A stretch of DNA of 64,000 nucleotides from Candidatus Shapirobacteria bacterium. Lineage in GTDB: Bacteria > Patescibacteriota > Microgenomatia > UBA12405. The stretch covers positions 50,750 to 114,749 of the forward strand of contig JAGOQF010000002.1 of assembly GCA_017991615.1 (NCBI GenBank), written 5' to 3'. A model generated the notes under the pieces. It was not told the origin of the DNA. It saw nothing but the letters and a program-made list of their open reading frames with translations, and did not search any database. Shown here one piece after another: positions 1 to 64,000 of this stretch (its first letter is position 1; every line of letters begins with the position of its first letter). The translations under genes and the position numbers were made by a program.

Positions 1-6
1 CCTTCT

Positions 7-525
7 TCAAGTTAAGACTTGTTTGTAAATATCAACACTGCTAAGCAAGTGTTTGCTTAAACCACCGCTATCTCTTTTTTCTTTCATTTTTAAAATTTTC
101 AATCTATTTGTGTCGTTTAATCTAGATTTCATGAGATTGTCGATTTCTTGATGACTATCTGGTTCTTGATTAAAAAACCAAATTTCTATTTCCCATTTCC
201 TGTCGTGAAAAGGTAAAATCAGATTAAGAATGTAAGATTCTGGTCTTTTATCTCTCTTGAAGGTAACAAAATCACCATATTCATATTTTTGAGCCAATTT
301 AGCTTTAATCACCTTATTTAATGCTTCCAATGAGGATTTCCTGGTATCTGGACAAATAACGGTAATATCGATATCTGCACCCCACATAAGATCATATTTA
401 TAACTTCCACCAATAGTAACTTTTCCAAATTTACTGAGAATTTTTATTAAATCGGTTTGATCTAATAAAGCCATAGCATCAGATTTAGTTTTTTGGGAAA
501 ACTCTAAAATATCTTTGTCGGTCAT
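7..525 (-). CDS. Nucleotidyltransferase-domain protein (Pol-beta superfamily minimal NTase)
   Basis: ORF of 172 aa. The motif GGSYKYDLMWGADIDITV matches the GS-x(n)-D-x-D nucleotidyltransferase signature. Confidence 0.5.
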   Translation of the reverse strand: MTDKDILEFSQKTKSDAMALLDQTDLIKILSKFGKVTIGGSYKYDLMWGADIDITVICPDTRKSSLEALNKVIKAKLAQKYEYGDFVTFKRDKRPESYILNLILPFHDRKWEIEIWFFNQEPDSHQEIDNLMKSRLNDTNRLKILKMKEKRDSGGLSKHLLSSVDIYKQVLT

Positions 526-585
526 ATTTAAATTTTACTACTTAGGAGACTGTGGTGACGTTGTTTGGTTTATGTTGTTTATGTT

Positions 586-1551
586 TTATAAACACATAGT
601 GCCGTCGTCGGAGGAGTTTGATTTTTCAGTTGTGTTATCAATCCCTGGTATAGGTTTATAATCTTCCATGGGTTTGGCTGGTTTAGGTTGGACATATTTG
701 ACTTCCTTGTTCATCGGAATCTCGGCGTTGGCCAGAGTAATAATTTTCTGATTTTTAAGCCAATTATCAAAATTATTCCACACAATTTTGTCGGAGGACA
801 AAACTCTTTCATACTCTGCCCACCATTCAAGTCGGGTCCCGCCTAAATAAGCATGGGAAACTAAAATCATGTTGGTGGGTTTTTTGAGAATACTATCATC
901 AAGTATTTGTCCGAATTCTATAGCATCAGCACCTCTGGACCACAAACTATAATCGCAAAGTGAACCTCTACCCATGGGCTCACCGACATCTACATTGGTG
1001 ACTGAAATTACCCTTACCTTATATTCTTTTGGTTGATAAACAATGGCTTCCACATCATTCACCCCACGACCTAAAATATATTCAATCCCTAGAGCGTCAG
1101 CCGCCTTGAGAGTGGTTTCATCATAAGCAAAATAACGGCTACCAAAGACTCTCATTTTTTTACCAGTAATTTTTTCCACCAAGTCTTTGGATTCTTTCAA
1201 ATATTTATATTGCTCGTCATAAGACATGTCCCAAAAGGGTGCCTTATCGTAACCTCCGGCGATTTCGTAACCTTTGTTAGCCAATCTTTTGAAAACTGTG
1301 GGATTTTCTTCTAGAACATTATCTTGAACTTTAACTAAAGCTGTTAATCCCCTGCTGTACAATTCTTTTTCCCATTGTTCAATGCCTTCAATTCTTTCAA
1401 ATTCGATTAACATGAGCATGGTATTAATTTTTGAGCCAATTATAGAAGTTGATTTTGGAGATTTGGAAATTAAAAGTATGACAGAAATGACAATGGCGAG
1501 AAATGATCCCAATATTGGCCAAGATATTTTATTGTTTTGATTTTTCTTCAT
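586..1551 (-). CDS. Membrane-anchored hypothetical protein, possibly polysaccharide-deacetylase-like
   Basis: 321 aa with an N-terminal TM helix. Weak resemblance to CE4/NodB-fold motifs (GYEIA, RVFGSRYFAYDETT). No firm family call. Confidence 0.3.
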   Translation of the reverse strand: MKKNQNNKISWPILGSFLAIVISVILLISKSPKSTSIIGSKINTMLMLIEFERIEGIEQWEKELYSRGLTALVKVQDNVLEENPTVFKRLANKGYEIAGGYDKAPFWDMSYDEQYKYLKESKDLVEKITGKKMRVFGSRYFAYDETTLKAADALGIEYILGRGVNDVEAIVYQPKEYKVRVISVTNVDVGEPMGRGSLCDYSLWSRGADAIEFGQILDDSILKKPTNMILVSHAYLGGTRLEWWAEYERVLSSDKIVWNNFDNWLKNQKIITLANAEIPMNKEVKYVQPKPAKPMEDYKPIPGIDNTTEKSNSSDDGTMCL

Positions 1552-1675
1552 GGTCCTTTTGATTAATTTTTATAGCCTTACCTTTAATTATAGCAATGAC
1601 CAGTTTTTTGTAGGCTTATAGGAGATACTAAAAGAAGTGCATTATGAAATATTAGGGTCTGGATGTCTTTGAATT

Positions 1676-2713
1676 CTAAAACTCCGCGCTGATTGTCTTT
1701 TTGGATGAGTTAATATTTATATTTTTACCCACCGGTAAAGGAATTTGGGGTGAGGTGTGGCCAAAATCTAAATTTTGGACAATAGGTATGATTTGATTAT
1801 ATTTTCTAACAATTTCTATAACCATGTCTCTTTGACCTATTTTATAAATTTCTTTTTCTTGATCGGTGTTTTGCTTATTAAATTCCCAAGTTTTGGGGCG
1901 GCCAATTAAAAGTCCTTGGATATTTTTTAGAATACTTCGCTCCCCTAACGCTCTTAAAACCCGTCTAAAATATTCATGGCTGGGAATTTCTTCGGATGTC
2001 TCTAAAAACAAAACAATGTTTTTAAATTGTTCCAAAGTGGGAATAGAAATGTTGTGACGAAGCAATTCGTCGACTGATTCAACACAGCCACCCCAGGTGA
2101 TACCCTGACTTTCTTTTTGGCCATCCCAAACCCAACCATGGTTGGGTTGATAATGACGGGACTGAGTGAGAGTTTTTGGATCATTCCAATCTAAATCTAT
2201 ATCGTTAAAAATGGGACTTGATTCTAGTTTTTTTTGACCGGTTTCAAAAAAGGCATAATTTAAATATTTGACAGTAAAATCATCCATTTTATTTTGCATG
2301 GCAAATTCGGTAAAAAGACTGCCACCGTAAAATGAGGGAATTCCACACAACCAAAGATGGTTTATAAAGTGAGTGTTGTCACTATAACCAAAAAATGGTT
2401 TAGGATTGTTAATAAAAGGTTTTTTAGGAAGGTTTTTGATGTAAGTAACCTGATCATTGCCGCCAAGGGAAGCAATAATGGCTTTGATTTCTTTGGTTTC
2501 AAAAGCAGCAATCAAATCTTTGGCTCTTTCTTTGCCGGAAGCATCAATTTTTTTGGTGGTAGGAAACTCAACTGGCTGTAGGCCAAAAATATCTTTTAAT
2601 CTTCGACAGCCTAATTTATATACGTGAGGCCATTTGCCAGGGGCAGCAAAAGAAGGAGAAAGAATAGCCACTTGGTCGCCTTTTTTGAGTTTAGGAAGAG
2701 GTTGAAATTTCAT
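1676..2713 (-). CDS. LD-carboxypeptidase (peptidase S66, LdcA/MccF-like)
   Basis: 345 aa. N-terminal GDQVAILSPS...IKAIIASLGG and the GYSDNT nucleophile-Ser context are typical of the S66 family. Confidence 0.6.
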   Translation of the reverse strand: MKFQPLPKLKKGDQVAILSPSFAAPGKWPHVYKLGCRRLKDIFGLQPVEFPTTKKIDASGKERAKDLIAAFETKEIKAIIASLGGNDQVTYIKNLPKKPFINNPKPFFGYSDNTHFINHLWLCGIPSFYGGSLFTEFAMQNKMDDFTVKYLNYAFFETGQKKLESSPIFNDIDLDWNDPKTLTQSRHYQPNHGWVWDGQKESQGITWGGCVESVDELLRHNISIPTLEQFKNIVLFLETSEEIPSHEYFRRVLRALGERSILKNIQGLLIGRPKTWEFNKQNTDQEKEIYKIGQRDMVIEIVRKYNQIIPIVQNLDFGHTSPQIPLPVGKNININSSKKTISAEF

Positions 2714-2819
2714 GGCAAAATAAGGATTTTGTTTTATATTGTTTTATTTTAACAATTTTTTGTAAAGAAACGAATTTTATGTTAATTTCAAGTTAATGTT
2801 AATTTAAAATGTTCACTTT

Positions 2820-3197
2820 ATGAAAACTTTAAAATTCAAAAATGGAAAATATTTTCATGGTAAGTATGAAAATAATGAAAAAACTAGAGGATGGTTCATT
2901 GGGTCATTTTTTGAAAAAGGTAATAATTGTAAAACTTCTAAATTAGAAATAATGTACCGTATTCATAAAAAAGGAGATATTATTGAGGCTCATTATCATA
3001 AGAAAAAAGTTGAGTTATTAATAATGATTGAAGGAAGTGCTAAATATACTATCAATGACGAGGATATTTTTCTAGAAAAAGGCGATTTTCTTTTCATTGA
3101 TGTAAATAATTTAATTTCTGGAGAATTTACTAAGTCTTCAAAAATTTTTGCTATTCATTCTCCAAGTATTCCGACTGATAAATTTAAACTACAATAA
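2820..3197 (+). CDS. Cupin-domain protein
   Basis: 125 aa. The HYHKKKVELLIMIEG...GDFLFID pattern resembles cupin motifs G(X)5HXH...G(X)5PXG...H. Sits in a very AT-rich tract. Confidence 0.4.
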   Translation: MKTLKFKNGKYFHGKYENNEKTRGWFIGSFFEKGNNCKTSKLEIMYRIHKKGDIIEAHYHKKKVELLIMIEGSAKYTINDEDIFLEKGDFLFIDVNNLISGEFTKSSKIFAIHSPSIPTDKFKLQ

Positions 3198-3266
3198 TTA
3201 TGTTTTATTGTAGTAGATACATATCTATAAAATATTGATTTTCACCTGTCTTGTAGTATAATTTGA

Positions 3267-3497
3267 GTGAGTGGAATGAAAATAAAAACGAAGCCTGATA
3301 TTGAAAGTGTTGGTAAATATATGGTTTTTATTGAAAGTTGTAGGTTTCTTTCCGATTTAAATCTTTTTTTGAAAAAAAACAATGGTTTATTTTCTAAGTT
3401 TTATATCAATTCGATTTTTGAGAATAAAATCAAAAGTGATTTGAATATAATTTGGCTTGGTAAAAAAGATTTGAAAAAAAATATAAAGAAAATATAA
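3267..3497 (+). CDS. Small hypothetical protein upstream of radical SAM gene
   Basis: 76-aa ORF in the AT-rich islet with no recognisable motif. Coding status uncertain. Confidence 0.2.
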   Translation: MSGMKIKTKPDIESVGKYMVFIESCRFLSDLNLFLKKNNGLFSKFYINSIFENKIKSDLNIIWLGKKDLKKNIKKI

Positions 3498-3565
3498 TCG
3501 TTCCTAAATGGATTTTAGCGGAAGATAATTTTGAAAGAATTATATCTGGAAAATGGAATGAAATA

Positions 3566-4714
3566 ATGCCAATTACGGCCGAATTTACGCCTACTTTAAA
3601 TTGTAATTTTAGATGTAATCAATGTTCTTACTCTATTCCAAAACAAAAATTGGGTGTGTGGAAAAAAAATAATTCAAAAGAATTTAGTTCTGATTTTAAT
3701 AGTCACCATGTTCATATGACACTAGAATCAGCAAAAAAAATTATAGATAATTTAAAGTCTGGAGGGGTAAAAAACATTTTATTTACTGGTGGTGGAGAAC
3801 CATTTGTTAATCCAGATGTAACTATAAAAAGTATGTTTTATGCAAAAGAAAAGGGATTAACTATTGGTCTTTATAGTAATGGGTCTTTATTGAATAAAGA
3901 AATAATTAAAGATATTTTTAAAATAAATCCCTTATTTATAAGAATTAGTATTTATGGTAGCAACCCAAAAAGTTTTTCTAAATATACAAACCAATCCCAA
4001 AAATTGTATATTCGTATCCTTAAAAATCTTAGATTATTGGCTCAAGAAAAAATAAAAACTAAATCGTCGACCCAAATTGGATTATCTTTTTTACTCCATC
4101 CAGATACGATGAATGATTTTAATCAGATTGAAAAATATTTAATAAAAACATTATCTCCAAAAGAGTTAGAAGTAATCAATTCTTGTCGTTTTACTCCAGC
4201 TGTTGATTATTTTGGCGGACCACAACATTCAAATGAAATGATGAGAAAATTTTTTGTTTTTATTGAAAAAAATATTAAACCAAAATTAGAGAAATTTGGT
4301 ATTGATGTCAAGCTATACTTTCATCGATTAAATGATCTTAATAAGAGAAAAACCTATAAAAAGTGTAGAGCTTCGGGGTGGTATTTAGAAATTGGTCCAT
4401 CTGGAGACGTTTTTATTTGTTGTGAGAAACTTTTTTCAGATACTAGTAAAATTGGTAATTTAAAAAATCAATCTATTAGGGATATTTATGAGAGTGATCT
4501 TCGAAGGAAGGTAATTAATACTATCAACTCTTGCGAGTGTGAAAAATGTCCTCCTGTTTGTAAACCCCATGAACTTAATAAAATATTTGATGATATCGAT
4601 ATTTTAATTAGAAAAGGAAATGTAGGTTCTATAAAAAAATGGAGGAATGATATTTTGGAACATGGAAAAAATATTGATCATTTTATTGGTAAATTAAATG
4701 ATTTTGAGAGTTAA
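3566..4714 (+). CDS. Radical SAM protein with C-terminal SPASM-like Cys cluster (putative peptide/protein-modifying maturase)
   Basis: 382 aa. CNFRCNQC is the CxxxCxxC radical SAM motif near the N-terminus. GGGEPF is the SAM-binding motif. The C-terminal Cys cluster (CCEK...CECEKCPPVC) is consistent with SPASM/twitch auxiliary clusters. Confidence 0.7.
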   Translation: MPITAEFTPTLNCNFRCNQCSYSIPKQKLGVWKKNNSKEFSSDFNSHHVHMTLESAKKIIDNLKSGGVKNILFTGGGEPFVNPDVTIKSMFYAKEKGLTIGLYSNGSLLNKEIIKDIFKINPLFIRISIYGSNPKSFSKYTNQSQKLYIRILKNLRLLAQEKIKTKSSTQIGLSFLLHPDTMNDFNQIEKYLIKTLSPKELEVINSCRFTPAVDYFGGPQHSNEMMRKFFVFIEKNIKPKLEKFGIDVKLYFHRLNDLNKRKTYKKCRASGWYLEIGPSGDVFICCEKLFSDTSKIGNLKNQSIRDIYESDLRRKVINTINSCECEKCPPVCKPHELNKIFDDIDILIRKGNVGSIKKWRNDILEHGKNIDHFIGKLNDFES

Positions 4715-4879
4715 ATTTTTAGAAAATGTGAATAAAAAAGGCGGAGAAAATTTTGAAAGTAGTCAACATAGGTTAGTTTTAGAAAAAATTGATAAACAAA
4801 GAGAATAATTAGATTTTTTGATCACAACTGAATTAATAAATTTAGATAAGATAATAAGAAAAATATTATTTTGGATCTA

Positions 4880-4948
4880 ATGTTTACGCTTATTGGTAAT
4901 AATATTACTATTGGCTTGGGGAATTTTTTATCCAAATACAATTATTGA
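4880..4948 (+). CDS. Unannotated 22-codon ORF (MFTLIGNNITIGLGNFLSKYNY), candidate small peptide
   Basis: ATG...TGA read directly from the sequence downstream of the rSAM gene. No clear RBS, so speculative. Confidence 0.15.
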   Translation: MFTLIGNNITIGLGNFLSKYNY

Positions 4949-4968
4949 GAAAACAAGGTAATATAGTT

Positions 4969-5037
4969 ATGAAAATGGGTAATAAAAATATTTTTTACCC
5001 ACAGACTTTTTACTATTGCCAGTGGTTTTGGAATTGA
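4969..5037 (+). CDS. Unannotated 22-codon ORF (MKMGNKNIFYPQTFYYCQWFWN), aromatic-rich candidate RiPP precursor
   Basis: ATG...TGA read directly. The C-terminus is rich in Tyr/Phe/Trp/Cys. Weak AAGG 14 nt upstream. Speculative. Confidence 0.2.
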   Translation: MKMGNKNIFYPQTFYYCQWFWN

Positions 5038-5066
5038 GTCAAATAGGATTAAATTTATCCTTGTAA

Positions 5067-6230
5067 TTAAGAAATAAATTTAATTAAAGGGACAAACATC
5101 TCATTTGGACTAGTACCCCCATGGTTACCAATGTGACATTCTTTTTTTTCAGTTAATAAAAAATCTTTTATGATGTAATTTTCTTTCATGACTAGAATAT
5201 AGTCACCAATCCTATCAATTAAATTTTTATTTGGTTTAAATAAACCGAAAACTCCTTTATCTAAAAGATCAATACTTTTATAAAGCTGACAGCAAAAATC
5301 TAAATTATCTTTAATATATTTTTCAAATTGTTGAGTTTTTTGAGGGTGGACATAACAATAAGCAGCTCTGGATTCACCTGATAAGGGCATTGTTAAGGTT
5401 TCAACTAGTTTTGGATGATTTTGAAGGAGAATTATTTTTGGTTTTTCAGTAGTATCAATTAATCCATGATCGGCGGTAACAATTAAAGCAGTATTAGTAC
5501 CTTTTAATGACTTTGAAAGTGATGATATTTTTTTATCCAATTGCCAAAAATGATCATTTACTTTTTTACTAGCACAACCATTTTCATGACACAAAGCATC
5601 AAATTTATCCCAATAAACATAAATGTATTTTTTTTTATTTGATGATTTGATGATCTTTGTAACTTGTGAAAATAAATCATTAAGATTTTTGTAACCCAAA
5701 AGACTTTTACTTTTTTTATTTACCTTACCATCAATAATATGTTCGGGATAAATAATGAAAGCAGATGATTTGATTTTGTCCACGATTCTTTTTTCTATAA
5801 AAATATCTTTTCTTTGAAAATTATCTTCTGTAAAGTTTTGACCGCCATATCTTGATTTAAAAGGTAAAATTTTGGTTAAAACTCCAATTTCTTTTAAGAA
5901 CATAAACCAGCCGGTAATACCATGTTGTTGAGGAGCCACTCCAGTTTCTAGTGTAGTGGTTGCACTGGCGGTAGTACTTGGAAAAACAGAAGTTATTTTA
6001 TTAAGACAATGTTTACTTAATTCCGAACCTTGACCATATTCTTGAATATATTCATAACCCAAACCATCAATTAGTAAGAGAATGATGTTCTTATATTTCT
6101 TTAAATCACCAAGCTCTTTTAACGGAATGTAATGTGAATTAATGTTAAAGGCTTTCAAAATTGAACTAGTTAAATTGACAATACTGTGTTTGTAGTCTGG
6201 ATAAATCATCTTAATCGAATTATATCTCAA
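5067..6230 (-). CDS. Alkaline-phosphatase-superfamily metalloenzyme (ApgM-like phosphoglycerate mutase / phosphodiesterase-like)
   Basis: 387 aa. LLLIDGLGYEY and VTADHG motifs are typical of the metalloenzyme/AP superfamily. Confidence 0.5.
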   Translation of the reverse strand: MRYNSIKMIYPDYKHSIVNLTSSILKAFNINSHYIPLKELGDLKKYKNIILLLIDGLGYEYIQEYGQGSELSKHCLNKITSVFPSTTASATTTLETGVAPQQHGITGWFMFLKEIGVLTKILPFKSRYGGQNFTEDNFQRKDIFIEKRIVDKIKSSAFIIYPEHIIDGKVNKKSKSLLGYKNLNDLFSQVTKIIKSSNKKKYIYVYWDKFDALCHENGCASKKVNDHFWQLDKKISSLSKSLKGTNTALIVTADHGLIDTTEKPKIILLQNHPKLVETLTMPLSGESRAAYCYVHPQKTQQFEKYIKDNLDFCCQLYKSIDLLDKGVFGLFKPNKNLIDRIGDYILVMKENYIIKDFLLTEKKECHIGNHGGTSPNEMFVPLIKFIS

Positions 6231-6306
6231 TATGGGCCGTAATATCGAAAATACTGTCTTATAAAGAAGATTTAGAATTTACAATAATTGTATTAAAATA
6301 GGTATC

Positions 6307-6392
6307 TGGCGGAAGGAGAGGGACTCGAACCCTCATGCCATTTCTGACGCAGGTTTAGCAAACCTGTGGCTTACCATTCGCCGCATCCTTCC
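6307..6392 (-). tRNA. tRNA-Ser (anticodon GCU)
   Basis: The reverse complement folds as a cloverleaf: acceptor GGAAGGA/TCCTTCC, anticodon stem CAGGT/ACCTG with loop TTGCTAA, long variable arm, T-loop GGTTCGAGTCC, 3' GCCA. Confidence 0.8.
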
Positions 6393-6478
6393 TAAACTAG
6401 ATCGTAGATTGTAGATCGTAGATATATTAGTGGATAAGTATACCAAATTTTAGGTTTTTGCTTTATTATTAAGATAGG

Positions 6479-7036
6479 ATGGAAAAAGAAAAAACAAAAG
6501 AAAAAGAACTAACTTTAGAAGAAAGAGATTGGCATGAGGAAAAAGTATTATTTGAGTGGGAGGCGCCGGAGAGGTCTTATCAAAAAAAAGATCGAGATTT
6601 TTGGATTACGGCAATTTCAATATTAGTGTTAGTATCGGTGATTTTGTTTTTTGTTAAGGAGTTCTTTTTAATAATCGCTTTGGTGTCGGTATTGTTTTTG
6701 TATTATGTATTATCGACGGTGCCGCCGCAAAATGTGAAATATAAAATTACCAACCGCGGAATTTATTTTGGTGAAGATAGATATCAATGGGATCTGTTTA
6801 GTAGATTTTGGATTAAGAAAAGTTTAAGTAATGAAACCATCAATTTTGAGACAATCTTGAGGTTTCCTCGGCAAATATCACTGGTAATAAACGAGAGTGA
6901 CAAAGAAAAAATCAAGGAATTAGTGGTCAAGAGACTGCCGTTGGTAGAAGAGTCACCAAATTTTGTAGACAAACTGACAAAATGGTTTGTAAATAAACTG
7001 CCGTTGGAAAACCGCGATCCCGAGAAAAAGGCTTAA
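6479..7036 (+). CDS. Hypothetical membrane protein
   Basis: 185 aa. Charged N-terminus followed by two hydrophobic helices. No family call. Confidence 0.4.
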   Translation: MEKEKTKEKELTLEERDWHEEKVLFEWEAPERSYQKKDRDFWITAISILVLVSVILFFVKEFFLIIALVSVLFLYYVLSTVPPQNVKYKITNRGIYFGEDRYQWDLFSRFWIKKSLSNETINFETILRFPRQISLVINESDKEKIKELVVKRLPLVEESPNFVDKLTKWFVNKLPLENRDPEKKA

Positions 7037-7056
7037 GTTTGCTATAATTGGCGGAC

Positions 7057-7133
7057 GTACCCGTAGCTCAATTGGATAGAGCATTGGTTTGCGGAACCAA
7101 AGGTTGGAGGTTCGATCCCTCTCGGGTACACCC
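7057..7133 (+). tRNA. tRNA-Arg (anticodon reads GCG)
   Basis: Acceptor GTACCCG/CGGGTAC, D-arm GCTCAATTGGATAGAGC (Arg-like), anticodon stem TTGGT/ACCAA with loop TTGCGGA, T-loop GGTTCGATCC. Confidence 0.7.
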
Positions 7134-7135
7134 AG

Positions 7136-7222
7136 GGAGGGTTGGCCGAGTGGTTTATGGCGCACGCCTCGAAAGCGTGTGGGCGAAAGTCCGCAGAGGT
7201 TCAAATCCTCTACCCTCCGCCA
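7136..7222 (+). tRNA. tRNA-Ser (anticodon CGA)
   Basis: Acceptor GGAGGGT/ACCCTCC, anticodon stem CACGC/GCGTG with loop CTCGAAA, long variable arm, T-loop GGTTCAAATCC, 3' GCCA. Confidence 0.8.
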
Positions 7223-7346
7223 AGTTTAAAATTGATTTATGGTGTAAGTTATGGTATAATTATGGTATATGGAGAGAGAAAAGAGAGTGTAAATATGGAT
7301 GAAGTCAAGGCAAGAAAAATGAGGATAATTTGAAGTAGAATAAAGC

Positions 7347-8429
7347 ATGAAACTAACAAAGTGGTGGATTATTGCAATAAGCCTGTTGATGGTGGCAATT
7401 AGACCGGTATGGGCACAGGAAAACAAGAATTTTGAAGCTAGAATTGTTAGAGTGGTTGAAGAAAAGGAAATTGAGGTCGATGGTCATAAACAAACGTATC
7501 AAAAACTGGAATTAAAATTAACCAACGGACTAAATCAGGGAAAAATAATCACGGTAGAAAATGGCGACCAACCATTAGTAAACGTGATTGTCTATGAAGA
7601 AGGAGACCGAGTGGTGGTTTCAATGGGAGAAGATCTGGAAGGAAAAGAAATTTATACAATAACCGATTATGTAAGGAAGGATGGGTTAATTTTATTAGTG
7701 ATAATTTTTGTGGCATTGACGTTGGCGGTGGCCAGATTGAAAGGATTGATGTCAATTTTGAGTATGGGATTTACTTTTGGAGTGGTGTTTATTTATATCC
7801 TGCCACAATTGTCGCTGGGGAAAAATCCGGTGATGGTGGCAACCTTGGCGACAGTGATAATTATTCCAATTTCTTTTTATATGGCACATGGAATTAATCA
7901 GAAAACAACGGTGGCGGTAATCAGCTCAATGATAGCTTTGGGAGTAACGACAGGATTGGCGATATTATTTATCAAATTAGGACGACTAACAGGGCTGGCG
8001 TCGGAAGAAGCGGGGATGTTGTTAATTCAGAGAGCAGGGAATTTTGATATGAAAGGGCTATTATTATCAGGAATAATTATTGGATCTTTGGGTATACTGG
8101 ATGATATTACAATTGCTCAGGCAGGAGTAGTCAGCGAGTTGATTAAAAACGAAAAGAAAGTTAATAAAATTAAAGTTTACGAACAAGCGATGAACGTAGG
8201 CAGAGATCATATTTCTTCGATGATAAACACGTTAATACTGGCTTATGCGGGAGCGTCGATGCCATTGTTGTTGATTTTTGTTGACAACCCTCATCCTTGG
8301 GGAGAAATTATTAATTACGAATTTTTGGCAGAAGAGATAATCAGGACTTTGGTGGGCAGTATCGGATTAATTTTGGCAGTGCCAATAACAACAGCTATAG
8401 CGGTTAATTGGATTAGGGGCGAAAAATGA
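7347..8429 (+). CDS. YibE/F-family polytopic membrane protein
   Basis: 360 aa. Signal peptide, an N-terminal beta-rich domain, then multiple TM helices. Architecture typical of YibE/F. Confidence 0.5.
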   Translation: MKLTKWWIIAISLLMVAIRPVWAQENKNFEARIVRVVEEKEIEVDGHKQTYQKLELKLTNGLNQGKIITVENGDQPLVNVIVYEEGDRVVVSMGEDLEGKEIYTITDYVRKDGLILLVIIFVALTLAVARLKGLMSILSMGFTFGVVFIYILPQLSLGKNPVMVATLATVIIIPISFYMAHGINQKTTVAVISSMIALGVTTGLAILFIKLGRLTGLASEEAGMLLIQRAGNFDMKGLLLSGIIIGSLGILDDITIAQAGVVSELIKNEKKVNKIKVYEQAMNVGRDHISSMINTLILAYAGASMPLLLIFVDNPHPWGEIINYEFLAEEIIRTLVGSIGLILAVPITTAIAVNWIRGEK

Positions 8430-9127
8430 AGCTGAAATTAGTGATATTAACAGTTGAGATGTTAATGTTGGCTTGGCTGTGGCAGAAAAATGGAGAGAAG
8501 GTTAAAAATATTATCAGTCCGATTGGTAAAAAAATAGTCAGAGTAACTCCCTTGCCGATAGCAATACCAACAATAGAGCCGGAAGTAAGATTGTCACCGA
8601 CAGCAATTGAAATGCCAACGTTGACACCGATGCCGACCAAAAAAGTCATAAATGAAGCGGTGTCTCAAAAAGATGACCGACCCTGGGGAGTGGCTCAACA
8701 AGTTGATGAAGTTACCTGGACATTGAGAGTCGGCGATGACGAAAAAATGGCAACGGCGGGAGAAATTTTGACAGCGCTAAATGATTACCGACAAAGATAC
8801 GGGTCACAAATATTGACCTGGGATAACAAATTAGCTGAATTGGCTCAAAAAAGAGCCAAGGATATAAATACAACCAGAACTACGGACAAACATGAGGGGT
8901 TTAAAAATTTTATGGAAAATGAGGATGGATTTAATAAACTGGGATTTAGCTCGGTGGGAGAAAATATTGCCTGGGGATATCGACTAAACGGGGTTCATAC
9001 TATTGAATGGATGTACGGCGGCGATGAAGCTCACAACAACAATCAATTGGATAATAAGTGGAATTATGTGGGGATTGGAGTGGAAGGATTGGCAAGTTGT
9101 TTGATTTTTGGAACCGGTAAATTTTAG
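8426..9127 (+). CDS. CAP/SCP/PR-1-like domain secreted protein
   Basis: 233 aa with an N-terminal TM/signal. LNDYRQRYG...GENIAWGY...HTIEWMYG matches conserved CAP-domain motifs. Confidence 0.55.
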   Translation: MKLKLVILTVEMLMLAWLWQKNGEKVKNIISPIGKKIVRVTPLPIAIPTIEPEVRLSPTAIEMPTLTPMPTKKVINEAVSQKDDRPWGVAQQVDEVTWTLRVGDDEKMATAGEILTALNDYRQRYGSQILTWDNKLAELAQKRAKDINTTRTTDKHEGFKNFMENEDGFNKLGFSSVGENIAWGYRLNGVHTIEWMYGGDEAHNNNQLDNKWNYVGIGVEGLASCLIFGTGKF

Positions 9128-9149
9128 GTAAATGTGATAGGATACTGGT

Positions 9150-9710
9150 ATGACAAAAACACAAGAAAATCTCCTAAAAGCGTTTGCCGGTGAGAGTCAA
9201 GCTCGAAACCGATATACTCAATTTGCCAAAATGGCTCGAAAACAAAATTTTGAGTGGATTGCCAGAGTATTTGAAGAAACGGCTGATCAAGAAAGAGTTC
9301 ACGCTGAGGAAGAATATGAAATGATTACCGGGATAGTAACAGTGAAAGATGATTTATCAATCAAACCTTACAGTAAAGAAACATTGGAAAATTTAAAATA
9401 TGCGGCTGAGGGAGAAAATTACGAATGGACAAAAATGTACCCAGCGTTTGAAGAGCAAGCAAAAATTGATGGGGATAAAGAAGCTGAAAGGCTGTTTAGA
9501 GAAATTAAAGAAGTTGAAGAAAAACATGAAGAGAGATATTTGATCTTGGCTAAACATATGGATGAAGGAACTTTGTATAATCAGGAAAAAGAATTGGAAT
9601 GGAAATGTTTAAATTGCGGTTATATTCACAAAGGTAAAACACCGCCAACAACTTGTCCGGTGTGCAAGAAACCGTTCACTTGGTACGCGGCTTTGGGTCT
9701 AATCCGATAA
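9150..9710 (+). CDS. rbr: Rubrerythrin
   Basis: 186 aa. Ferritin-like diiron E...EE..H motifs plus a C-terminal rubredoxin-like CxxC...CxxC (CLNCGY...CPVCKKP). Confidence 0.8.
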   Translation: MTKTQENLLKAFAGESQARNRYTQFAKMARKQNFEWIARVFEETADQERVHAEEEYEMITGIVTVKDDLSIKPYSKETLENLKYAAEGENYEWTKMYPAFEEQAKIDGDKEAERLFREIKEVEEKHEERYLILAKHMDEGTLYNQEKELEWKCLNCGYIHKGKTPPTTCPVCKKPFTWYAALGLIR

Positions 9711-9736
9711 GATTTTGATAAAATAAGTCTGATTTT

Positions 9737-9808
9737 GGTTTCCGTAGTTCAATGGATAGAATTCTCCCCTCCGAAGGGAGTGATGTGAGTTCGATTCTCA
9801 CCGGAAAC
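9737..9808 (+). tRNA. tRNA-Arg (anticodon CCG)
   Basis: Acceptor GTTTCCG/CGGAAAC. The anticodon arm CTCCC-CTCCGAA-GGGAG closely matches the bacterial tRNA-Arg(CCG) arm. T-loop GGTTCGATTC. Confidence 0.75.
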
Positions 9809-9813
9809 ACAGA

Positions 9814-10386
9814 CTAAGGGGTTTGATAATCAGGATTTTTTAAGTTACTTTGAATTTTTTCCAAAAATTGAGTGTAGTCTTGAAAGACAATATCTTGAGG
9901 TGGGACAAAGTCGGCATCGGAGACAGTGGCGGGAGAACATTGACCCTGATAAACGGTATCCAAATTACCGTCAGTGATTTTTAGCTTGTTAAAATTGGAA
10001 TCCTGATTATTGGGTTGATTAAAATCCATTTTAAATTTAATACCGTCTTTGGTATCGGTGCCGACTTCCCAGGTATAAAAATATTGACCGTCGCTAAGAC
10101 TGTTGACTTGAACATCTTTGGTTTCAGCTTTGGTATTGATAACTTGTTTAAATTTAGGACCATGGATAATCACCTCGCCTTCAAAATTCTCGGGTCGGTT
10201 TTGACTGGAAAAAAGACATTTTTGAGGGGTGTTTTGGGCAATAAGATCGCGAAGAGAAAAATCTTTGGTAGATTGGGAGACAGGAGAACTATCAGTATCA
10301 GCGGGAGGAGAATTTTTGGGGCCAACGCAAGCGGATAAAAGCAAAGAACTGACGATAATTAGGCTAAAAGCAGTTAATTTTTTCAT
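9814..10386 (-). CDS. Putative secreted lipoprotein (hypothetical)
   Basis: 190 aa. Lipobox MKKLTAFSLIIVSSLLLSAC at the N-terminus. Confidence 0.45.
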   Translation of the reverse strand: MKKLTAFSLIIVSSLLLSACVGPKNSPPADTDSSPVSQSTKDFSLRDLIAQNTPQKCLFSSQNRPENFEGEVIIHGPKFKQVINTKAETKDVQVNSLSDGQYFYTWEVGTDTKDGIKFKMDFNQPNNQDSNFNKLKITDGNLDTVYQGQCSPATVSDADFVPPQDIVFQDYTQFLEKIQSNLKNPDYQTP

Positions 10387-10442
10387 AAAAAAGCGAATAA
10401 TATTTAATTAATATTAGCATTTCAGGATATAATCATTTACCA

Positions 10443-10949
10443 ATGAGAAATGAAGCTATAAAAATTAAAGACAATTTGTATTACGACGAGAGATCGGCGG
10501 GAGGAATTGTGTTTAAAGAGGAAAACGGGAAAATTTATTGGCTGATAATCAGGACGATTTCCGGATTTAAGCCTAAAAAGAAACGAGTAAAAAAGTCGGT
10601 TTATAAGTTTCCCAAAGGGCATTTAAAGAAAGGTGAGTTTTTGAAACAAGCGGCCCTAAGAGAAGTGGAAGAGGAAGGACAAATTAAGGCTAAAATTTTG
10701 TCAAAAGTTGGGTCAAACAATTATATTTTGTGGAATGGGGAGAAAAAGGAAAAAATAATCAAAAAAGTGACTTTCTTTTTGATGGAATATATCGGGCCAA
10801 GCAATTTAAAGTATTTTGATGATGAAATTGTGATTGAGCGGGGGTGGTTTAGTTTTGAAGAAGCGAGTGAAAAATTGGAATATGACAATGAAAAAGTGTT
10901 GTTGAGAAAGGCAAAAATGAAATTGGACAATTTAATGAGAAATAGATAA
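10443..10949 (+). CDS. NUDIX hydrolase
   Basis: 168 aa. Nudix box GHLKKGEFLKQAALREVEEEGQ (Gx5Ex7REVxEExG). Confidence 0.65.
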   Translation: MRNEAIKIKDNLYYDERSAGGIVFKEENGKIYWLIIRTISGFKPKKKRVKKSVYKFPKGHLKKGEFLKQAALREVEEEGQIKAKILSKVGSNNYILWNGEKKEKIIKKVTFFLMEYIGPSNLKYFDDEIVIERGWFSFEEASEKLEYDNEKVLLRKAKMKLDNLMRNR

Positions 10950-10991
10950 TTGTTTTTGTTAAAATAGGACACTTTTGCACTTTGTAAACAT

Positions 10992-11031
10992 GGAGGAGTC
11001 GCCCCCGCCAAAAGCTTAGCATTTAGGCGGG
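10992..11031 (+). repeat. 12-nt duplicate of the tRNA-Ser(GGA) 5' end followed by a GC-rich hairpin (cccgcc...ggcggg)
   Basis: ggaggagtcgcc at 10992-11003 is identical to the first 12 nt of the tRNA at 11062. Read directly from the sequence. Confidence 0.4.
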
Positions 11032-11061
11032 CAAGTAGTTGGGGTGATTTTTCAAACTTTT

Positions 11062-11148
11062 GGAGGAGTCGCCTAGTGGTTTATGGCGCACGCCTGGAAA
11101 GCGTGTGTTCGAAAGGACTCGTGGGTTCGAATCCCACCTCCTCCGCCA
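11062..11148 (+). tRNA. tRNA-Ser (anticodon GGA)
   Basis: Acceptor GGAGGAG/CTCCTCC, anticodon stem CACGC/GCGTG with loop CTGGAAA, long variable arm, T-loop GGTTCGAATCC, 3' GCCA. Confidence 0.8.
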
Positions 11149-11191
11149 AGAAAGTCTCTATAAAACTTTGGTGATTTAGTAAAATAGAGTT

Positions 11192-11809
11192 ATGAAGGGA
11201 ATTATTTATATAATGACGACGGCTGTTTCTGGTCTAATAAAAATAGGTCAAACTGGCAGTGCTAATTTTCAAGAACGGATGCGATTTCTTGAGGCAAATG
11301 GTTATTATAACGTTTCTGGCCTTAAAAGATTTTTTGCGATTGAACTTAAAGATTATGTCGACAAAGAAAATCTTTTAAAGGAAATTTTTAATAAACATCG
11401 TGTTGGAGATAGTGAACTATTTGCCCTCGATTATGATTTAGTGCAACAACTTTTGCTGTCGTTTGACGGTAAAGTGATTTATCCTAAAAATGTAAACAAG
11501 GAAAAGGAATTTGATAAAGTTTCAAAAGCTAGAGAGCAAGGGGCAAAATTTAGTTTTTATAAAAAAGGAATCAAGGATGGAGAAAAAATTATTTTTGTAG
11601 CTGATAAAGAAATTATTACAAAAGTGACTGGTGAACGTGAGGTGGAGTATGATAAACAGATTTGGAAACTTTCGCCGTTGACCTATAAAATATATGAACA
11701 AAAAGGGAAGTTAAATGATAGTGGAACATATCGAGGAGCGGCTCATTGGCAATATAAAGGAAAGAAATTAATAGATTTGCCTGATATTAATTATAATCAT
11801 GACAAATAA
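11192..11809 (+). CDS. T5orf172 / GIY-YIG-like domain protein (R-M / defence-island associated)
   Basis: 205 aa. N-terminal GIIYIMTTAVSGLIKIGQT...RMRFLEANGY matches the T5orf172 (GIY-YIG-like) pattern. First gene of a tightly packed operon with two methyltransferases. Confidence 0.45.
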   Translation: MKGIIYIMTTAVSGLIKIGQTGSANFQERMRFLEANGYYNVSGLKRFFAIELKDYVDKENLLKEIFNKHRVGDSELFALDYDLVQQLLLSFDGKVIYPKNVNKEKEFDKVSKAREQGAKFSFYKKGIKDGEKIIFVADKEIITKVTGEREVEYDKQIWKLSPLTYKIYEQKGKLNDSGTYRGAAHWQYKGKKLIDLPDINYNHDK

Positions 11810-11829
11810 TATTAAGCTGAGTTTATGAA

Positions 11830-12618
11830 TTGATTATGCCAGTTTTTAATGATTTAAATTTAGACAAGTGGAAAGAATCGGAAATTTTGACTGATAGTCT
11901 TTGGATAATTCCAGAAAGAGATAAAACAGGAAAGCATAATGGTTTTTATCACGGAAATTTTATTCCACAAATTCCTCATCAAGTAATTTTAAGATATACA
12001 AAGAAAAATGATATTGTACTTGATCCGTTTTTAGGAAGTGGAACAACTGCTTACGAAGCAGAAAGATTAAATAGAAATTTTATTGGAATTGATATCCAGA
12101 AAAAGCTTATTGATTATGTTAGTAAAAATATTGAACCAAAAGATAATTTTTCGGAATTAATTACTGGCGATAGTACAAAAAATGAAACTTTTGAAGGAAT
12201 AAAAAGGATTTTAAAAAATTATAAAAAGAAAAATGTTCAACTAGCAATTCTACATCCGCCTTATGCTGATATCATAAAATTTAGTGATTTGAAAGATGAT
12301 TTATCAAATGCAAAATCCCTAAAAGATTTTTTGAATAAATTTGCAGAGGTTTTAAAAAATACAATAGATATTTTGGAAAATGGCAGATATTTAGTGATTG
12401 TTATTGGTGACAAATATTCTGCTGGGCAATGGATTCCTTTGGGGTTTTATTGTATGAATGAAGCTCAAAAATTAAGACTAACTTTAAAAAGCATTATAAT
12501 AAAGAATGTGACTGGTAATCGTGGTAAACAAAATAAGGAAGCAATTTGGCGATATAGAGCACTTACGAGTGATTATTACATTTTTAAGCACGAGTATATT
12601 TTAATTTTTAAAAAATAA
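11830..12618 (+). CDS. DNA methyltransferase (N6-adenine/N4-cytosine class)
   Basis: 262 aa. DPFLGSGTTAYEAERLNRNFIGIDI is the classic SAM-binding motif I of N6_N4 MTases. A downstream HPPY motif fits the IV-type catalytic tetrapeptide. Confidence 0.65.
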   Translation: MIMPVFNDLNLDKWKESEILTDSLWIIPERDKTGKHNGFYHGNFIPQIPHQVILRYTKKNDIVLDPFLGSGTTAYEAERLNRNFIGIDIQKKLIDYVSKNIEPKDNFSELITGDSTKNETFEGIKRILKNYKKKNVQLAILHPPYADIIKFSDLKDDLSNAKSLKDFLNKFAEVLKNTIDILENGRYLVIVIGDKYSAGQWIPLGFYCMNEAQKLRLTLKSIIIKNVTGNRGKQNKEAIWRYRALTSDYYIFKHEYILIFKK

Positions 12619-12620
12619 TT

Positions 12621-13520
12621 ATGGAATACATTAAATCAAAATTATCTGATGATTTAGCTAAAAAAATTATCGGAAATCAAGATAATGCGATTAAATATTT
12701 ATTGTGCTTGAATGATATAAAGCCAATCAAAAGTTTGAAATTCAAAACTATCACTCGCGGGCAAAATGCTGGTAAAAAAGTTTTGAATATGAAAACGAGT
12801 GAACTTTGGAAAGCTATTGTCGACAGTTGGGATTATGAAGAAAGTAAAAAAATTATCAGAGATATTTTTAAGCAAACTGAAAAATATAAAAGTGGAAAAG
12901 AAGCTGACAAAGCAATGGATATTCTTATCAAAGAATGGCAGTCTTTAAAATTAGGCAATATAGCATGGCCTTTTTCACAGGGTGCTTTTGATGAGTTTGT
13001 ACAAAGAATAAACTCTGAAAAAGAAAATGGTTTTATAAGAGATGAAAAAGTAAAAGTTGCAGCGGTGAAGTACAGAAGGATAAAAGAAATTAACACTGTT
13101 AGAAACGATTTTATAGAAACTTTAATTTTTGAAAAAAATAATAATATTTTACCAACACTTAATCATAGACGCGGTGTTGATTTTTTTATAAATGGAATTT
13201 CTTTTGATCAAAAGGTTGCTAAAAGTCCGACAGGCGAATTCAAAAGGCATTTTAAAGATAATTGGCGAGAAACTGCAATCAAAAAACCGGAGCTGGTTGC
13301 AAAATATCTTTATAAATACCAAGATGAGGGTAGATTTGGAGCCGATCCAAGATTATTGGTTGTTTACATTGATGAGGATGTTTCAATAGATAAAATCAGG
13401 AAGATTATAAACAAGACTGATTTAAACAATCCGATTGAAATAAATTTTACTTATAAACACAAGATTCAAGGCGAGAAAAATTATAAAGTGCCTTGTTTTG
13501 TAATTTTATTGCACAACTAA
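12621..13520 (+). CDS. Hypothetical protein in R-M operon (candidate restriction endonuclease)
   Basis: 299 aa with no recognisable family. Gene-overlapping/abutting context between two MTases. A possible D...(D/E)xK-like segment (GVDFF...FDQKV) is speculative. Confidence 0.3.
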   Translation: MEYIKSKLSDDLAKKIIGNQDNAIKYLLCLNDIKPIKSLKFKTITRGQNAGKKVLNMKTSELWKAIVDSWDYEESKKIIRDIFKQTEKYKSGKEADKAMDILIKEWQSLKLGNIAWPFSQGAFDEFVQRINSEKENGFIRDEKVKVAAVKYRRIKEINTVRNDFIETLIFEKNNNILPTLNHRRGVDFFINGISFDQKVAKSPTGEFKRHFKDNWRETAIKKPELVAKYLYKYQDEGRFGADPRLLVVYIDEDVSIDKIRKIINKTDLNNPIEINFTYKHKIQGEKNYKVPCFVILLHN

Positions 13521-13524
13521 AATC

Positions 13525-14598
13525 ATGAATTATATTGGTAGCAAATTATCACTATTAGAATTTCTGGAAGAGTCAATTAATAAAGTGATTGATAAAAACT
13601 GTCATACTTTTTGCGATTTATTTGCAGGGACTGGAATTGTTGGAAGTTATTTTAAAAAAAAAGGTTATAGAGTAATTGCTAATGATATTCAATATTACAG
13701 TTATGTTTTAAACAGACATTATATTGGAAATCATAAGGAATTAAAGTTTAAAAAACTAATAAAGGAAATTCCTGATTTAAAAAATATTGATATAAAAAAC
13801 AGAAAAGGTTTTGTTTGTAACTATTTATCAAATTTAAAAGGAATAAAAGGATTTATTTACAAAAATTATTGTTTTGGTGGGACTAGAAATAAAAAAGAAT
13901 CAAGACAATATTTTTCAGATAAAAACGGGATGCGCTGTGATGCTGTCCGTCAGAAAATTGAAAAGTGGAAAAAGCAAGATTTAATTTCTGATGATGAATA
14001 TTATTTTTTGATTGCTAGCTTAATCGAATCAATTGATAAATATGCAAATACAGCTTCTGTATACGGGGCTTTTTTGAAAAAAATAAAAAAGATGGCTCAA
14101 AATAATTTTGTCTTAAAACCTGTTACTTTAATAATAAATAACCAGAATCATAAGGTTTTTAACGAAGATATAAACAAAATAATAGAAAAGGTTAGTGGTG
14201 ATATTTTATATTTAGACCCACCATATAATCAAAGACAGTACGCAACTAATTATCATATACTTGAAACTATCGCAAGGTATGATAATCCTAAAATTCACGG
14301 AAAAACTGGCTTACGAGAATATCAAAACCAAAAGTCGCTTTATTGTTCAAAAACACAAGTAAAAAATGTATTTAAAGATTTAATTTTAAAAGCAAAAGCA
14401 AGATATATTTTTTTAAGCTATAACAATGAAGGTTTGATGACATTAGATGATATTAAGGAGATAATGAGTCTACGAGGTAAATATGGATATTTTATGAAAA
14501 AACACAATCGTTTTAGGGCAGACAAATCAAAAAATAGAAATTATACGGCCAATAAAACAACCGAATATTTACATTATGTAATTTGTGATAAGTGTTAA
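13525..14598 (+). CDS. Dam-family (alpha-class, D12) N6-adenine DNA methyltransferase
   Basis: 357 aa. N-terminal YIGSK (motif X), DLFAGTGIVG (motif I, FxGxG), and DPPYN (motif IV), in alpha-class order. Confidence 0.7.
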   Translation: MNYIGSKLSLLEFLEESINKVIDKNCHTFCDLFAGTGIVGSYFKKKGYRVIANDIQYYSYVLNRHYIGNHKELKFKKLIKEIPDLKNIDIKNRKGFVCNYLSNLKGIKGFIYKNYCFGGTRNKKESRQYFSDKNGMRCDAVRQKIEKWKKQDLISDDEYYFLIASLIESIDKYANTASVYGAFLKKIKKMAQNNFVLKPVTLIINNQNHKVFNEDINKIIEKVSGDILYLDPPYNQRQYATNYHILETIARYDNPKIHGKTGLREYQNQKSLYCSKTQVKNVFKDLILKAKARYIFLSYNNEGLMTLDDIKEIMSLRGKYGYFMKKHNRFRADKSKNRNYTANKTTEYLHYVICDKC

Positions 14599-14607
14599 GA
14601 TTGCTTA

Positions 14608-15189
14608 ATGTGGGGAAAAATAGTTGATTTTGCTTATATCGTTTACGGTAAAATCCGTCGCTATTTTCATTTGGGGAATTTTAGAAAAAAGCATATTTTT
14701 TTTAGATTTGCAGACGATAAACTTCAAATAGCTAGTGTTGATCATCATGATTTTGTTTCGGGAGTTCAAAAGAAAATAAATAAATTAGCCAACGGTTCTG
14801 ACCGGGAAAAATTTATCAAAATGGCATTGATTCGGGCTTTGGACGGCTGCAATTTTATAATATTTTCAGTGGTGGGAGAGAGTAATAAATTTATTCAATT
14901 TTGGACTGGGGAACATGAACTTAAATATAATTTTTTTGCTAATGATGCCAACAGACTTAAAAATTGTTTTTTGTCGGTAATTGGGTTATTAAGCGAAATG
15001 GGGTTTGTTAATGATTCGGTGGCGGAGTATAAAGGTCGAATGACTTTTAAGATTGATAAAGGTAGAGACTATATTTCGGTTGATGCCAATTTTAGAAAAG
15101 ATTTGAATTTGGCTACTGATTTTGTCTATATTGTCTTTAAACAGATTTATAAAACCAAGGGTAATAAATTAGTGGCAAAGGTGGGATAG
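14608..15189 (+). CDS. Hypothetical protein in R-M operon (candidate endonuclease/accessory)
   Basis: 193 aa with no recognisable motif. Last gene of the AT-rich island. Confidence 0.3.
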   Translation: MWGKIVDFAYIVYGKIRRYFHLGNFRKKHIFFRFADDKLQIASVDHHDFVSGVQKKINKLANGSDREKFIKMALIRALDGCNFIIFSVVGESNKFIQFWTGEHELKYNFFANDANRLKNCFLSVIGLLSEMGFVNDSVAEYKGRMTFKIDKGRDYISVDANFRKDLNLATDFVYIVFKQIYKTKGNKLVAKVG

Positions 15190-15238
15190 TAGTCTCTGCT
15201 GGTATCGTAACGATTAGTTTTGATTGTTATAATCGACT

Positions 15239-15622
15239 ATGAAAAATAAACATATAGTGGTGGCGGGGGTGGTGGTTGAAAAAGACAGCAAATATCTTTT
15301 AGTTCAAGAAAAGAAAGAGTTAGTTTATGGACTGTGGAATTTACCTGCCGGAAAGGTGGATGAAGGAGAAACAGTGGAAGAAGCAGCGGTAAGAGAAGCC
15401 AAGGAAGAAGTTGGTTACAAAGTGAGATTAATTAAAAAAATCTATGTAGATCAAAAACCTATACATGTGTTTTCGGCAGAAATTGTTGGTGGAAAATTTG
15501 AATTTCCCAAAGATGAAATTTTGGATGCTAAGTGGTTTACTTTTGAAGAAATTAGGAAGATGAAAGATAAATTGCGAGGAAATTGGATTATCGAGTCAAT
15601 AAATGCTTTTAAGAAAGGTTGA
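15239..15622 (+). CDS. NUDIX hydrolase
   Basis: 127 aa. Nudix box GKVDEGETVEEAAVREAKEEVG. Confidence 0.7.
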   Translation: MKNKHIVVAGVVVEKDSKYLLVQEKKELVYGLWNLPAGKVDEGETVEEAAVREAKEEVGYKVRLIKKIYVDQKPIHVFSAEIVGGKFEFPKDEILDAKWFTFEEIRKMKDKLRGNWIIESINAFKKG

Positions 15623-15712
15623 TGAGTTTGGAGTTGATTTCGGCGGCAGAGTAAGTGTTGTTTAAGATAACAAAAAATGTTTTAAAGTAGTTTTAATGAT
15701 ATAAATGACTTT

Positions 15713-16438
15713 ATGGGCAAAAAGAAGTGGCTTAAGTTTGATTTGCATATGCACAGCAATCATAGCGACGGGGTGAGTAGTGTCAAAAAAATGATTTTGA
15801 CGGCCAAAAAGAAGGGGTTGGATGTGATTGCAATTACAGACCATAATCAGTCAGTAGAAATTGAGACGGAGAAGATATATGAAAAGTATGGTATTTATGT
15901 GATTCCCGGCTGTGAATTGTCGTTTTTTCGAGGACATTTTTTGGTGTTGGGATTGGAACCGAAAATTGTCAATAAAAAGATTAAAGAAGCAAAAATAAAA
16001 AAGACAACATCAACAACAATGAGTGGCAGAAAAAAGATAGAAGATCTGTTAAGGTTTTTTGTTGAAAAAGGAGCGTTGGTGATTGTGGCTCATCCGGAAA
16101 TACCGACCGGAATTATATCAACTCGGAAAAGTTTTTTGGTCAAATTGTACGAAAAAGGTCTGATTCACGGGGCCGAAACTCACAATGGTGATCTGGAAAG
16201 AAAATTTGGCAGAAAAGTTTATTGGATATGGCATAAAATAGCCAAAAAAACGATGATAAAGTTAAATATACCACCGTATGCTGACAGTGATGCTCATATT
16301 GCCAGTCGGGTGGGATATCGGTTTAATATGGTGAAAATGACTGATCCAAGAAAATTATTGGAAACTTTAAAAATAGGTAAAATTGAAATCAAGCACGGAA
16401 CGGGAGGAAGTTTAAAACCGGTTAAGGAAAAGGTTTAA
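15713..16438 (+). CDS. PHP-domain metal-dependent phosphoesterase
   Basis: 241 aa. N-terminal DLHMHSNHSDG and IAITDHN are PHP-domain His/Asp metal-ligand motifs. Confidence 0.6.
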   Translation: MGKKKWLKFDLHMHSNHSDGVSSVKKMILTAKKKGLDVIAITDHNQSVEIETEKIYEKYGIYVIPGCELSFFRGHFLVLGLEPKIVNKKIKEAKIKKTTSTTMSGRKKIEDLLRFFVEKGALVIVAHPEIPTGIISTRKSFLVKLYEKGLIHGAETHNGDLERKFGRKVYWIWHKIAKKTMIKLNIPPYADSDAHIASRVGYRFNMVKMTDPRKLLETLKIGKIEIKHGTGGSLKPVKEKV

Positions 16439-16461
16439 TTTTTGCCCCAGAGATAGTAAAA

Positions 16462-16962
16462 TTGTTTAAGATGAAAAAACTAATCAAGAAAGCAGAAAAA
16501 TTAGAAGCAAACGAGCTGACGAAAATGTTGGCTGATTTAGAGAAAATATTAAATGAAACTTTTGGGAAAAAGGCACCAAAAATGCCACAATCGATGGTTG
16601 ATTTTTTGGTTAAGTACGGACCTTATTTGGTGATATTTGGAGTAGTGTTGACGACAATTGGGATTTTTCAGACAATTGGCTTAGTTAACGGATTGGCGCC
16701 GATAGGAAGATGGGGTATCTACAATTATGGCTTTGGACCGGGATTTTGGATAATGGAAATATTGTTATTAATCCCATTGGCAATAGAGGCAATGGCGATA
16801 TCACCACTGATGAAAAAAGAAATAAAAGGTTGGAGATTATTGTTTTATGCCTCACTAATAAGCACGGTTATAGGGATTTTTAGGCTAAAATTAGGGATAA
16901 CTTTGGTGGAGGCGGTGATCAGTTGGTATATTCTGTTTCAGGTCAGAAAAGAATATAAATAG
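16462..16962 (+). CDS. Hypothetical membrane protein
   Basis: 166 aa. Several hydrophobic helices. Confidence 0.4.
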   Translation: MFKMKKLIKKAEKLEANELTKMLADLEKILNETFGKKAPKMPQSMVDFLVKYGPYLVIFGVVLTTIGIFQTIGLVNGLAPIGRWGIYNYGFGPGFWIMEILLLIPLAIEAMAISPLMKKEIKGWRLLFYASLISTVIGIFRLKLGITLVEAVISWYILFQVRKEYK

Positions 16963-17432
16963 TGACAGTGGAGAGACGATATAGCCAGAAAACTTCGGAG
17001 TTAGTGGAAATAGGATTAAGTTCGACTCGATTTTTGACCAAAGAGGGAGGAAAAATAGTTTCGCAAGCATTGGTAGTGGAGTACAAAAATCAAGTGTCGG
17101 TGCCGTTTGGATATGTGGTTTACATCAATACTCAATTGAATCAAAGGGGGTTAGGATTAGGACGAGAAATTCTTGGAAGAATAAATAAATTTTTGGAGGT
17201 AAACAAATTGACAGGAGTGTTGGAAAATAAAATTGGTGAAGGTATTCCAGGCAATGATTGGTATCAAAAACACGGCTGGAGAGAATCTATAAAATATTTA
17301 GGATGGATGACATACGGCGATATGGCAGAAGAGTCACAAAAAGATGAAATGATTGAATATTTGATTAATCAACAGATTGAAACAACTTATGATTTTGAGA
17401 TAGAAGGAATTGATATTGACAGACAATCGTAG
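16962..17432 (+). CDS. Hypothetical protein, possibly GNAT-like acetyltransferase
   Basis: 156 aa. QRGLGLGREIL resembles GNAT motif A (R/Q-x-x-G-x-G/A). Weak. Confidence 0.3.
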   Translation: MTVERRYSQKTSELVEIGLSSTRFLTKEGGKIVSQALVVEYKNQVSVPFGYVVYINTQLNQRGLGLGREILGRINKFLEVNKLTGVLENKIGEGIPGNDWYQKHGWRESIKYLGWMTYGDMAEESQKDEMIEYLINQQIETTYDFEIEGIDIDRQS

Positions 17433-17465
17433 AAAAAGAGTGAGTTTGAGCTTATAATCTAGATT

Positions 17466-18581
17466 ATGGAAGTTAAAGAAAAATTAAATTTAATCACCCG
17501 AAACTGCGAAGAGGTTTTGACTGAGATAGATTTAGAAAAATTGATTAAAAGTGGAACGGAATTGAGACATTATATCGGTTTTGAGATATCGGGATTGGTT
17601 CATTTGGGAACTGGGTTGATGTCGATGGGTAAAATTGCTGATTTTTTGAAGGCGGGAGTGAAGTGTAAAATATTGTTGGCTGACTTTCATTCGTATTTAA
17701 ACAACAAATTGGGAGGAAATTGGGATAATATCCGAGTAGCCACCGAAGGTTACTTTAAAAGCGGTTTGGTGGCATCATTGAAGTGTTTTGGAGTCGAGTT
17801 GGGAGAAGTGGAATTTATTACCGGTCAAAATCTATACAAGAATAATCTGACTCATTGGGAAACATTTATGGAAGTTGGGAAACATGTGACTTTGTCACGA
17901 AATTTAAGATCGATTTCAATTATGGGCAAAAGTCAGGGAAAAGAGGTGGATATGGCAACGTTGTTTTATCCCCCACTGCAAGTGGCGGATATTTTTACCT
18001 TAGGAGCAAACTTGGCTCATGCAGGCATGGATCAACGCAAGGCTCACGTGATTGCCAAGGATGTGGCCAAAAAACTAACAATTAATCCTCTAAAAAATTC
18101 CCAAGGAGAGGTAATTTCACCAATTGCGATTCACCATAAATTGATTGCTGGATTGACCGGGCCGGAAAAAGATGAAAATGATAATGAATCCTTAAAGATG
18201 AGTAAGTCAAAACCAAACAGCGCTATTTTTATTCATGACACTCCTGACGAAATCAGAAACAAAATCAGAAAAGCCTACGGACCACCGAAAGAGATTGAAT
18301 TTAATCCGTTGATAAATTGGGTGGAAACATTGGTGTTTTGGGGTGAAAAAACCGGTGAGTTTAAAATCAGTCGACCGGAAAGATATGGTGGAGATGTTGT
18401 TTACACTGAAATAGACAAATTGATAGCTGACTACAAGTCGGAAAAACTGTATCCGATGGATTTGAAAAACGGATTGGCGGAGTGGTTGATTGAAAAGTTG
18501 GCGCCGGCAAGAAAATATTTTGAAAAACCGGAGGCAAAAGAAAACTTGGAGAAAATGAGAGAATTTTTGGCAAAAAAATGA
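17466..18581 (+). CDS. tyrS: Tyrosyl-tRNA synthetase, archaeal/eukaryotic type
   Basis: 371 aa class I aaRS. HLGT (HIGH-like) within YIGFEISGLVHLGTG and an exact KMSKS motif. The short archaeal-type architecture is common in Patescibacteria. Confidence 0.65.
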   Translation: MEVKEKLNLITRNCEEVLTEIDLEKLIKSGTELRHYIGFEISGLVHLGTGLMSMGKIADFLKAGVKCKILLADFHSYLNNKLGGNWDNIRVATEGYFKSGLVASLKCFGVELGEVEFITGQNLYKNNLTHWETFMEVGKHVTLSRNLRSISIMGKSQGKEVDMATLFYPPLQVADIFTLGANLAHAGMDQRKAHVIAKDVAKKLTINPLKNSQGEVISPIAIHHKLIAGLTGPEKDENDNESLKMSKSKPNSAIFIHDTPDEIRNKIRKAYGPPKEIEFNPLINWVETLVFWGEKTGEFKISRPERYGGDVVYTEIDKLIADYKSEKLYPMDLKNGLAEWLIEKLAPARKYFEKPEAKENLEKMREFLAKK

Positions 18582-19105
18582 GACTTTTAGTGCATAGTTG
18601 TTGTGCCGATTGTTTAGTGAAGCTGACGAAGGTTTTAGAGGGAGAAAAATTGGAAATAACGGCTTATTTTTATAATCCCAATATCCATCCGAGAGCGGAA
18701 TACTTATCGAGATTAAAAGCGATTCAACAAATTGCTGATGAAAATAAAGTTAAATTGACGGTGGCAGACTGGAGTCCGAAAGAATGGTTTGAAGTCAATA
18801 AAAATAATTTCAAAAAGCCAGAAAGGTGTTGGAGATGTTGGCAATTGAGGCTTAAAAAAAGTTTTGAATATGCTAAAAAATATGGGTTTGAAGCGGTGAC
18901 GACTACCCTACTAACAAGTCATTATCAGGATAGAGATAAAATCGAAGAGATTGGAAAAAACTTGGAGAAAAAATATAAAATAAAGTTTTTAGCGCCAAAA
19001 AATATAGTTACCAATATAAAAACCAAAGGGTTTTATAAACAAAACTATTGTGGTTGTTGTTTTTCACTGACAGAGGCATGGAAAATTAAATTTAGTAAGA
19101 TATGA
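18578..19105 (+). CDS. queH: Epoxyqueuosine reductase QueH-like (DUF208)
   Basis: 175 aa. N-terminal LLVHSCCADC and conserved Cys (CWRCW, CGCC) typical of the DUF208/QueH family. Confidence 0.5.
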   Translation: MRLLVHSCCADCLVKLTKVLEGEKLEITAYFYNPNIHPRAEYLSRLKAIQQIADENKVKLTVADWSPKEWFEVNKNNFKKPERCWRCWQLRLKKSFEYAKKYGFEAVTTTLLTSHYQDRDKIEEIGKNLEKKYKIKFLAPKNIVTNIKTKGFYKQNYCGCCFSLTEAWKIKFSKI

Positions 19106-19133
19106 GCCATTATAAAACTGCTAAAATAGACTT

Positions 19134-19550
19134 ATGAAAAACAAAAAAGTATATCGAAATCAAGATGATGAATTGGTGGCTGGGGTGTGTAGCGGACTGG
19201 CGGAATATTTTGAAATAGATGCTACTTTAATCAGGATTATTTTTATAGTTTTGGGAATAAGTGGTGGAAGTGGAATTTTGATTTATTTGATTTTGTGGTT
19301 ATTGATTCCTAGAAAAGATAAGATAAAAATAGAAAAAGAAATAGAAGGTAAGGCAGAAATAATAGCTAAAAAAATTAAAAAAGAAGTTAAAACCGAAAAA
19401 AGATCAGGTAATTTTTTTGGAATGATTTTGGTGATAATCGGTGGAGCCTTGCTTATAGAAGAAGTAGCACCTAAATTTATTAACTGGGACTATTTTTGGC
19501 CAGTGACGCTGATGACTCTGGGTTTTTATCTAATTTTTCGGAAAAGATAA
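19134..19550 (+). CDS. PspC-domain membrane protein
   Basis: 138 aa. RNQDDELVAGVCSGLAEYFEIDATLIRIIF is the canonical PspC domain, followed by TM helices. Confidence 0.6.
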   Translation: MKNKKVYRNQDDELVAGVCSGLAEYFEIDATLIRIIFIVLGISGGSGILIYLILWLLIPRKDKIKIEKEIEGKAEIIAKKIKKEVKTEKRSGNFFGMILVIIGGALLIEEVAPKFINWDYFWPVTLMTLGFYLIFRKR

Positions 19551-20072
19551 TTATTCCCGACAACAATCAAGAATTTTATTGATAACATTGCTAATGGAAC
19601 TGAGGAGGTCTTTTCGAGGGAGGGGTTTGTCGGCAGATTTGAATTTGGGTTTGACAGTGGATTGGTCAACTAAACCGAGATTAAGACCCCAAAAAAGGTT
19701 ATAAAGATCAAAAGATTTTTTGAAGTAAGAATTGGCTTCTTTTTTATCACCTTTGGTGAGGTGCTTAGTGCCAACCTCCATCAATCTCATAGAAGCGGCC
19801 AACAAATGTTTACTGATACACCAGACTTCGCCTTGACCTTCTTTGACAATTTTTTTCATCAGTTCTTTTCGCATTTCCCGGGCGGTGTTAAGAATGTCGA
19901 GGTATTTAACTTGACCCAACTTTTGGGAAGTAAAGAACATATGTTCTTCAATGCTAATGAGGTTCATAATGGCCATGGATAAATCTTCACCGGAAGAAAG
20001 ATCCATAAGATGGCCTTTTTCTAAATCTTTGGCTTTGTTGATAAATTTTTGGATGTCTTGATTGGTAACCAT
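19551..20072 (-). CDS. Hypothetical protein
   Basis: 173-aa ORF with no family call. Confidence 0.4.
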   Translation of the reverse strand: MVTNQDIQKFINKAKDLEKGHLMDLSSGEDLSMAIMNLISIEEHMFFTSQKLGQVKYLDILNTAREMRKELMKKIVKEGQGEVWCISKHLLAASMRLMEVGTKHLTKGDKKEANSYFKKSFDLYNLFWGLNLGLVDQSTVKPKFKSADKPLPRKDLLSSISNVINKILDCCRE

Positions 20073-20085
20073 AGTAATAAAAAAT

Positions 20086-20544
20086 TTATAATTTAAAAAT
20101 TAATTTAAAAATAAGGGTAAAAAAGGCTAAAATGCCAAGAGGAAAGATAACTTTTTGGAATTGAAAAAGAATTTTACCACCGTTGAGAAGCCGACTGCGG
20201 CGGTCAATAAAAATACCTAAACCCCAAATAAATAAACCTAAGGTCTGACCTAAAATAACTTTGTCAATTCCTAAAATTTTATTATTGATACCGCCGGTTT
20301 GACCGGTAAAAATAAAATAAAACAAGGTGAGAAGATATATGAGCAAGGAAAGAATAATAGGACTGCCAAAAACTCTGTGCTTAATTTTGCCAGCCAACCA
20401 GAAGGAAATGGCGGTATTAAAACCAGAAATCCATAAAGAAACCAAAAAATCGTCAATACCAAGTTTTTGGGCTAAAAGCATACCACCACCGACAGTAATA
20501 ATACAGACAGGACACTGAGCATAGGCGGCTTTGACAAAAATCAT
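20086..20544 (-). CDS. Hypothetical polytopic membrane protein
   Basis: 152 aa. N-terminal CPVC and four hydrophobic helices. Confidence 0.4.
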   Translation of the reverse strand: MIFVKAAYAQCPVCIITVGGGMLLAQKLGIDDFLVSLWISGFNTAISFWLAGKIKHRVFGSPIILSLLIYLLTLFYFIFTGQTGGINNKILGIDKVILGQTLGLFIWGLGIFIDRRSRLLNGGKILFQFQKVIFPLGILAFFTLIFKLIFKL

Positions 20545-20547
20545 AGT

Positions 20548-21402
20548 TTATTTTAACAAAAGAGGTTGACAGCGCGGACAATAAAAAGTCCCCCGACCCC
20601 CAAGACTAATCCTAACAATTGGAGTGTGGCAAACTGAACAAGGTTTGTTTTGACGTTGATAAACACGAAAATGATATTGATGTCGACCAAAACTGCCGTC
20701 GGGACGGATATATTTATTATCCTTGGCAGTGGAGCCACCGTGACGAATAGATTCTTTGATGAGCTTGATAAGATTTTTGTGAAGATTTTTAGCCTGAGAG
20801 AAGGTAAGTTGATTGGCTGGAGTTTGAGGATGGATTTGACTGAGAAACAGAGCATCGTTGGCGTAAATATTGCCAGTACCGGCAAATTTTTGTTGATCAA
20901 GAAGAACAACTTTAATGGGACGACGAGATAATTGAAGCTGGTTAAAAAAATAGGTCGAGGTAAATTTGGAATCTAGGAGATCGAGACCAACAGATTGTTG
21001 AAATTGAGCTAATTTTTTGGGGGTAAATAATTTAGCCCAACCGAATTTGCGTTGGTCGTTGAAATACATAATGGTGCCGTCGGAAAAAGTAAAGACAAGA
21101 CGGGTAGATTTATTGGGAAGATGGGATTTATCTTCCTTGGGAGTAGGATGACCCAAAACCGAGTCACCAAAAATGATTTGACCGGTCATTTTGAGATGAA
21201 AAAGAAGGATGAGATTATTTTTAAGATGAAGGGAAAGTTGCTTACCTAAACGAGAGGTACCAACAATGGTTTGATGTTTAAGCTGTTGAGGTTGACCGAT
21301 AAAAGATTTGGGGGTAAGAACCTCGAGACTGGTAATGGTTTTACCGACGATATTTTGGTCTAAAAACTGACGGACAACTTCAACTTCAGGGAGTTCAGGC
21401 AT
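20548..21402 (-). CDS. mutM: Formamidopyrimidine-DNA glycosylase (Fpg/MutM)
   Basis: 284 aa. N-terminal MPELPEVE (catalytic Pro2/Glu3), H2TH region, and a C-terminal zinc finger CSVCHTPI...CPRCQ. Confidence 0.85.
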   Translation of the reverse strand: MPELPEVEVVRQFLDQNIVGKTITSLEVLTPKSFIGQPQQLKHQTIVGTSRLGKQLSLHLKNNLILLFHLKMTGQIIFGDSVLGHPTPKEDKSHLPNKSTRLVFTFSDGTIMYFNDQRKFGWAKLFTPKKLAQFQQSVGLDLLDSKFTSTYFFNQLQLSRRPIKVVLLDQQKFAGTGNIYANDALFLSQIHPQTPANQLTFSQAKNLHKNLIKLIKESIRHGGSTAKDNKYIRPDGSFGRHQYHFRVYQRQNKPCSVCHTPIVRISLGGRGTFYCPRCQPLLLK

Positions 21403-21497
21403 GGAGATAGTTTATCAAGTTTGTCAAGTTCATCAAGTTTGTCAAGTTCATCAAGTTATAAAGTATAGGAAATATTTTGGATTTTTTAGGGATTGGA
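21403..21497. repeat. 9-bp-periodic tandem repeat (GTTnnTCAA x about 6)
   Basis: gtttatcaa gtttgtcaa gttcatcaa gtttgtcaa gttcatcaa gttataaag read directly. The same family recurs at 37.2, 43.3 and 62.8 kb. Confidence 0.7.
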
Positions 21498-22418
21498 TTA
21501 GATGAGGTCGTCAAGGTCGATGGTGGAGAGGTGTTTGTTTTTGGCTAAATGATCGACAGCCACAGTCATATCGGCGAGATTGTCTTTGATTTCAGAAAAA
21601 GAATTGAGATAGGTTTGAAGAGAACTAGCATAACCCATAACTAAAACGACATCGGAAATTTGCCAAATGTGGGAGTAAACCGAGATGGCACTGTAGGCGA
21701 GAATAAGGGAATAAAAAAAGACGGCGACATTTTGGATAGAAAACCACTCAACAAAGCTCCAGTTGCAGATGCGAGTAAAATGACGAACATAAGCTTTTTG
21801 TTCTAGTTCAACATCGTTAGATTCTTGAAATTTACTGTAATAATTTTCAATTTTAGTGTTTTGAATATCCTTGAGTTTGATGTAACGCTGAGTAGTGTAA
21901 TAGTCGACAATAAAATAAACCAAAATATAACTAATAAAGAGAACTAGAACCCTAATATCAACAAAATAAAGAATAATAGGGATCGTCACCAGAGAAACTA
22001 TAGAATCAATTCCAGGCTGACGAAAAAGAGTTAAAGTCATTTTGCTGGCATCGGCAAAATTGCGGATAGCTTGGATAGTTTGGTTACGTTCTTCTTTGTT
22101 TTTAGTGTGAATATCTTGGGAAAAAAAATTATGAATATCGAAACCAATATTACTGATGCATTGATTTAAAGCTTCAAGAGATTTAAGGCGAACAAAATTA
22201 TCTAAGAGACGAACAATGAAAATCAAAAGAATAAGAAAAAAAACTGAACTAAAAATAACCTGTTTTTCGACTTGATCAATAACCTGAGAATAAAGATAAA
22301 TGGTCAAAAGTGGCAAAAGAGCTGATAAAAAACGAATAAAAACCCAAAATAAAAATCGTTTTTTATCCTGAATGATTTTAAAAATAAGGAATAGAGTAAT
22401 TTTAGTTTTTTTGATCAT
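21498..22418 (-). CDS. Membrane protein resembling an ABC-exporter transmembrane domain (no ATPase domain)
   Basis: 306 aa with six predicted helices. The N-terminus resembles the TMD start of ABC exporters. No Walker motifs. Confidence 0.35.
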   Translation of the reverse strand: MIKKTKITLFLIFKIIQDKKRFLFWVFIRFLSALLPLLTIYLYSQVIDQVEKQVIFSSVFFLILLIFIVRLLDNFVRLKSLEALNQCISNIGFDIHNFFSQDIHTKNKEERNQTIQAIRNFADASKMTLTLFRQPGIDSIVSLVTIPIILYFVDIRVLVLFISYILVYFIVDYYTTQRYIKLKDIQNTKIENYYSKFQESNDVELEQKAYVRHFTRICNWSFVEWFSIQNVAVFFYSLILAYSAISVYSHIWQISDVVLVMGYASSLQTYLNSFSEIKDNLADMTVAVDHLAKNKHLSTIDLDDLI

Positions 22419-22482
22419 GACCTAATAAAATATTAGAGTAAAGGCTAAAAAAGTAAAGCTAATAGGATGCTAAAATGGAGTC

Positions 22483-23430
22483 ATGACAGAAAATAAACAA
22501 ATTTTAGATACATTGATAATCGGGTCGGGTCCGGCAGGACTGACAGCGGCAATTTATAACTCAAGAGCGAATTTAAAAACAATGGTGATTGCTGGCAATC
22601 AACCAGGAGGACAGCTAACCATTACAACCTTGGTGGATAATTATCCTGGCTTCCCTACCGGTGTGGGTGGATTGAAATTGATGATGGATATGCAACAACA
22701 GGTGAAGAATTTTGGGGTGGAAATAAAACAAGGGGTGGTGACGGCGATTAACAAGATTGACGGCTCAGCAAACTTTAGAGTAAAACTGGAAAGCGGAGAA
22801 GAAATAGAAACAAAAACAGTGATTGTAACTACCGGAGCGGCAGTTAAATGGTTGGGGTTGCCTGGGGAAAAAGAATTGATCGGTCGAGGAATCAGCGGTT
22901 GCGCTACCTGCGATGGGATGTTTTTTAGAGGCAAAACAGTGGCGGTGGTTGGTGGAGGAGATACAGCCTGCGAAGAAGCTGATTTTTTGGCGAAAATATG
23001 TCAAAAAGTTTATTTAATTCACCGACGAGACGAATTGAGAGCTTCGGCAACAGAGCAAAAAAAAGTGTTAAACAATCCTAAAATAGAAATTTGGTGGAAC
23101 AGCGAAGTAAAAGGCTTAAAAGGAAAAGAAAAATTGGAGGCAGTGGAGGTGATTAATAATAAAACTCAAGAAAAAAAGGAATTGATTTTGGACGGGTTGT
23201 TTGTGGCCATCGGCAGTCAACCGGCAACAGAATTTTTGAAAGGATTGGTAGAACTAAGCCCAACAGGACAGGTATTAACTGGGGGTGATAAAAATTGGGT
23301 GACTATGACCAGTGTGCCGGGGATTTTTGCTGGCGGAGATTGTGTTAACAACCGTCATAAACAGGCAATTGTGGCAGCAGGAGAAGGTTGCCGGGCGGCT
23401 TTGGATGCAGAAAATTGGTTGAATAGCTAG
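22483..23430 (+). CDS. trxB: Thioredoxin-disulfide reductase
   Basis: 315 aa. FAD motif IIGSGPAGLTAAIY, redox-active CATC, NADPH motif VVGGGDTACEEA. Confidence 0.85.
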   Translation: MTENKQILDTLIIGSGPAGLTAAIYNSRANLKTMVIAGNQPGGQLTITTLVDNYPGFPTGVGGLKLMMDMQQQVKNFGVEIKQGVVTAINKIDGSANFRVKLESGEEIETKTVIVTTGAAVKWLGLPGEKELIGRGISGCATCDGMFFRGKTVAVVGGGDTACEEADFLAKICQKVYLIHRRDELRASATEQKKVLNNPKIEIWWNSEVKGLKGKEKLEAVEVINNKTQEKKELILDGLFVAIGSQPATEFLKGLVELSPTGQVLTGGDKNWVTMTSVPGIFAGGDCVNNRHKQAIVAAGEGCRAALDAENWLNS

Positions 23431-23465
23431 TATCTGGTATTTAGTATTTGGTATTTAGTATAAAA

Positions 23466-24623
23466 CTAACAATTAGAGTTTTTTGAATTCTTAAAGGTTA
23501 GTTGATTTTTTGAAACAAGTTTTTTGATTTTTTGAATAAAGGTTTGGGTGGAGAACTTGGCGGCGCGGGAAATGCAATCAGACGGGTTGATGTTTAATTT
23601 TTGAAATTTTTGGATAGCTTGGGCGCAAGACTGAGGGGTAAGTTGGTCAAAAAAGACACCAGTTTTGCCGTCAATAACGGTTTCAGTGACTCCGCCGCTA
23701 CGGTAAGCAATAACCGGGCAACCATAACTCATTGATTCAACCGGGACGATACCAAAATCTTCCTGATCGGCGGAGAAAATAAAGGCTTGAGCGTTACGAT
23801 AAAGCTGAGATTTAGTCTCTTGATCGACTTCACCAACAAATTCAATGGTGGGTCCGGAAATTTGTTTGAGTTGATTTAAAACTCCGGAAAAATCGCGGCC
23901 AAAAATTTTTAATTTCAAATTGAGCTGATTACAAGCATTGATGGCAATATCAAAACGTTTAGCTTGAGCCAAACGACCGCCAGCAAGAAAGTATTTAGTA
24001 TTTGGTATTAAGTATTTAGTATTTTGAGATTTGGGGAGATCAACGGGGGGATTGATAACGATAGCTTGACGACGATAAAACTTTTGGATACGAGCGGCGG
24101 TAGTGCGAGAATTAGCGATATATTGGTCAACATTTTGGGAATGATGAAAATCGCGAAGACGAAGGAAGTGATTTAAAATATTAATAAAAAATTTAACGAT
24201 AGGGTTTTGGGTAAAACGACGGGCGGTAGGCAGACCGTAGAGATAACGAGGCGGAGTGTGACAATAACAAATAAGTTTGGCTGATTTTTTGTTTAGAGAA
24301 TTGGGAAAATAAGCGCCGGTGGCAGAGGTAATAATAATATCAAAATCAGAAAAATCAAAAGATTTGAAAGCTAACGGAGAAATCAAACGGAGCGGACTGA
24401 TGATTTTGTGAGCAAAGGGAATAAATTTAAAAAAACTTTGATGAATTCGATGATCCCATTTTTGACGAAGACGAGATTGATGAGGACCAAGAGAAGCGGG
24501 ATGATAGATGGATGTAAAAATGGGAGCTTTTGGAAAAATATCAGAAAGAGTTTCTAAAACACTTTCGGCGCCGCCGAACTCTTTGATATAGTCTTGAACT
24601 AGAGCAATTTTAGGAGAAGACAT
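23466..24623 (-). CDS. Glycosyltransferase family 4 (GT-B, group 1)
   Basis: 385 aa. EDFGIVPVESMSYGCPVIAYRSGGVTETV is the GT4 C-terminal EX7E region. Contains an internal copy of an intergenic repeat. Confidence 0.7.
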   Translation of the reverse strand: MSSPKIALVQDYIKEFGGAESVLETLSDIFPKAPIFTSIYHPASLGPHQSRLRQKWDHRIHQSFFKFIPFAHKIISPLRLISPLAFKSFDFSDFDIIITSATGAYFPNSLNKKSAKLICYCHTPPRYLYGLPTARRFTQNPIVKFFINILNHFLRLRDFHHSQNVDQYIANSRTTAARIQKFYRRQAIVINPPVDLPKSQNTKYLIPNTKYFLAGGRLAQAKRFDIAINACNQLNLKLKIFGRDFSGVLNQLKQISGPTIEFVGEVDQETKSQLYRNAQAFIFSADQEDFGIVPVESMSYGCPVIAYRSGGVTETVIDGKTGVFFDQLTPQSCAQAIQKFQKLNINPSDCISRAAKFSTQTFIQKIKKLVSKNQLTFKNSKNSNC

Positions 24624-24625
24624 AA

Positions 24626-25516
24626 TTAAAAAAGGCTTGACTGGCGGGGCTGATTGATTTGATCCAGCCGAGCCACCAAGGATTTAAAATTATAACCAGC
24701 AAGAGTTTGTCGGAGACTGATAAGCAATTTTTTATCCCAAATAGAGTCTTTAAACTTGAATTTAAGAGGGATATTATCAATCAGAAAAGCCAGTTTTTGA
24801 GATAAATAAGCATTATCTTTGTCACGAGTTAATTTTTGGCGAAGGGAAGGTTTAATCTCGTCGAGATGTTGATAAATAGAGTCGAGACTGTCATAGGTAG
24901 AAAGAAGGTCAGAGGCGGCTTTGGGACCGATACCGGCAACGCCGGGATAATTGTCGGACATATCCCCCATCAAAGCTTTGAGATCAACAACTTGGTGGGG
25001 ATAAACACCGAGTTTATCAAAGACATCCTGAGGTTGAAATAATTTAGTTTCTGATAAACCACGAAGAGGCATTAAAAGAGAGGTTTTGGTGTCAACTAGT
25101 TGGAGCAGGTCTTTGTCGCCGGTAATAATAATGGTTTGGCTAACAAATTTTTTGTTTTGGGCACGACGAGAAACAGTGGCAATTAAATCATCGGCTTCGT
25201 AGCCGCCAAAGGAAAAAGTAGTGATGTTGGCATCGGCTAGAGAGGAAGCTAAAAGTGGCAATTGGGAAACCAAGGAATGGTCGGCAGGTTTGCGTTTGGC
25301 ACGGTAACCAACAAACTCCGATTGACGGAAAGTGGGACCGGGAGAATCAAGACAGACAATAAGATATCTGGGGTTAAGTTGAGTGAGAGCAGAAATCAAC
25401 ATGGAATAGAAACCGTAAAGAGCATTAACAGGTTGACCGTTAAAATCTAAGTCGGGAATGGAGTGGTAGGCTCGATGAATAATGGCGTGACCGTCAATAA
25501 GTAAGAGTTTAGACAT
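24626..25516 (-). CDS. 5'-3' exonuclease / flap endonuclease (stand-alone Pol I N-terminal-domain homologue)
   Basis: 296 aa. MSKLLLIDGHAIIHRAYHS N-terminus, acidic metal-binding clusters, and an H3TH region (GVAGIGPKAASDLL). Confidence 0.75.
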   Translation of the reverse strand: MSKLLLIDGHAIIHRAYHSIPDLDFNGQPVNALYGFYSMLISALTQLNPRYLIVCLDSPGPTFRQSEFVGYRAKRKPADHSLVSQLPLLASSLADANITTFSFGGYEADDLIATVSRRAQNKKFVSQTIIITGDKDLLQLVDTKTSLLMPLRGLSETKLFQPQDVFDKLGVYPHQVVDLKALMGDMSDNYPGVAGIGPKAASDLLSTYDSLDSIYQHLDEIKPSLRQKLTRDKDNAYLSQKLAFLIDNIPLKFKFKDSIWDKKLLISLRQTLAGYNFKSLVARLDQINQPRQSSLF

Positions 25517-25564
25517 AAGCTAGTTTACCAAAGACGTTTTAGCTAGAAACTGATAGAATTTAGT

Positions 25565-26509
25565 ATGGAACAACATCCAATTCCACAGCAAATTTCGTCC
25601 TACGAATTTAAGCTGGTGGGAGAAATGACATTAAAACAATTTTTAAAAGCAGCGGGTGGAATTTTGCTGGCAGTATTGATAAATTCGACTAAAATAGTGG
25701 CGTTTATAAAATGGCCATTGATGTTGTTTTTTGGAGGATTAGGATTATTGTTGGCATTTGTACCGTTTGAAGATAGACCACTAGAAACTTGGATTACAGC
25801 CTTTATTAAATCAATTTATTCACCGACGATATTTTTATACAAGAAAAAAAATGATAATAGCTGGTTAGAATTTGAAACCAAGCAGACAGGAACAGATGAG
25901 AATGAACCTGAAGAAGCAGTTGAAAGTAGGGATTTATTTGTGTCAGCGGTTAAGGATACAAATCTGGCTAAGGAAAGGTTTATCAGGGAAAAATTTCGTT
26001 TGGGGAGAAAAAATAAAAGATTGGCCGGAGAAACAGAAAAAGATACAGTTGAAGAAGCAACAGCAACGGTGTTAAAAACAACGGAGCCGACAGTGACGGA
26101 AAAAACTTTGGCACAGTCAACAAAAAAAGAGGAGGAAAGAACGACTGATTGGAGGGATGAAAAAGCTAACTTAAATTTAAAAACAGAAAAATTGAAAGCA
26201 ACAGGAAAAGCGGTTTTTGGGTCAATTCCAATGCCGGACAGACCAGATACTGCTAATGTGATTGTAGGGATGGCAACAACTTCTGAAGGAAAAATTATTG
26301 ACGGAGTAATTGTAGAAATCCAAGACAGCCATGGCAACCCAGCAAGAGTTATAAAGACTAACCTATTGGGACAATTTAAAATTTCAACTCCACTTAGTAA
26401 TGGTAGATATTTGATTATTGCTGAAAAAGATGGTTATGAATTTAACCGAGTTAATATTGATTTAACGGGTAAAATAGTCGATCCAATTAGGATTATTGCT
26501 AATAATTAG
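25565..26509 (+). CDS. PrgI-like T4SS-associated membrane protein with C-terminal carboxypeptidase-regulatory-like beta-sandwich
   Basis: 314 aa. N-terminal HPIPQQISSYEFKLVGEMTLKQF followed by two TM helices resembles PrgI-family proteins found 5' of VirB4 genes. The C-terminus GVIVEIQDSHGNPARVIKTNLLGQFKI is CarboxypepD_reg-like. Confidence 0.45.
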   Translation: MEQHPIPQQISSYEFKLVGEMTLKQFLKAAGGILLAVLINSTKIVAFIKWPLMLFFGGLGLLLAFVPFEDRPLETWITAFIKSIYSPTIFLYKKKNDNSWLEFETKQTGTDENEPEEAVESRDLFVSAVKDTNLAKERFIREKFRLGRKNKRLAGETEKDTVEEATATVLKTTEPTVTEKTLAQSTKKEEERTTDWRDEKANLNLKTEKLKATGKAVFGSIPMPDRPDTANVIVGMATTSEGKIIDGVIVEIQDSHGNPARVIKTNLLGQFKISTPLSNGRYLIIAEKDGYEFNRVNIDLTGKIVDPIRIIANN

Positions 26510-26525
26510 TTTATGATTAATAAAG

Positions 26526-27221
26526 ATGACCACTGATCCATTAAAAATAGCTATAAAAGGGAGTACTCAAGACCATTTACCGATTGAAGATATTGTTGAC
26601 GGAGTGGTGATAATGAAAGACGGATCATGCGCTTCGATTATGCAGATATCATCGGTAAATTTTGATCTATTGTCGGAAAAAGAACAATCGGCGTTGGTGG
26701 CGGCTTATGGGGGAATTTTAAACTCTTTAAATTTTCCGATTCAGATTGTAGTTAAGTCCAGTACTAAGGATGTGGGAGTTTACTTAAAAAGATTATTAGA
26801 AGCGGAAAAAAAACAGACTAATAAGTTACTTAAGGAAAGAATTAAAAACTATCGAAAATTTATTGATGAAACAGTAAAGAAAAATGATGTCTTATCAAAG
26901 ACTTTTTATATAGTAATTAAATTTTCTTCATTGGAATTGGGAATAAAAACAGCGGGAGTTCAAACTATTACCAATTTGTTTAACAAAAAGGTTACTAGTC
27001 TACCCTACCCTAAGGCAGAAATTTTGGAAAAAGCTAAAGCTAGTCTAGAACCAAAGAGAGATCATTTAGTAAGATTATTTTCTAGGTTGGGGTTAGAAAT
27101 AATCCCGCTGACAAATAGACAATCGATTGAGTTGTTCTATAAAATATATAATGAGGAAGTGGCGACCAATCAAAAAATGGAAACAATTAATTATCAAAAC
27201 CCAATAGTTACAACAAAATAA
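26526..27221 (+). CDS. Hypothetical protein (T4SS locus)
   Basis: 231 aa. Directly upstream of and translationally coupled (2-nt gap) to the VirB4-like gene. Confidence 0.35.
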   Translation: MTTDPLKIAIKGSTQDHLPIEDIVDGVVIMKDGSCASIMQISSVNFDLLSEKEQSALVAAYGGILNSLNFPIQIVVKSSTKDVGVYLKRLLEAEKKQTNKLLKERIKNYRKFIDETVKKNDVLSKTFYIVIKFSSLELGIKTAGVQTITNLFNKKVTSLPYPKAEILEKAKASLEPKRDHLVRLFSRLGLEIIPLTNRQSIELFYKIYNEEVATNQKMETINYQNPIVTTK

Positions 27222-27222
27222 T

Positions 27223-29511
27223 ATGTTATTTGGCAAAAAAAATAAAAAAACAACTGAACCGACAGTGGGACAAAAACTGACGGGAACAGATAATAGGCCA
27301 GAAACTGAAGGGAAAAAACCATTTAATGAAGGTTTGGTATCAACAAAGGATATTATTGCGCCAGCGTCGTTGGAGGTGGATTTTAATCATATCAGAATTG
27401 ACAATAAGTACTATCGGACATTATTTGTAGCCTCATATCCGCGATTTGTGGGAATAAACTGGTTGTCATCCCTGATTAATTTTGATGCCACTTTGAGTGT
27501 ATCAATGTATATTTATCCAACTGATGGTAAGGCGATTTTGGACGATTTGAGAAGGAAGATCACTGAGATGGAGGCTGAGATTAGTACTGATATCCAAAGA
27601 GGGCGGATAGTTAATCCAGCAACTCAAGCAAAATTGGAAGATGCGCTGAATTTGCAAGCAGATCTGGTTAAGGGAGAGGAAAGATTTTTTCAATTTGGAT
27701 TATATATTACTATTTCAGCAGACACTAAGGAAGAATTGGATAAGATTAATAAAAATCTAGAAGCAACGTTAGGATCACTTTTAATGGTAAGTAAAAGGGC
27801 AACTTTACAAATGGAAGATGGATTTATTACTGGACTACCAGTAGGTGACGACAGATTGAATATTACCAGAAATATGGATACGACTTCGCTGGCAACTACT
27901 TTTCCATTTGTATCTTCAGATCTATCGGATGATAAGGGAATAATGTATGGAATTAACATTCATAATAGTTCATTGGTAATTTTTGACCGATTCTCAATGC
28001 AGAACTATAACTCAGTAGTTTTTGCAACAGCTGGTGCTGGTAAGTCTTATATGATTAAATTGGAAGTGTTGAGATCACTAATGTTGGGGACGGAGATTAT
28101 TGTAATTGATCCAGAAAATGAATATCGGGATTTAGCAGAAGCAGTGGGAGGTCAATACATTGCTTTTGGTTATGGTGAAGGGTCAAAAATAAATCCATTT
28201 GATTTGTCACTGGTAGAAGAAGAGGGAGAAAATGCTCTAAACAGCAAGGTGTTGTCGATTCACCGATTGATGAAAATTATGTTAGGAAATATGGATCCAA
28301 TGGAAGAGTCAATTCTAGATCAGGCAATGATGGATGCTTATAAAATGAAAGGAATAACTCCGGATCCGACAACTCAAGATAGAGAACCACCATTAATTGA
28401 GGATGTTTATAAATCATTAATTGGGATGGAAGAAGAAAAAGCTAAAATGCTGGCGGCGAGAATGGAAAAATATATTAAAGGTTCATTTGCAGGCATTTTC
28501 AATCAAAAAACAACAATTAATTTAGTAAATCCGTTTGTAGTCTTTGGAATTAAGAATTTAGAGGATAGTTTACGACCGGTAGCTATGAACATAATTTTGG
28601 ACTATATTTGGACGGTAGTTAAAAAGAGTTTAAAGAAAAGAATTTTAGTGGTGGATGAGGCTTGGTATTTGATGCAATATGATGACTCAGCGGCATTTTT
28701 GAGAGGGATTGTAAAACGGGGTCGAAAATATTATCTGGGGGTGACGACAATTACCCAAGATGTAGATGATTTTTTGAAAACTGATTATGGTAAAGAAATT
28801 GTAACTAACAGCGCTATTCAAATTTTATTAAAACAACACGCGGCGGCGATTGATCAAATTGGAGAAGTATTTTATTTAAGTCAAGGAGAAAAACAATTAT
28901 TATTGACGGCCGACAAAGGTCAAGGAATATTTTTCGCCGGACAAAATCATGTGGCAATTCAAGTAATCTCTTCTGAAGAAGAACATAACTTAATTACCTC
29001 CAACCCAGAAGAAGTATTAAATAAGAGAAAAATAGCTACAGAAAAACCAGTAAGACCGGATTTAAAAGAAGAAAAGAAGAATATTACCTCGACCCCCCTA
29101 CCACCGAAACCTGAACCAGTGATGGAAAAAATGGTTGAATCAAAAAAAGAGGCAAATAATGAAATGGATGTAGAAACAATTTTACAAAGGAAAATTGAAA
29201 ATTTGGAACAAAAAGAAAATGAGTTATTGCAAGAAAAAATACCAAAGGGAAAATTTGAAGGAGAAATAAAAATTAATCAATCAAAACCAGAACCAGTTAG
29301 GTTTGTACCACCACTCAAGCCGGAAATAGTTAAACCTGAGGAAAAACAAAAACCAATATTTATTGCTGGAGAAGAAACAAAAGTACCACAACCACCACAA
29401 TTAATTAAAAAACCAACACCGGTTTTTGAAGACAAAAAAGATAAAAATCAATCAGAGGGAGAAAAAAGCGGATTAAATTATGATGATTTGTTTGATAATG
29501 GGATTGTATAA
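27223..29511 (+). CDS. VirB4/TraC/CagE-family conjugal-transfer ATPase with K/E/P-rich C-terminal extension
   Basis: 762 aa. Walker A FATAGAGKSYMIK, Walker B ILVVDEAWYL, and VirB4-like N-terminal region. Low-complexity tail from about residue 590. Confidence 0.75.
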   Translation: MLFGKKNKKTTEPTVGQKLTGTDNRPETEGKKPFNEGLVSTKDIIAPASLEVDFNHIRIDNKYYRTLFVASYPRFVGINWLSSLINFDATLSVSMYIYPTDGKAILDDLRRKITEMEAEISTDIQRGRIVNPATQAKLEDALNLQADLVKGEERFFQFGLYITISADTKEELDKINKNLEATLGSLLMVSKRATLQMEDGFITGLPVGDDRLNITRNMDTTSLATTFPFVSSDLSDDKGIMYGINIHNSSLVIFDRFSMQNYNSVVFATAGAGKSYMIKLEVLRSLMLGTEIIVIDPENEYRDLAEAVGGQYIAFGYGEGSKINPFDLSLVEEEGENALNSKVLSIHRLMKIMLGNMDPMEESILDQAMMDAYKMKGITPDPTTQDREPPLIEDVYKSLIGMEEEKAKMLAARMEKYIKGSFAGIFNQKTTINLVNPFVVFGIKNLEDSLRPVAMNIILDYIWTVVKKSLKKRILVVDEAWYLMQYDDSAAFLRGIVKRGRKYYLGVTTITQDVDDFLKTDYGKEIVTNSAIQILLKQHAAAIDQIGEVFYLSQGEKQLLLTADKGQGIFFAGQNHVAIQVISSEEEHNLITSNPEEVLNKRKIATEKPVRPDLKEEKKNITSTPLPPKPEPVMEKMVESKKEANNEMDVETILQRKIENLEQKENELLQEKIPKGKFEGEIKINQSKPEPVRFVPPLKPEIVKPEEKQKPIFIAGEETKVPQPPQLIKKPTPVFEDKKDKNQSEGEKSGLNYDDLFDNGIV

Positions 29512-29595
29512 TCCTTTGGGTAAAGATTGATATAATTTTGGGTAATAGTGCGATATTAAAAAAAATAAAAAAACAAGGTTAGAGACAAAAGCAAA

Positions 29596-31641
29596 ATGAA
29601 ATCAGATATTTTAAATCGGCAGACAGAAAAGAAAGAAGTTAATTATGTTAAAAAAACAATTGATCAATTAAGTGAAGGTATCAATGAACGGTTAGGAGGT
29701 AACGAAGAGTCAAAAGAAAAATTAAAAACGGAAATAATAAAAATAATTAATCAAGGTGATTTTAGAAATCAAGCTGAAGAAGTATTAGACCTAGCTGAGG
29801 CGTTACCTAAAAATGGGGATAATCAAACAGAGGCGGTAATAACAGCTAAAGAAATTAAGATATCTTTGGATAAATGGCAAGAAGAACATATTGATGAAGT
29901 TAGGAGTTACAGAAAGCAAATATTTGAAGAAAACTTTGAAAAGGAAACTAAAAAATTGAACCCAGAAATAAACAGTGAGGAAATAGAGGCGATTAAGACA
30001 AAGTCTAGTTTGATAGCCGAGATTTATTTTGGTAGTGGCGGGATAGAAAATCAAAAAGATAAGGTGGTTGAGGCAAATAAAGAAATGTCTGTAGGGAAAC
30101 TGAAAAATTCATGGATGGAAGTTCAAGCATTGGTAGGATTAATGCGAAAAAATTCATCAGAAATAGAAGAAACGGTGAAAAAAAATGATGAAGTAGACAC
30201 TAAATTAAATGGAATAAAAATACCTTATGAGACAATACCTCAAGCGAGAGCTTATGATGACGTAATTGATAATTTCAGACAGCCTGAGGTAAGACAAACA
30301 TTTGAATCAATTAGAAGTGGGATAGGAATGGTTAATAAAATTAGTCAGATAACTGGTGGTTGGATGGAAAAAGGAGTAGTAAAAATAGCTAATAATTTTA
30401 CCTCTAAAATCGGCAATCAAGCAGCGTCAGATTTTGTAAAAAATTCGGTGGGAATACTGGCAAAAGAAGGATTGAATGGTGGAATTAAAACGATTTTAAA
30501 AGGCTTAGCAAGTGGCGGAGTTAAAGCGGTTGCAAGCGGAGGAGTAGCTACTGGGGCAGGAATAGCGGCTGGAGTGGCTGGTGGGCCGCCAGGATGGATA
30601 ATAGCGGCGGTAACACTAGTTAAGAAAATAATCGGAAAAGTGGCTGATAAGCTAGGAGTTAATTTTGTAGGAAAAATGAAAGAGGCGATAGCAGTAACTG
30701 GCAATAAAGTGATTGATGGAACAATTCAAGGAGCTGAAGCATTGGTAACAATACCAACAATGGCAACAGGGACAACGACAGTAACAGTAGGAGGAGTGAT
30801 AGTAGCGGTGATAGCTGGTTTGATCATTTATCAAACACTACAGTCGAATATAGTGTCAAGTCTAGTACCTGAAGTGGAAATAGAAAAAACTGGAAGTGGT
30901 GGTGGAAGTAGTGGCGGTGGAGGTGGTAGTAGCAATATAGAGGTAGATATGAATCCAGTGTTAATACCTTCACAGACGGTTCAGTGTCGATCAGAAATGA
31001 CATCTTATCAAAATGAATTAATGACGAAAGTTAATAGTGCAGGTTATAGAACCAGAGCAGGAGTAGTAGCAGCGGCTTATTATCTGGCGGCTGAATTTCC
31101 ATACAAAGTTCCTTATTTCTTTAGTGGAGGTCATTCTTGGAGATCAGATTTTGATAGAGATGGTGGTTTTGTTTTGGAATCAGAAAATTCTTATATAACG
31201 GAATGGGGTTGTCCTAAAACTGAACCATCAAAAGGAGAAGAAAAACCTCCGACTTCTAATATACCTTTTGGATTAGATTGTTCTGGATTTGTAGACTGGG
31301 CTTATTTAACGGCTGGATTTAAAAATTTTGAACCTAATAGAGAATATCGCTATGGAGAGGACGGAAACTATTTAAGAATGTATTTTGAACCAAAAAACTG
31401 TGAATATATTAAAGAAAATATAAAACCAGGTGATGTTTTAAAAAAATGGGAAGGAGGAGCTCATACTGGGGTGATAGTTCAGATATCTGGTGACAAGATT
31501 AAATATGCTCAATCTTCGCCACGTGGGGTAAATATTGAATTTATTGATATTTGTACTGGACAAAAAATAGATGGGTCTAAGAATAGTTTTGAAGCGGTTG
31601 ATTTAATGGATGGATATTTTAATAAATTTGGTTCAAATTAA
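29596..31641 (+). CDS. Membrane-anchored protein with C-terminal NlpC/P60 (CHAP-like) peptidoglycan hydrolase domain (VirB1/PrgK functional analogue)
   Basis: 681 aa. Coiled-coil N-terminus, TM/Gly-rich region (GGGSSGGGGGSS), and C-terminal FGLDCSGFVDWAYL with a Cys nucleophile context and a downstream His. Confidence 0.55.
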   Translation: MKSDILNRQTEKKEVNYVKKTIDQLSEGINERLGGNEESKEKLKTEIIKIINQGDFRNQAEEVLDLAEALPKNGDNQTEAVITAKEIKISLDKWQEEHIDEVRSYRKQIFEENFEKETKKLNPEINSEEIEAIKTKSSLIAEIYFGSGGIENQKDKVVEANKEMSVGKLKNSWMEVQALVGLMRKNSSEIEETVKKNDEVDTKLNGIKIPYETIPQARAYDDVIDNFRQPEVRQTFESIRSGIGMVNKISQITGGWMEKGVVKIANNFTSKIGNQAASDFVKNSVGILAKEGLNGGIKTILKGLASGGVKAVASGGVATGAGIAAGVAGGPPGWIIAAVTLVKKIIGKVADKLGVNFVGKMKEAIAVTGNKVIDGTIQGAEALVTIPTMATGTTTVTVGGVIVAVIAGLIIYQTLQSNIVSSLVPEVEIEKTGSGGGSSGGGGGSSNIEVDMNPVLIPSQTVQCRSEMTSYQNELMTKVNSAGYRTRAGVVAAAYYLAAEFPYKVPYFFSGGHSWRSDFDRDGGFVLESENSYITEWGCPKTEPSKGEEKPPTSNIPFGLDCSGFVDWAYLTAGFKNFEPNREYRYGEDGNYLRMYFEPKNCEYIKENIKPGDVLKKWEGGAHTGVIVQISGDKIKYAQSSPRGVNIEFIDICTGQKIDGSKNSFEAVDLMDGYFNKFGSN

Positions 31642-31646
31642 ATAAT

Positions 31647-32144
31647 ATGTTTATTAAATTAATAAATTTAATTAAAAAATTTAAAGTAATAATTATTTTA
31701 GTATTAATAATATTTTTATTATTGATAATAAAGATAAATACTAAAGATGTTTATATTGAAAACAACAACTTAGATTTGATTAAAAATTCACTCACTCCAT
31801 CTGGAGTAAATAAAAAAGAAACTATAACTAGTCAGGATAAATTTAAAATAAAAGGATTAAATTTAGACGAGATAATGAATTTAAATTCAGGGGAGTATAG
31901 TAGTTTTATAAAAGGTTTAACAGAAAAAGAATTAGATATGTTGCCAGGAAAATATGATATTTCAGAATATATATCATTTGAAACTAACAATTTTATTATT
32001 AACGATTATGATTTAGACACGAAAGAGCTAAAAATTAAATCAAAAACAAATAATCAGGCATTTGATGAGGAAAATTTCGAATATTGGTATAAAAATTCAG
32101 TAGAAAATAATAGAAATGAAATTAAAGTAATATGGTCAAAATAA
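31647..32144 (+). CDS. Hypothetical membrane-anchored protein
   Basis: 165 aa. N-terminal TM helix. AT-rich. Confidence 0.35.
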   Translation: MFIKLINLIKKFKVIIILVLIIFLLLIIKINTKDVYIENNNLDLIKNSLTPSGVNKKETITSQDKFKIKGLNLDEIMNLNSGEYSSFIKGLTEKELDMLPGKYDISEYISFETNNFIINDYDLDTKELKIKSKTNNQAFDEENFEYWYKNSVENNRNEIKVIWSK

Positions 32145-32246
32145 TAAAAATTATTTGGAAAGAGTGAAATTTATCAGAAAATATGCTTTGGTGATATTTT
32201 TGAGTGCGATGGCAATATCAATGATAGTTTATAAACTGTGGCAAAG

Positions 32247-33368
32247 TTAATCCTGGAGACGGACGGGCATAATTATATGAGTGAAAGAAGGGTCGGATTG
32301 GTCGTGAAAAAAGACAGGGGTAAGATTTTCATTAAGTTTGATCAAAATTTCTTGACTTTTACAGACATTAAGAAAGTCGCTTAAGAACTTATAGTTAAAA
32401 GCAACTTCGAGATTTTCACCTTCGGTTTTGGTTTCAATTTCAATTCGATTCTGACCGACTTGAGGAGCATTGGCAGTAAGTTCAACTGAATTATTTTTAA
32501 TATTCATTTTAACAACATTAGCGGATTCACGAGCAAAGACAGAAGCTAGTTTGACTGATTGAAAAAATTCGTCGCGATTGATAAAGACTTTGGTTTGATA
32601 TGATTCAGGAATAAGTTTTTTGTAGTCGGGAAACTCCCCTTCTATAAGTCGAGAAACTAGCTCTATATCGTCTAGAACAAACATTACTTGATGTTCGTCT
32701 TGAGTAAGACCAATCTTTATTTTTTGATTCGTTTTAGCGAGTTTAGTGACTTCAATTAAACTCCGAGCAGGAATTAAAAAAGTAACTGGTTTGTCAGTTT
32801 TTAAATTAAGAGAATTAACTAATTTAATTTCTTTGAAAGAAAGTCTAAAACCGTCGGTAGAAACCAAGGTAAGTAGATTTTGAGAAAAAGAACATAAAAT
32901 ACCGGTTAAAATCGGTCGAGTATCGTCAGTGGCGGCGGAAAAAGCCATTTGAGAAATAGCTTGACTTAAAATATCTAAATCAATTTCAAAAACAGTATCA
33001 GGATTGATTTGAGGAAATTCAGGAAAATCAGTGGCAGGAGAAGTAGTAAAATCGGATTCAATTTTTGCGGAAGAAACTGAGAGAAGATTATTTTCTTTGA
33101 GAGATAAATCAATTTTACCGGTAGGGAGATAAGAGATAAATTCAGTAATTTCTTTTGAAGGGATAGTAATACTCCCCTCTTGATCAATTTTAGCACCAAT
33201 CCAATAATTAATACTTAATTCTAAATTGGTGGCCGATAATTTGAGTCGACCTTGATCAGTGGAGATTAAAATATTTCCTAAAATAGGTAATTGATTTTTA
33301 GAAGAGACAAAACGGGAAACGTTGGTTAAGGCAAGGTTTAAGTTTTCCTGGAGAAGAGAAAGTTTCAT
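32247..33368 (-). CDS. dnaN: DNA polymerase III beta sliding clamp
   Basis: 373 aa. MKLSLLQENLNLAL...ILGNILI N-terminus, three-domain length, and position downstream of dnaA. Confidence 0.8.
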   Translation of the reverse strand: MKLSLLQENLNLALTNVSRFVSSKNQLPILGNILISTDQGRLKLSATNLELSINYWIGAKIDQEGSITIPSKEITEFISYLPTGKIDLSLKENNLLSVSSAKIESDFTTSPATDFPEFPQINPDTVFEIDLDILSQAISQMAFSAATDDTRPILTGILCSFSQNLLTLVSTDGFRLSFKEIKLVNSLNLKTDKPVTFLIPARSLIEVTKLAKTNQKIKIGLTQDEHQVMFVLDDIELVSRLIEGEFPDYKKLIPESYQTKVFINRDEFFQSVKLASVFARESANVVKMNIKNNSVELTANAPQVGQNRIEIETKTEGENLEVAFNYKFLSDFLNVCKSQEILIKLNENLTPVFFHDQSDPSFTHIIMPVRLQD

Positions 33369-33642
33369 TAATCTAATTATATAAAATTAATAATAAAATA
33401 GTAGTTGTAGTTAGTAGTAATGGTTAATAAGTGAATAAATTTAAAATTAAAGGTAATGATAGGTTAAAGATAAATTTAATGGATGTTGAAAGAGATAATT
33501 AGGTGAAAAATTGAGGGTTTTTTTGAAATTTTGGCTTATAAGTTGAATTGAGATTAGGGTTAGTTTCGGTGGGAAAGATAAAAAATAAATGTGGAAAAGT
33601 TGGTGGATAAGTGAGATAATTTTGTGGATAAATAAAATAAGT
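33369..33642. promoter_or_regulatory. oriC segment (dnaA-dnaN intergenic): AT-rich DUE-like tract plus DnaA boxes
   Basis: TGTGGATAA (perfect, 33623-33631), TGGTGGATAA and TGTGGAAAA variants. About 80% AT. Confidence 0.55.
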
Positions 33643-34983
33643 TTAAAAAGATGATTTTATTTGGTTGATAAGTTTAGTAGTTTGTGGATTAGTGGATAAA
33701 TCTTGGTGGATTTTGTCACGAGCATGCATAATACTAGTATGATCACGACCACCTAAAAGTCGACCAACTTCTTCCAAGGAAAGATTAGCTTCAGTGAGGA
33801 GAATATAAGCGGTTAGATGACGAGCATAGACCAAATCTTTTTTTCGACTGCGACCACAGAGGTCACTAGTTTTAATGTTGAAAGTTTTAGCACAAACAGA
33901 AATAAGATGGCGAGGATTAATTTTGGAGCTAGAAAATGGATTTAAAGAGGAATTTTTGTCAGGATTAAGAAAATTTTGAACAAAACTTAAATCAATGGGA
34001 ATAATTTTTTGAGCGCTGGATTGGATTAAAATTTGTTTAAGCTTACCTTCGATTTCGCGGATATTTGATTCGATATTAGTAGCTAGAAAAGAAATAGCTT
34101 CAGGAGTAATTTGAATTTGAAATTCTTCAGTTTTTTGTTTGATAACAGCGACTCTCATTTCATAATCAGGAAGTTGGATATCAACTGTTAGTCCGCCCAT
34201 AAATCGAGAAACTAGCCGATCTTCAAGGTGGTCAATTTCACTAGGTTTACGATCAGAGGTGAGAATAATTTGTTTACCTTTCATATGAAGGGCATTGAAG
34301 GTGTGAAAAAATTCTTCTTGGGTATATTCTTTGCCAGCTAAAAATTGAACATCATCGACTAGAATACAGTCTAGATTACGATATTTATCTTTAAACTGAT
34401 TCATAGTTTTGGACTTAAGAGAAGCTACAAGTTCGTTACTGAAGGTTTCGGCGGGAAAATATTTAATTTTAAATTGAGGATTGTTTTTGAGAAGTTCATG
34501 ACCGACAGCTTGCATAAGATGGGTTTTACCAACTCCTACCCCACCCCAGATAAAAAGTGGGTTATAAGAGAGACCGGGATTTTTGATAATACCCTGGGCG
34601 GCGGCATAGGCAAAATTGTTACTATTGCCAACAATGAGGGTGTCAAAGGTGAATTTAGGGTGAAGATTATGTTGAAAGGAAGTATTTTTTGGAGTGTATT
34701 CAAATAAAGGAGAGTTAATAGGTGAAGGATTAATTAAAGGTTCTTGAACAATAAATTCAAGAGTATTTTGAGTTTTGGTTTGGTTATCTAGGGCATCTTT
34801 AAAAATTTGGTAGTAGCGTTTTTTGTTGATATCGACCAAATAGGAATTGGGACAGGCTAAAACAGCTTTATTATTTTGGAGGCTGATGAGTTCAGTTTTA
34901 CTAACAAAAGTTTGGAAAACCGCTGGCGCCAAGACAATTTTTAATTCTTCTTGTGTGTTTTTCCAAAGGCGGTTAATATCCAT
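33643..34983 (-). CDS. dnaA: Chromosomal replication initiator DnaA
   Basis: 446 aa. AAA+ Walker A GGVGVGKTHL, Walker B LDCILVDDVQF, and C-terminal DNA-binding helix-turn-helix. Confidence 0.9.
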   Translation of the reverse strand: MDINRLWKNTQEELKIVLAPAVFQTFVSKTELISLQNNKAVLACPNSYLVDINKKRYYQIFKDALDNQTKTQNTLEFIVQEPLINPSPINSPLFEYTPKNTSFQHNLHPKFTFDTLIVGNSNNFAYAAAQGIIKNPGLSYNPLFIWGGVGVGKTHLMQAVGHELLKNNPQFKIKYFPAETFSNELVASLKSKTMNQFKDKYRNLDCILVDDVQFLAGKEYTQEEFFHTFNALHMKGKQIILTSDRKPSEIDHLEDRLVSRFMGGLTVDIQLPDYEMRVAVIKQKTEEFQIQITPEAISFLATNIESNIREIEGKLKQILIQSSAQKIIPIDLSFVQNFLNPDKNSSLNPFSSSKINPRHLISVCAKTFNIKTSDLCGRSRKKDLVYARHLTAYILLTEANLSLEEVGRLLGGRDHTSIMHARDKIHQDLSTNPQTTKLINQIKSSF

Positions 34984-35161
34984 GAAACTTAAGAAAGTAA
35001 ATTAGTAAATGGGTGGCAGAGAATAAAATTTCGGGGAGGAAATTAAGTTATCCACATAATAATAAATGAGTTTTCCACAAAAGAAAAGAAGAAGATAAAA
35101 AGGAAATAAAGATTGGGCGTTATTTAGCCAAGTAAATTAAAATTGTGATAAAATTTGACTT
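34984..35161. promoter_or_regulatory. oriC segment / dnaA promoter region with DnaA boxes
   Basis: Perfect TTATCCACA at 35048-35056 and TTTTCCACA at 35072-35080, between divergent dnaA and rpmH. Confidence 0.55.
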
Positions 35162-35299
35162 ATGACAAAAAGAACATATCAACCAAAAAATAAAAAACGA
35201 AGTCGGGTTCACGGATTTTTAAAAAGAATGAAGAGTGTGTCTGGAAGAAATATTCTTAAAAGGAGAAAAAATAAGGGTCGAAAAAAAATTACGGTTTAA
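35162..35299 (+). CDS. rpmH: 50S ribosomal protein L34
   Basis: Unlisted 45-codon [48 protein letters not shown]. Canonical L34 sequence, located upstream of rnpA. Confidence 0.85.
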
Positions 35300-35333
35300 T
35301 CGGAATAAGGAATGTTTTGGGCTATAATGGGTT

Positions 35334-35672
35334 GTGATTAAAAAGAAATATCGTTTTTCGGGTAGAAGTGAGTTTTTGGAGGTAAAAAATAAAGGAGGGG
35401 TAGTATTTGACTGTCCCCTGTTTGGGGTAGTGGGTTTTAAAAAAGAAGATAAAGAAATTAAATTAGGATGGATAATTTCTAAAAAGATTTCTAAAAAGGC
35501 AGTAGAGAGGAATAAAATTAAAAGACGACTTTCGGTAGCATTGGAGTCAAAAATTGATAGTTTGGCTGCGGGAACAAGAATAATTTTTTTGGTGAAAAAA
35601 GAAATTTTGGGGAAGAGTGTTAAGGAAATAGAGATGGAAGTTGATAAATTGGTGGTTAAAATGGGTAAGTGA
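35334..35672 (+). CDS. rnpA: Ribonuclease P protein component
   Basis: 112 aa, basic. Follows rpmH, with 4-nt overlap to yidD. Confidence 0.7.
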   Translation: MIKKKYRFSGRSEFLEVKNKGGVVFDCPLFGVVGFKKEDKEIKLGWIISKKISKKAVERNKIKRRLSVALESKIDSLAAGTRIIFLVKKEILGKSVKEIEMEVDKLVVKMGK

Positions 35673-35875
35673 TAAGGCGAATAGTGTTGAAATTGTTGGT
35701 GGGATATAAGAAATATATTTCTCGGGGAGAAAATTGTCGATTTATACCTAGTTGTTCGGAATATACTTATGAGGCGGTTAAAAAATATGGGACAGTAAAA
35801 GGGTTGGTTTTAGGAATAGCTAGGATTTGGCGGTGCCGTCCGGGAGGAAAAAGTGGAATAGATTTGCTAAAATGA
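35669..35875 (+). CDS. yidD: Membrane protein insertion efficiency factor YidD
   Basis: 68 aa. YISRGENCRFIPSCSEYTYEAVKKYG is the YidD/DUF37 signature. Confidence 0.75.
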   Translation: MIRRIVLKLLVGYKKYISRGENCRFIPSCSEYTYEAVKKYGTVKGLVLGIARIWRCRPGGKSGIDLLK

Positions 35876-35885
35876 GTCTTAGTCT

Positions 35886-36659
35886 ATGAATTTATTTATA
35901 GCACCGTTTGTCAATGCTTTGTTTGGGTTTTATTATTGGTGGGGAAATTTTGGGTGGTCAATTGTAGCGGTAACAGTAATGATTAAGTTAATATTGTTAC
36001 CGTTGATATTGCCGAGTTTAAAGTCGGCTAAGAAAATTCGAGGTTTGCAACCAAAACTAAATTCTTTAAAAGAAAAATATGGTAATGATAAGCAAGCTTT
36101 GGCTAAAGCCCAGATGGATTTGTACAAACAAGAAGGGATTAATCCGATGTCAGGATGTTTGCCGCAAATTTTGCAGATAGTGGTGTTATTGTTGTTTTTT
36201 TCAGCTTTTAATATGGTGGTTAATTTCGCTCAAGGAAAAGGAAGTTTGGAAGAAATTAACAACCAATTGATTCAACCGTTTAAAGTAGGAGAAGAATTTA
36301 AATTTGATTTAGGTTTTTTGGGAGGAAATTTGGCAGAGACACCGGCTAAAATTTTTAAGGATGGAATTGGAATAAAAGCAGTGTTGCCGATAGTCTTATT
36401 GTTTGGGTCAGGGTTTTTACAATATTTGGGAGCTAGGGTGATGATGCCAAATCCAAAAGTGGCAGAAGATGTGGCTAAAGAAACAGAAGATAAAGAGGAT
36501 GATATGATGGCAGCAATGAGAACTCAATCGTTGTATATGATGCCGGCGATGACTATATTTTTGGGATGGAATTTTTCAATGGGGATTTTGTTGTATTGGT
36601 TTACTAATTCGGCAATGATGGTTATTCAACAATTGTTAGTGGCTAGATCGGGAAAATAG
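35886..36659 (+). CDS. yidC: Membrane protein insertase YidC (short Gram-positive/Patescibacteria type)
   Basis: 257 aa. Conserved PLxxxQxxMM-like regions (LQPKLNSLKEKYGNDKQ...MMPAMTIF), five TM helices, and synteny. Confidence 0.7.
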   Translation: MNLFIAPFVNALFGFYYWWGNFGWSIVAVTVMIKLILLPLILPSLKSAKKIRGLQPKLNSLKEKYGNDKQALAKAQMDLYKQEGINPMSGCLPQILQIVVLLLFFSAFNMVVNFAQGKGSLEEINNQLIQPFKVGEEFKFDLGFLGGNLAETPAKIFKDGIGIKAVLPIVLLFGSGFLQYLGARVMMPNPKVAEDVAKETEDKEDDMMAAMRTQSLYMMPAMTIFLGWNFSMGILLYWFTNSAMMVIQQLLVARSGK

Positions 36660-36687
36660 GCTTAATTTTTGTGTTAAAATAGCGACT

Positions 36688-37161
36688 ATGAATAATAAAA
36701 AAAGAAATGAAAAAATTCTAAAAATCGCTTGTGATTTTCTGGAAAAAATAAATTTTGAAGTAGAAAAAGCTTTTGTGGAGGATGTGGAGGGAGAAGAAAA
36801 TCAGGTGTTGGTGGGAGTGACAGTAACTAACCCGGCAGGGTTGATTGGATTTAAAGGTAAAAATTTGGTATCGGTACAGTTAATTTTGGGATTGATGGTT
36901 AGAAATCAGGTGGGAGAAAATATTAGGGTATTGTTGGATGTAAATAATTATCGAGTGGAACAACGGGAAAGGTTGGAAAAAACTGTCAGAGGATTGGCGG
37001 AGAAATGTTTGTTAAGTCACAGAAATGTAGCTTTGGCGAACATGAGTTCTTATGAGAGAAGAATTTGTCACATGATTGTTTCGGAGATAAGCGGAGTGGT
37101 GAGTGAATCGGAAGGAGAAGGCGAAGAGCGGCATGTGGTGATAAAGCCGAAAAGGGATTAA
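36688..37161 (+). CDS. Jag/KhpB-like RNA-binding protein (KH + R3H)
   Basis: 157 aa. Position after yidC. Contains an R3H-like segment (SYERRICHMIVSEISG). Confidence 0.55.
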   Translation: MNNKKRNEKILKIACDFLEKINFEVEKAFVEDVEGEENQVLVGVTVTNPAGLIGFKGKNLVSVQLILGLMVRNQVGENIRVLLDVNNYRVEQRERLEKTVRGLAEKCLLSHRNVALANMSSYERRICHMIVSEISGVVSESEGEGEERHVVIKPKRD

Positions 37162-37560
37162 TTAAGTTGAAAGTTTGTCAAGTTTATAAAGTTTATCAAG
37201 TTCATCAAGTTGAAAGTTCATCAAGTTTATAAAGTTTGTCAAGTTCATAAAGATCTCAGTTTTTCAGATCTTAGATCCGCCGGTGGGCGGATAGGTCTTA
37301 GAAAAATATTTTAGCTTGACAACATTTTTGTCGTCCTCGCACCTTCGCCAGAAGGCCTCAGCGGCTTGCGGGCGAAAAAATATTGTCGGCGCTAAAATTA
37401 GATTTCAGTTTTTCAGATCTCAGATATCAGGAAAACAATAAAAAAGATTTAAGATTTAAGATGTAAGAATCCGTTGGTGGGCGGATGGGTAAAACGATAG
37501 TTGACTCCCCTGCTGGTGGTGTTTGGGTAGGTTTAGGGGATTTTGTGGTAAGATTGGGGT
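37162..37560. repeat. Composite intergenic repeat locus
   Basis: GTTnnTCAA 9-mers from 37165, two tccgccggtgggcgga-type hairpins, cagatct repeats, an 89-bp TIR element, and gatttaag repeats. All read directly from the sequence. Confidence 0.75.
37309..37397. mobile_element. About 89-bp element with imperfect terminal inverted repeats (copy 1 of 3), MITE-like or structured ncRNA
   Basis: Left end ttttagcttgacaacattttt, right end aaaaatattgtcggcgctaaaa (about 17/21 inverted match). Internal hairpin ccttcgccagaagg. Other copies at 43357 and 62873. Confidence 0.5.
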
Positions 37561-38796
37561 GTGAAAGAAGGTTTGGAAAAAATTAGTAAAATAATTCTGT
37601 TTTGGTTGTTGTTGTTGATACCAACTCAGTTGGGTAAGCATTTTTGGTTTGATTGGAGCTTGGTTTGGGGAATGAGAGTGGATTATTTTTCACCGACGGT
37701 TTATGTGATAGATATTTTGTTTTTAGGATTGTTTTTGATTGAAATATATCGACAAGGAGTAGATTGGAAATCAATAAAAAAGAATTGGTGGATAGTAGGG
37801 TTGGTAGTAGTTAATTTGTTGATAGCCAGTAATAGATGGGTGGCAGGGTATCGATGGTTGAGGTGGGGTCAATTGATGTGGTTTGGAGGGTATGTAATTA
37901 AAAATAAAAGGTGGGTAGAAATTTATTTGGGAAAGGTGATCCCCTACTGGTTGATAGTGGAGGGTTTTTTGGTGTTGGCGCAAATTGCCAAAGGGGGAAG
38001 TTTGAATGGAATATGGTGGTGGCTGGGTGAAAGAAAATTTGATTTTAGTACTATTGGGGTGGCACAAATGTCGGTGGCCAATGTGGGATTGGTGCGAGGA
38101 TATGGAACTTTTTCTCATCCGAACAGTTTGGCAGGGTTTTTGTTGGTGAGTTTATTGTGGTGGTTGAAATATTATCGACAGTTATTTTTAATAAGTTGGG
38201 GAAAATTGAAATGGTGGATAGTGTTTTGGTCGGGGTTGATGGGGATATTATTGTCAGGAAGTCGGACAATTTGGTTACTGACTTTGGTGGCGATATTGAT
38301 GTGGTGGAGATTTAATTATCGTAATAGTAAAGAAAGAATAGTTTTTTGGTTGTTGGTGGGAGTGGGATTATTTTTAGGATTAGAAATGATTGATTTTAAT
38401 TATCCGTTGGCAAATTTTTTGTCAGGGTGGGATGAAAACGGAATGATTAAAAGAGGTCAATTAAATTTGGCGGCAGTGGAGATGATTAAGAGTTCACCAT
38501 GGTTTGGGGTGGGTTTGGGTAATTTTTTGGTAAAATTGCCTCAATTTCAGAAAAATAATCAGATTTTTTGGTTTCAACCGGTTCATAATGTGATACTACT
38601 GTTGGTATCAGAAACGGGATTGTTGGGATTGGTGGCAGTAATTTGGGGATTAAGAAAAAAAATAGATTGGCAAAATTGGAGCAAATTAACATGGTTAATA
38701 TTGGGAGTGATATTTATTAGTGGAATGGTAGATCATTATTGGTTGACTTTACCTCAAAATATGTGGTTGTTGACGTTGGTGATAGCGTTAATTTAG
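37561..38796 (+). CDS. O-antigen ligase/polymerase-like (Wzy_C) polytopic membrane protein
   Basis: 411 aa (GTG start) with many TM helices. The loop with SGSRT resembles the Wzy_C/O-antigen ligase family. Confidence 0.5.
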   Translation: MKEGLEKISKIILFWLLLLIPTQLGKHFWFDWSLVWGMRVDYFSPTVYVIDILFLGLFLIEIYRQGVDWKSIKKNWWIVGLVVVNLLIASNRWVAGYRWLRWGQLMWFGGYVIKNKRWVEIYLGKVIPYWLIVEGFLVLAQIAKGGSLNGIWWWLGERKFDFSTIGVAQMSVANVGLVRGYGTFSHPNSLAGFLLVSLLWWLKYYRQLFLISWGKLKWWIVFWSGLMGILLSGSRTIWLLTLVAILMWWRFNYRNSKERIVFWLLVGVGLFLGLEMIDFNYPLANFLSGWDENGMIKRGQLNLAAVEMIKSSPWFGVGLGNFLVKLPQFQKNNQIFWFQPVHNVILLLVSETGLLGLVAVIWGLRKKIDWQNWSKLTWLILGVIFISGMVDHYWLTLPQNMWLLTLVIALI

Positions 38797-38818
38797 TCTA
38801 GGGTGAGATAATAGATTT

Positions 38819-40033
38819 ATGTTAAAAGGACCAATAGTTAATACCGGGTTTCAAATATTGGGTAAAGTGGTGACAGTGGGATTGAGTTTGGTGACAACGG
38901 CGGTGTTGACCAGAAAATTAGGTTCGAGTGCTTATGGAAATTATTTGTTAATTACTTCGGTATGGTTACTTTTGGACGCGGTGGCTGATTTTGGTAGTCG
39001 AGTAATAGGGGTTAGAGAAGCGGCAATAGAGACGGGAGAAAAGAAGAATTGGGTGTATATTCAGATAGCTTGGTTTAGATTGATGGCGGCATTGGTGGGT
39101 TTGATAATTGGTTTGGGAATAATTTGGTGGTGGCCGGGATTTGATGGAATTGAAATAGAAGCATTGGTAGCGTTATTAATGATCGGATTGACGTCGATAG
39201 CGGGAAGTTTGGAAATTATTTTTCAAACAGAGATGAAAATGGGTCGGAAAGTATGGATGGACATTTTATTTCCGTTATTATTTACAGTGGTATTATTGAC
39301 GACTGAGGAGATAAATTTATTATGGGTTTGCAGTATGTATTTGATGGCGAGAGTGGTGAGTTTGGGGATTGGTTTTGGTTTGGTTGGAAAAATAGTTGGA
39401 AAAATAAAATTATACCAACCGAATATAAAATACTTGGGTAAATTTATAAAATTAACCTGGCCGATGGGATTGTATATGATATTGTTTTCGGGTTACGATC
39501 GGGCAGTAGATTCAGCATTGATTAAAGGTTTAATTGGAGCTGGAGATTTGGCATTTTACGGTTTGGCCTACAAAATTTATGGGAATTTAGTTCAGCCAGC
39601 ATATTTTTTGGTTAATAGTGTTTTTCCATTGATGTCGAGAAAAAATGGGGATAAAAAGAGCTTGTTTTGGCAAACAGCTGGATTGATGTTGATGGGAGCG
39701 GTGGTGGTAGGAGTAGTGACCTATGGATTGGCACCGTGGATGATAAAAGTTTTGGGAGGAGAAGGTTATGAACCAGCAATAAGAGTGTTGAGAATTTTGA
39801 TATTGGCGATGGTGGCATCATATATGGGACATTTGGTGGGTTTTACTTTGATTGCTAGGGGTGGGCAGAAACAAATGTTGATGATAGGAATATTGTCATT
39901 AGTAATAAATATTGTGGGTAATTTAATATTTATACCAAGGTTAGGGATAAATGGAGCGGCTTGGGTGACGGTGGCAACAGAAACGGTGGCAAGTTTATTG
40001 ATGATAGGATTTTTGAAAAGAGATTTGAGATAG
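38819..40033 (+). CDS. Polysaccharide/oligosaccharide flippase (Wzx/MOP superfamily)
   Basis: 404 aa with about 12 TM helices. The N-terminus is typical of the Wzx family. Confidence 0.55.
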   Translation: MLKGPIVNTGFQILGKVVTVGLSLVTTAVLTRKLGSSAYGNYLLITSVWLLLDAVADFGSRVIGVREAAIETGEKKNWVYIQIAWFRLMAALVGLIIGLGIIWWWPGFDGIEIEALVALLMIGLTSIAGSLEIIFQTEMKMGRKVWMDILFPLLFTVVLLTTEEINLLWVCSMYLMARVVSLGIGFGLVGKIVGKIKLYQPNIKYLGKFIKLTWPMGLYMILFSGYDRAVDSALIKGLIGAGDLAFYGLAYKIYGNLVQPAYFLVNSVFPLMSRKNGDKKSLFWQTAGLMLMGAVVVGVVTYGLAPWMIKVLGGEGYEPAIRVLRILILAMVASYMGHLVGFTLIARGGQKQMLMIGILSLVINIVGNLIFIPRLGINGAAWVTVATETVASLLMIGFLKRDLR

Positions 40034-40355
40034 GTTTTTGATATATTTTTAGGTTTTAAATCAGAACAGATTTTTAGTAATTTTTGGCGGTTAAAAACAG
40101 TTATCAGAACAAATTTTTAGGAATAAATAAAAAATATTAGCTTGGAAATTTGAGTAAAAACTTTTTTATTGGATAAAAATTACAGTAAAAACCTATTTAT
40201 AAGTTATGACATTTTTTCACGTTTTGACCACTGAGTTTGATATAGTCAGAACTGATTTGTGAAATAATTACCGTAAAATAACCGAAAATAAACCGCAGCT
40301 ACTAGGATGTTTAGTTAAGGTCGTAGATTGAATAAATTTAGTTTAAAATTGATAT
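40034..40355. promoter_or_regulatory. Intergenic region with three about 16-bp direct repeats (tcagaacaGatttttag variants)
   Basis: Copies at about 40062, 40104 and 40246, read directly. Upstream of the DUF4012 giant gene. Confidence 0.35.
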
Positions 40356-43301
40356 ATGGGTGTGGGATTGCCATCAGCATTAATAATAGGAATTGATCAT
40401 TTTGTAGCTAAGAAATTAGCTAAAGAATTAGTGAATAAAGATATTCAAGTGACTGGAGTGGGGCAATTAACTTTGGGTTTTGAGGAAGTAAAAAATTTTG
40501 AATGGAAGGAAAATATAGAAGAAGTGACAGGGGAGTTTAATTATGTGTTTGATTTTGAAGGGGATAAACAAATATGGCAAAGACTGACAGCAGATAAATT
40601 TACGTTAATATCGGTTAATAATGAGGTAAGAAGTAATTATCTAGCTAGAGAAGTGACGGGTTGGGAGGCTGATTGGCGGGTGGTGGATGCTAAAGAAGTT
40701 TATGGGGAAGGGATGGAAGAAAATAGTTTATTGGGAAAAACGTTGATGAGGGCAGTGTTAAACAAAAATTTGGAATTACCAAGTCCAGAGACGAAAATTA
40801 GATTATTGGCAGTAAATGACTTGGTGGAAGCAATTTTAAGAGCTTGTTTTTTGTCAGGGACGGAGAGGGAGTATTTTTTGGTGCTGGGGAAAGAAATTAG
40901 GGTTGAGGAAATGGCAAAAATTTTGATGGATAAGGCGAAAATGACCAGATTTAAAGTAATGGAGACAGGGGTAAAAATTGATCAAGGAAATGAAAAGTTG
41001 GCGGAAGTTAGTGAATCTCAACTAAGATGGCGGGCAGAAATTCCTTTTGAAAAAGGAATAGTGACGACGTTGCAGTATTTCTTTTCTAAGGCGGATGAAG
41101 AAAATCGGCGGGGTAAAAAAACTAAACCAATACCTCAGAAATCGGTAAAAGAAGTTAGACGACGACCGTTTGCGGTGGTGGTGGAGGAGAAAGAGACGGA
41201 AGTGGAAGAAGAAGTAGTGCCGGAGATATTAAAGGAAGATAATAGTAAGATATTAGAGACAAAAGTGACAGTATTTAAAGAGGAGGAGGAAGAGGAATTT
41301 GAGATTCCAAGATTAATTGAGAATAAACAGAAACAGATAGATGAAGTTAAAGAGGATGAGACTTATATTGAAGAGGAGAGTGAAGATTTAGTGAGAATGG
41401 AGACGAAAGAAGTGAATATAAAGGAAGAAGGACAAGATAAACTTAAAGTAAGAAATAAAAAGGTGGGTCGATGGTGGTGGTTGGTAGTGGTAATTTTGGG
41501 ATTATTGATTTTAGTCTGGCCAATAAAACAGTTGTGGATAGTTCGGTCAACAATTGGAGTGATTACTAAAGCACCAGAGTTGATTAGAAATAAAAAATAT
41601 AACCAAGTGGAGGTGGTGGCAGACACAAAAATAAAGGAATTATCGGCGATTGATGAGAAAATAAATGAGTGGGGGTTAAATAGTTTGGAAATGGTGAGAA
41701 ATTATCAAACGGGGATAAGAGTATTAATAGATTTTTTAACAACAGAAAAACAGTCTTTGAATTTAATTAGGACTATGGATGAGATGAGTGAAGCGGTGTT
41801 TGGTGAGAGGGAAATTAATTGGGAAGATCAATTGATAGCCATAGATAGTGGTTTGTTGGAGACGGAAAATAATTTGGGAATTTTGCAAGCAAGATTGTCA
41901 GGTGGGTCGGGGTGGATACCTCGGAAATGGCGAGGGATAATTCAAGAGGGTTTAAAAACAGTTGAGGAGTTAAAAAAGCAATTGAGTTTAGGGAGGGAAG
42001 TGATAAAAATAGCGCCAGAGATGTTGGGTTTGGATGGAAGAAAACGGGAGTATATGGTGTTATTTCAGAATGAATCGGAAATCAGGCCGACAGGGGGATT
42101 TATTGGCAATTATGGGTTGATTAGTTTTCAAAAAGGCAAGTTGATTGGATTTGAAGTTAAAGATATTTATGAAGCAGATGGTCAGCTTAAGGGCCATGTG
42201 GAACCACCTTGGGAGATTAAGACTTATTTAGGGGAAGCTAATTGGTATATGAGAGATGCTAACTGGAACCCTGATTTTGTGAAGACGAGTGCTGATATTC
42301 AGTGGTTTTTGGAAAAAACGACTCAGAAAAAAGTAGATGGAGTGATTGGAATTGATTTGGCGGTAGTAAGATCGATGTTAAAAGTGACTGGACCAGTAAA
42401 GGTGACTGATTTTAAGGAAACAATTGATGAAAATAATTTGTATGAGCAAGCAGAATTTTATGCCGAGACAAAATTTTTTCCGGGTTCGGGACAAAAAGCA
42501 AGTTTTTTGGGAACTTTAGGGAAACAGTTGTTTGAGGAAATTAAGCTGTTGAACACAGAAAAGAAAATGAAGCTTTATCAGGGGTTGATGGAAATGTTGG
42601 AGAGTAATGAGATGCAAATGGCAATAAATAATACAGAAACAGCTAAGGTTATAAATGAGTTGGGTTGGGATGGAAAAATTTATAATGGTAAGTGTGTTGG
42701 AGAAGGTTGTATAACGGATTATTGGTATGTGGTGGAGGCTAATGTAGGGGTTAATAAGGCTAATTATTTTTTGAGAAAAAATATTGAGGAAGGAGTAGAG
42801 TTTGGTGGGGAATCGCTTAATCGGGTAATAAAGATAAATTATGAAAATACAGCCAAAAATACAAATTGGCCGGGAGGGGATTATAAAAATTATTTAAGAA
42901 TTTATTTGCCGAAAGAAGTGGTATTGTCACAGGTTAGTGTGGCTGACGGTCATGATACGACAATTAAAAAAGTTTACAACAGTGAAGAAATCAGGATTAG
43001 GGAAGTTGATGGGAAGAAAGAGGTTGGTTTTTTGGTGATGGTACCGGTGACTAAAAAGCGGATAGTGGAAATAAAATATAGCAGTAAAATTAGTTTAGGG
43101 GATAAAAAAGAGTTTACTTATATGAAATATATTCAGAAACAACCAGGGACAGGCGAAACAGGGCTGGTGAGTTTGGTGTCGTTTGGAGAGGAGTGGCAAC
43201 CGATACAAGTAGAGCCGGTGGCGAGCTTGGTGGGAGGAAAATTGTTGTTTAATCAAAAGTTGAATCGAGATATAAAGATGGGAGTGGTGCTGGGGAGGTG
43301 A
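40356..43301 (+). CDS. Large DUF4012-like protein with N-terminal Rossmann-like region and acidic low-complexity linker
   Basis: 981 aa. The central TM VLFQNESEIRPTGGFIGNYGLI matches the DUF4012 hallmark (xxRPTGGxxGS), common in cell-envelope polysaccharide loci. Confidence 0.5.
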   Translation: MGVGLPSALIIGIDHFVAKKLAKELVNKDIQVTGVGQLTLGFEEVKNFEWKENIEEVTGEFNYVFDFEGDKQIWQRLTADKFTLISVNNEVRSNYLAREVTGWEADWRVVDAKEVYGEGMEENSLLGKTLMRAVLNKNLELPSPETKIRLLAVNDLVEAILRACFLSGTEREYFLVLGKEIRVEEMAKILMDKAKMTRFKVMETGVKIDQGNEKLAEVSESQLRWRAEIPFEKGIVTTLQYFFSKADEENRRGKKTKPIPQKSVKEVRRRPFAVVVEEKETEVEEEVVPEILKEDNSKILETKVTVFKEEEEEEFEIPRLIENKQKQIDEVKEDETYIEEESEDLVRMETKEVNIKEEGQDKLKVRNKKVGRWWWLVVVILGLLILVWPIKQLWIVRSTIGVITKAPELIRNKKYNQVEVVADTKIKELSAIDEKINEWGLNSLEMVRNYQTGIRVLIDFLTTEKQSLNLIRTMDEMSEAVFGEREINWEDQLIAIDSGLLETENNLGILQARLSGGSGWIPRKWRGIIQEGLKTVEELKKQLSLGREVIKIAPEMLGLDGRKREYMVLFQNESEIRPTGGFIGNYGLISFQKGKLIGFEVKDIYEADGQLKGHVEPPWEIKTYLGEANWYMRDANWNPDFVKTSADIQWFLEKTTQKKVDGVIGIDLAVVRSMLKVTGPVKVTDFKETIDENNLYEQAEFYAETKFFPGSGQKASFLGTLGKQLFEEIKLLNTEKKMKLYQGLMEMLESNEMQMAINNTETAKVINELGWDGKIYNGKCVGEGCITDYWYVVEANVGVNKANYFLRKNIEEGVEFGGESLNRVIKINYENTAKNTNWPGGDYKNYLRIYLPKEVVLSQVSVADGHDTTIKKVYNSEEIRIREVDGKKEVGFLVMVPVTKKRIVEIKYSSKISLGDKKEFTYMKYIQKQPGTGETGLVSLVSFGEEWQPIQVEPVASLVGGKLLFNQKLNRDIKMGVVLGR

Positions 43302-43590
43302 GTTTATCAAGTTGAAAGTTTGTCAAGTTTGTCAAGTTCATCAAGTTGTAAGTTTATTTTAGCTTGACAACATTTTTGTCGTCCTCGCACCTTCGTAAAA
43401 TCCACTCAGCGGCTTGCGGGCGAAAAAACATTGTCGGCGCTAAAATTAGATGTTAGATTTCAGATCTCAGGAAAACATTAAAAAAAGATTCAAGATTCAT
43501 GATTTAAGAATCAAGAATAAAACAAATCAAGATTAAGTTTTATAAACAGGATAAATTGATATAGAAATAAGAGAATATGTTAAATTAGGA
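43302..43590. repeat. Composite intergenic repeat locus
   Basis: GTTnnTCAA 9-mers, TIR element copy 2 (43357-43445), and agatttcag/aagattcaag repeats. Confidence 0.75.
43357..43445. mobile_element. About 89-bp TIR element, copy 2
   Basis: Same termini as copy 1. The central 11 nt differ (gtaaaatccac versus gccagaaggcc). Confidence 0.5.
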
Positions 43591-43594
43591 GAAG

Positions 43595-43882
43595 ATGAAA
43601 AAAGTGATGGAAAATTTTAAATGCGAGGTGTGTGGGGCGGAAGTTGAAGGAGACGGGACAACGGATCATTGTCCAAAATGTTTGTGGGGTAAACATGTAG
43701 ATGAAGAGGTTCCTGGTGATAGGGCGAGTATGTGCAAAGGGTTAATGAAACCGATTAGAAGTGAATATAGAAATGGCCAGTTTAGGATTTATTACAAGTG
43801 TCAGAGTTGTAACCATGATTTTTGGGTGAGAGAGGGAGAGGAAGATAATCGGGAAATGTTGGTGGAACTAACTAAATACTAG
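43595..43882 (+). CDS. Small zinc-ribbon protein (hypothetical)
   Basis: 95 aa. Four CxxC pairs (CEVCG...CPKC...CQSCNH). Confidence 0.4.
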   Translation: MKKVMENFKCEVCGAEVEGDGTTDHCPKCLWGKHVDEEVPGDRASMCKGLMKPIRSEYRNGQFRIYYKCQSCNHDFWVREGEEDNREMLVELTKY

Positions 43883-44022
43883 TTTCAATTTCATTCCCGA
43901 TATCGACTGTCGTCTCATCGGGATTGGATTTTAAGGCAAAATTATGTCATTTCATTCCAAATTTTGACCTAAAAATCTCAAAAAGATTCAAGATTTATGA
44001 TTTAAGATTTAAGAATAGGATA

Positions 44023-44316
44023 TTACTTTATTTTTGTGAAACGGGGAACCATTTCACCATTAATTTCTGCAGGGGTTAACCAACCATCTTTGCTTTCTAA
44101 GGAACGAATCCAGATGATATGTTCTGGGTGATTCAATTCTTCATATATTACAACGATAGATTCATTGTCTTCTCTAATACCTAAATCTTTGACTAAATAT
44201 TGACCCCCAGTTTTAGTGTGCTGATATTTAGCACCGACTTCGACTAATTGAGTTGCTTGAGTTAGTTTTTGTTGTAGAGTTTTTCTTTCGGTATGAGCCA
44301 CATTTGATTTTATCAC
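44023..44316 (-). CDS. DUF1653-like small protein
   Basis: 97 aa. YQHTKTGGQYLV...VVIYEE...WIRSLE...PRF pattern matches DUF1653. Confidence 0.45.
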   Translation of the reverse strand: MIKSNVAHTERKTLQQKLTQATQLVEVGAKYQHTKTGGQYLVKDLGIREDNESIVVIYEELNHPEHIIWIRSLESKDGWLTPAEINGEMVPRFTKIK

Positions 44317-44398
44317 CTAATATAGTTGCGGAGTAAATGAGGAGATTGTGCGGTAATTTGAGAGGAGAGGTGTAATAGAGAGATGATATAATCAAAGG

Positions 44399-46321
44399 AT
44401 GAAAATAAGTGAAATGTGGACTAAAAAAAGGAAACCAGATGAGAAGAAGGAACTGGATAAAAAGAATAAAATTGATGAGGAAATATTTAAGAATTTGCCG
44501 CCAGGGGTGAAGATAAAGAAAATAGAAATAGGTCCTAAAAATATAATTAAATGGTTGATTTATATATTTTTGTTTTTGGGATTAATGTCTTTTTTGGGAG
44601 AAGTAATAATGGGATCGACGGTTGATCAGGTGTCGATGTCGGAGTTTATCGATAAAGTGAAAAAAGATGAGGTTAAAAAGGTGATGGTGTCGGATAATGA
44701 GATTGTAGCTGAGTTGAATGACGAACAAAAAAAGTTATTAGTGACTTCAAAAGAGCCAAATATTTCTTTAACAGAGATATTGCAAAAAGAAGGAGTAGAT
44801 TTGGCGAGTGTAGATTTGGAAGTTAATAATCGTCAGGGGTGGAAAATGATAGGAGAAATATTGGGATTAGTGTTGAGTGTAGGAGTACCGATTTTGTTTA
44901 TCATTTGGATTTTGAAAAGGCAAAGTGGTGGTGGGGCTGGGGGGATGTTTGGGTTCGGTAAGTCGACAGCCAAATTGTTTGTCAAAGGTAAACAAAGTGT
45001 GACGTTTAAAGATGTGGCTGGAGTTAAAGAAGCTAAAGATGATTTGATGGAAGTGGTAGATTTTTTGAAACATCCAGAAAAATATCGAAAAATGGGGGCC
45101 AGAGCGCCGAAAGGTGTTTTGTTGGTGGGGCCAAGCGGGGTAGGAAAAACATTGTTGGCTAAGGCAGTGGCAGGGGAGGCGAATGTACCGTTTTATTCAA
45201 TGGCAGGGAGTGAATTTATGGAGATGTTGGTAGGAGTGGGAGCTTCAAGAGTCAGAGATTTGTTTGGGACGGCTAAAAAAGCCGGTAAGGCGATTATTTT
45301 TATTGATGAAATTGATGCGATTGGACGGATGAGAGGAGGAATTGATGGTGGTCACGGGGAAAGGGAACAAACTTTGAATCAAATTTTGGTAGAAATGGAT
45401 GGATTTGAAGCAAATACGGCGGTGGTAGTGTTGGCGGCGACCAATAGGGGTGATTTGTTGGATCCGGCATTGTTGAGACCAGGAAGGTTTGATCGAAGAG
45501 TGGTGTTAGAGATGCCTGATTTGGAAGCCAGGAGGGATATTTTAGCGATTCATGCTAAAGGGAAACCATTTGAGGAAGAAGTAAATTGGGAGTCAGTGGC
45601 GAAAGGTACAGTAGGGTTTTCGGGGGCGGATTTGGAAAATATGTTGAATGAAGCAGCGATTGCGGCGGCTAGAGCCAATAAAGAAAAAATTAGTCGAGCG
45701 GATATTGATGAGGCGGGATTGAAGGTAAAACTGGGGTCAGAAAAGAAAAGAAATCAGAGCGAGGAGGATAAATTGATGACGGCTTATCATGAGGCAGGAC
45801 ACGCAATTGTAAATTTTGTAGAAGAGTTGGATCCGGTATCAAAGATATCGATTGTGTCTCGGGGAATGGCATTGGGGTTTACCTTGGTGCCGCCACAAAA
45901 AGATGTGATTCATAAGACAAAGGGAAAATTGATTAAACAAATGGCGATGGCGATGGGGGGTCGAGCGGCGGAGGAGATTGTGTTTGGGGATATCACCACT
46001 GGAGCGGCATCAGATATTTCTCATGTAACTAATATAGCCAGAAATATGGTGGTGGAGTGGGGAATGAGTGATTTGGGGCCGGTGAATTTGGGGCCACAAA
46101 TTGATATTAACGATTTTGGACGAGCTTATATGGAACCAAGTAAGGTGTCGGATAAAATGCAGGCATTGGTAGATGAGGAGATTAGGAAATTGGTGGCAAA
46201 AGCCTATGATGAGGCTAAAAAAGTGTTGGTAAAAAATAGAAAAAAGCTAGATAAAGTAGCAAAAGTATTGGTGGAAAAGGAAAGTTTGGGACAGGAAGAG
46301 TTTGAGGAGTTGATGAAGTAG
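44399..46321 (+). CDS. ftsH: ATP-dependent zinc metalloprotease FtsH
   Basis: 640 aa. N-terminal TM pair, AAA Walker A GPSGVGKT, SRH, and zinc motif HEAGHAIV. Confidence 0.85.
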   Translation: MKISEMWTKKRKPDEKKELDKKNKIDEEIFKNLPPGVKIKKIEIGPKNIIKWLIYIFLFLGLMSFLGEVIMGSTVDQVSMSEFIDKVKKDEVKKVMVSDNEIVAELNDEQKKLLVTSKEPNISLTEILQKEGVDLASVDLEVNNRQGWKMIGEILGLVLSVGVPILFIIWILKRQSGGGAGGMFGFGKSTAKLFVKGKQSVTFKDVAGVKEAKDDLMEVVDFLKHPEKYRKMGARAPKGVLLVGPSGVGKTLLAKAVAGEANVPFYSMAGSEFMEMLVGVGASRVRDLFGTAKKAGKAIIFIDEIDAIGRMRGGIDGGHGEREQTLNQILVEMDGFEANTAVVVLAATNRGDLLDPALLRPGRFDRRVVLEMPDLEARRDILAIHAKGKPFEEEVNWESVAKGTVGFSGADLENMLNEAAIAAARANKEKISRADIDEAGLKVKLGSEKKRNQSEEDKLMTAYHEAGHAIVNFVEELDPVSKISIVSRGMALGFTLVPPQKDVIHKTKGKLIKQMAMAMGGRAAEEIVFGDITTGAASDISHVTNIARNMVVEWGMSDLGPVNLGPQIDINDFGRAYMEPSKVSDKMQALVDEEIRKLVAKAYDEAKKVLVKNRKKLDKVAKVLVEKESLGQEEFEELMK

Positions 46322-46338
46322 ATAACTATCAAGGTTAG

Positions 46339-48807
46339 ATGTTATCATTAGCCATGAATTTTGTGGCATGGCATTATTTGAGAGGGTGGGAGTGGTATTG
46401 GGGTCGGGTGATCTTGAGGATAAAGAAGATTTTTCATTTTTTTTCTTTATCAATTTTAGTAAAAACTTTGTTTAAACCATGGAAAAGATTGGTAGTTGAT
46501 TATGAAGGGAGTTTTGATATAGGAAAGTTCTTTGAGAGAGTATCGTTTAATTTAATTTCATCGGCTATTGGATTTGTAGTAAGGATTAGCTTAGTAGGTT
46601 TTTGTATGTTGATAACAGTTGGGTATTTAATATTGGCGGTAGTGTGGTTTGGAGTGTGGTGGTTGATACCAGTATTTGGGTGGAGAGAGTATGTTAATGA
46701 CAAAAAAAGGTCAAAAATTTCGTTGGAGAAATTAAAAACTAAAATAAGAAATAATCCTGAGGAGGCAGGTAAATATTTGGTCGAAAGTGAGATGGGGAGA
46801 TTTATGTTGGGAAAAATAGAAAAAAATGTGTCGGAAGTACTTAGGGCAGTAAAACTAAAGAAAGGAGACATGTTTATTTTGGAAATAGACAGTTTGGAAG
46901 GATTGATTAGTTGGTTAATAAATCAAAGTGAGAATATAAAGGTGGGGTTTCAAAAGTTGAATGTATCTGAAGATGAATTGGTTTTGGCAGCGAGATGGTG
47001 GGATAAAAAGCAGAAAGATAGTCTGTTGGATAGTAGAGACAGTTTGGGTCGGCCAGGAATAGGTTGGGGTCTGATGTTTGGTTATACACCAACTTTAGAT
47101 AAATATAGTGAAGATTTAAGTATGGGTCAGTTTTTTTCTGGTAATTTAGTGGGAAGGGAAGAGGTAATAAAAAAGATGGGAGTGGCATTGGATAGTGGTA
47201 AAAGTATTTTATTAGTGGGTGATCCTGGGGTAGGGAAAATGACGGTAGTTTACGAATTTGCTGAGAGAGCGATTACAGGAAGATTGGGTCGATCTTTGGC
47301 TTATAAAAAACTGTTATGGTTGGATTATCAGGCGGCAGTGGCGGGGGTGGATGATAAGGATACTAAAAAAACGATATTTAAAAAATTATTGGTGGAAGCA
47401 GAGAGGGCAGGAAATGTAATCTTGGTAATAAAGGATTTATTTAGAATAACGAATGCGGAAGTAGAAGGTAATGATTATACAGATGTGTTTAGTTGGGCAT
47501 TGGAAAAGGGAGTAAGGGTAATTGCGGTGTCGGATAAATGGGAGTATGAGAAGTTTTTGGCTAGAGATTTGAGAATTTTGAAGGATTTTGAGATGGTGGA
47601 GGTGGTACCACCGACAAAGGATGAGGCAATGTTGATATTGATTGAAGCGGTGGAAAAGCTGGAGAAAAATAATAAAGTTAGAGTAACGGTGGGGGCATTA
47701 AAACAAATATTAGATGGAAGTGACAAGTATATAACCGAGACGCCATTTCCAGAAAAAGCAGTGGAATTATTGGGGATGGCGGTATCAAAATGGTCGGGGT
47801 CGAATAAAATTATTGGGGTAGAAGAGGCAAACCAAGTATTGTCGGAAAAGACGGGTTTACCGATAGGAATATTATCAGAAGAGGAAAAGGATAAATTAAA
47901 AAATTTGGAAGCAATAATGAGTGAAAAATTGATTGGTCAGAAAACAGCAGTTGATTTGATAGCCAAGAGTTTGAGAAGTAGATTGGCGGGGGGTAAGAGT
48001 GAGGAAAGACCGGTAGGATCATTTTTGTTTTTAGGGCCGACAGGAGTTGGAAAAACTCAGGCGGCTAAAGTGTTGGCTAATATTTATTTTGGATCGGAAA
48101 AAAATATTTTAAGGTTTGATATGGCAGAGTATTCTGAATCGGAATCTATTGGTAAATTGGTAGGGATATCAAGTCAGAATCAGCCAGGACTGATGACGAC
48201 AGCAATAAGAAATAAACCAGCAAGTTTATTGTTGTTGGATGAAATCGAGAAAGCTGATAGTAAGGTATACAACTTGTTTTTGACATTGCTAGATGAGGGT
48301 TATATAAACGATGAGTTAGGTAAAAAAGTAATCGGGAAGCATTTGTTTGTAGTAGCAACATCGAATGCGGCGGCGGGATATATTCGAGAGGAAGTAAAAA
48401 ACGGAGTTAGAGGAGAGGAATTGAGAAAAAAAGTTTTAAATTATGTTCAAGAACAGGGGATGTTTTCACCAGAGTTTTTGAATAGATTTGATGGGGTGGT
48501 AGTGTTTGAGCCATTGGAAAAAGAGAGTTTGATGTTGGTGGCGGAGTTGATGTTGACAGAATTAAAAGAAAGTTTATTAAAGAGAAATATTAATTTGAAA
48601 TTTGACGGTGGGGTGGTGGAGAAAATAGTTAGAGATGGTTATAGTTTAGAGTTGGGGGCAAGGCAAATGCGACGGGTAATAGAATTGGATTTGGGGGATG
48701 CGATTGGACAGGCGGTGATAAATGGTAAGATTGGTTCGGGAGATGAAGTGGTGATAGGAGTGGGTACAATAAATGATAAGTTTGTAGTAGGAAAAGAAAC
48801 TATTTAA
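46339..48807 (+). CDS. Clp/Hsp100-family double-AAA+ ATPase with N-terminal transmembrane anchor
   Basis: 822 aa. NBD1 LLVGDPGVGKMT, NBD2 FLFLGPTGVGKTQAAKVLA, and a hydrophobic N-terminal segment instead of the usual Clp N-domain. Confidence 0.6.
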   Translation: MLSLAMNFVAWHYLRGWEWYWGRVILRIKKIFHFFSLSILVKTLFKPWKRLVVDYEGSFDIGKFFERVSFNLISSAIGFVVRISLVGFCMLITVGYLILAVVWFGVWWLIPVFGWREYVNDKKRSKISLEKLKTKIRNNPEEAGKYLVESEMGRFMLGKIEKNVSEVLRAVKLKKGDMFILEIDSLEGLISWLINQSENIKVGFQKLNVSEDELVLAARWWDKKQKDSLLDSRDSLGRPGIGWGLMFGYTPTLDKYSEDLSMGQFFSGNLVGREEVIKKMGVALDSGKSILLVGDPGVGKMTVVYEFAERAITGRLGRSLAYKKLLWLDYQAAVAGVDDKDTKKTIFKKLLVEAERAGNVILVIKDLFRITNAEVEGNDYTDVFSWALEKGVRVIAVSDKWEYEKFLARDLRILKDFEMVEVVPPTKDEAMLILIEAVEKLEKNNKVRVTVGALKQILDGSDKYITETPFPEKAVELLGMAVSKWSGSNKIIGVEEANQVLSEKTGLPIGILSEEEKDKLKNLEAIMSEKLIGQKTAVDLIAKSLRSRLAGGKSEERPVGSFLFLGPTGVGKTQAAKVLANIYFGSEKNILRFDMAEYSESESIGKLVGISSQNQPGLMTTAIRNKPASLLLLDEIEKADSKVYNLFLTLLDEGYINDELGKKVIGKHLFVVATSNAAAGYIREEVKNGVRGEELRKKVLNYVQEQGMFSPEFLNRFDGVVVFEPLEKESLMLVAELMLTELKESLLKRNINLKFDGGVVEKIVRDGYSLELGARQMRRVIELDLGDAIGQAVINGKIGSGDEVVIGVGTINDKFVVGKETI

Positions 48808-50479
48808 CTTGTTCAAGGTTGATGATTCGTTGGAGGATGGCGAGGGAGCCGAGGGTAACGGGTTCGATACCACTTAGACCAAGATTAGAATCACCAAGAT
48901 TTTGAACAGAAGAAAAAGGGGTGTCGGAAGTGTAGTTGATAATACCAACGTCGTAAGGAGCGGAATTGAGATCAACAATGGTATTTTTGGGGGCTTGTTG
49001 ATCGTAAGTACCTTCGGTGATGGCAGAGAGATAGGGACCGGATTCCATTTCGATAACGGTAATATTGTTTTTGAGATAAAAATTGACTAAAGCTCGATTT
49101 TGGAGGAAGGTGCCAAGGACAGAAACGGCTCGTTGATTGGTTAGAATTGAACCTTGATGGTTGACAAAAGGAAAAAAGTTGTTGAAACAATTTTTGAAAA
49201 GATAGGAGTTTTGGGTGTGTTCGTCGAAAATTAGACGAGGAATTTGAATATCGCCAATTTCGCTGTTGAGAGTGGCGGCTTTGCCAAGTATGTAGACACC
49301 ATTGACATGGCGGACATTTTGCATGACTTCGCTAAGAATGTGATAGGCGGCAAAACCAAGAGGATAGTCAATATTGAAAATAAGAGCGGGGGATTTTTTG
49401 AGTTGAGAAGGACGGGTAATTTTGAGACGGGAATCAAGATGGGGGGAGGCAGGAATATTTTTGATAGGAATTATTTGGACGGTAATGTCGAGATATTCTT
49501 GATTGGGGATAGTAATAATGCCAAGTTGGCGTTGGAGCTTTTGATAGGCAGATTGATATTTAGGTTGATGGAGAAGATAACGAGAAGCATAGTAAAGAAA
49601 GTCGGTGAGATTAAGGCGGGTGTTGCCATCAATAATTTTTTGCCAGTGGTGGTAGAGATGAGGATGATGTTGGTGGATAAAATCAATAATTTGGGATTGG
49701 TGGGTGGTAGGAAAGCCGGTGATGGCATTGATAAGACTGTGAGTGTTGCTGGAAACAAAATAGATTTCTTGACGAGAAATGTGAAAAGTGGAAGAGACAG
49801 TAGCGGCGATATTTTTCCACCATCTTTGGGAGGTTTTGGTGTAATTAAGCCAGGAAGCAGATAGAAGTTGGATTTTTAGATCAAGAGGAGAGTGGTAGAT
49901 ATAACCAAGTTCTTGTTTCCAGTCGAAGCCAAGGGAGGTGAAAAATTTTTGCCAGGTATCGGAGGTGAGTTTGAATTTGTCCAAAAAAGCTGGGGTGTGA
50001 AAATCTTTAAGAAGAAGATTGAAAGATGAATAGTGTTTATGAAGAAGATGATTAAATTTGTTCCATTCAGTTTGGAAGGCAATAAGAATATTGACAAGGT
50101 CATCAATATCGGAGACAGAGGCAATGAGATAGGCAAGAGTTTTAGTTTTGGAATTGAAGTAAGCGACACGACGGCGGCTGTGAGCTTGGACTATTTGCCA
50201 AGAAAGGAGGTTGGCGTAACCGGCATCGGCATAAATTTCCGGGCTTTGACCAAGAACGATTTTGGAGATTTTGGCGGTAACTTGAGGAAGTCGATTGAGA
50301 CAATAAATTAGGGCGGAAAAATCGATCTCATCTGGGTCGGAAGCGAGAGGGTGAAGGAGTGATTTGAGGCGGAGGTAAGAAGGTTTGAGAGAGTGAATAG
50401 TGATTTCAAGATTGGATTTGAGAGCGGAACGGTAGGAACGGATATGGTTGGTAAGGGAATTAGTACCGGCTGAAGTCAT
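48800..50479 (-). CDS. Protein with C-terminal PNP_UDP_1 (nucleoside phosphorylase / AMP-nucleosidase-like) domain
   Basis: 559 aa. C-terminal GVYILGKAATLNSEIGDIQIP and ITVIEMESGPYLSAI match the phosphorylase-I fold motifs (GxAG...GDxxI; vEMEsaA). The N-terminal about 300 aa are unknown. Confidence 0.4.
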   Translation of the reverse strand: MTSAGTNSLTNHIRSYRSALKSNLEITIHSLKPSYLRLKSLLHPLASDPDEIDFSALIYCLNRLPQVTAKISKIVLGQSPEIYADAGYANLLSWQIVQAHSRRRVAYFNSKTKTLAYLIASVSDIDDLVNILIAFQTEWNKFNHLLHKHYSSFNLLLKDFHTPAFLDKFKLTSDTWQKFFTSLGFDWKQELGYIYHSPLDLKIQLLSASWLNYTKTSQRWWKNIAATVSSTFHISRQEIYFVSSNTHSLINAITGFPTTHQSQIIDFIHQHHPHLYHHWQKIIDGNTRLNLTDFLYYASRYLLHQPKYQSAYQKLQRQLGIITIPNQEYLDITVQIIPIKNIPASPHLDSRLKITRPSQLKKSPALIFNIDYPLGFAAYHILSEVMQNVRHVNGVYILGKAATLNSEIGDIQIPRLIFDEHTQNSYLFKNCFNNFFPFVNHQGSILTNQRAVSVLGTFLQNRALVNFYLKNNITVIEMESGPYLSAITEGTYDQQAPKNTIVDLNSAPYDVGIINYTSDTPFSSVQNLGDSNLGLSGIEPVTLGSLAILQRIINLEQVK

Positions 50480-50545
50480 AGATGATTAATTTTAGCAGAA
50501 GCTATAGATTAGTAAAAAAGTTGGGAAATTGGTATAATTTGGGGT

Positions 50546-52603
50546 ATGACAGAACGACCATCAGCAATTGAATTTATCAAACAGGCTAGTCAAGAGGCTA
50601 GACAGAAGGAAAATAATCAGAGAGTGGGTAGGATTGCTGAATTGTTGGTGAATAATGCGGGAGTGTTGGGAAGAACAATTGAGAAAGAAAAATCAGATCA
50701 GGTATGTGAAGCGGTGTTGGGAGTGTTTGGGGCAGGGTATAAATCAGTAGAGGAGATGAGCAATACTTTGAAAAATCCGAGCGCAACCGACAGGCAGAAG
50801 GAAATGGCAAAAGAGAATTTGGAAGTTTTAGGAAAGGGGATTTTTGTAGCAATGAACAGAACTTTTGCCAACTTTTCGGAAGAAGCCACAGAGACGATTA
50901 CGTCTCAGATGACTGGAGAACAGATAGATGAGTTTGTATTACCGGATCAGTTAAAAGGGGCAGGAAAGTATGTGGTGGAGGCTGATGGAAAGGCGACAGA
51001 TGAGGAAAAAAAGAAAGCTAAAGAGCTGGTTAGAAGTGGAGGAGGTAGGCGGAGAGATGGTTACTCACCACCATTTGTAGGTAGCGAGGATGATCAAAAC
51101 AAAGAAGTAAGGTCGTGGCAAATATCGCCTGAATATGCGGCTGAGGCAATGAAAAACATGGATCAAATGTATTGGCAATCTTATACACCTCCAGAGTGGA
51201 TGAAAGGTTTAGATTCGGAAACTCAGGCGAGAATTGAATGCATGATTGATATAAATATGGGGGCTGTTATTTTGGGTAAAGCTGGTAAGGATTTGGAAAG
51301 GATAAAGTTTAATGATATGTATTTTAAGTTTAATAATGAGAGATTGACGAAGTTATTTAATCCTAATTTTAAGCTGGCTTTGAGTAAAATGTTGAATGAT
51401 TTATGTGAGCTTTATAAGGATCGGAATGGACATATGTGTCTTAGATATAAGGAGGGAAAAGATAAAGATGGGAAGCCGGGGATATCGGAAGAAGTGTTAA
51501 GTAAGTTAAGAAATATTGCGAAATATAAGGAAGATTTGGCTAAATTTTTGGCTGAACAGGATAAAGGGAAGAAAGAACCACCTTATATTTATAGGATGAA
51601 TGCTTATACGGCTTGGAATTTGTTTTATATGTTTGGAGACTCAAGTGTGGCTGATAGAAGAAGGTCGTTGCCAACTTATGGGGGGATAATAAGCGATGCT
51701 CTAAGAACTCTTAATCCAGAATATAAGGCTTTGGGGAAATGGAAAGTTTCGAAAAATGATGTTCCAGAATCTAGCTTGGAAGCGGCGGAGTGGTTTGGAG
51801 GACCATTAGGGACTTACGTGCAGACGGTAATGCAGTTGGAGAGAAGTTTGGGAAGGCCATTGGATGGAACCAAGACGTTGAGAGAAAAGATTATAAGTGG
51901 TGATTTGCCAATATTGAAAGCCAAGACTTTTTATGGTTTCTTTGACTTTGTGGCTGGTGATAAGAATTTGTTTGATAAGAATGGGGTTAATTTCATTAAT
52001 AAAGGAAGAAAAGAAACTTTGGCTTCTTTGTTGATGTATTATGCTTTTGATAAGGATGGAAATTTTATATCAGATGAGAATAAACGGGAGGATTTTAGTT
52101 TTGGTCATAACCAGGTTGATTTTTTGAATTTATATAGAGATCAGATGGAAGCGGCGGTTTTGACATTTAAGGCGATGACGGGTAAATTGGATACTAAAGA
52201 TATCGGCGGTTATGTGTCGGATATAAGAACTGCTTTTGGGATGGTTGATGGGATTAGTGTAAATGGAGATCATCTTTATAAATACACAAAGGATTGGGGA
52301 ACGTGGGGAAGTATGTTGTTGGGGTCTTTTGGGGTGGATATGCAGAAGTTATCAACCGATTTTATTTATTTAAGAGTGACGCGACCTGAAGCTTATAGTA
52401 TTAATGTTGGTGATTTTTTATATAAGGATTTGGGGTTGATGGGAAGTGATGTTGATTTGACAAAATTGATGAGATTTTTAGGAGTTGATATTAGAGATGG
52501 GGAAAGGTATGATGGTTTGGGGGTATCTACGAGAACTGGAAAGAAGCGAATAGAGATAGAGAGAAGGACAAATATTCTTTATAGAAGAATTAGGCAAAAA
52601 TAG
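50546..52603 (+). CDS. Large hypothetical protein (divergent partner of the PNP-domain gene)
   Basis: 685-aa ORF with no recognisable motif. Confidence 0.35.
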   Translation: MTERPSAIEFIKQASQEARQKENNQRVGRIAELLVNNAGVLGRTIEKEKSDQVCEAVLGVFGAGYKSVEEMSNTLKNPSATDRQKEMAKENLEVLGKGIFVAMNRTFANFSEEATETITSQMTGEQIDEFVLPDQLKGAGKYVVEADGKATDEEKKKAKELVRSGGGRRRDGYSPPFVGSEDDQNKEVRSWQISPEYAAEAMKNMDQMYWQSYTPPEWMKGLDSETQARIECMIDINMGAVILGKAGKDLERIKFNDMYFKFNNERLTKLFNPNFKLALSKMLNDLCELYKDRNGHMCLRYKEGKDKDGKPGISEEVLSKLRNIAKYKEDLAKFLAEQDKGKKEPPYIYRMNAYTAWNLFYMFGDSSVADRRRSLPTYGGIISDALRTLNPEYKALGKWKVSKNDVPESSLEAAEWFGGPLGTYVQTVMQLERSLGRPLDGTKTLREKIISGDLPILKAKTFYGFFDFVAGDKNLFDKNGVNFINKGRKETLASLLMYYAFDKDGNFISDENKREDFSFGHNQVDFLNLYRDQMEAAVLTFKAMTGKLDTKDIGGYVSDIRTAFGMVDGISVNGDHLYKYTKDWGTWGSMLLGSFGVDMQKLSTDFIYLRVTRPEAYSINVGDFLYKDLGLMGSDVDLTKLMRFLGVDIRDGERYDGLGVSTRTGKKRIEIERRTNILYRRIRQK

Positions 52604-52611
52604 ATTTTTTA

Positions 52612-54372
52612 TTATGGTGGTGATGGTCCGCCTCCGCGTTCTCTATCTGTTCTATCACCTGCATGTTTGCCTCCGAGCATTCTGTTGGTGATACTAATTG
52701 CTCTTCTATATAGATTACTACCACTACCGCCTCCAACCTTTTGGTTGGCATAATCAATACCAGCTCTGATACCGGATGAAGCAGTGCTTTTGGTAAATTT
52801 ACCAAGACCGGCATAACTTTCACCGATAGCAGAGCCGAAGGCGTCGGGTTTGAGTTTAAAGATGGCTTCAGGGACAAGTTTGGGAAGGTTGGAAATCATG
52901 GCTAGTCCGGCGAGACCAATGCCGGCGGCAACAACACCCATAGGGTAACCAGCGATATCACCGGTAATGGTGATGAGATCAATCTGGCTGGGAATCCAAA
53001 GAGTTCCACCGCGGACAATTTCGGTAAGATAATTGAGAGCGACAATAAACAGACTAACTATAGGAAAGACAGAGATATTGGCAATAAGATCAATAATCCA
53101 AGAGGAAAAGCCTTGTTTGGCGGTTGGGAAAGCGCCGAGACCGATTTGGATAGGGCTGATAATGATTTTGAAAATAACAACAATATAACTTTTGAGAAGA
53201 CCAAAATAGAGTCTAATCATCCAGATAACCATAAGAACAGCCATGATGAGAGGAAATGAAAGCCAGCCGGCAATTCCGCCGACAACATCGCCAACTACAG
53301 CGCCAACTGTACCAACAACTCGACTGCCCAGTTGACCCAAAGCCGCTCCACCAATACCACCAAGAATGGTCCCGAGGAAGATTTGACCGGCAACTTCTCC
53401 AAGCATGAAGCCATAAATTGCAGGAATGGCTTGATTACTTAGTTCATAAATGGTGCCGAAGCTCATTCGGGATAGATTCTCCAGATTAGTGGGATGATGA
53501 TTAAAAAGACCAGCAATAGCTTCAATTCCTGCCCAGATTAGATCACCAATCCAAGTAAGCGGATTATTATTACTAATATCTATTGTGGTGGGAAATAAAT
53601 TACTGTTAAAATCGGCGTTACCCCTAGCGTTAAAGAAGACGGAGATACCGAGGGAAAGGACTAGTTTACTTAAATCGATGATTAGTCCGGCGATAGCGTA
53701 AGAAAAAGTAACTAAAATTAGAGTGGTAATGACTTTGGGGATGGTATTTTGAATGTTAACAACAGTTTGGGGATTAACTTTGACTCGAAGCATAATCATA
53801 ATACCAATAGTGACGAAAAATATAGAAATTAAAGCATAAACAAAATTGCGAATAGTACGCCAGAGAGGGAGGATGGGTTGAAGTCCTTGGAAACCGGTAT
53901 TTTGAGCGTAAGCAGGTTTACCAAGAAATTCGTTTTTGACTTGAGCTAGATATTCAACACCAGAAACCGGTTGGTAGTAAAGGCTGCTGATCATATTATT
54001 GGTAGTGCCAATAACTCCACCAGGGATGTAACCAGTGAAATTTATAGAACCGTCTTCTTGAAAAGGGATACCTCCGGTAAGCGAACCAAGAATACTAACT
54101 ATATTACTGGCAAGTGAAGAATCAAGCCAAGCTTCTTGGTTGTTACCTTTTTTGATGGCATCTTGTTTTTGTTTGATTAAATTTTGAGGGGTGTTAGTTT
54201 GATTTTGGTTGGTGGGGGTGTTGGTAATTTCGCTGGCGGTGATGGTTTTGATGGAAAGAAAGAGACTAAAACCAGAGATGATTATTAGGAAAGCGGTGAA
54301 AAAGAATTTTTTGGAAGGGATGAGGCGGGTGGAGCGGAGGTTGAGATGATGGAGTAGTTGTTTGAAGGTCAT
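52612..54372 (-). CDS. Polytopic membrane protein, VirB6/TrbL-like candidate of T4SS-like locus
   Basis: 586 aa. Signal/TM, Q/N/T-rich spacer, at least 8 TM helices with Gly-rich loops, and a Gly/Arg C-tail. Operon context with pilin-like genes. Confidence 0.4.
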   Translation of the reverse strand: MTFKQLLHHLNLRSTRLIPSKKFFFTAFLIIISGFSLFLSIKTITASEITNTPTNQNQTNTPQNLIKQKQDAIKKGNNQEAWLDSSLASNIVSILGSLTGGIPFQEDGSINFTGYIPGGVIGTTNNMISSLYYQPVSGVEYLAQVKNEFLGKPAYAQNTGFQGLQPILPLWRTIRNFVYALISIFFVTIGIMIMLRVKVNPQTVVNIQNTIPKVITTLILVTFSYAIAGLIIDLSKLVLSLGISVFFNARGNADFNSNLFPTTIDISNNNPLTWIGDLIWAGIEAIAGLFNHHPTNLENLSRMSFGTIYELSNQAIPAIYGFMLGEVAGQIFLGTILGGIGGAALGQLGSRVVGTVGAVVGDVVGGIAGWLSFPLIMAVLMVIWMIRLYFGLLKSYIVVIFKIIISPIQIGLGAFPTAKQGFSSWIIDLIANISVFPIVSLFIVALNYLTEIVRGGTLWIPSQIDLITITGDIAGYPMGVVAAGIGLAGLAMISNLPKLVPEAIFKLKPDAFGSAIGESYAGLGKFTKSTASSGIRAGIDYANQKVGGGSGSNLYRRAISITNRMLGGKHAGDRTDRERGGGPSPP

Positions 54373-54413
54373 AAGTTAGATTAATTTTAGCAAAATTAAT
54401 TATAAAAACATAA

Positions 54414-54869
54414 TTATTTATAGTTGACAGTAATTCGGTCGAGTTGGTCGACACCGTTTTGAGCAAGCCAAGCTTGAGCTTCTTGTTTGGCAAGATCGGT
54501 TTGGTCTTCGTGGTAAACAATAATCTCGAGGTTATTGGCGCCGATATAACGTTGGGCACGAAAATATTTGCCTTGATAAGGGAGAAATTTGGCCAGAGGA
54601 ATTTGATAATTGACTTCGGTAATTTGATCGGAGGGGGAAGATTGAGGGTTGGTTGGGGAGGAGTTGTTGGAAGTGTTGGGTTGAGAATTATTTGGTTGAG
54701 AAATGGGATTTTGGTTGGTTTGTTGAGGAGCTAATTGACCGGGTTGGGTGGTGTCAAAATTGTCAGGTGAAGTGGTGGAAGAATGAGAAGAGGAGAGTTT
54801 GATGATGGTAAGAGCAATGACAATAACAGTTAAAATAATGAGATATTTATTTTTAGCAAGAGTTTTCAT
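54414..54869 (-). CDS. Secreted low-complexity (Q/N/S/P/T-rich) protein
   Basis: 151 aa. N-terminal TM/signal, then a QNPISQPNNSQPNTSNNSSPTNPQSSPSDQ tract. Confidence 0.4.
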   Translation of the reverse strand: MKTLAKNKYLIILTVIVIALTIIKLSSSHSSTTSPDNFDTTQPGQLAPQQTNQNPISQPNNSQPNTSNNSSPTNPQSSPSDQITEVNYQIPLAKFLPYQGKYFRAQRYIGANNLEIIVYHEDQTDLAKQEAQAWLAQNGVDQLDRITVNYK

Positions 54870-54872
54870 ATT

Positions 54873-57107
54873 TTAAGGATTGTAATCCCAGTGTTCGGGT
54901 TCAAGTTGATGATTGTAAAAACCATACTGGTGAGCATTGGCAGTGAGCCATTTGTAAGCGGAGGAACTGGAAGTGAGTTTGCCGTTTTTGTCGGCAAAAT
55001 CGATGGCGCGGCCGGTGTGGTGGGGCGAAGTGCCAGGATAATTGATTTGACTGATAGTTTGATATTGGTCGCCGTTGTTTTGGGCGAGGTTTTCTTGCCA
55101 AAGGTCGGTTTGTTGGTTTAGACTTCGGTAGCAACTAAAAAAGGAGAGTTGGTTGTCGGGATTGTCGGTATTGAAGGCGGAAATCATTTGGTTAAGGCTG
55201 GAAAAGATGCGTTCGTCGAGTTGACAATTACCCTGGTAGGTTTTGAGATATTTCCCGCCGTCAATTTGGGCGAGATCGTAAACTTGATTAATTCGACCAG
55301 GTGAAGAGTTATTGGAGAATGAAATTAAACCTTGAGAATTGGTATTGGTAGAAATATTGGTAATACTGGGAAGGGTATAACCGATACCTTCGAAGCAAAT
55401 ACCATTGATGGCCCCTCCATTAGCGTCGAAGGCGTAGGAAATTTTTTCGTATTTAAGGCCATCAAATTTAGGATTGTAAGAACCAGGACCGCAAAAAGCA
55501 CTGCGAGCGGTAGTGTGGAGACGTTGGCGGCTGTTTTGGTCGACGACATATTCACCACGAGTAAGTTCGACGGCGGCGCCTTGATTGGTAATAACCTCTT
55601 TGCCATTGATAATTTTAGGTTGGTTGAGAGAGACTTGATCACAACGAAAAGCTTGGTCTTTGTTGTTATTCCAAAGGAAACCTTTATCTCCGTTTTGGAT
55701 AGCGGTATGGCGATGGGTGAGGGTAAGAGCTTTTTGAGCTTCGATATGCCAATTGCGGGGAACTTCGGCAACACCTAGAAGGTAGGTATAGAGATCTGGA
55801 ACAGTGACAACAGGATAACAAATACCTTCGAGGCGATAGGGCGGGGATGAGGGATTGTCTGGGTCAGTGACGGGGATTTTGACATATTTATCACAGGGGG
55901 TTTTACCGTCTTCGTTGACACCGCCACTGCCTTGGTAAAGATCAACTTTATCGTAGTTTTGGTCACCAACAAGATTGGGGCAAGTAATATCGCTGTCACC
56001 ACCGTAGTCTTCGATAATAACGACTTTTATGGGTCCTTTGTCATCGTCACCTTGTCGTTCGGTGTCGATACCACCACCGTGATAAATATTGATAATTTCC
56101 TTGTAATTGTAGCCGCTGAGAGCTAAACCATGGGTACCACGTTGACTAAGACCAGGTCCATTTTTGACAGTGTATTCTTCATCACATTGAATTTGGTCGG
56201 TGTTGATAAGATTGCCTAGAGCGCCACATTTAGAGTTATTCCAGCCATTGGGAGTAAGGTGACAGGCGAAACTTTGACGAAGATTTTCACGATTAAAATC
56301 AGCATTGTTGTTACAGGCAATTTGGTCGTGAACTGGTTCGGAAAGTAGACCTAAAAGCATATTTTGTTCTTGTTTGTCACTATCTTCGGCAACTTTTTTG
56401 GCTTGTTGAGGATTGTCATTGCTGGGAGGGGCATTTTCACCTTGGAAATTGCGAGGCATAACATTTCTAATAGTGTCATTGAGTTGGAGACTGGTAATAG
56501 GGGCGGCATCGGCTTCGTTCATGAAGAGACCTTGAGGGACGTCTTGAATATTGTTGTAAGCGTTGAGATAACAGGAAAGAGGATGTTTGATTTCGAAACG
56601 AAATTGATTCATAAGATTGGGGTCATATTCAAGCGGTTGGTCGGGATTACCTTGCTGATAGAGAATTTTTTGGTTTTGTTGGTACATGACATAGGCAATA
56701 TCAGAGATTTTCATGTCGGGACAGATATCTTGATCACTTTTGATGGTTTCATTTTTGTATTTGTGAGGTTTAGTCAGTACCTCATAAAACCAAACGCCTT
56801 TGCGGTATCTTTTGACTGATTCAGGAATGGCGCGGGAGGCAATATCTTTGTCGTCTCGAGTATAGTCGTTGGTGAGATGACGAGTATCCTTGGTGGAAGC
56901 TTGGTAATCCTCGGAAACATATTGAATACCAAAGATGAGGTAGTTAAAAAATCTGGTGATAGCTTCCCAGATAGTTTGAAAAAATCCGGGAGATGATTGT
57001 TCTTGGGGGGGGTTGCCGGATGGAGGATCTGATTGAGCAGTGACAGTTGTGGGGGTGAGCCAAAACAAGGAGAAAAAACTGATAATGAGAACAATTTTTT
57101 TGATCAT
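54873..57107 (-). CDS. Secreted Cys-rich peptidoglycan-remodelling protein: SpoIID/LytB-like region + C-terminal peptidase M15 (VanY-like)
   Basis: 744 aa with a signal peptide. GLSQRGTHGLALSGYNYKEIINIYHGG resembles the SpoIID GMSQxGA motif. The C-terminal SPHHTGRAIDF resembles the M15 SxHxxGxAxD motif. Confidence 0.5.
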   Translation of the reverse strand: MIKKIVLIISFFSLFWLTPTTVTAQSDPPSGNPPQEQSSPGFFQTIWEAITRFFNYLIFGIQYVSEDYQASTKDTRHLTNDYTRDDKDIASRAIPESVKRYRKGVWFYEVLTKPHKYKNETIKSDQDICPDMKISDIAYVMYQQNQKILYQQGNPDQPLEYDPNLMNQFRFEIKHPLSCYLNAYNNIQDVPQGLFMNEADAAPITSLQLNDTIRNVMPRNFQGENAPPSNDNPQQAKKVAEDSDKQEQNMLLGLLSEPVHDQIACNNNADFNRENLRQSFACHLTPNGWNNSKCGALGNLINTDQIQCDEEYTVKNGPGLSQRGTHGLALSGYNYKEIINIYHGGGIDTERQGDDDKGPIKVVIIEDYGGDSDITCPNLVGDQNYDKVDLYQGSGGVNEDGKTPCDKYVKIPVTDPDNPSSPPYRLEGICYPVVTVPDLYTYLLGVAEVPRNWHIEAQKALTLTHRHTAIQNGDKGFLWNNNKDQAFRCDQVSLNQPKIINGKEVITNQGAAVELTRGEYVVDQNSRQRLHTTARSAFCGPGSYNPKFDGLKYEKISYAFDANGGAINGICFEGIGYTLPSITNISTNTNSQGLISFSNNSSPGRINQVYDLAQIDGGKYLKTYQGNCQLDERIFSSLNQMISAFNTDNPDNQLSFFSCYRSLNQQTDLWQENLAQNNGDQYQTISQINYPGTSPHHTGRAIDFADKNGKLTSSSSAYKWLTANAHQYGFYNHQLEPEHWDYNP

Positions 57108-57464
57108 TTAATTAGAGTCGATTTTGAATATGGTGACATCGATACCGGTAAATTCTTTGATGAAAAGAAGGATTAACCAGGAAACAATGATGCCAATAAT
57201 ACCAATGACAGCGTAGGTGAGGGTGGTGGAAGCGGCAGCAACTTTTTTGGGGTCGCCGCCAGAGGTGAGATATTTGAAACCGCCGACGATGAGCATGGCT
57301 AAGGAGACGAAGCCGGCAAGGCTGACAATGACAGTAATGATGTTTTGAAAAAGACATTCAAGGCCTTTGATGGTGGCGACACCGTCGGAAACACAATTGC
57401 CAGACCAGGCTTTAGTTTGGGCTAGTGCGGGGTGAGGTAAAAAAAATTTGATGATTGAATTCAT
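57108..57464 (-). CDS. VirB2/TrbC-like mini-pilin paralogue 1
   Basis: 118 aa. Signal-like N-terminus, two hydrophobic helices separated by a conserved GGFKYLTSGGDPKKV loop. Paralogous to the five downstream genes. Confidence 0.5.
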   Translation of the reverse strand: MNSIIKFFLPHPALAQTKAWSGNCVSDGVATIKGLECLFQNIITVIVSLAGFVSLAMLIVGGFKYLTSGGDPKKVAAASTTLTYAVIGIIGIIVSWLILLFIKEFTGIDVTIFKIDSN

Positions 57465-57487
57465 AAATTAATTATACAATAGACCAA

Positions 57488-57516
57488 CAAAAAACCCGCC
57501 GGAGAGGCGGGTTTTA
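57488..57516 (-). terminator. Rho-independent terminator (bidirectional hairpin) after pilin paralogue 2
   Basis: aaaacccgcc-ggagag-ggcggg-tttt. GC stem with flanking A-run and T-run. Confidence 0.6.
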
Positions 57517-57530
57517 AAAGATAACTAATT

Positions 57531-57911
57531 TTATTTGAAAGTGGGAATAGTTAGACCCTTGAGAATGTCAATACCAAAGATGGTACCGATAAGTTTCATA
57601 ATGGCCCAAGCGGCAAAGACGATAGCCAAACCAATGAGAGCGTTGGTAATTTGAGCGCGGGCTTCGCCGACCTTTTTTTCATCACCGCCAGAAGTAACCC
57701 ATTTAAGACCGCCCCAAACTAAAATGAAGAAGAAAACTAAAGCGACTACAATTAGAACCAAACTGACAGCACCAGAAACAATACCGCCAACAGTAAGGTC
57801 ACTAAGAGGTTTAAAATCTTGAGTTTTTGACTCTATTTTAAGAGTCTCTTGGGCGTAAATAGGGGCAGCAATAGCTGCGTATTGGATTTGTTGTTTGAGT
57901 TTGTTGAGCAT
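57531..57911 (-). CDS. VirB2/TrbC-like mini-pilin paralogue 2 (candidate major pilin)
   Basis: 126 aa. LVWGGLKWVTSGGDEKKVGEA...ALIGLAIVFAAWAI. Followed by a strong terminator. Confidence 0.5.
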   Translation of the reverse strand: MLNKLKQQIQYAAIAAPIYAQETLKIESKTQDFKPLSDLTVGGIVSGAVSLVLIVVALVFFFILVWGGLKWVTSGGDEKKVGEARAQITNALIGLAIVFAAWAIMKLIGTIFGIDILKGLTIPTFK

Positions 57912-57961
57912 ATTTTAATTATAATAATTAATTAATTAATAATAACAGTTTTCTAAAAATA

Positions 57962-58315
57962 TTAAAGAGAAGGCCAAACTAATTGAAGATTTTGGAGATT
58001 AGGAATACCAAAGACAACACCAACAAATTTAAGAATGGCGAAAATGGCAAAGACTAGAATTAGACCGATAAAAGCATAAAGAATTGAACTTTGAGCTTGC
58101 TTCCATTTGTCGGGATTGCCTTGAGAAGCAATCATATGATAAGCATACATAATAAAGTGCCAGATGAAGTAGAGAACAGCGACGATGAAAAAAATAGAAA
58201 TAATGCTTTGAATAGCATTATTGACATAATTAGAGGGATTAGAAACAATGCTGTTAGAGTCGGGGAGAACAGGATTATTAATTTGAGCAAAAATAGGTGG
58301 GATAATTTTAATCAT
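57962..58315 (-). CDS. VirB2/TrbC-like mini-pilin paralogue 3
   Basis: 117 aa. MIASQGNPDKWKQA...AFIGLILVFAIFAI. Confidence 0.45.
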   Translation of the reverse strand: MIKIIPPIFAQINNPVLPDSNSIVSNPSNYVNNAIQSIISIFFIVAVLYFIWHFIMYAYHMIASQGNPDKWKQAQSSILYAFIGLILVFAIFAILKFVGVVFGIPNLQNLQLVWPSL

Positions 58316-58316
58316 A

Positions 58317-58676
58317 TTAAGGTTGATTTTTAGGCATAATATTTTGGATACTAAGCGGATCTTTGATACCTAGAAGACTGGCAATGAAAGCGCCAACACC
58401 AAGAGCGACAACGATAATGGTCAGGCCAAGAATACCGTTGGTAAGACGACTACGGGCGGCTTCAATTTTATCTTTGTTTCCTTGGGCGGAAATAAATGAA
58501 TAACCAGCAAAAATAACCTGAATAATGAAGTAAATAACAGCAACGATAGTCAGAATTCCAATGATTTGACTGAGAAAACCTTCAAGAGGTTTGGCAGGAT
58601 TACTTAAATCTGGTTTGAGACCAGGACCTTCAAGTTTGTAAGTAGTATCAGCAATCAAGGGTTTAGTTAGGACCAT
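58317..58676 (-). CDS. VirB2/TrbC-like mini-pilin paralogue 4 (start revised to internal Met)
   Basis: The listed ORF 58317..58751 overlaps the upstream paralogue by 89 nt. Starting at Met26 (MVLTKPL...) gives a 14-nt overlap and a paralogue-like length. SAQGNKDKIEAA loop motif. Confidence 0.4.
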   Translation of the reverse strand: MVLTKPLIADTTYKLEGPGLKPDLSNPAKPLEGFLSQIIGILTIVAVIYFIIQVIFAGYSFISAQGNKDKIEAARSRLTNGILGLTIIVVALGVGAFIASLLGIKDPLSIQNIMPKNQP

Positions 58677-58983
58677 AAATGATGGGTTCAATAATGTTAA
58701 TGTTAAGAATTGAGCCAACGACACTGGTAAGAATGAAAGCTCCGGCAACAATAATTAGACCGATAAGACTTTGGGTGATTTTATTCAAGGCGGCTTCAGT
58801 TTTTTTGGGATCACCACTACTGGAAAGATAGCCGTAACCAGCTATAATTAATTGGGCCACAAAGAAAAGACCGGCAATAACACCGGCCAGTTTGAAAATA
58901 TTGGATAAGAGAAGAAATAATCCAGAACCGCCTTGACTGTTGTAATTGGTTGGATTGGAGATGCTACCAAAGATTGCGAGCAT
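58663..58983 (-). CDS. VirB2/TrbC-like mini-pilin paralogue 5
   Basis: 106 aa. IIAGYGYLSSSGDPKKTEAA...LIGLIIVAGAFIL. Confidence 0.45.
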   Translation of the reverse strand: MLAIFGSISNPTNYNSQGGSGLFLLLSNIFKLAGVIAGLFFVAQLIIAGYGYLSSSGDPKKTEAALNKITQSLIGLIIVAGAFILTSVVGSILNINIIEPIIYGPN

Positions 58984-58989
58984 AAGTTA

Positions 58990-59334
58990 TTATAAACCAG
59001 AATCAAGAATTTTGACGCCAGTAACCAAACTAATAATTTGAATGATAAAATAAGCAGAAAAAACGACGGCAAAACCGATAAGAGCACTACTGATGGCCTG
59101 TTGAGCTTGGGCGGTTTTTTTAGAATCAGCGGAACCGGCGTTGATAATCATGCTGATGCCACCAAAAATAAGCAAACAAAGAAAAATAATTCCGGCTAAG
59201 GTAAGAGAGTTTTTGAGAAGAGAGTTGATTAGGGGGCTAGCGGTGTTATATTTAGGACCGACGGCGGTGCCACTGTTGTCAAGAAGATTGTTGCCGATAT
59301 TGACTTGAGCTAAAAGAGATGATGTCATTGGCAA
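58990..59334 (-). CDS. VirB2/TrbC-like mini-pilin paralogue 6
   Basis: 114 aa. IFGGISMIINAGSADSKKTAQA...ALIGFAVVFSAYFI. Confidence 0.45.
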   Translation of the reverse strand: MPMTSSLLAQVNIGNNLLDNSGTAVGPKYNTASPLINSLLKNSLTLAGIIFLCLLIFGGISMIINAGSADSKKTAQAQQAISSALIGFAVVFSAYFIIQIISLVTGVKILDSGL

Positions 59335-59469
59335 AATTATACCCTAAAGAAGAAAAAAAATGAATTGATGACAATAAGGGTTGATTTGGTTAAACTAGTG
59401 CTATAATACGGCACTTTAATAAACTTTTGTGAAGTTTAAGTTTATAAGGTTTTAAAGTAGAATTAAAAT

Positions 59470-60396
59470 ATGAAAAAAATAACTGCCCTATTATATATAG
59501 TATTAAGCATAAGTTTTTTAGGTTTGGTAATGAAGGTTGAGGCAAGGAAATCGGAAAGGTTGATAACATCAACAGAGGTGATGGTAAAAAGTTTGAGTTT
59601 GAGTCCGATGCCGACAGGAATGGTAGCAACTGAGACAGCTGAAGTGATTGAAGTGGTGCCAACTTTGGCGTCGGTAGTAAACATTAAAGAAGAACCAAAA
59701 GCAAATGAGTTGGATTATAAGTCGGAAAAATGGAATGGTTTAAACACTTTGAAGGTGGCGATTGGTTGGGCGGTGACTAGGGGGATTTCGACTAACACAT
59801 TGGTACTATTGTTGTTATTACCGTTGGTGGCAACATTGGTGTCATTCTTGCATTATGTAGTAGGGTTATCAGGATATGGGATTTTTATGCCGACAATGGT
59901 GGCAGTAACATTTTTGGCGACGGGAATTCCGGGGGGATTGGTGTTGTTTGGGGTAATTTTACTATTATCATTAGCGAGCAAATCAGTTTTAAGAAGGTTG
60001 AAACTTCATTTTTGGCCGGCGAGATCGATAGGGTTGATAATAATTTCGATAGGGACATTTGTGTTTATGGTGTGGTCGTCGTTTCTAAGTGATATTGATA
60101 TAAGTCAGGTGTCAATTTTCCCGATTACGTTTATGATTTTGTTGGCAGAGGAGTTTACTCGAACTCAACTGATAAAGAGTAAAAAAGAAGCCAAAAAACT
60201 AATGATGGGGACAATTATTTTGGCATTGGCGGGAGCAGTAATGATGGATTCGGCTTGGATTCAGAACTTGGTTTTGAGATACCCCGATTTAATATTGGTT
60301 TTGATATTAGTGGCAAACTTGGCGATAGGAAATTATAGCGGAATTAGATGGTCGGAAATAGCTCGGTTTAAGAAAGGGATTAGGGAAAGGAAGTAG
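59470..60396 (+). CDS. Polytopic (about 7TM) membrane protein with N-terminal extracytoplasmic segment
   Basis: 308 aa. Signal peptide, about 100-aa soluble segment, then 6-7 TM helices. First gene of the ATP-grasp/peptidase module. Confidence 0.45.
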   Translation: MKKITALLYIVLSISFLGLVMKVEARKSERLITSTEVMVKSLSLSPMPTGMVATETAEVIEVVPTLASVVNIKEEPKANELDYKSEKWNGLNTLKVAIGWAVTRGISTNTLVLLLLLPLVATLVSFLHYVVGLSGYGIFMPTMVAVTFLATGIPGGLVLFGVILLLSLASKSVLRRLKLHFWPARSIGLIIISIGTFVFMVWSSFLSDIDISQVSIFPITFMILLAEEFTRTQLIKSKKEAKKLMMGTIILALAGAVMMDSAWIQNLVLRYPDLILVLILVANLAIGNYSGIRWSEIARFKKGIRERK

Positions 60397-60418
60397 TTGA
60401 TAATTTTTTAAAAACTTT

Positions 60419-61777
60419 ATGTTTAGTTTAAAAAAATATCATCGATTTTTGACAAAGAACGAAAGGAATAAGGTATATTTGCGTAAAAATACGGCTGTTG
60501 GCAAGGCAATTGCCGATAGCAAATATAGAACTAAAAAAAAGTTGATGGCGGCGGGAGTATCGGTACCGACATTGATAGCTAGATTTAAGAATCAAGATGA
60601 TTTAAATAATTTTAGGTGGGAAAAACTGGAGGGTAATTTTGTGATTAAACCGGAATCAGGATATGGTGGTGAGGGGATTTTGATTATTAGAAAAAGAGGT
60701 AAGTGGGCGGGGGAATGGTTGAGAATGAATGGTGAAATGTTGACAACGGCTGATTTGCAAAGGCATTGTCAGGATATATTGGTAGGAAAATACAGTTTAC
60801 ACAATATACCAGATACAGTGTTGGTGGAAGAGCGGATAAAAATTCATCCATTGTTTTTGGCGTTAACTAAGTCGGGAACCCCGGATATTAGAGTGATTGT
60901 TTATAACCGAGTGCCAGTAATGGCCATGTTTCGGATTCCGACGGAAAAGTCTGGGGGTAAGGCTAATCTCCACCAAGGGGCGATGGGATTGGGAGTGGAT
61001 TTGGCGACAGGAATAACCACTTTTGGAATTGAGGGCGGGGGAGTGCCAGTGACTCGGATTTATGATTTTAATAAAAAGAAAAAAAGAAAAGTTAATGGGA
61101 TAAAGATTCCATTTTGGCGGGAGATTTTAGAAACGGCAGTAAAATGTCAGATAGCCTTGCCAGAGTTGGGATATATGGGGGTAGATGTGGTATTGGACAA
61201 AGAGAAAGGTCCGGAAGTGTTGGAGGTAAATGCCAGACCAGGATTATCGATTCAACTGTGTAATCGGGCAGGGTTGAGAGCGAGATTGGAAAAGGTGGAT
61301 GAGATAGAAGTAAGGAGTGTGGATCATGCGATAACTTTGGCAAAATATTTGTTTGGAGAGAGATTCTTTGAGAAAGTGGATGAGAAAGAAAAAAATCGTT
61401 TGATTGAAGCGGTGGAAAATATCAAGATAAAGATTCCCAAGGGATTTAAGCCAGAGTTTGATAAAAGCAAGATTTTGAAGAAAGGGAAACATCGGATGAT
61501 TGAAGTAAAAGCTAAGGTGGATACCGGAGCATTGAGAAGTTCGATAGATCGAAAATTGGCTGAACAGTTGGGGTTGTTGACTGAGGAAAGAATTTTGTAT
61601 TATCGTCATTATCGGTCGGCGTTGGGCAAGGCGCATGAAAGACCGGTGGTTTGGTTGACTTTTTGGCTTAAGGGTAAAAAGATTTCAACAGCGGCAAATG
61701 TGGCCAATCGGGAAGGGTTAAGTTCTCAGTTTTTGATTGGAAGAAGGGATTTAACTGGATTTTTAATTAAAAATTAA
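60419..61777 (+). CDS. ATP-grasp (RimK/alpha-L-glutamate-ligase-like) fused to C-terminal retropepsin-like aspartic peptidase (DUF785 family)
   Basis: 452 aa. ATP-grasp motifs (FVIKPESGYGGEGI; NLHQGAMGLGVDLATG; LEVNARPGL). C-terminal AKVDTGALRSSID contains the D-T-G-A aspartic protease signature. Confidence 0.6.
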   Translation: MFSLKKYHRFLTKNERNKVYLRKNTAVGKAIADSKYRTKKKLMAAGVSVPTLIARFKNQDDLNNFRWEKLEGNFVIKPESGYGGEGILIIRKRGKWAGEWLRMNGEMLTTADLQRHCQDILVGKYSLHNIPDTVLVEERIKIHPLFLALTKSGTPDIRVIVYNRVPVMAMFRIPTEKSGGKANLHQGAMGLGVDLATGITTFGIEGGGVPVTRIYDFNKKKKRKVNGIKIPFWREILETAVKCQIALPELGYMGVDVVLDKEKGPEVLEVNARPGLSIQLCNRAGLRARLEKVDEIEVRSVDHAITLAKYLFGERFFEKVDEKEKNRLIEAVENIKIKIPKGFKPEFDKSKILKKGKHRMIEVKAKVDTGALRSSIDRKLAEQLGLLTEERILYYRHYRSALGKAHERPVVWLTFWLKGKKISTAANVANREGLSSQFLIGRRDLTGFLIKN

Positions 61778-61785
61778 TAAATAAG

Positions 61786-62667
61786 ATGAATAAAATTGCA
61801 GTTTTTGGAGGCAATGTAAATGGAAGTAAATTTTTGGAACTTAAAGCGGCGGCAGAAAAATTGAGGGTGGAATTGGATTTGATTTCGTTTAAAGAATTGA
61901 CGTTTGAAACCGAAACTGGAAGGGTATTTTTTAGAAACCATGAAATTGGAGGTTACGATGTTTATTTTTTTAGAAATAATAAAACTTATTGGGAAGAAAC
62001 CAGCTTAATTTTGGATCAGTTGGATGAGAGTAAAATAATTTTGGATCCGGTTATTAAAAGATGTCGACAGAGTGATGTTTGTAAAGCACATCAAATGGTA
62101 GTTTTGAGCCAAGCGGGATTGCCGGTGCCAAAAACTGTTTATGGGAGTTTGAAATTTTTAAAAAAGGAAGATTTGAGTAAATTTGAATTTCCGTTGATTA
62201 TTAAAGGAAGTCGGGGAGACAGGAGAAGGCAAGTATTTAAAGTATATGGTCAAAAGGATTTAACAGAGAGAATCAGGGAAATAAAAGAGATAGAAAAGAG
62301 AGGTGAAAATAAATATATGTTGCAGGAATATATTGTGAATACCAGGGATTATCGAGTGATGGTGGTGGGAGGAGAGGTATTGGGAGTGATGGTGAGAGCG
62401 ATTGGTGATAACCCTAGGTTGAAGAATGTGTTTGAGAAAAGTGATTTGCCGGAGGAGGTAAAGAAAATGGCGGTGGAGGCGGCCAGAGTGTGTGGGATAA
62501 CGGTGGCGGGGGTGGATGTGGTGTTTAGGGATGATGAAATAACCAAACCGCTTTTGTTTGAGGTGAATAAGACCCCGAACTACACTAGATTTGAGGAAGT
62601 AATGGGAATAAGTGTGGCAGAAGTGGTGGTAAAATTTTTGGCAAAGGTTAGAAATGAGGGTGTTTAA
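61786..62667 (+). CDS. RimK-like ATP-grasp ligase (alpha-L-glutamate ligase family)
   Basis: 293 aa. PLIIKGSRGDRRRQV, DYRVMVVGGEV, GVDVVF...FEVNKTP are typical RimK/ATP-grasp motifs. Confidence 0.6.
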   Translation: MNKIAVFGGNVNGSKFLELKAAAEKLRVELDLISFKELTFETETGRVFFRNHEIGGYDVYFFRNNKTYWEETSLILDQLDESKIILDPVIKRCRQSDVCKAHQMVVLSQAGLPVPKTVYGSLKFLKKEDLSKFEFPLIIKGSRGDRRRQVFKVYGQKDLTERIREIKEIEKRGENKYMLQEYIVNTRDYRVMVVGGEVLGVMVRAIGDNPRLKNVFEKSDLPEEVKKMAVEAARVCGITVAGVDVVFRDDEITKPLLFEVNKTPNYTRFEEVMGISVAEVVVKFLAKVRNEGV

Positions 62668-62705
62668 TTTTGACTGGGATGTTGGTAGAATAGGATTACT
62701 TTTGA

Positions 62706-62779
62706 GGGTGATTAGCTCAGTTGGTTAGAGCACCGTCCTGATAAGACGGGGGTCGGAGATTCGAGTTCTCCATCACCCA
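62706..62779 (+). tRNA. tRNA-Ile (anticodon GAU)
   Basis: Acceptor GGGTGAT/ATCACCC, D-arm GCTCAGTTGGTTAGAGC, anticodon stem CCGTC/GACGG with loop CTGATAA, T-loop GATTCGAGTTC. Confidence 0.8.
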
Positions 62780-63048
62780 CAAGTTGAGTTGAAAGTTTAT
62801 CAAGTTCATCAAGTTTATAAAGATCTCAGATCTCAGATCCGTCGGTGGGCGGACAGGTATCAGATAATAACATTTTAGCTTGACAACATTTTTACCATCA
62901 TTCAACCTCCATAAAATCCACTCAGCGTTGCGGGGGGAAAATATTGTCGGCGCTAAAATTAGATGTCAGTTTGTCAGATGTCAGTTTCTTGGATCTCAGG
63001 AAAACATTGATATAAAGGATGGGTATGGTTGGGTGGTAGAATTGTCTA
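62780..63048. repeat. Composite intergenic repeat locus
   Basis: GTTnnTCAA 9-mers, cagatctcag repeats, tccgtcggtgggcgga hairpin, TIR element copy 3 (62873-62958), and agatgtcag repeats. Confidence 0.75.
62873..62958. mobile_element. About 86-bp TIR element, copy 3 (most diverged centre)
   Basis: Termini ttttagcttgacaacattttt ... aaaatattgtcggcgctaaaa are conserved. The interior shares ataaaatccactcagcg with copy 2. Confidence 0.5.
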
Positions 63049-63663
63049 ATGAAAGAGAGGAATATATATAAAGAAATGTTTTATATTTTAGCGGGAGTGG
63101 TGATAGTGATGGGGATGTTGATGTTAATAGAGGAAATAAAGGAGAGAAGTAGGTTGCGTGAGATGGAGATGAATAAGCCAGTTGAAATAGTATCGAAGCC
63201 AACATCAATAGTATCTTTTGAGAATAAAAGGGAGCGGTTTTATATGAGTGAATTTAATGACTTGGATAAAAATAAAAAATTGTTAGTAGTGGGAGAGTTG
63301 TCTTTCTTATTGCCAAAAACAAGTTATATTATTGATACTAAAACTAATTTGATTTCGGTAGGTAATCGGTTATATAAAATTCAAGTAGATACGACTCAGG
63401 GATTGTGTGATGACCCATGTTTTTATACTGATGATGAAGATGTTGAGAATATGGATGTTTTAAGATTGTGGAAGGTGGGGGAAGGGGTTTTGGCAATTAA
63501 TCCCCAGAATATAAAAACTGAGGAAGGTGGTTGGGTGAGTATGATTATTCAGAAGTTAGAGACAAATATACCTTTGGGGAAATATGTTTTTTTTACAGAT
63601 AATGAGATTAAAGAGTGGACAGAGATATTGAGTCAGCCAATTTTTTGGGGAAACAGAAGGTAG
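63049..63663 (+). CDS. Hypothetical membrane-anchored protein
   Basis: 204 aa. One N-terminal TM helix. No family call. Confidence 0.35.
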   Translation: MKERNIYKEMFYILAGVVIVMGMLMLIEEIKERSRLREMEMNKPVEIVSKPTSIVSFENKRERFYMSEFNDLDKNKKLLVVGELSFLLPKTSYIIDTKTNLISVGNRLYKIQVDTTQGLCDDPCFYTDDEDVENMDVLRLWKVGEGVLAINPQNIKTEEGGWVSMIIQKLETNIPLGKYVFFTDNEIKEWTEILSQPIFWGNRR

Positions 63664-64000
63664 TTTTTGTAAAAGAATAAAGAGTGGGTGGTAGAATTGT
63701 CTAATGAAAAGGAGAAAAAAATCATTGGGATTAGTGAGGGTTTTAATAATTATAGGAGCTGGGGTGGTAGTGGTTTTTGGAAGTTTAAGGAATTTAATGA
63801 GAACGATTAAATTGGCGATTAAAAGATTTTAGATGAAAAAAATATTTCAGATAATAGTGTTTTTGGTGTTGGTGGGGTGGATGGTGTTGGTGTGGTTAGG
63901 AGAGAAAGGAGAAGTTTTGAGTCCATTGTCTTTGAATCGACAAAAACATAATAGTGACAAAAAAATGGTAACGTTTGGGTTTTTACCAACTTGGATGGTG

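Follow-up and report, generated by a model that had tools for sequence, protein, structure and literature searches.

An ordered set of six VirB2-like pilin genes in a chromosomal type IV secretion locus of Candidatus Shapirobacteria

Type IV secretion systems (T4SSs) with an array of VirB2-like pilins have already been described in Patescibacteria (Wang 2023; Quinonero-Coronel 2025; a 2025 FEMS review). Quinonero-Coronel et al. (2025), surveying 3,035 genomes, found 441 arrays of 2-11 genes with about 25% identity, and determined that VirB6 is scarce in Microgenomatia. Southlakia epibionticum has no relaxase and cannot grow as an epibiont without its pilin series and T4SS (PMC10633639). Few machines have been shown to be indispensable to Patescibacteria living as epibionts, and the T4SS with a pilin series is one of them.

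Here we analysed a 64,000-nucleotide stretch of a Candidatus Shapirobacteria contig (the window). A string of co-directional minus-strand genes spans 52612-59334. Six small pilin genes with products of roughly 105-125 aa occupy 57108-59334, and after pilin 6 come the genes for a 744-aa Cys-rich protein, a 151-aa protein and a 586-aa membrane protein. A preliminary description of this DNA had placed seven genes at 57108-59334; the strand and shared direction hold, but the genes found number six. It had also called the array unusual, a view that does not survive the publication of similar arrays for 383 Patescibacteria assemblies (PMC12102498). The locus is a T4SS of a kind already known and not a new kind of system, and it is probable that the region is the pilus/translocon half of a chromosomal, non-conjugative Patescibacteria T4SS used for epibiotic host interaction.

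The closest counterpart is found in Southlakia epibionticum ML1 (SEML1_0006-0019). Both loci have an MPF-FATA-like monoderm VirB4 with TrsD-like and PrgI/VirB3-like partners near dnaA, six pilins and no relaxase found, and the PF18895 pilins with about 25% mutual identity and the peptidoglycan hydrolase downstream of virB4 are also features of the systems in the 2025 survey. Unlike those systems, the array studied here is separate from virB4 (25 kb away on the opposite strand), the VirB6 candidate escapes the VirB6/TrbL and PrgH-type profiles, and the Cys-rich protein carries a VanY/M15B domain.

Six pilin genes and their putative transcription units

All six small proteins match the T4SS pilin family PF18895 in a Pfam profile search and five exceed the curated cut-off of 26.6 bits. 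All of the genes are on the minus strand. Pilin 1 (58990..59334; 30.9 bits; positional family POS1, with 67 ORFs among the related loci) probably starts at ATG 59328 (112 aa) rather than at TTG 59334. Pilin 2 (58663..58983; 106 aa; POS2) scores 42.8 bits. Pilin 3 (58317..58751; POS3) falls below the cut-off at 23.1 bits and matches TrbC PF04956 with 20.9 bits (E 4e-4); its orthologues in other genomes carry PF18895 matches too. The likely start of pilin 3 is ATG 58676 (119 aa) and not TTG 58751, because the resulting 144-aa ORF would overlap the preceding gene by 89 nt; in an 86%-identical relative (L005) the annotated orthologue has 118 aa and overlaps by 14 nt. Pilins 4 (57962..58315; 117 aa; 33.6 bits; POS4), 5 (57531..57911; 126 aa; 39.1 bits) and 6 (57108..57464; 118 aa; 38.4 bits) complete the array, and pilin 5 has a weak NCBIfam match to the Mbov_0395 pilin-like family. 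The ORFs at 57112-57357 and 58848-59087 were rejected as genes, being in other frames and overlapping real genes.

An alignment of the six shows that each pilin has two hydrophobic helices around a short Lys-rich loop, as the preliminary description had stated. The loop, GD[PE]KK, joins the hydrophobic blocks and contains an invariant G..K; the residues that all six pilins have in common are limited to G, K, A and G. The longer motif GG[FL]K[YW][LV]TSGGD[PE]KK that had been proposed for all of them is present in pilins 5 and 6 and absent from pilins 1-4. The VirB2/TrbC-like character of the proteins is supported by the PF18895 matches, with weak TrbC/VirB2 (PF04956) matches in pilins 2 and 3 only. 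The pilin leaders end in ..YAQ, ..LAQ or ..FAQ, and those of VirB2 and TrwL end in ..AAAQ; the ..A-Q end is a putative cleavage site.

The promoter and terminator assignments are sequence patterns and are regarded as putative. A TATAAT box (59336..59341, minus strand) lies 7 nt before the pilin 1 ATG, and an exact TATAAT is found 4-9 nt before this ATG in 29 of 55 related loci. No Shine-Dalgarno sequence is found at pilin 1, and the mRNA of this unit is possibly leaderless. An intrinsic-terminator-like hairpin, AAAACCCGCC-TCTCC-GGCGGGTTTT, followed by a T-run (57484..57515, minus strand) is located 16 nt past the pilin 5 stop codon. With the criterion of a hairpin dG <= -8 plus a T-run, such an element follows pilin 5 in 64 of 68 non-redundant loci and all 64 hairpin sequences are different, while at the other junctions it is found in only 0-10 of about 65 loci. 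A second TATAAT box (57471..57476, minus strand) lies 6 nt before the pilin 6 ATG, where the related loci have an exact match in 54 of 69 and at most one mismatch in 61 of 69, compared with 0-1 of 66 at pilins 3 and 4. The hairpin after pilin 5 and the TATAAT before pilin 6 point to two transcription units. Unit 1 (pilins 1-5), ending at the conserved terminator, would supply the bulk subunits, and unit 2 (pilin 6, the Cys-rich protein and the VirB6-like protein) would supply a base/tip module. With two such units, the gene products are predicted to differ in dosage. The literature searched contains no earlier report of this layout, of a terminator inside the array or of a fixed 1-6 order.

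Instead of building a filament, the six proteins could remain in the membrane as hairpins and, together with the 586-aa protein, make up a short wall-spanning channel or a ring of fixed hetero-oligomeric composition, or they could belong to some unrelated system of small membrane proteins (holin-like or immunity proteins, for example). A fixed set of six distinct subunits does recall an obligate hetero-oligomer, Gram-positive-type T4SSs normally have no pili (PMC12857230), and hhalign of 431 pilins against a two-sequence profile of TrwL and VirB2 found no similarity (probability 0.1), although so thin a profile makes this comparison a weak one. We nevertheless regard this explanation as unlikely. 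The profile search proposed in the preliminary description placed the small proteins in a curated pilin family, five of them above its cut-off, with no match to a holin or immunity family among the six, and the leaders end in A-Q like those of VirB2 and TrwL. Additionally, the unequal dosage expected from the terminator after pilin 5 suggests a better fit to a polymer than to a 1:1 ring.

Position-specific pilin lineages

The six pilins share a pairwise identity of only 23-30%. Pilins at the same position in different loci are 47-62% identical versus 25% between positions, best matches fall at the same array position in 120 of 120 cases, and for each pilin a separate orthologue exists in over 70 other species. 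The types are ordered exactly 1-2-3-4-5-6 in all 63 complete related loci, and the order of the array, the gene for the Cys-rich protein and the membrane protein gene is constant in every related locus of sufficient length. By these sequence comparisons, orthology is strictly positional and the six pilins are ancient, single-copy, position-specific lineages. The preliminary description had taken them for clear recent paralogues produced by tandem amplification; their mutual divergence and separate orthologues contradict both parts of this claim. No pilin has been lost, shuffled or expanded, except for extra type-5 copies in three loci (L019, L072 and L080). On account of both its conservation, the highest of any type (median orthologue identity of 63.5%), and its duplication, seen in no other type, pilin 5 is the candidate major subunit. 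Every type has strongly conserved motifs of its own. In POS6 the consensus reads AQ...W.g.Cv...dvATIQGfECLF, and pilin 6 has two conserved Cys in its exposed N-terminal part.

These results bear on the idea, raised in the literature with the VirB2 paralogues of Bartonella and Anaplasma as the model (PMC12102498), that six interchangeable pilins diversify one homopolymeric pilus for antigenic or host-strain variation. The low identity within the array would agree with it, and an antigenically variable filament had been suggested for this locus. The orthologues of the pilins are, however, more conserved (47-64% identity) than those of the neighbouring VirB6-like protein (40%), and the sole hypervariable gene encodes a protein that is not a pilin. 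Together with the six separate orthologous lineages, their constant order and copy number and the motifs specific to each type, this makes variation of a single pilus quite improbable. That the six pilins form a fixed, ordered set speaks for a composite structure and against variation.

The Cys-rich slot protein and the candidate VirB6 analogue

The gene following pilin 6 (54873..57107, minus strand) encodes a 744-aa secreted Cys-rich protein, referred to here as the slot protein, with a signal peptide and a C-terminal VanY/LdcB-type M15B domain (aa 629-744, roughly 54876-55223). VanY (PF02557) is matched with 66.3 bits against a cut-off of 25, LdcB/DacB PDB chains align at E 1e-5 over a stretch that includes SPHHTGRAID, and EPEHW is found at the C-terminus; the zinc-site motifs of the family, H..D and a C-terminal E..H, are present. 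A Foldseek search with the predicted model retrieved VanY-B (5hnm; E 4.6e-5, probability 1.00), in keeping with a LAS fold. The VanY/M15-like character that had been noted for this protein is thereby confirmed. The SpoIID-like character ascribed to it is not, as the profile matches are below threshold (PF08486, 18.2 versus 23; TIGR02669, 29 versus 83.3 and over only 29 residues) and no SpoIID structure appeared among the Foldseek matches to a model that has low confidence in that part. A VirB5-like fold was also not matched by Foldseek.

Ten Cys of the slot protein are invariant. It is barely detectable between species and is the only hypervariable gene product of the array region; a homologue can be detected in only 19 of 71 loci, and about 9 have the VanY part. 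Only a minority of loci carry the VanY domain, which excludes it as a core component of the machine. The slot protein has probably acquired this VanY/LdcB-type peptidoglycan peptidase domain in the present sublineage. The variable Cys-rich protein is likely a host-facing or cell-wall-remodelling component, and this fast-evolving protein is a candidate host-specificity determinant. The next gene (54414..54869, minus strand) encodes the 151-aa protein, which carries a membrane anchor at its N-terminus and a linker rich in Q, N, P and S and corresponds to the Q/N/P-rich protein of the preliminary description. It has no match in Pfam and NCBIfam family searches and is found in only 8 loci, which are the subclade bearing the VanY extension.

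VirB6 and VirB5 have been proposed to form the platform where VirB2 nucleates (PMC12857230). The 586-aa polytopic membrane protein (52612..54372, minus strand) is a candidate VirB6 analogue and a would-be pilus-assembly platform; its structural model has many long hydrophobic helices and finds its best structural matches in the VirB6-class proteins TrwI and DotA. This gene comes after the pilin array throughout the related loci, and the VirB4 module holds no polytopic alternative. The nearest folds are tentatively in line with the earlier proposal of a VirB6/TrbL analogue, and profiles do not support it: no TrbL (PF04610) match is obtained even at E<=1, sub-threshold TrbL matches occur in only 6 of 118 family members (best E 8e-4), a PDB sequence profile search found nothing, and hhalign of the family profile against TrwI showed no similarity. 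The family is a concrete candidate for a Microgenomatia VirB6 that profile searches have missed. Convergent with this gene is a conserved neighbour on the plus strand (50546..52603) that encodes a 685-aa soluble protein. Convergent genes for proteins of ~690-870 aa are present at the matching place in L001, L002, L004 and L005; all 65 homologues are annotated as hypothetical, and PDB and Pfam searches gave no match.

The VirB4 module, the proposed machine and comparison with known systems

The T4SS ATPase module (25565..32144, plus strand) adjoins dnaN and dnaA (32247-34983). It consists of a PrgI/VirB3-like gene (25565-26509; PrgI 23.9 bits, below the cut-off of 27), a TrsD-like gene (26526-27221; E 6e-9), virB4 (27223-29511; NCBIfam NF045971, CD1110-type, 385 versus 325 bits; Pfam TraG P-loop) and the genes for a 681-aa protein bearing an NlpC/P60 motif at its C-terminus (29596-31641) and for a bitopic protein of 165 aa (31647-32144). 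A VirB4-type partner, which the preliminary description had expected for the pilins, is therefore encoded in the same window. The monoderm-type VirB4, its TrsD-like and PrgI/VirB3-like neighbours, the nearby dnaA, the pilin array and the lack of a relaxase among the ORFs scanned correspond to the features that define chromosomal T4SSs of Patescibacteria (PMC12102498). The pilin array lies across dnaA/dnaN from the module, and with 25 kb between the two, the argument for their joint function is one from co-occurrence only. The locus is chromosomal and not plasmid-borne. That an integrated mobile element here encodes a classical mating-pair-formation system for conjugation, with the pilins building a mating pilus for DNA transfer, is very unlikely despite the VirB4 of the CD1110 conjugative family and its TrsD-like and PrgI-like partners, as the locus sits among housekeeping genes (FtsH, ClpB-like, dnaA, dnaN) in an order kept in about 80 species-level genomes, has no match in 72,556 plasmids and has no relaxase or coupling protein (T4CP) domain in the larger window ORFs, which were those scanned, most such clusters being without a relaxase (PMC12102498); the preliminary description had likewise tentatively disfavoured plasmid conjugation.

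In the machine we propose, each pilin would insert in the membrane as a helical hairpin with the Lys-rich GD(P/E)KK loop facing the cytoplasm, and the short ..A-Q leader would be removed. The VirB4 ATPase, encoded together with its VirB3-like, TrsD-like and NlpC/P60 partners, would extract the pilins from the membrane. The VirB6-like protein would then be the platform for their polymerisation, the product being either a heteromeric pilus or a conduit that spans the wall. The apparatus would serve epibiotic interaction with a host cell and not plasmid transfer. That there is a filament, that it is heteromeric and what each pilin does are inferred; to our knowledge, no pilus has been seen so far for any system of this kind. 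A more detailed version, which we offer only tentatively, is that the pilins are obligate and non-interchangeable, with 1-5 produced in bulk from one transcript and a second transcript for a base/tip module. This module would consist of the Cys-bearing pilin 6, of the hypervariable slot protein as a functional VirB5 analogue that sets host range, and of the 586-aa protein as a highly divergent VirB6. If this is true, the heteropolymer of obligate pilins would be the first VirB2-type structure of such a kind, and the host range of the epibiont would be set by the slot protein and not by the pilins.

The Gram-negative VirB2/VirB5/VirB6 stalk for pilus nucleation (TrwL/TrwJ/TrwI of R388; DotA-IcmX of Legionella) resembles the present locus in its small two-helix pilins with an A-Q leader. 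The polytopic protein with very long predicted helices has its best structural matches in TrwI and DotA, and the pilin genes likewise adjoin the VirB6-like gene; the gene for a secreted protein lies between the two, a possible place for a VirB5-type tip. Unlike these systems, the locus has six pilin types instead of one in a monoderm organism, no above-threshold TrbL/VirB6 sequence match, no VirB7/9/10 outer-membrane core or VirB11, and a secreted protein without a VirB5-like fold match. A conserved, ordered set of distinct small pilin paralogues is also used in type II secretion and in type IV pili (GspG-H-I-J-K), with one abundant pilin and others to which priming of assembly or capping of the fibre is ascribed. 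The likeness is confined to the logic. The family is unrelated, the ATPase is a different one, and the class III signal peptide and prepilin peptidase motif are absent here. Bartonella and Anaplasma share with this locus tandem virB2-like genes in a host-interaction T4SS, but their arrays are lineage-specific expansions tied to variation, whereas the array described here consists of ancient lineages with a fixed order and copy number.

Six VirB2-like pilins and their partner genes

The pilin locus consists of nine closely packed genes on the minus strand, running from 59334 down to 52612 in the ORF list of the window with intergenic gaps of -14 to 66 nt. Six small genes (57108-59334; pilins 1-6 in order of transcription) are followed by genes encoding a Cys-rich secreted protein of 744 aa (54873-57107), a 151-aa protein (54414-54869), and a 586-aa polytopic membrane protein (52612-54372). 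The preliminary description counted a seventh small gene, but this ORF is out of frame and overlaps real genes. The mechanical ORF list starts pilin 3 at TTG 58751, resulting in an 89-nt overlap with its neighbor; the likely start is ATG 58676 (119 aa), as annotated in an 86%-identical relative. Pilin 1 probably starts at ATG 59328.

All six small proteins match the Pfam family PF18895 (T4SS_pilin), five of them above the curated cut-off, which supports the T4SS pilin reading of the preliminary description. Pilin 3 matches both PF18895 (23.1 bits) and TrbC/VirB2 (PF04956, 20.9 bits), and pilin 5 weakly matches Mbov_0395, a pilin-like conjugal transfer family of NCBIfam. In the alignment of the six proteins two hydrophobic helices flank a short loop, pairwise identity is 23-30%, and only G, K, A, and G residues are invariant; the long loop motif described as common to all six fits pilins 5 and 6 only. 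Most of the six have a short leader ending in A-Q, and the same ..AAAQ feature is present in the sequences of Agrobacterium VirB2 and R388 TrwL. VirB2 is cut at its ..AAAQ site. No signal was obtained by hhalign when 431 pilins and the single positional families were compared with TrwL and pTi VirB2, a weak test with a target profile of only two sequences, so the membership is based on the match to the curated Pfam family together with topology and genomic context.

An ATPase module is encoded on the plus strand and includes a PrgI/VirB3-like protein (25565-26509; 23.9 bits against a cut-off of 27), a TrsD-like protein (26526-27221; E 6e-9), VirB4 (27223-29511; CD1110 family, 385 bits against a cut-off of 325), a 165-aa bitopic protein, and a 681-aa protein (29596-31641), after which come dnaN and dnaA (32247-34983). 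In the 681-aa protein the N-terminal region is coiled-coil, one membrane segment is rich in Gly, and the C-terminus carries an NlpC/P60-type motif (LDCSGFVDWAY). Pfam reported nothing for this protein at E<=0.001; it is a probable VirB1-like wall hydrolase of the module. No relaxase or coupling-protein domain was found in the scanned ORFs of the window, which include all those of 300 aa or more.

The 586-aa protein has at least 476 homologues and no Pfam domain, and the named homologues are from Ca. Shapirobacteria or Woesebacteria. It has no sequence-level match to the TrbL/VirB6 profile in Pfam, and its family found nothing among PDB sequences or 72,556 plasmids and gave no signal by hhalign against R388 TrwI. 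TrbL was the commonest weak family among its members, with sub-threshold matches in 6 of 118. The AlphaFold2 model has a mean pLDDT of 63 (75-91 in the helical core) and contains very long helices at residues 201-250 and 318-412. Because the genes of the VirB4 module include no other polytopic candidate, we consider it reasonably probable that the protein is a highly divergent VirB6 analogue, as opposed to a demonstrated member of the family. The VirB6-like reading made earlier is supported to that extent, as a probable analogue lacking a TrbL profile match.

The same neighborhood recurs in the four related loci examined individually. They share a divergent 7TM_transglut/ATP-grasp operon, six pilins, one variable gene, and the membrane protein, followed by a convergent protein of ~690-870 aa and then DUF6909, ClpB-like, FtsH, and DUF4012 genes. 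This synteny is chromosomal and conserved, and the arrangement is vertically inherited. In the window the convergent gene (50546-52603, plus strand) encodes a 685-aa soluble protein, and its stop codon lies 8 nt from that of the VirB6-like gene; it has no Pfam, NCBIfam, or PDB match, and its 65 homologues are all hypothetical. The operon divergent from pilin 1 (59470-62667, plus strand) encodes 7TM_transglut, an ATPgrasp_ST protein with a C-terminal RimB-like/aspartyl-protease region, and a RimK-type ATP-grasp protein, and could represent a surface peptide-ligase system. Of 71 related loci, 61 have a detectable 7TM_transglut gene.

Conservation and predicted transcription of the pilin hexad

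A one-genome-per-species scan found 227 relatives, from which 80 loci were fetched. Pilin identity among five genomes is 47-62% within a position as compared with 25% between positions, and the same position was picked in all 120 reciprocal comparisons. Position-specific HMMs assigned 431 pilin ORFs from 85 loci to types (median margin, 98 bits), and the order is 1-2-3-4-5-6 in all 63 loci with complete upstream sequence; shortened patterns belong to loci with too little of it. The exceptions are extra type-5 copies in three loci and the order 1-2-3-5-5-6 in one locus (L085). Each type has its own conserved signature, such as two conserved Cys residues in pilin 6.

The preliminary description regarded the six genes as recent paralogues that might encode an antigenically variable filament. 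Identity within the array is low, and orthologues are 47-64% identical to the window pilins, with pilin 5 the highest at 63.5%. The membrane protein is 40% identical to its window homologue, and the slot protein, the Cys-rich secreted protein after pilin 6, is 26% identical and detectable in only 19 of 71 loci. The positional orthology and the conservation of the pilins mean that they are neither recent duplicates nor hypervariable. Such a fixed, conserved hexad speaks against a cassette for antigenic variation and in favor of six roles that are non-redundant.

Type 5 is the only type whose copy number differs; three species (L019, L072, and L080) have two or three copies in tandem. In another locus (L004, ~8100-8534) the sixth pilin is absent from the recorded gene calls and a 66-aa opposite-strand ORF is called instead; annotation-derived pilin counts can thus be too low. 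Additionally, many of the related contigs are titled 'uncultured Gammaproteobacteria', 'Candidatus Methanoperedens', 'Clostridia', or 'Lactobacillales' despite a clearly Microgenomatia-type locus, and the taxonomy in these public MAG records seems to be mislabeled.

A strong hairpin followed by a T-run is located 16 nt after pilin 5 (57515-57484), and an equivalent (dG <= -8) follows pilin 5 in 64 of 68 non-redundant loci, all 64 sequences being different; at the other junctions such hairpins occur in 0-10 per ~65 loci. A TATAAT box lies 6 nt before the ATG of pilin 6 (57471-57476; exact in 54 of 69 loci) and a similar one 7 nt before that of pilin 1 (59336-59341; exact in 29 of 55), as compared with 0-1 of 66 loci at pilins 3 and 4. 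From these sequence patterns, the conserved hairpin and the two boxes, we infer two putative transcription units, one with pilins 1-5 and one that runs from pilin 6 through the slot protein to the membrane protein and includes the 151-aa protein in loci that have it. A monocistronic pilin 5, suggested by a TATAAT box upstream of it in the window, was dropped when this box was found conserved in only 4 of 74 loci.

Shine-Dalgarno motifs are essentially absent at these gene starts, which may be leaderless. Among 51 other window genes one has a Shine-Dalgarno motif, and a TATAAT-like box lies 4-9 nt before the ATG of 6 (exact) or 22 (within one mismatch), which suggests widespread leaderless or non-SD initiation of translation in the source organism.

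The secreted slot protein and the wider window

The C-terminal 115 residues of the 744-aa protein form a VanY/LdcB M15B domain (Pfam, 66.3 bits) that aligns to LdcB/DacB with SPHHTGRAID and, at the extreme C-terminal end, EPEHW, and that matches VanY-B in Foldseek (E 4.6e-5). The M15 reading proposed earlier is upheld. The SpoIID-like domain proposed with it amounts to two sub-threshold fragments with no fold support in Foldseek and is not supported. The N-terminal two thirds, where the model is poor (overall pLDDT 58.8), gave no VirB5-like or other fold. In a comparison of 14 homologues, ten Cys residues were invariant. The VanY extension is present in only about nine related loci, the subclade in which the 151-aa gene is also found; in other genomes the slot is filled by a secreted, Cys-rich protein (265-440 aa) that faintly resembles the N-terminal part of the 744-aa protein. 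Given this distribution, the peptidase domain is a lineage-specific addition to a fast-evolving exoprotein and not a core T4SS part.

The GC skew of the window is extreme and independent of gene strand (+0.34 overall, up to 0.59 in 2-kb windows), with 4% C at third codon positions of plus-strand genes and 5% G at those of minus-strand genes. It does not change sign at dnaA/dnaN, and the related loci are similar (median 0.31 in equivalent orientation). Positions 2000-6000 have a low GC content (24-29% against ~36% overall), hold a radical SAM/SPASM gene (3566-4714) and a phosphodiesterase/PglZ-like gene (5067-6230) with tRNA genes at the borders, and may be acquired DNA. An Rfam scan of the window found only tRNAs.

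Proposed model and comparison with published systems

In the model that we propose, after that for R388, VirB4 would extract membrane-inserted pilins for polymerization on the VirB6-like platform. Pilins 1-5 would be produced in larger amounts than pilin 6, the slot protein, and the platform, with pilin 5 as the putative major subunit. Pilin 6 and the Cys-rich protein could make up a complex at the tip or base for contact with the host or remodeling of the cell wall, and the apparatus would serve an epibiotic interaction, not DNA transfer.

A recent study by Quinonero-Coronel et al. (PMC12102498, 2025) surveyed 3,035 Patescibacteria genomes with PF04956 and PF18895 and determined that 441 arrays of 2-11 pilin genes with a mean identity of 25% are present, especially in Microgenomatia and Saccharimonadia. 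The survey also reported proximity to dnaA and the neighbors TrsD and PrgI, and found that VirB6 was seldom detectable in Microgenomatia and that VirB1 was rare. A FEMS review from 2025 (PMC12857230) drew attention to the pilins of Southlakia epibionticum, which are VirB2-like, divergent, and six in number. The window locus is a system of this published kind, also described by Wang et al. (2023). The preliminary description was correct in substance in proposing a non-conjugative, epibiosis-linked array, and its observation was largely real, with the T4SS, pilin, VirB6, and M15 readings supported; what did not stand is that the array is recent, variable, or unusual. Such arrays were already in print. 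The comparative details of the locus are modest but testable additions to this known system.

Follow-up and report, generated by a model that had tools for sequence, protein, structure and literature searches.

A Rlo/Rim-like module of Patescibacteria that joins a retropepsin-like peptidase to an ATP-grasp ligase beside a 7TM protein

Three consecutive genes of a Patescibacteria (Shapirobacteria-like) cell form one operon, which encodes a 7TM membrane protein, an ATP-grasp ligase fused to a retropepsin-like peptidase, and a second, RimK-like ligase. This module, located in the window (the whole stretch of DNA analysed, 64,000 nucleotides), represents a rearranged variant of the rloABC and RimK/RimB make-and-trim systems. 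We lean, by a small degree, toward the view that it makes and trims, at the membrane, a peptide or tail that is acidic and probably consists of oligo-glutamate. The families themselves are known; the CPR architecture departs from the known systems in its peptidase-ligase fusion, a 7TM protein devoid of a transglutaminase domain, and extra RimK-like ligases. The features are listed in Table 1.

Three open reading frames were confirmed on the + strand, at 59470-60396 (308 aa), 60419-61777 (452 aa) and 61786-62667 (293 aa), with spacings of 22 nt and then 8 nt. They are co-directional and tightly packed, as a sequence-only reading had described them, and its proposal of an amidoligase/peptidase module with a membrane partner is backed by Pfam matches of all three genes. 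The spacer upstream of the first gene holds TTGATT...TGCTATAAT-like elements and is presumed to serve as the promoter region of the module. A promoter and terminator scan yielded nothing above chance, and the PADLOC defence-system models gave zero matches.

Table 1. Coordinates of the module and of its upstream spacer in the window
Feature	Position	Strand	Basis or remark
Divergent intergenic region, 135 nt	59335..59469	.	between first T4SS pilin gene (-) and 7TM gene (+)
RloB-like 7TM membrane protein (gene 1)	59470..60396	+	PF14402, 8e-25, aa 110-302
ATP-grasp ligase domain, aa 1-300, RloC/TIGR02291-like clade (gene 2)	60419..61318	+	PF14397, TIGR02291
Linker, aa 301-355, without hydrophobic segment (gene 2)	61319..61483	+	AF2, TM prediction
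Retropepsin-like (RimB/RloA-type, PF05618) aspartic peptidase domain, aa 356-452 and stop codon (gene 2)	61484..61777	+	
Codons of catalytic motif D368-T-G-A371	61520..61531	+	within KVDTGALRSSI, 61514-61546
Codons of G441-R-R-D444, second retropepsin hallmark (hydrophobic-hydrophobic-G-R-D/N)	61739..61750	+	
Second ATP-grasp ligase, RimK/LysX/MptN-like, accessory component (gene 3)	61786..62667	+	PF08443, 1.7e-19

Judged by its sequence, gene 1 is the 7TM half of RloB. PF14402 (7TM_transglut) matches it with 88 bits (cut-off 25) and is also the only domain of 528 homologues with lengths of ~290 aa. Of the 508 positions of the NCBIfam RloB model, only 312-505 align (64.8 bits; cut-off 900), such that the inactive transglutaminase domain of RloB is missing. 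Residues 1-25 resemble a signal peptide and are followed by an extracytoplasmic stretch of ~85 aa that is Thr/Pro-rich, poorly conserved and of low complexity; the N-terminal ~85 aa are disordered in the AF2 model. According to hydropathy and the AF2 helices, the C-terminal part is a 7-helix core ending in a basic tail. Its conserved motifs are HY128-129, GYGIFMPTM135-143, HFWPAR180-185, EEFxRTQ227-233 and GNYxGIR287-293, and the polar ones map to the predicted cytoplasmic face. Because the model is of moderate confidence (pLDDT 65.5) and a fold search found no solved structural relative, a transport role for this protein is a conjecture.

Gene 2 appears, from its domain matches, to specify an RloC/TIGR02291-type amidoligase joined to a RimB/RloA-type retropepsin, both of them active-looking. 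In the ligase half, PF14397 (ATPgrasp_ST) covers aa 17-294 (2.9e-62; 210.9 bits against a cut-off of 31.4), and TIGR02291 is by far the best NCBIfam match (8.3e-78), its 261.6 bits lying under the trusted cut-off of 314.2. The domain is modelled by AF2 with a pLDDT of ~85-95, and its best solved folds are those of RimK (4iwx, 5zct and 5zk6; E 5e-11), as well as ArgX and LysX. RimK emerged by the fold search only, a single-sequence PDB search with the ligase domain giving nothing at E<=0.01. Conservation was assessed in 82 sequences, i.e., the window and 81 species-level loci. The ATP-binding Lys (K77) and the Mg-binding triad (D256, E269 and N271) are kept in 81-82 of the 82. Grouping with housekeeping enzymes, which the sequence-only reading had named as a possible refutation, was found for neither ligase: Ddl scored 27 bits (cut-off 243) and cyanophycin synthetase 21-37 bits (cut-offs 850-877), and these models overall gave 16-37 bits against cut-offs of 243-877.

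The peptidase half carries both elements of the clan AA motif pair, VDTGA at aa 367-371 and FLIGRRD at aa 438-444, the latter as FLIGRRDL near the C-terminus. PF05618 matches at aa 385-448 with 28.0 bits, just above its cut-off of 27, and Asp_protease_2 was also matched (1.3e-4). D368, T369 and G370 are invariant across 121 close homologues; in the wider set, they are found in 77, 81 and 81 of the 82 sequences, respectively, a few of which have N or K at the catalytic Asp position. Likewise, 81 of 82 sequences keep G441, and 77 of 82 have R or K at position 442. Searched as a profile, the domain matches RloA (9g59, E 2e-5; 9g58), ApRick and Lpg0085 (2pma). The AF2 model of aa 332-452 is all-beta with a short C-terminal helix (pLDDT ~77-92), and a Foldseek search against BFVD retrieved a phage "acid protease" (E 2.7e-8, TMt 0.69) in addition to DDI1-type, caulimovirus and spumavirus proteases, so that phage and retro-element aspartic proteases are among the matches. 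A chance DTGA tetrapeptide is thus ruled out by the invariance in the 121 homologues, the RloA matches and the AF2 fold; the catalytic Asp aligns and is conserved, and the aspartic-protease motif pointed out earlier is genuine. The domain is predicted to be cytoplasmic: it comes after the cytoplasmic ATP-grasp domain, and neither a signal nor a TM segment was found in its chain (no TM segment was found in the RimK-like protein, either). Its pI is basic (~10-10.8), as is that of the entire fusion protein. The charge of the domain, once considered a sign of an acidic substrate, was dropped as uninformative because the whole protein is basic.

Gene 3 belongs, on sequence grounds, to the RimK/LysX clade of ligases. 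It retains the GVDVV...FEVN motif, is orthologous (44-45% identity) to the first of two paralogues in two related loci (L001 and L002), and has PDB sequence matches to LysX (3vpd, 5e-10) and RimK of P. aeruginosa (7qyr, 6.7e-10). TIGR00768 gave 106.6 bits (cut-off 143.4), MptN 89 bits and LysX 75 bits. Scores for the RimK family and S6 equivalog models stay below their cut-offs, and that of the broad Pfam RimK-like domain alone is high enough. Of the earlier label "RimK-type glutamate ligase", the RimK-like ATP-grasp (PF08443) stands, whereas these scores do not establish a specificity for glutamate.

At least 595 species-level genomes have the module, and the 80 best-matching loci all look like Patescibacteria. 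HMMs built from the pilins of the window, the 7TM protein, the RimK-like protein and the two fusion domains were run across the 82 loci. Across these loci (37-81% identity, many CPR classes), the fusion gene is immediately preceded by the 7TM gene in 78, so that the gene-neighbourhood check suggested by the sequence-only reading yields a near-invariant pair. RimK-like genes are present in 0-2 copies per locus, being downstream in 52 of the 81 related loci and missing from about a third. A gene for a MATCAP/DUF1704 carboxypeptidase (PF08014, 2.6e-14) lies downstream in 11 loci, which suggests a substrate whose C-terminus is free and open to editing; the window has no such gene. No conserved acidic-tailed small ORF or LysW-like carrier was found near the module in the 82 loci. 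The sole conserved small ORF near it encodes a single-TM peptide and is shared by six close relatives. Elsewhere, the domains are fused in other ways, as retropepsin+7TM, double-retropepsin+7TM and a triple retropepsin+7TM+ATPgrasp_ST (P0267), which suggests that the retropepsin, 7TM and ATP-grasp domains work together. Many "stand-alone" peptidase matches are fragments of fusion proteins at contig ends.

The PF05618/7TM/ATP-grasp gene triad was reportedly first described by Iyer et al. in 2009, and our literature search on PF14402, TIGR02291 and PF14397 returned no papers. The statement in the sequence-only reading that the role of such a system is experimentally unknown is outdated for the family, given the trimming of poly-Glu by RimB (PMC11957791) and the phenotypes of rloABC and cleavage by RloA (PMC12239564). 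The rloABC operon of Pseudomonas aeruginosa and P. fluorescens affects hypo-osmotic tolerance, biofilm formation and antibiotic tolerance; RloA cuts Glu-rich peptides, and defects of the triple rloA mutant are suppressed when either rloB or rloC is lost (Lormand et al., mBio 2025, PMC12239564). The module resembles it in having a PF05618 DTG peptidase, a PF14402 7TM protein and a PF14397, TIGR02291-like ATP-grasp in one operon, and RloA (9g59 and 9g58) is the best solved match of its peptidase domain. However, RloA stands alone, bears a signal peptide and is secreted, whereas the peptidase of the window is fused to the C-terminus of a cytoplasmic ligase. In addition, RloB has an N-terminal inactive transglutaminase where the 7TM protein of the window has the ~85-aa Thr/Pro-rich stretch, and the module adds RimK/LysX-like ligase genes. 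The hosts also differ, as 96% of RloB matches were reported from Proteobacteria (PMC12239564) and the window comes from Patescibacteria.

The second known system pairs RimK with RimB, an endopeptidase that depends on its DTG, requires about 6 Glu in a row, boosts poly-alpha-L-Glu synthesis by RimK and stimulates the RimK ATPase by binding (Little et al., JBC 2025, PMC11957791). A RimB-RimK hybrid, RimBK, is proteolytically active and was reported mainly in Flavobacteriales and Rhodobacterales (PMC11957791). Like the module, this system combines an ATP-grasp ligase and a retropepsin-like endopeptidase located in the cytoplasm, and it includes a ligase-peptidase fusion; moreover, RimK is the nearest solved fold of the gene 2 ligase, and gene 3 is RimK/LysX-like. 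In contrast, the peptidase of RimBK is N-terminal to a true RimK, whereas that of the window follows a TIGR02291-like ligase at the C-terminal end. A membrane partner is absent from the Rim systems, and their equivalog and family cut-offs are not reached by either ligase of the window.

Further parallels are found in Chloroflexota retropepsin+7TM proteins and the triple fusion (P0188, P0199, P0208, P0144 and P0267), whose peptidases are of one family with that of the window (E 1e-10 to 1e-23 with the CPR profile) and whose partners are PF14402 and PF14397, as in the window. There, an N-terminal anchor precedes the peptidase and then the 7TM core, such that the peptidase should be outside, while that of the window should be inside. 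The peptidase is secreted in Proteobacteria; on these topology predictions, it would be borne on the outer end of the 7TM protein in Chloroflexota and shifted to the cytoplasmic side here. In the LysX/ArgX-LysW system, ATP-grasp ligases act on a protein C-terminal carboxylate, and LysX/ArgX are among the top fold and sequence matches of the module, but no LysW-like carrier is encoded near it. In the tubulin cycle, an ATP-grasp ligase (TTL) is opposed by a MATCAP-family carboxypeptidase; the related loci with a downstream MATCAP-family gene offer an analogy to this cycle, one not shared by the window.

In the mechanism that we slightly favour, the cytoplasmic ATP-grasp domain would activate a carboxylate with ATP and add amino acids, most probably L-glutamate, to give an alpha-linked acidic oligopeptide or C-terminal tail. 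The RimK/LysX-like paralogue might prime or extend the same chain. Since there is one DTG per fusion chain, the peptidase domains would have to pair between two chains before cutting within the acidic chain. This cut would set the chain length or release the chain, and the domain may also stimulate the ligase as RimB does RimK. The 7TM protein would dock the enzyme at the membrane and would probably pass the product outward. Points that speak against this make-and-trim scheme are the scores of gene 2 under the TIGR02291 trusted cut-off and of gene 3 under the RimK cut-offs, the lack of a conserved acidic-tailed small ORF or carrier among the 82 loci, the moderate confidence of the 7TM model, and the N or K at the catalytic Asp position of a few homologues; the basic pI of the peptidase domain does not discriminate.

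There is a small chance that the target is instead an envelope glycopolymer, a lipid-linked precursor or a peptidoglycan stem, which the module would decorate without making free or protein-borne poly-Glu. The ATP-grasp enzymes would then load amino acids onto a sugar or lipid carrier, to be flipped outward by the 7TM protein, and the peptidase would edit the peptide part. Consistent with this, Pfam labels the ligase family "sugar-transfer associated", and the 7TM core is rich in conserved polar residues, as would befit a transporter or enzyme. Moreover, rlo mutants of P. aeruginosa have cell-shape, beta-lactam and hypo-osmotic defects, and the rlo operon of Vibrio belongs to the VxrAB cell-wall regulon (PMC12239564). 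In 23 loci, a PBP1A gene of the same orientation also follows at a distance of ~4 kb, but PBP1A, RuvC and YebC are lineage-restricted neighbours that look like ordinary synteny. Against this reading, the nearest solved folds (RimK, LysX/ArgX) work on peptide or protein C-termini, and poly-Glu chains are the only demonstrated substrates of related peptidases.

A conventional polyglutamylation and trimming of ribosomal protein S6 (RpsF), similar to that by RimK/RimB or RimBK, with the 7TM gene as a passenger or regulator, has a smaller chance still. Membership of gene 3 in the RimK/LysX clade, the cytoplasmic peptidase as in RimB, and the known active RimB-RimK hybrids all agree with it. Nonetheless, the S6-ligase equivalog (NF007764, cut-off 331) scored 38.3 bits for gene 3 and 12.9 bits for gene 2, the latter also being low in TIGR00768 (43.9 bits against 143.4). 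The RimK-like gene is missing from about a third of loci, unlike the 7TM+fusion pair; the peptidase is joined to a TIGR02291-type ligase in an order opposite to that of RimBK, and in other phyla it is extracytoplasmic. A search with an E. coli S6 sequence did not find rpsF in the window or related loci.

It is quite improbable that the peptidase mainly processes the fusion protein itself, or acts as an allosteric partner of the ligase, rather than trimming a product. Retropepsins in polyproteins do free themselves by self-cleavage, and the linker is flexible (AF2 pLDDT <50 at aa 316-324) and partly acidic (EKVDEKEK). It also has a conserved LFGExFFEKV motif. Against self-cleavage, it lacks the run of six Glu that RimB requires. 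Stimulation of the RimK ATPase by RimB binding would fit an allosteric partner, while retention of the catalytic motif in 77 of 82 species argues for catalysis. Self-processing and product trimming can in any case coexist.

The module is flanked by six VirB2-type T4SS pilin genes (PF18895), which are not type IV pilins. They occupy 57108-59334 on the - strand with their start codons toward the module; the arrangement is hence head-to-head and divergent, not convergent as previously stated. At >=55% identity, 10 of 13 loci have a pilin gene within 2 kb (of the remaining three contigs, two are too short to tell), and L012 keeps the adjacency in rearranged form, its pilins lying both upstream, on the same strand, and immediately downstream. 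At <55% identity, none of the 58 loci flanked by >=5 kb on one side has a pilin gene that close, and only two carry any at all, >8 kb away. The adjacency is confined to the Shapirobacteria clade, and a pilin tie as a general functional link was dropped. In F and VirB2 pilins, the termini face outward. Modification of the adjoining pilins or of other pilus or envelope proteins, as conceived in the sequence-only reading, is very improbable, for it has nothing beyond this clade-level synteny across the 135-nt spacer, the pilin C-termini are neither acidic nor conserved and would by analogy lie outside while both ligases are cytoplasmic, and a survey of Patescibacteria T4SS names no such genes among T4SS components.

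Rlo bears on antibiotic tolerance, biofilm and cell shape in Pseudomonas, and the persistence of the module in such reduced genomes suggests that it has an important part in the envelope or in physiology. With the ligase and peptidase on one soluble polypeptide and a stripped-down 7TM partner, the chemistry should be easier to reconstitute. The location of the peptidase, inside the membrane here and outside in other phyla, constrains models of how the family acts. There is a modest chance that many Patescibacteria, for all their minimal genomes, carry a small apparatus for synthesising, cleaving and exporting a short acidic peptide by way of a 7TM conduit. In that case, Rlo-type ligases would yield a product that crosses the membrane, the CPR fusion would offer the simplest setting for identifying it, and in Shapirobacteria the product might act on the adjacent T4SS pilus or at the host interface.

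The module consists of three genes in one orientation, separated by intergenic gaps of 22 and 8 nt, and was first described in a sequence-only reading as an amidoligase/peptidase module. In NCBIfam, ORF 1 aligns with RloB just over the C-terminal 7TM region (model positions 312-505 out of 508). Amino acids 17-294 of ORF 2 are matched by PF14397 (ATPgrasp_ST, 2.9e-62) in Pfam, where PF05618 scores 28.0 bits against a cut-off of 27 and general aspartyl-protease models also match amino acids 362-448. The NCBIfam model TIGR02291 ('alpha-L-glutamate ligase-like') matches the same protein at 8.3e-78, and the RloA2 and RloA3 models match it weakly. ORF 3 falls under the NCBIfam cut-offs for the RimK family, MptN and LysX alike. 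The models for Ddl and cyanophycin synthetase, housekeeping enzymes with which a grouping of the ligases would have spoken against that reading, score far under their NCBIfam cut-offs.

Features of the window and of related species-level loci carrying the fusion gene (prefix L)
Feature	Position	Strand	Basis or remark
VirB4/TraG-P-loop ATPase	27223-29511	+	
dnaA	33643-34983	-	
Six-Glu run	41280-41297	+	Inside ORF 40356-43301
Large conserved protein	48800-50479	-	
Large conserved protein	50546-52603	+	
Large conserved protein	52612-54372	-	
VanY+SpoIID cell-wall hydrolase, 744 aa	54873-57107	-	Adjoins pilin genes
Six tandem VirB2-type T4SS pilin genes	57108-59334	-	PF18895
ORF 1, 7TM protein, 308 aa	59470-60396	+	PF14402 (7TM_transglut) 8e-25, Pfam
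ORF 2, ligase-peptidase fusion, 452 aa	60419-61777	+	PF14397 + PF05618, Pfam
KVDTGALRSSI, retropepsin hallmark 1	61514-61546	+	Translation
FLIGRRDL, retropepsin hallmark 2	61730-61753	+	Translation
ORF 3, RimK-like ATP-grasp, 293 aa	61786-62667	+	PF08443 1.7e-19, Pfam
tRNA-Ile gene	62706-62780		3' of module
Small ORF, 42 aa	63704-63832	+	Downstream of module
Second RimK-like paralogue	L001:10485-11423; L002:10610-11524		Followed by GH18 gene
MATCAP/DUF1704 gene (example)	L057:13520-14875		
L012 pilin genes	L012:902-3154 and L012:12248-13318		

The DTGA sequence in ORF 2 proved to be a genuine aspartic-protease motif, as judged from the second hallmark, its conservation and matches to RloA structures. 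D368, T369, G370, R373, S374, S375 and D377 are invariant in 121 close homologues, and F438, L439, G441, D444, L445 and F448 are kept in 120 of the 120 homologues that have a residue at the position. Across the window and 81 species-level loci of 37-81% identity, the D, T and G of the motif are retained in 77, 81 and 81 of the 82 sequences, and the ligase residues K77, D256, E269 and N271 in 81-82. A 15-sequence profile of the peptidase domain matched two crystal structures of RloA, 9g59 (E 2e-5) and 9g58, and, more weakly, ApRick and Legionella Lpg0085. In the AF2 model of the whole fusion protein (mean pLDDT 85.6), a flexible linker joins the ATP-grasp domain to a C-terminal domain that is all-beta. 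The best Foldseek alignments of the ligase part were to RimK (4iwx, 5zct, 5zk6) and ArgX/LysX; among viral models the C-terminal part matched a phage 'acid protease' (E 2.7e-8, TMt 0.69) as well as DDI1-type, caulimovirus and spumavirus proteases. Given these motifs, conserved residues, profile matches and fold matches, both domains look active.

Homologues of ORF 1 (n=528, ~290 aa) carry PF14402 as their sole domain. The N-terminus resembles a signal peptide and is followed by a poorly conserved Thr/Pro-rich stretch, disordered in the model, and then by a highly conserved helical core with the polar motifs HY128-129, GYGIFMPTM, HFWPAR, EEFxRTQ and GNYxGIR. Since the loops at 173-185 and 232-243 are K/R-rich and the C-terminal tail is basic, the positive-inside rule suggests an N-out/C-in topology, which would place the polar motifs at the cytoplasmic face, on the same side as the fusion enzyme. 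A structure search found no solved structures resembling the 7TM model.

The fusion protein's close homologues bear the names Candidatus Shapirobacteria or Woesebacteria. When a single genome was scanned for each species, relatives turned up in at least 595 species, the best 80 of which are Patescibacteria (CPR) of many classes: Shapiro-, Woese-, Levy-, Moran-, Nomura-, Kerfeld-, Dojka- and Saccharibacteria and Paceibacterota. The label 'Gammaproteobacteria' is attached to some co-assembly MAGs whose gene content is clearly CPR-like; L003, L004, L006, L007 and other co-assembly loci are titled 'uncultured Gammaproteobacteria/Pseudomonadales/Bdellovibrionales' despite a CPR-type module, and such titles seem to be placeholders that cannot be relied on.

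Gene neighbourhoods were compared over the 82 loci by ORF calling and purpose-built HMMs. The ligase-peptidase fusion is present in 82/82, and in 78 the 7TM gene lies immediately upstream on the same strand; in the other four, the 7TM gene is nearby but past the distance rule (two) or the fusion gene is at a contig end (two). By clustering, a RimK-like gene follows in 52/81 loci in one or two copies, that of the window being an orthologue of the first paralogue only. The two-paralogue loci L001 and L002 are more distant relatives (68-75% identity), whose second copy is ~30% identical to the first. The window has a single copy, as do L003 and L004, its closest relatives; in the window, tRNA-Ile comes next (cf. 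62668-63048). Eleven distant CPR loci (L021, L025, L029, L038, L040, L057, L067, L068, L070, L071 and L074) have a MATCAP/DUF1704 metallocarboxypeptidase gene (PF08014, 2.6e-14) downstream of the fusion, five of them lacking the RimK-like gene, an arrangement that recalls the ligase-carboxypeptidase pairing of TTL/MATCAP. Other recurrent neighbours are lineage-dependent housekeeping genes (RuvC, YebC, RuvB, PBP1A, L7/L12, L10 and DsbA-like). From these counts, the 7TM and fusion genes are the conserved unit, with the additional ligase or the carboxypeptidase as an accessory. The small ORF encodes a single-TM peptide with no family assignment; besides the window, five close Shapirobacteria loci (L002, L003, L004, L006 and L008) conserve it downstream of the module.

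The neighbouring pilin array had been described as convergent with the module; its genes lie on the - strand and are therefore divergent from it. Pilin genes occur within 2 kb of the module in 10 of the 13 loci with at least 55% identity (of the remaining three, two are on contigs too short to tell) and in 0 of the 58 loci with lower identity and enough flank. The adjacency, thus confined, is clade-level synteny. Close relatives L003-L007, of up to 81% protein identity, share the same pilin arrays. In L012 (Shapirobacteria, 57% identical), six pilin genes lie ~6 kb upstream on the same strand and two directly 3' of the RimK-like gene; proximity has therefore outlasted rearrangement within the clade.

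Together with the hydrolase, the VirB4/TraG ATPase and dnaA, the pilin genes form an origin-proximal T4SS-like region, in agreement with a survey of Patescibacteria that reported T4SS clusters with VirB2 arrays near dnaA (PMC12102498). The T4SS components given in that survey include no ATP-grasp genes (PMC12102498). The stretch from a ClpB-like gene to the pilin array encodes three large conserved proteins: a DUF6909 protein (8.7e-163) and two, of 685 and 586 aa, that match nothing in Pfam; the 586-aa protein is polytopic and may be a VirB6-like channel component. Strand asymmetry is extreme at 37500-62700. Every gene tested there, irrespective of its own strand, has a third-position GC skew on the + strand between +0.5 and +0.88, in most cases above 0.7, and at the upper end synonymous sites hold about 10 G for each C. 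To the left of ~36 kb, values are lower (0.1-0.6) and never negative, and codon-position skew compared over the whole window showed no sign change at dnaA.

In the rloABC operon of Pseudomonas, RloA is a secreted retropepsin that cleaves Glu-rich peptides, RloB an inactive transglutaminase joined to a 7TM protein, and RloC an ATP-grasp protein; deletion of rloB or rloC suppresses a triple rloA mutant (Lormand et al., PMC12239564). RimB is a DTG-dependent endopeptidase that requires ~six contiguous Glu and stimulates poly-alpha-L-Glu synthesis by RimK, and there is an active hybrid in which RimK follows an N-terminal RimB (Little et al., PMC11957791). The sole encoded six-Glu run of the window belongs to a 981-aa DUF4012 protein, a conceivable candidate substrate because its run equals this reported minimum. 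Our literature search found no published account of the CPR 7TM and ligase-peptidase fusion architecture. The window's fusion differs from Rlo and Rim in domain order and clade, and the module differs from Rlo in its predicted cytoplasmic peptidase, truncated RloB, accessory ligases and CPR hosts. Nevertheless, it is a variant of the known Rlo/Rim kind and no new class of system.

A peptidase-profile search over 1.84 billion representative proteins gave only 610 matches. Their architectures include ATPgrasp_ST plus peptidase, as in the window; peptidase plus 7TM, in Chloroflexota; two peptidase domains plus 7TM; a triple fusion of peptidase, 7TM and ATPgrasp_ST; and class I LysRS plus peptidase. 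The last is P0229, a 539-aa protein from a JGI metagenome in which this retropepsin-like domain ends a class I lysyl-tRNA synthetase (PF01921); the fusion may be genuine or may have arisen as an artefact of assembly or gene calling. In the Chloroflexota proteins and the triple fusion, an N-terminal anchor helix precedes the peptidase. Because seven helices separate it from the ATP-dependent ligase, the peptidase of the peptidase-7TM and triple fusions should be extracytoplasmic, consistent with secreted RloA. That of the window follows a soluble ligase in a protein with no hydrophobic segment and so should be cytoplasmic; this location is the chief structural difference from known systems.

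We consider a 'make-and-trim' system most likely. We observed only homology, conserved catalytic residues, gene linkage and fusions, and infer a role in transport and the identity of both the amino acid and its acceptor. The ligase domain would build an alpha-linked acidic chain, probably of Glu, which the RimK/LysX-like enzyme may prime or extend and which peptidase domains paired across two chains would cut; the 7TM partner would dock the enzyme and probably conduct the product outward. The module that the sequence-only reading described is confirmed, and its interpretation is supported in part. That the module decorates an envelope polymer seems unlikely, and classical S6 modification quite unlikely. 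We give little credence to the peptidase acting in self-processing or regulation. Modification of the pilins, which that reading had thought conceivable from their adjacency, is very improbable. As a form of the Rlo/Rim kind that is both widespread and compact, the CPR module could help to identify the Rlo product.
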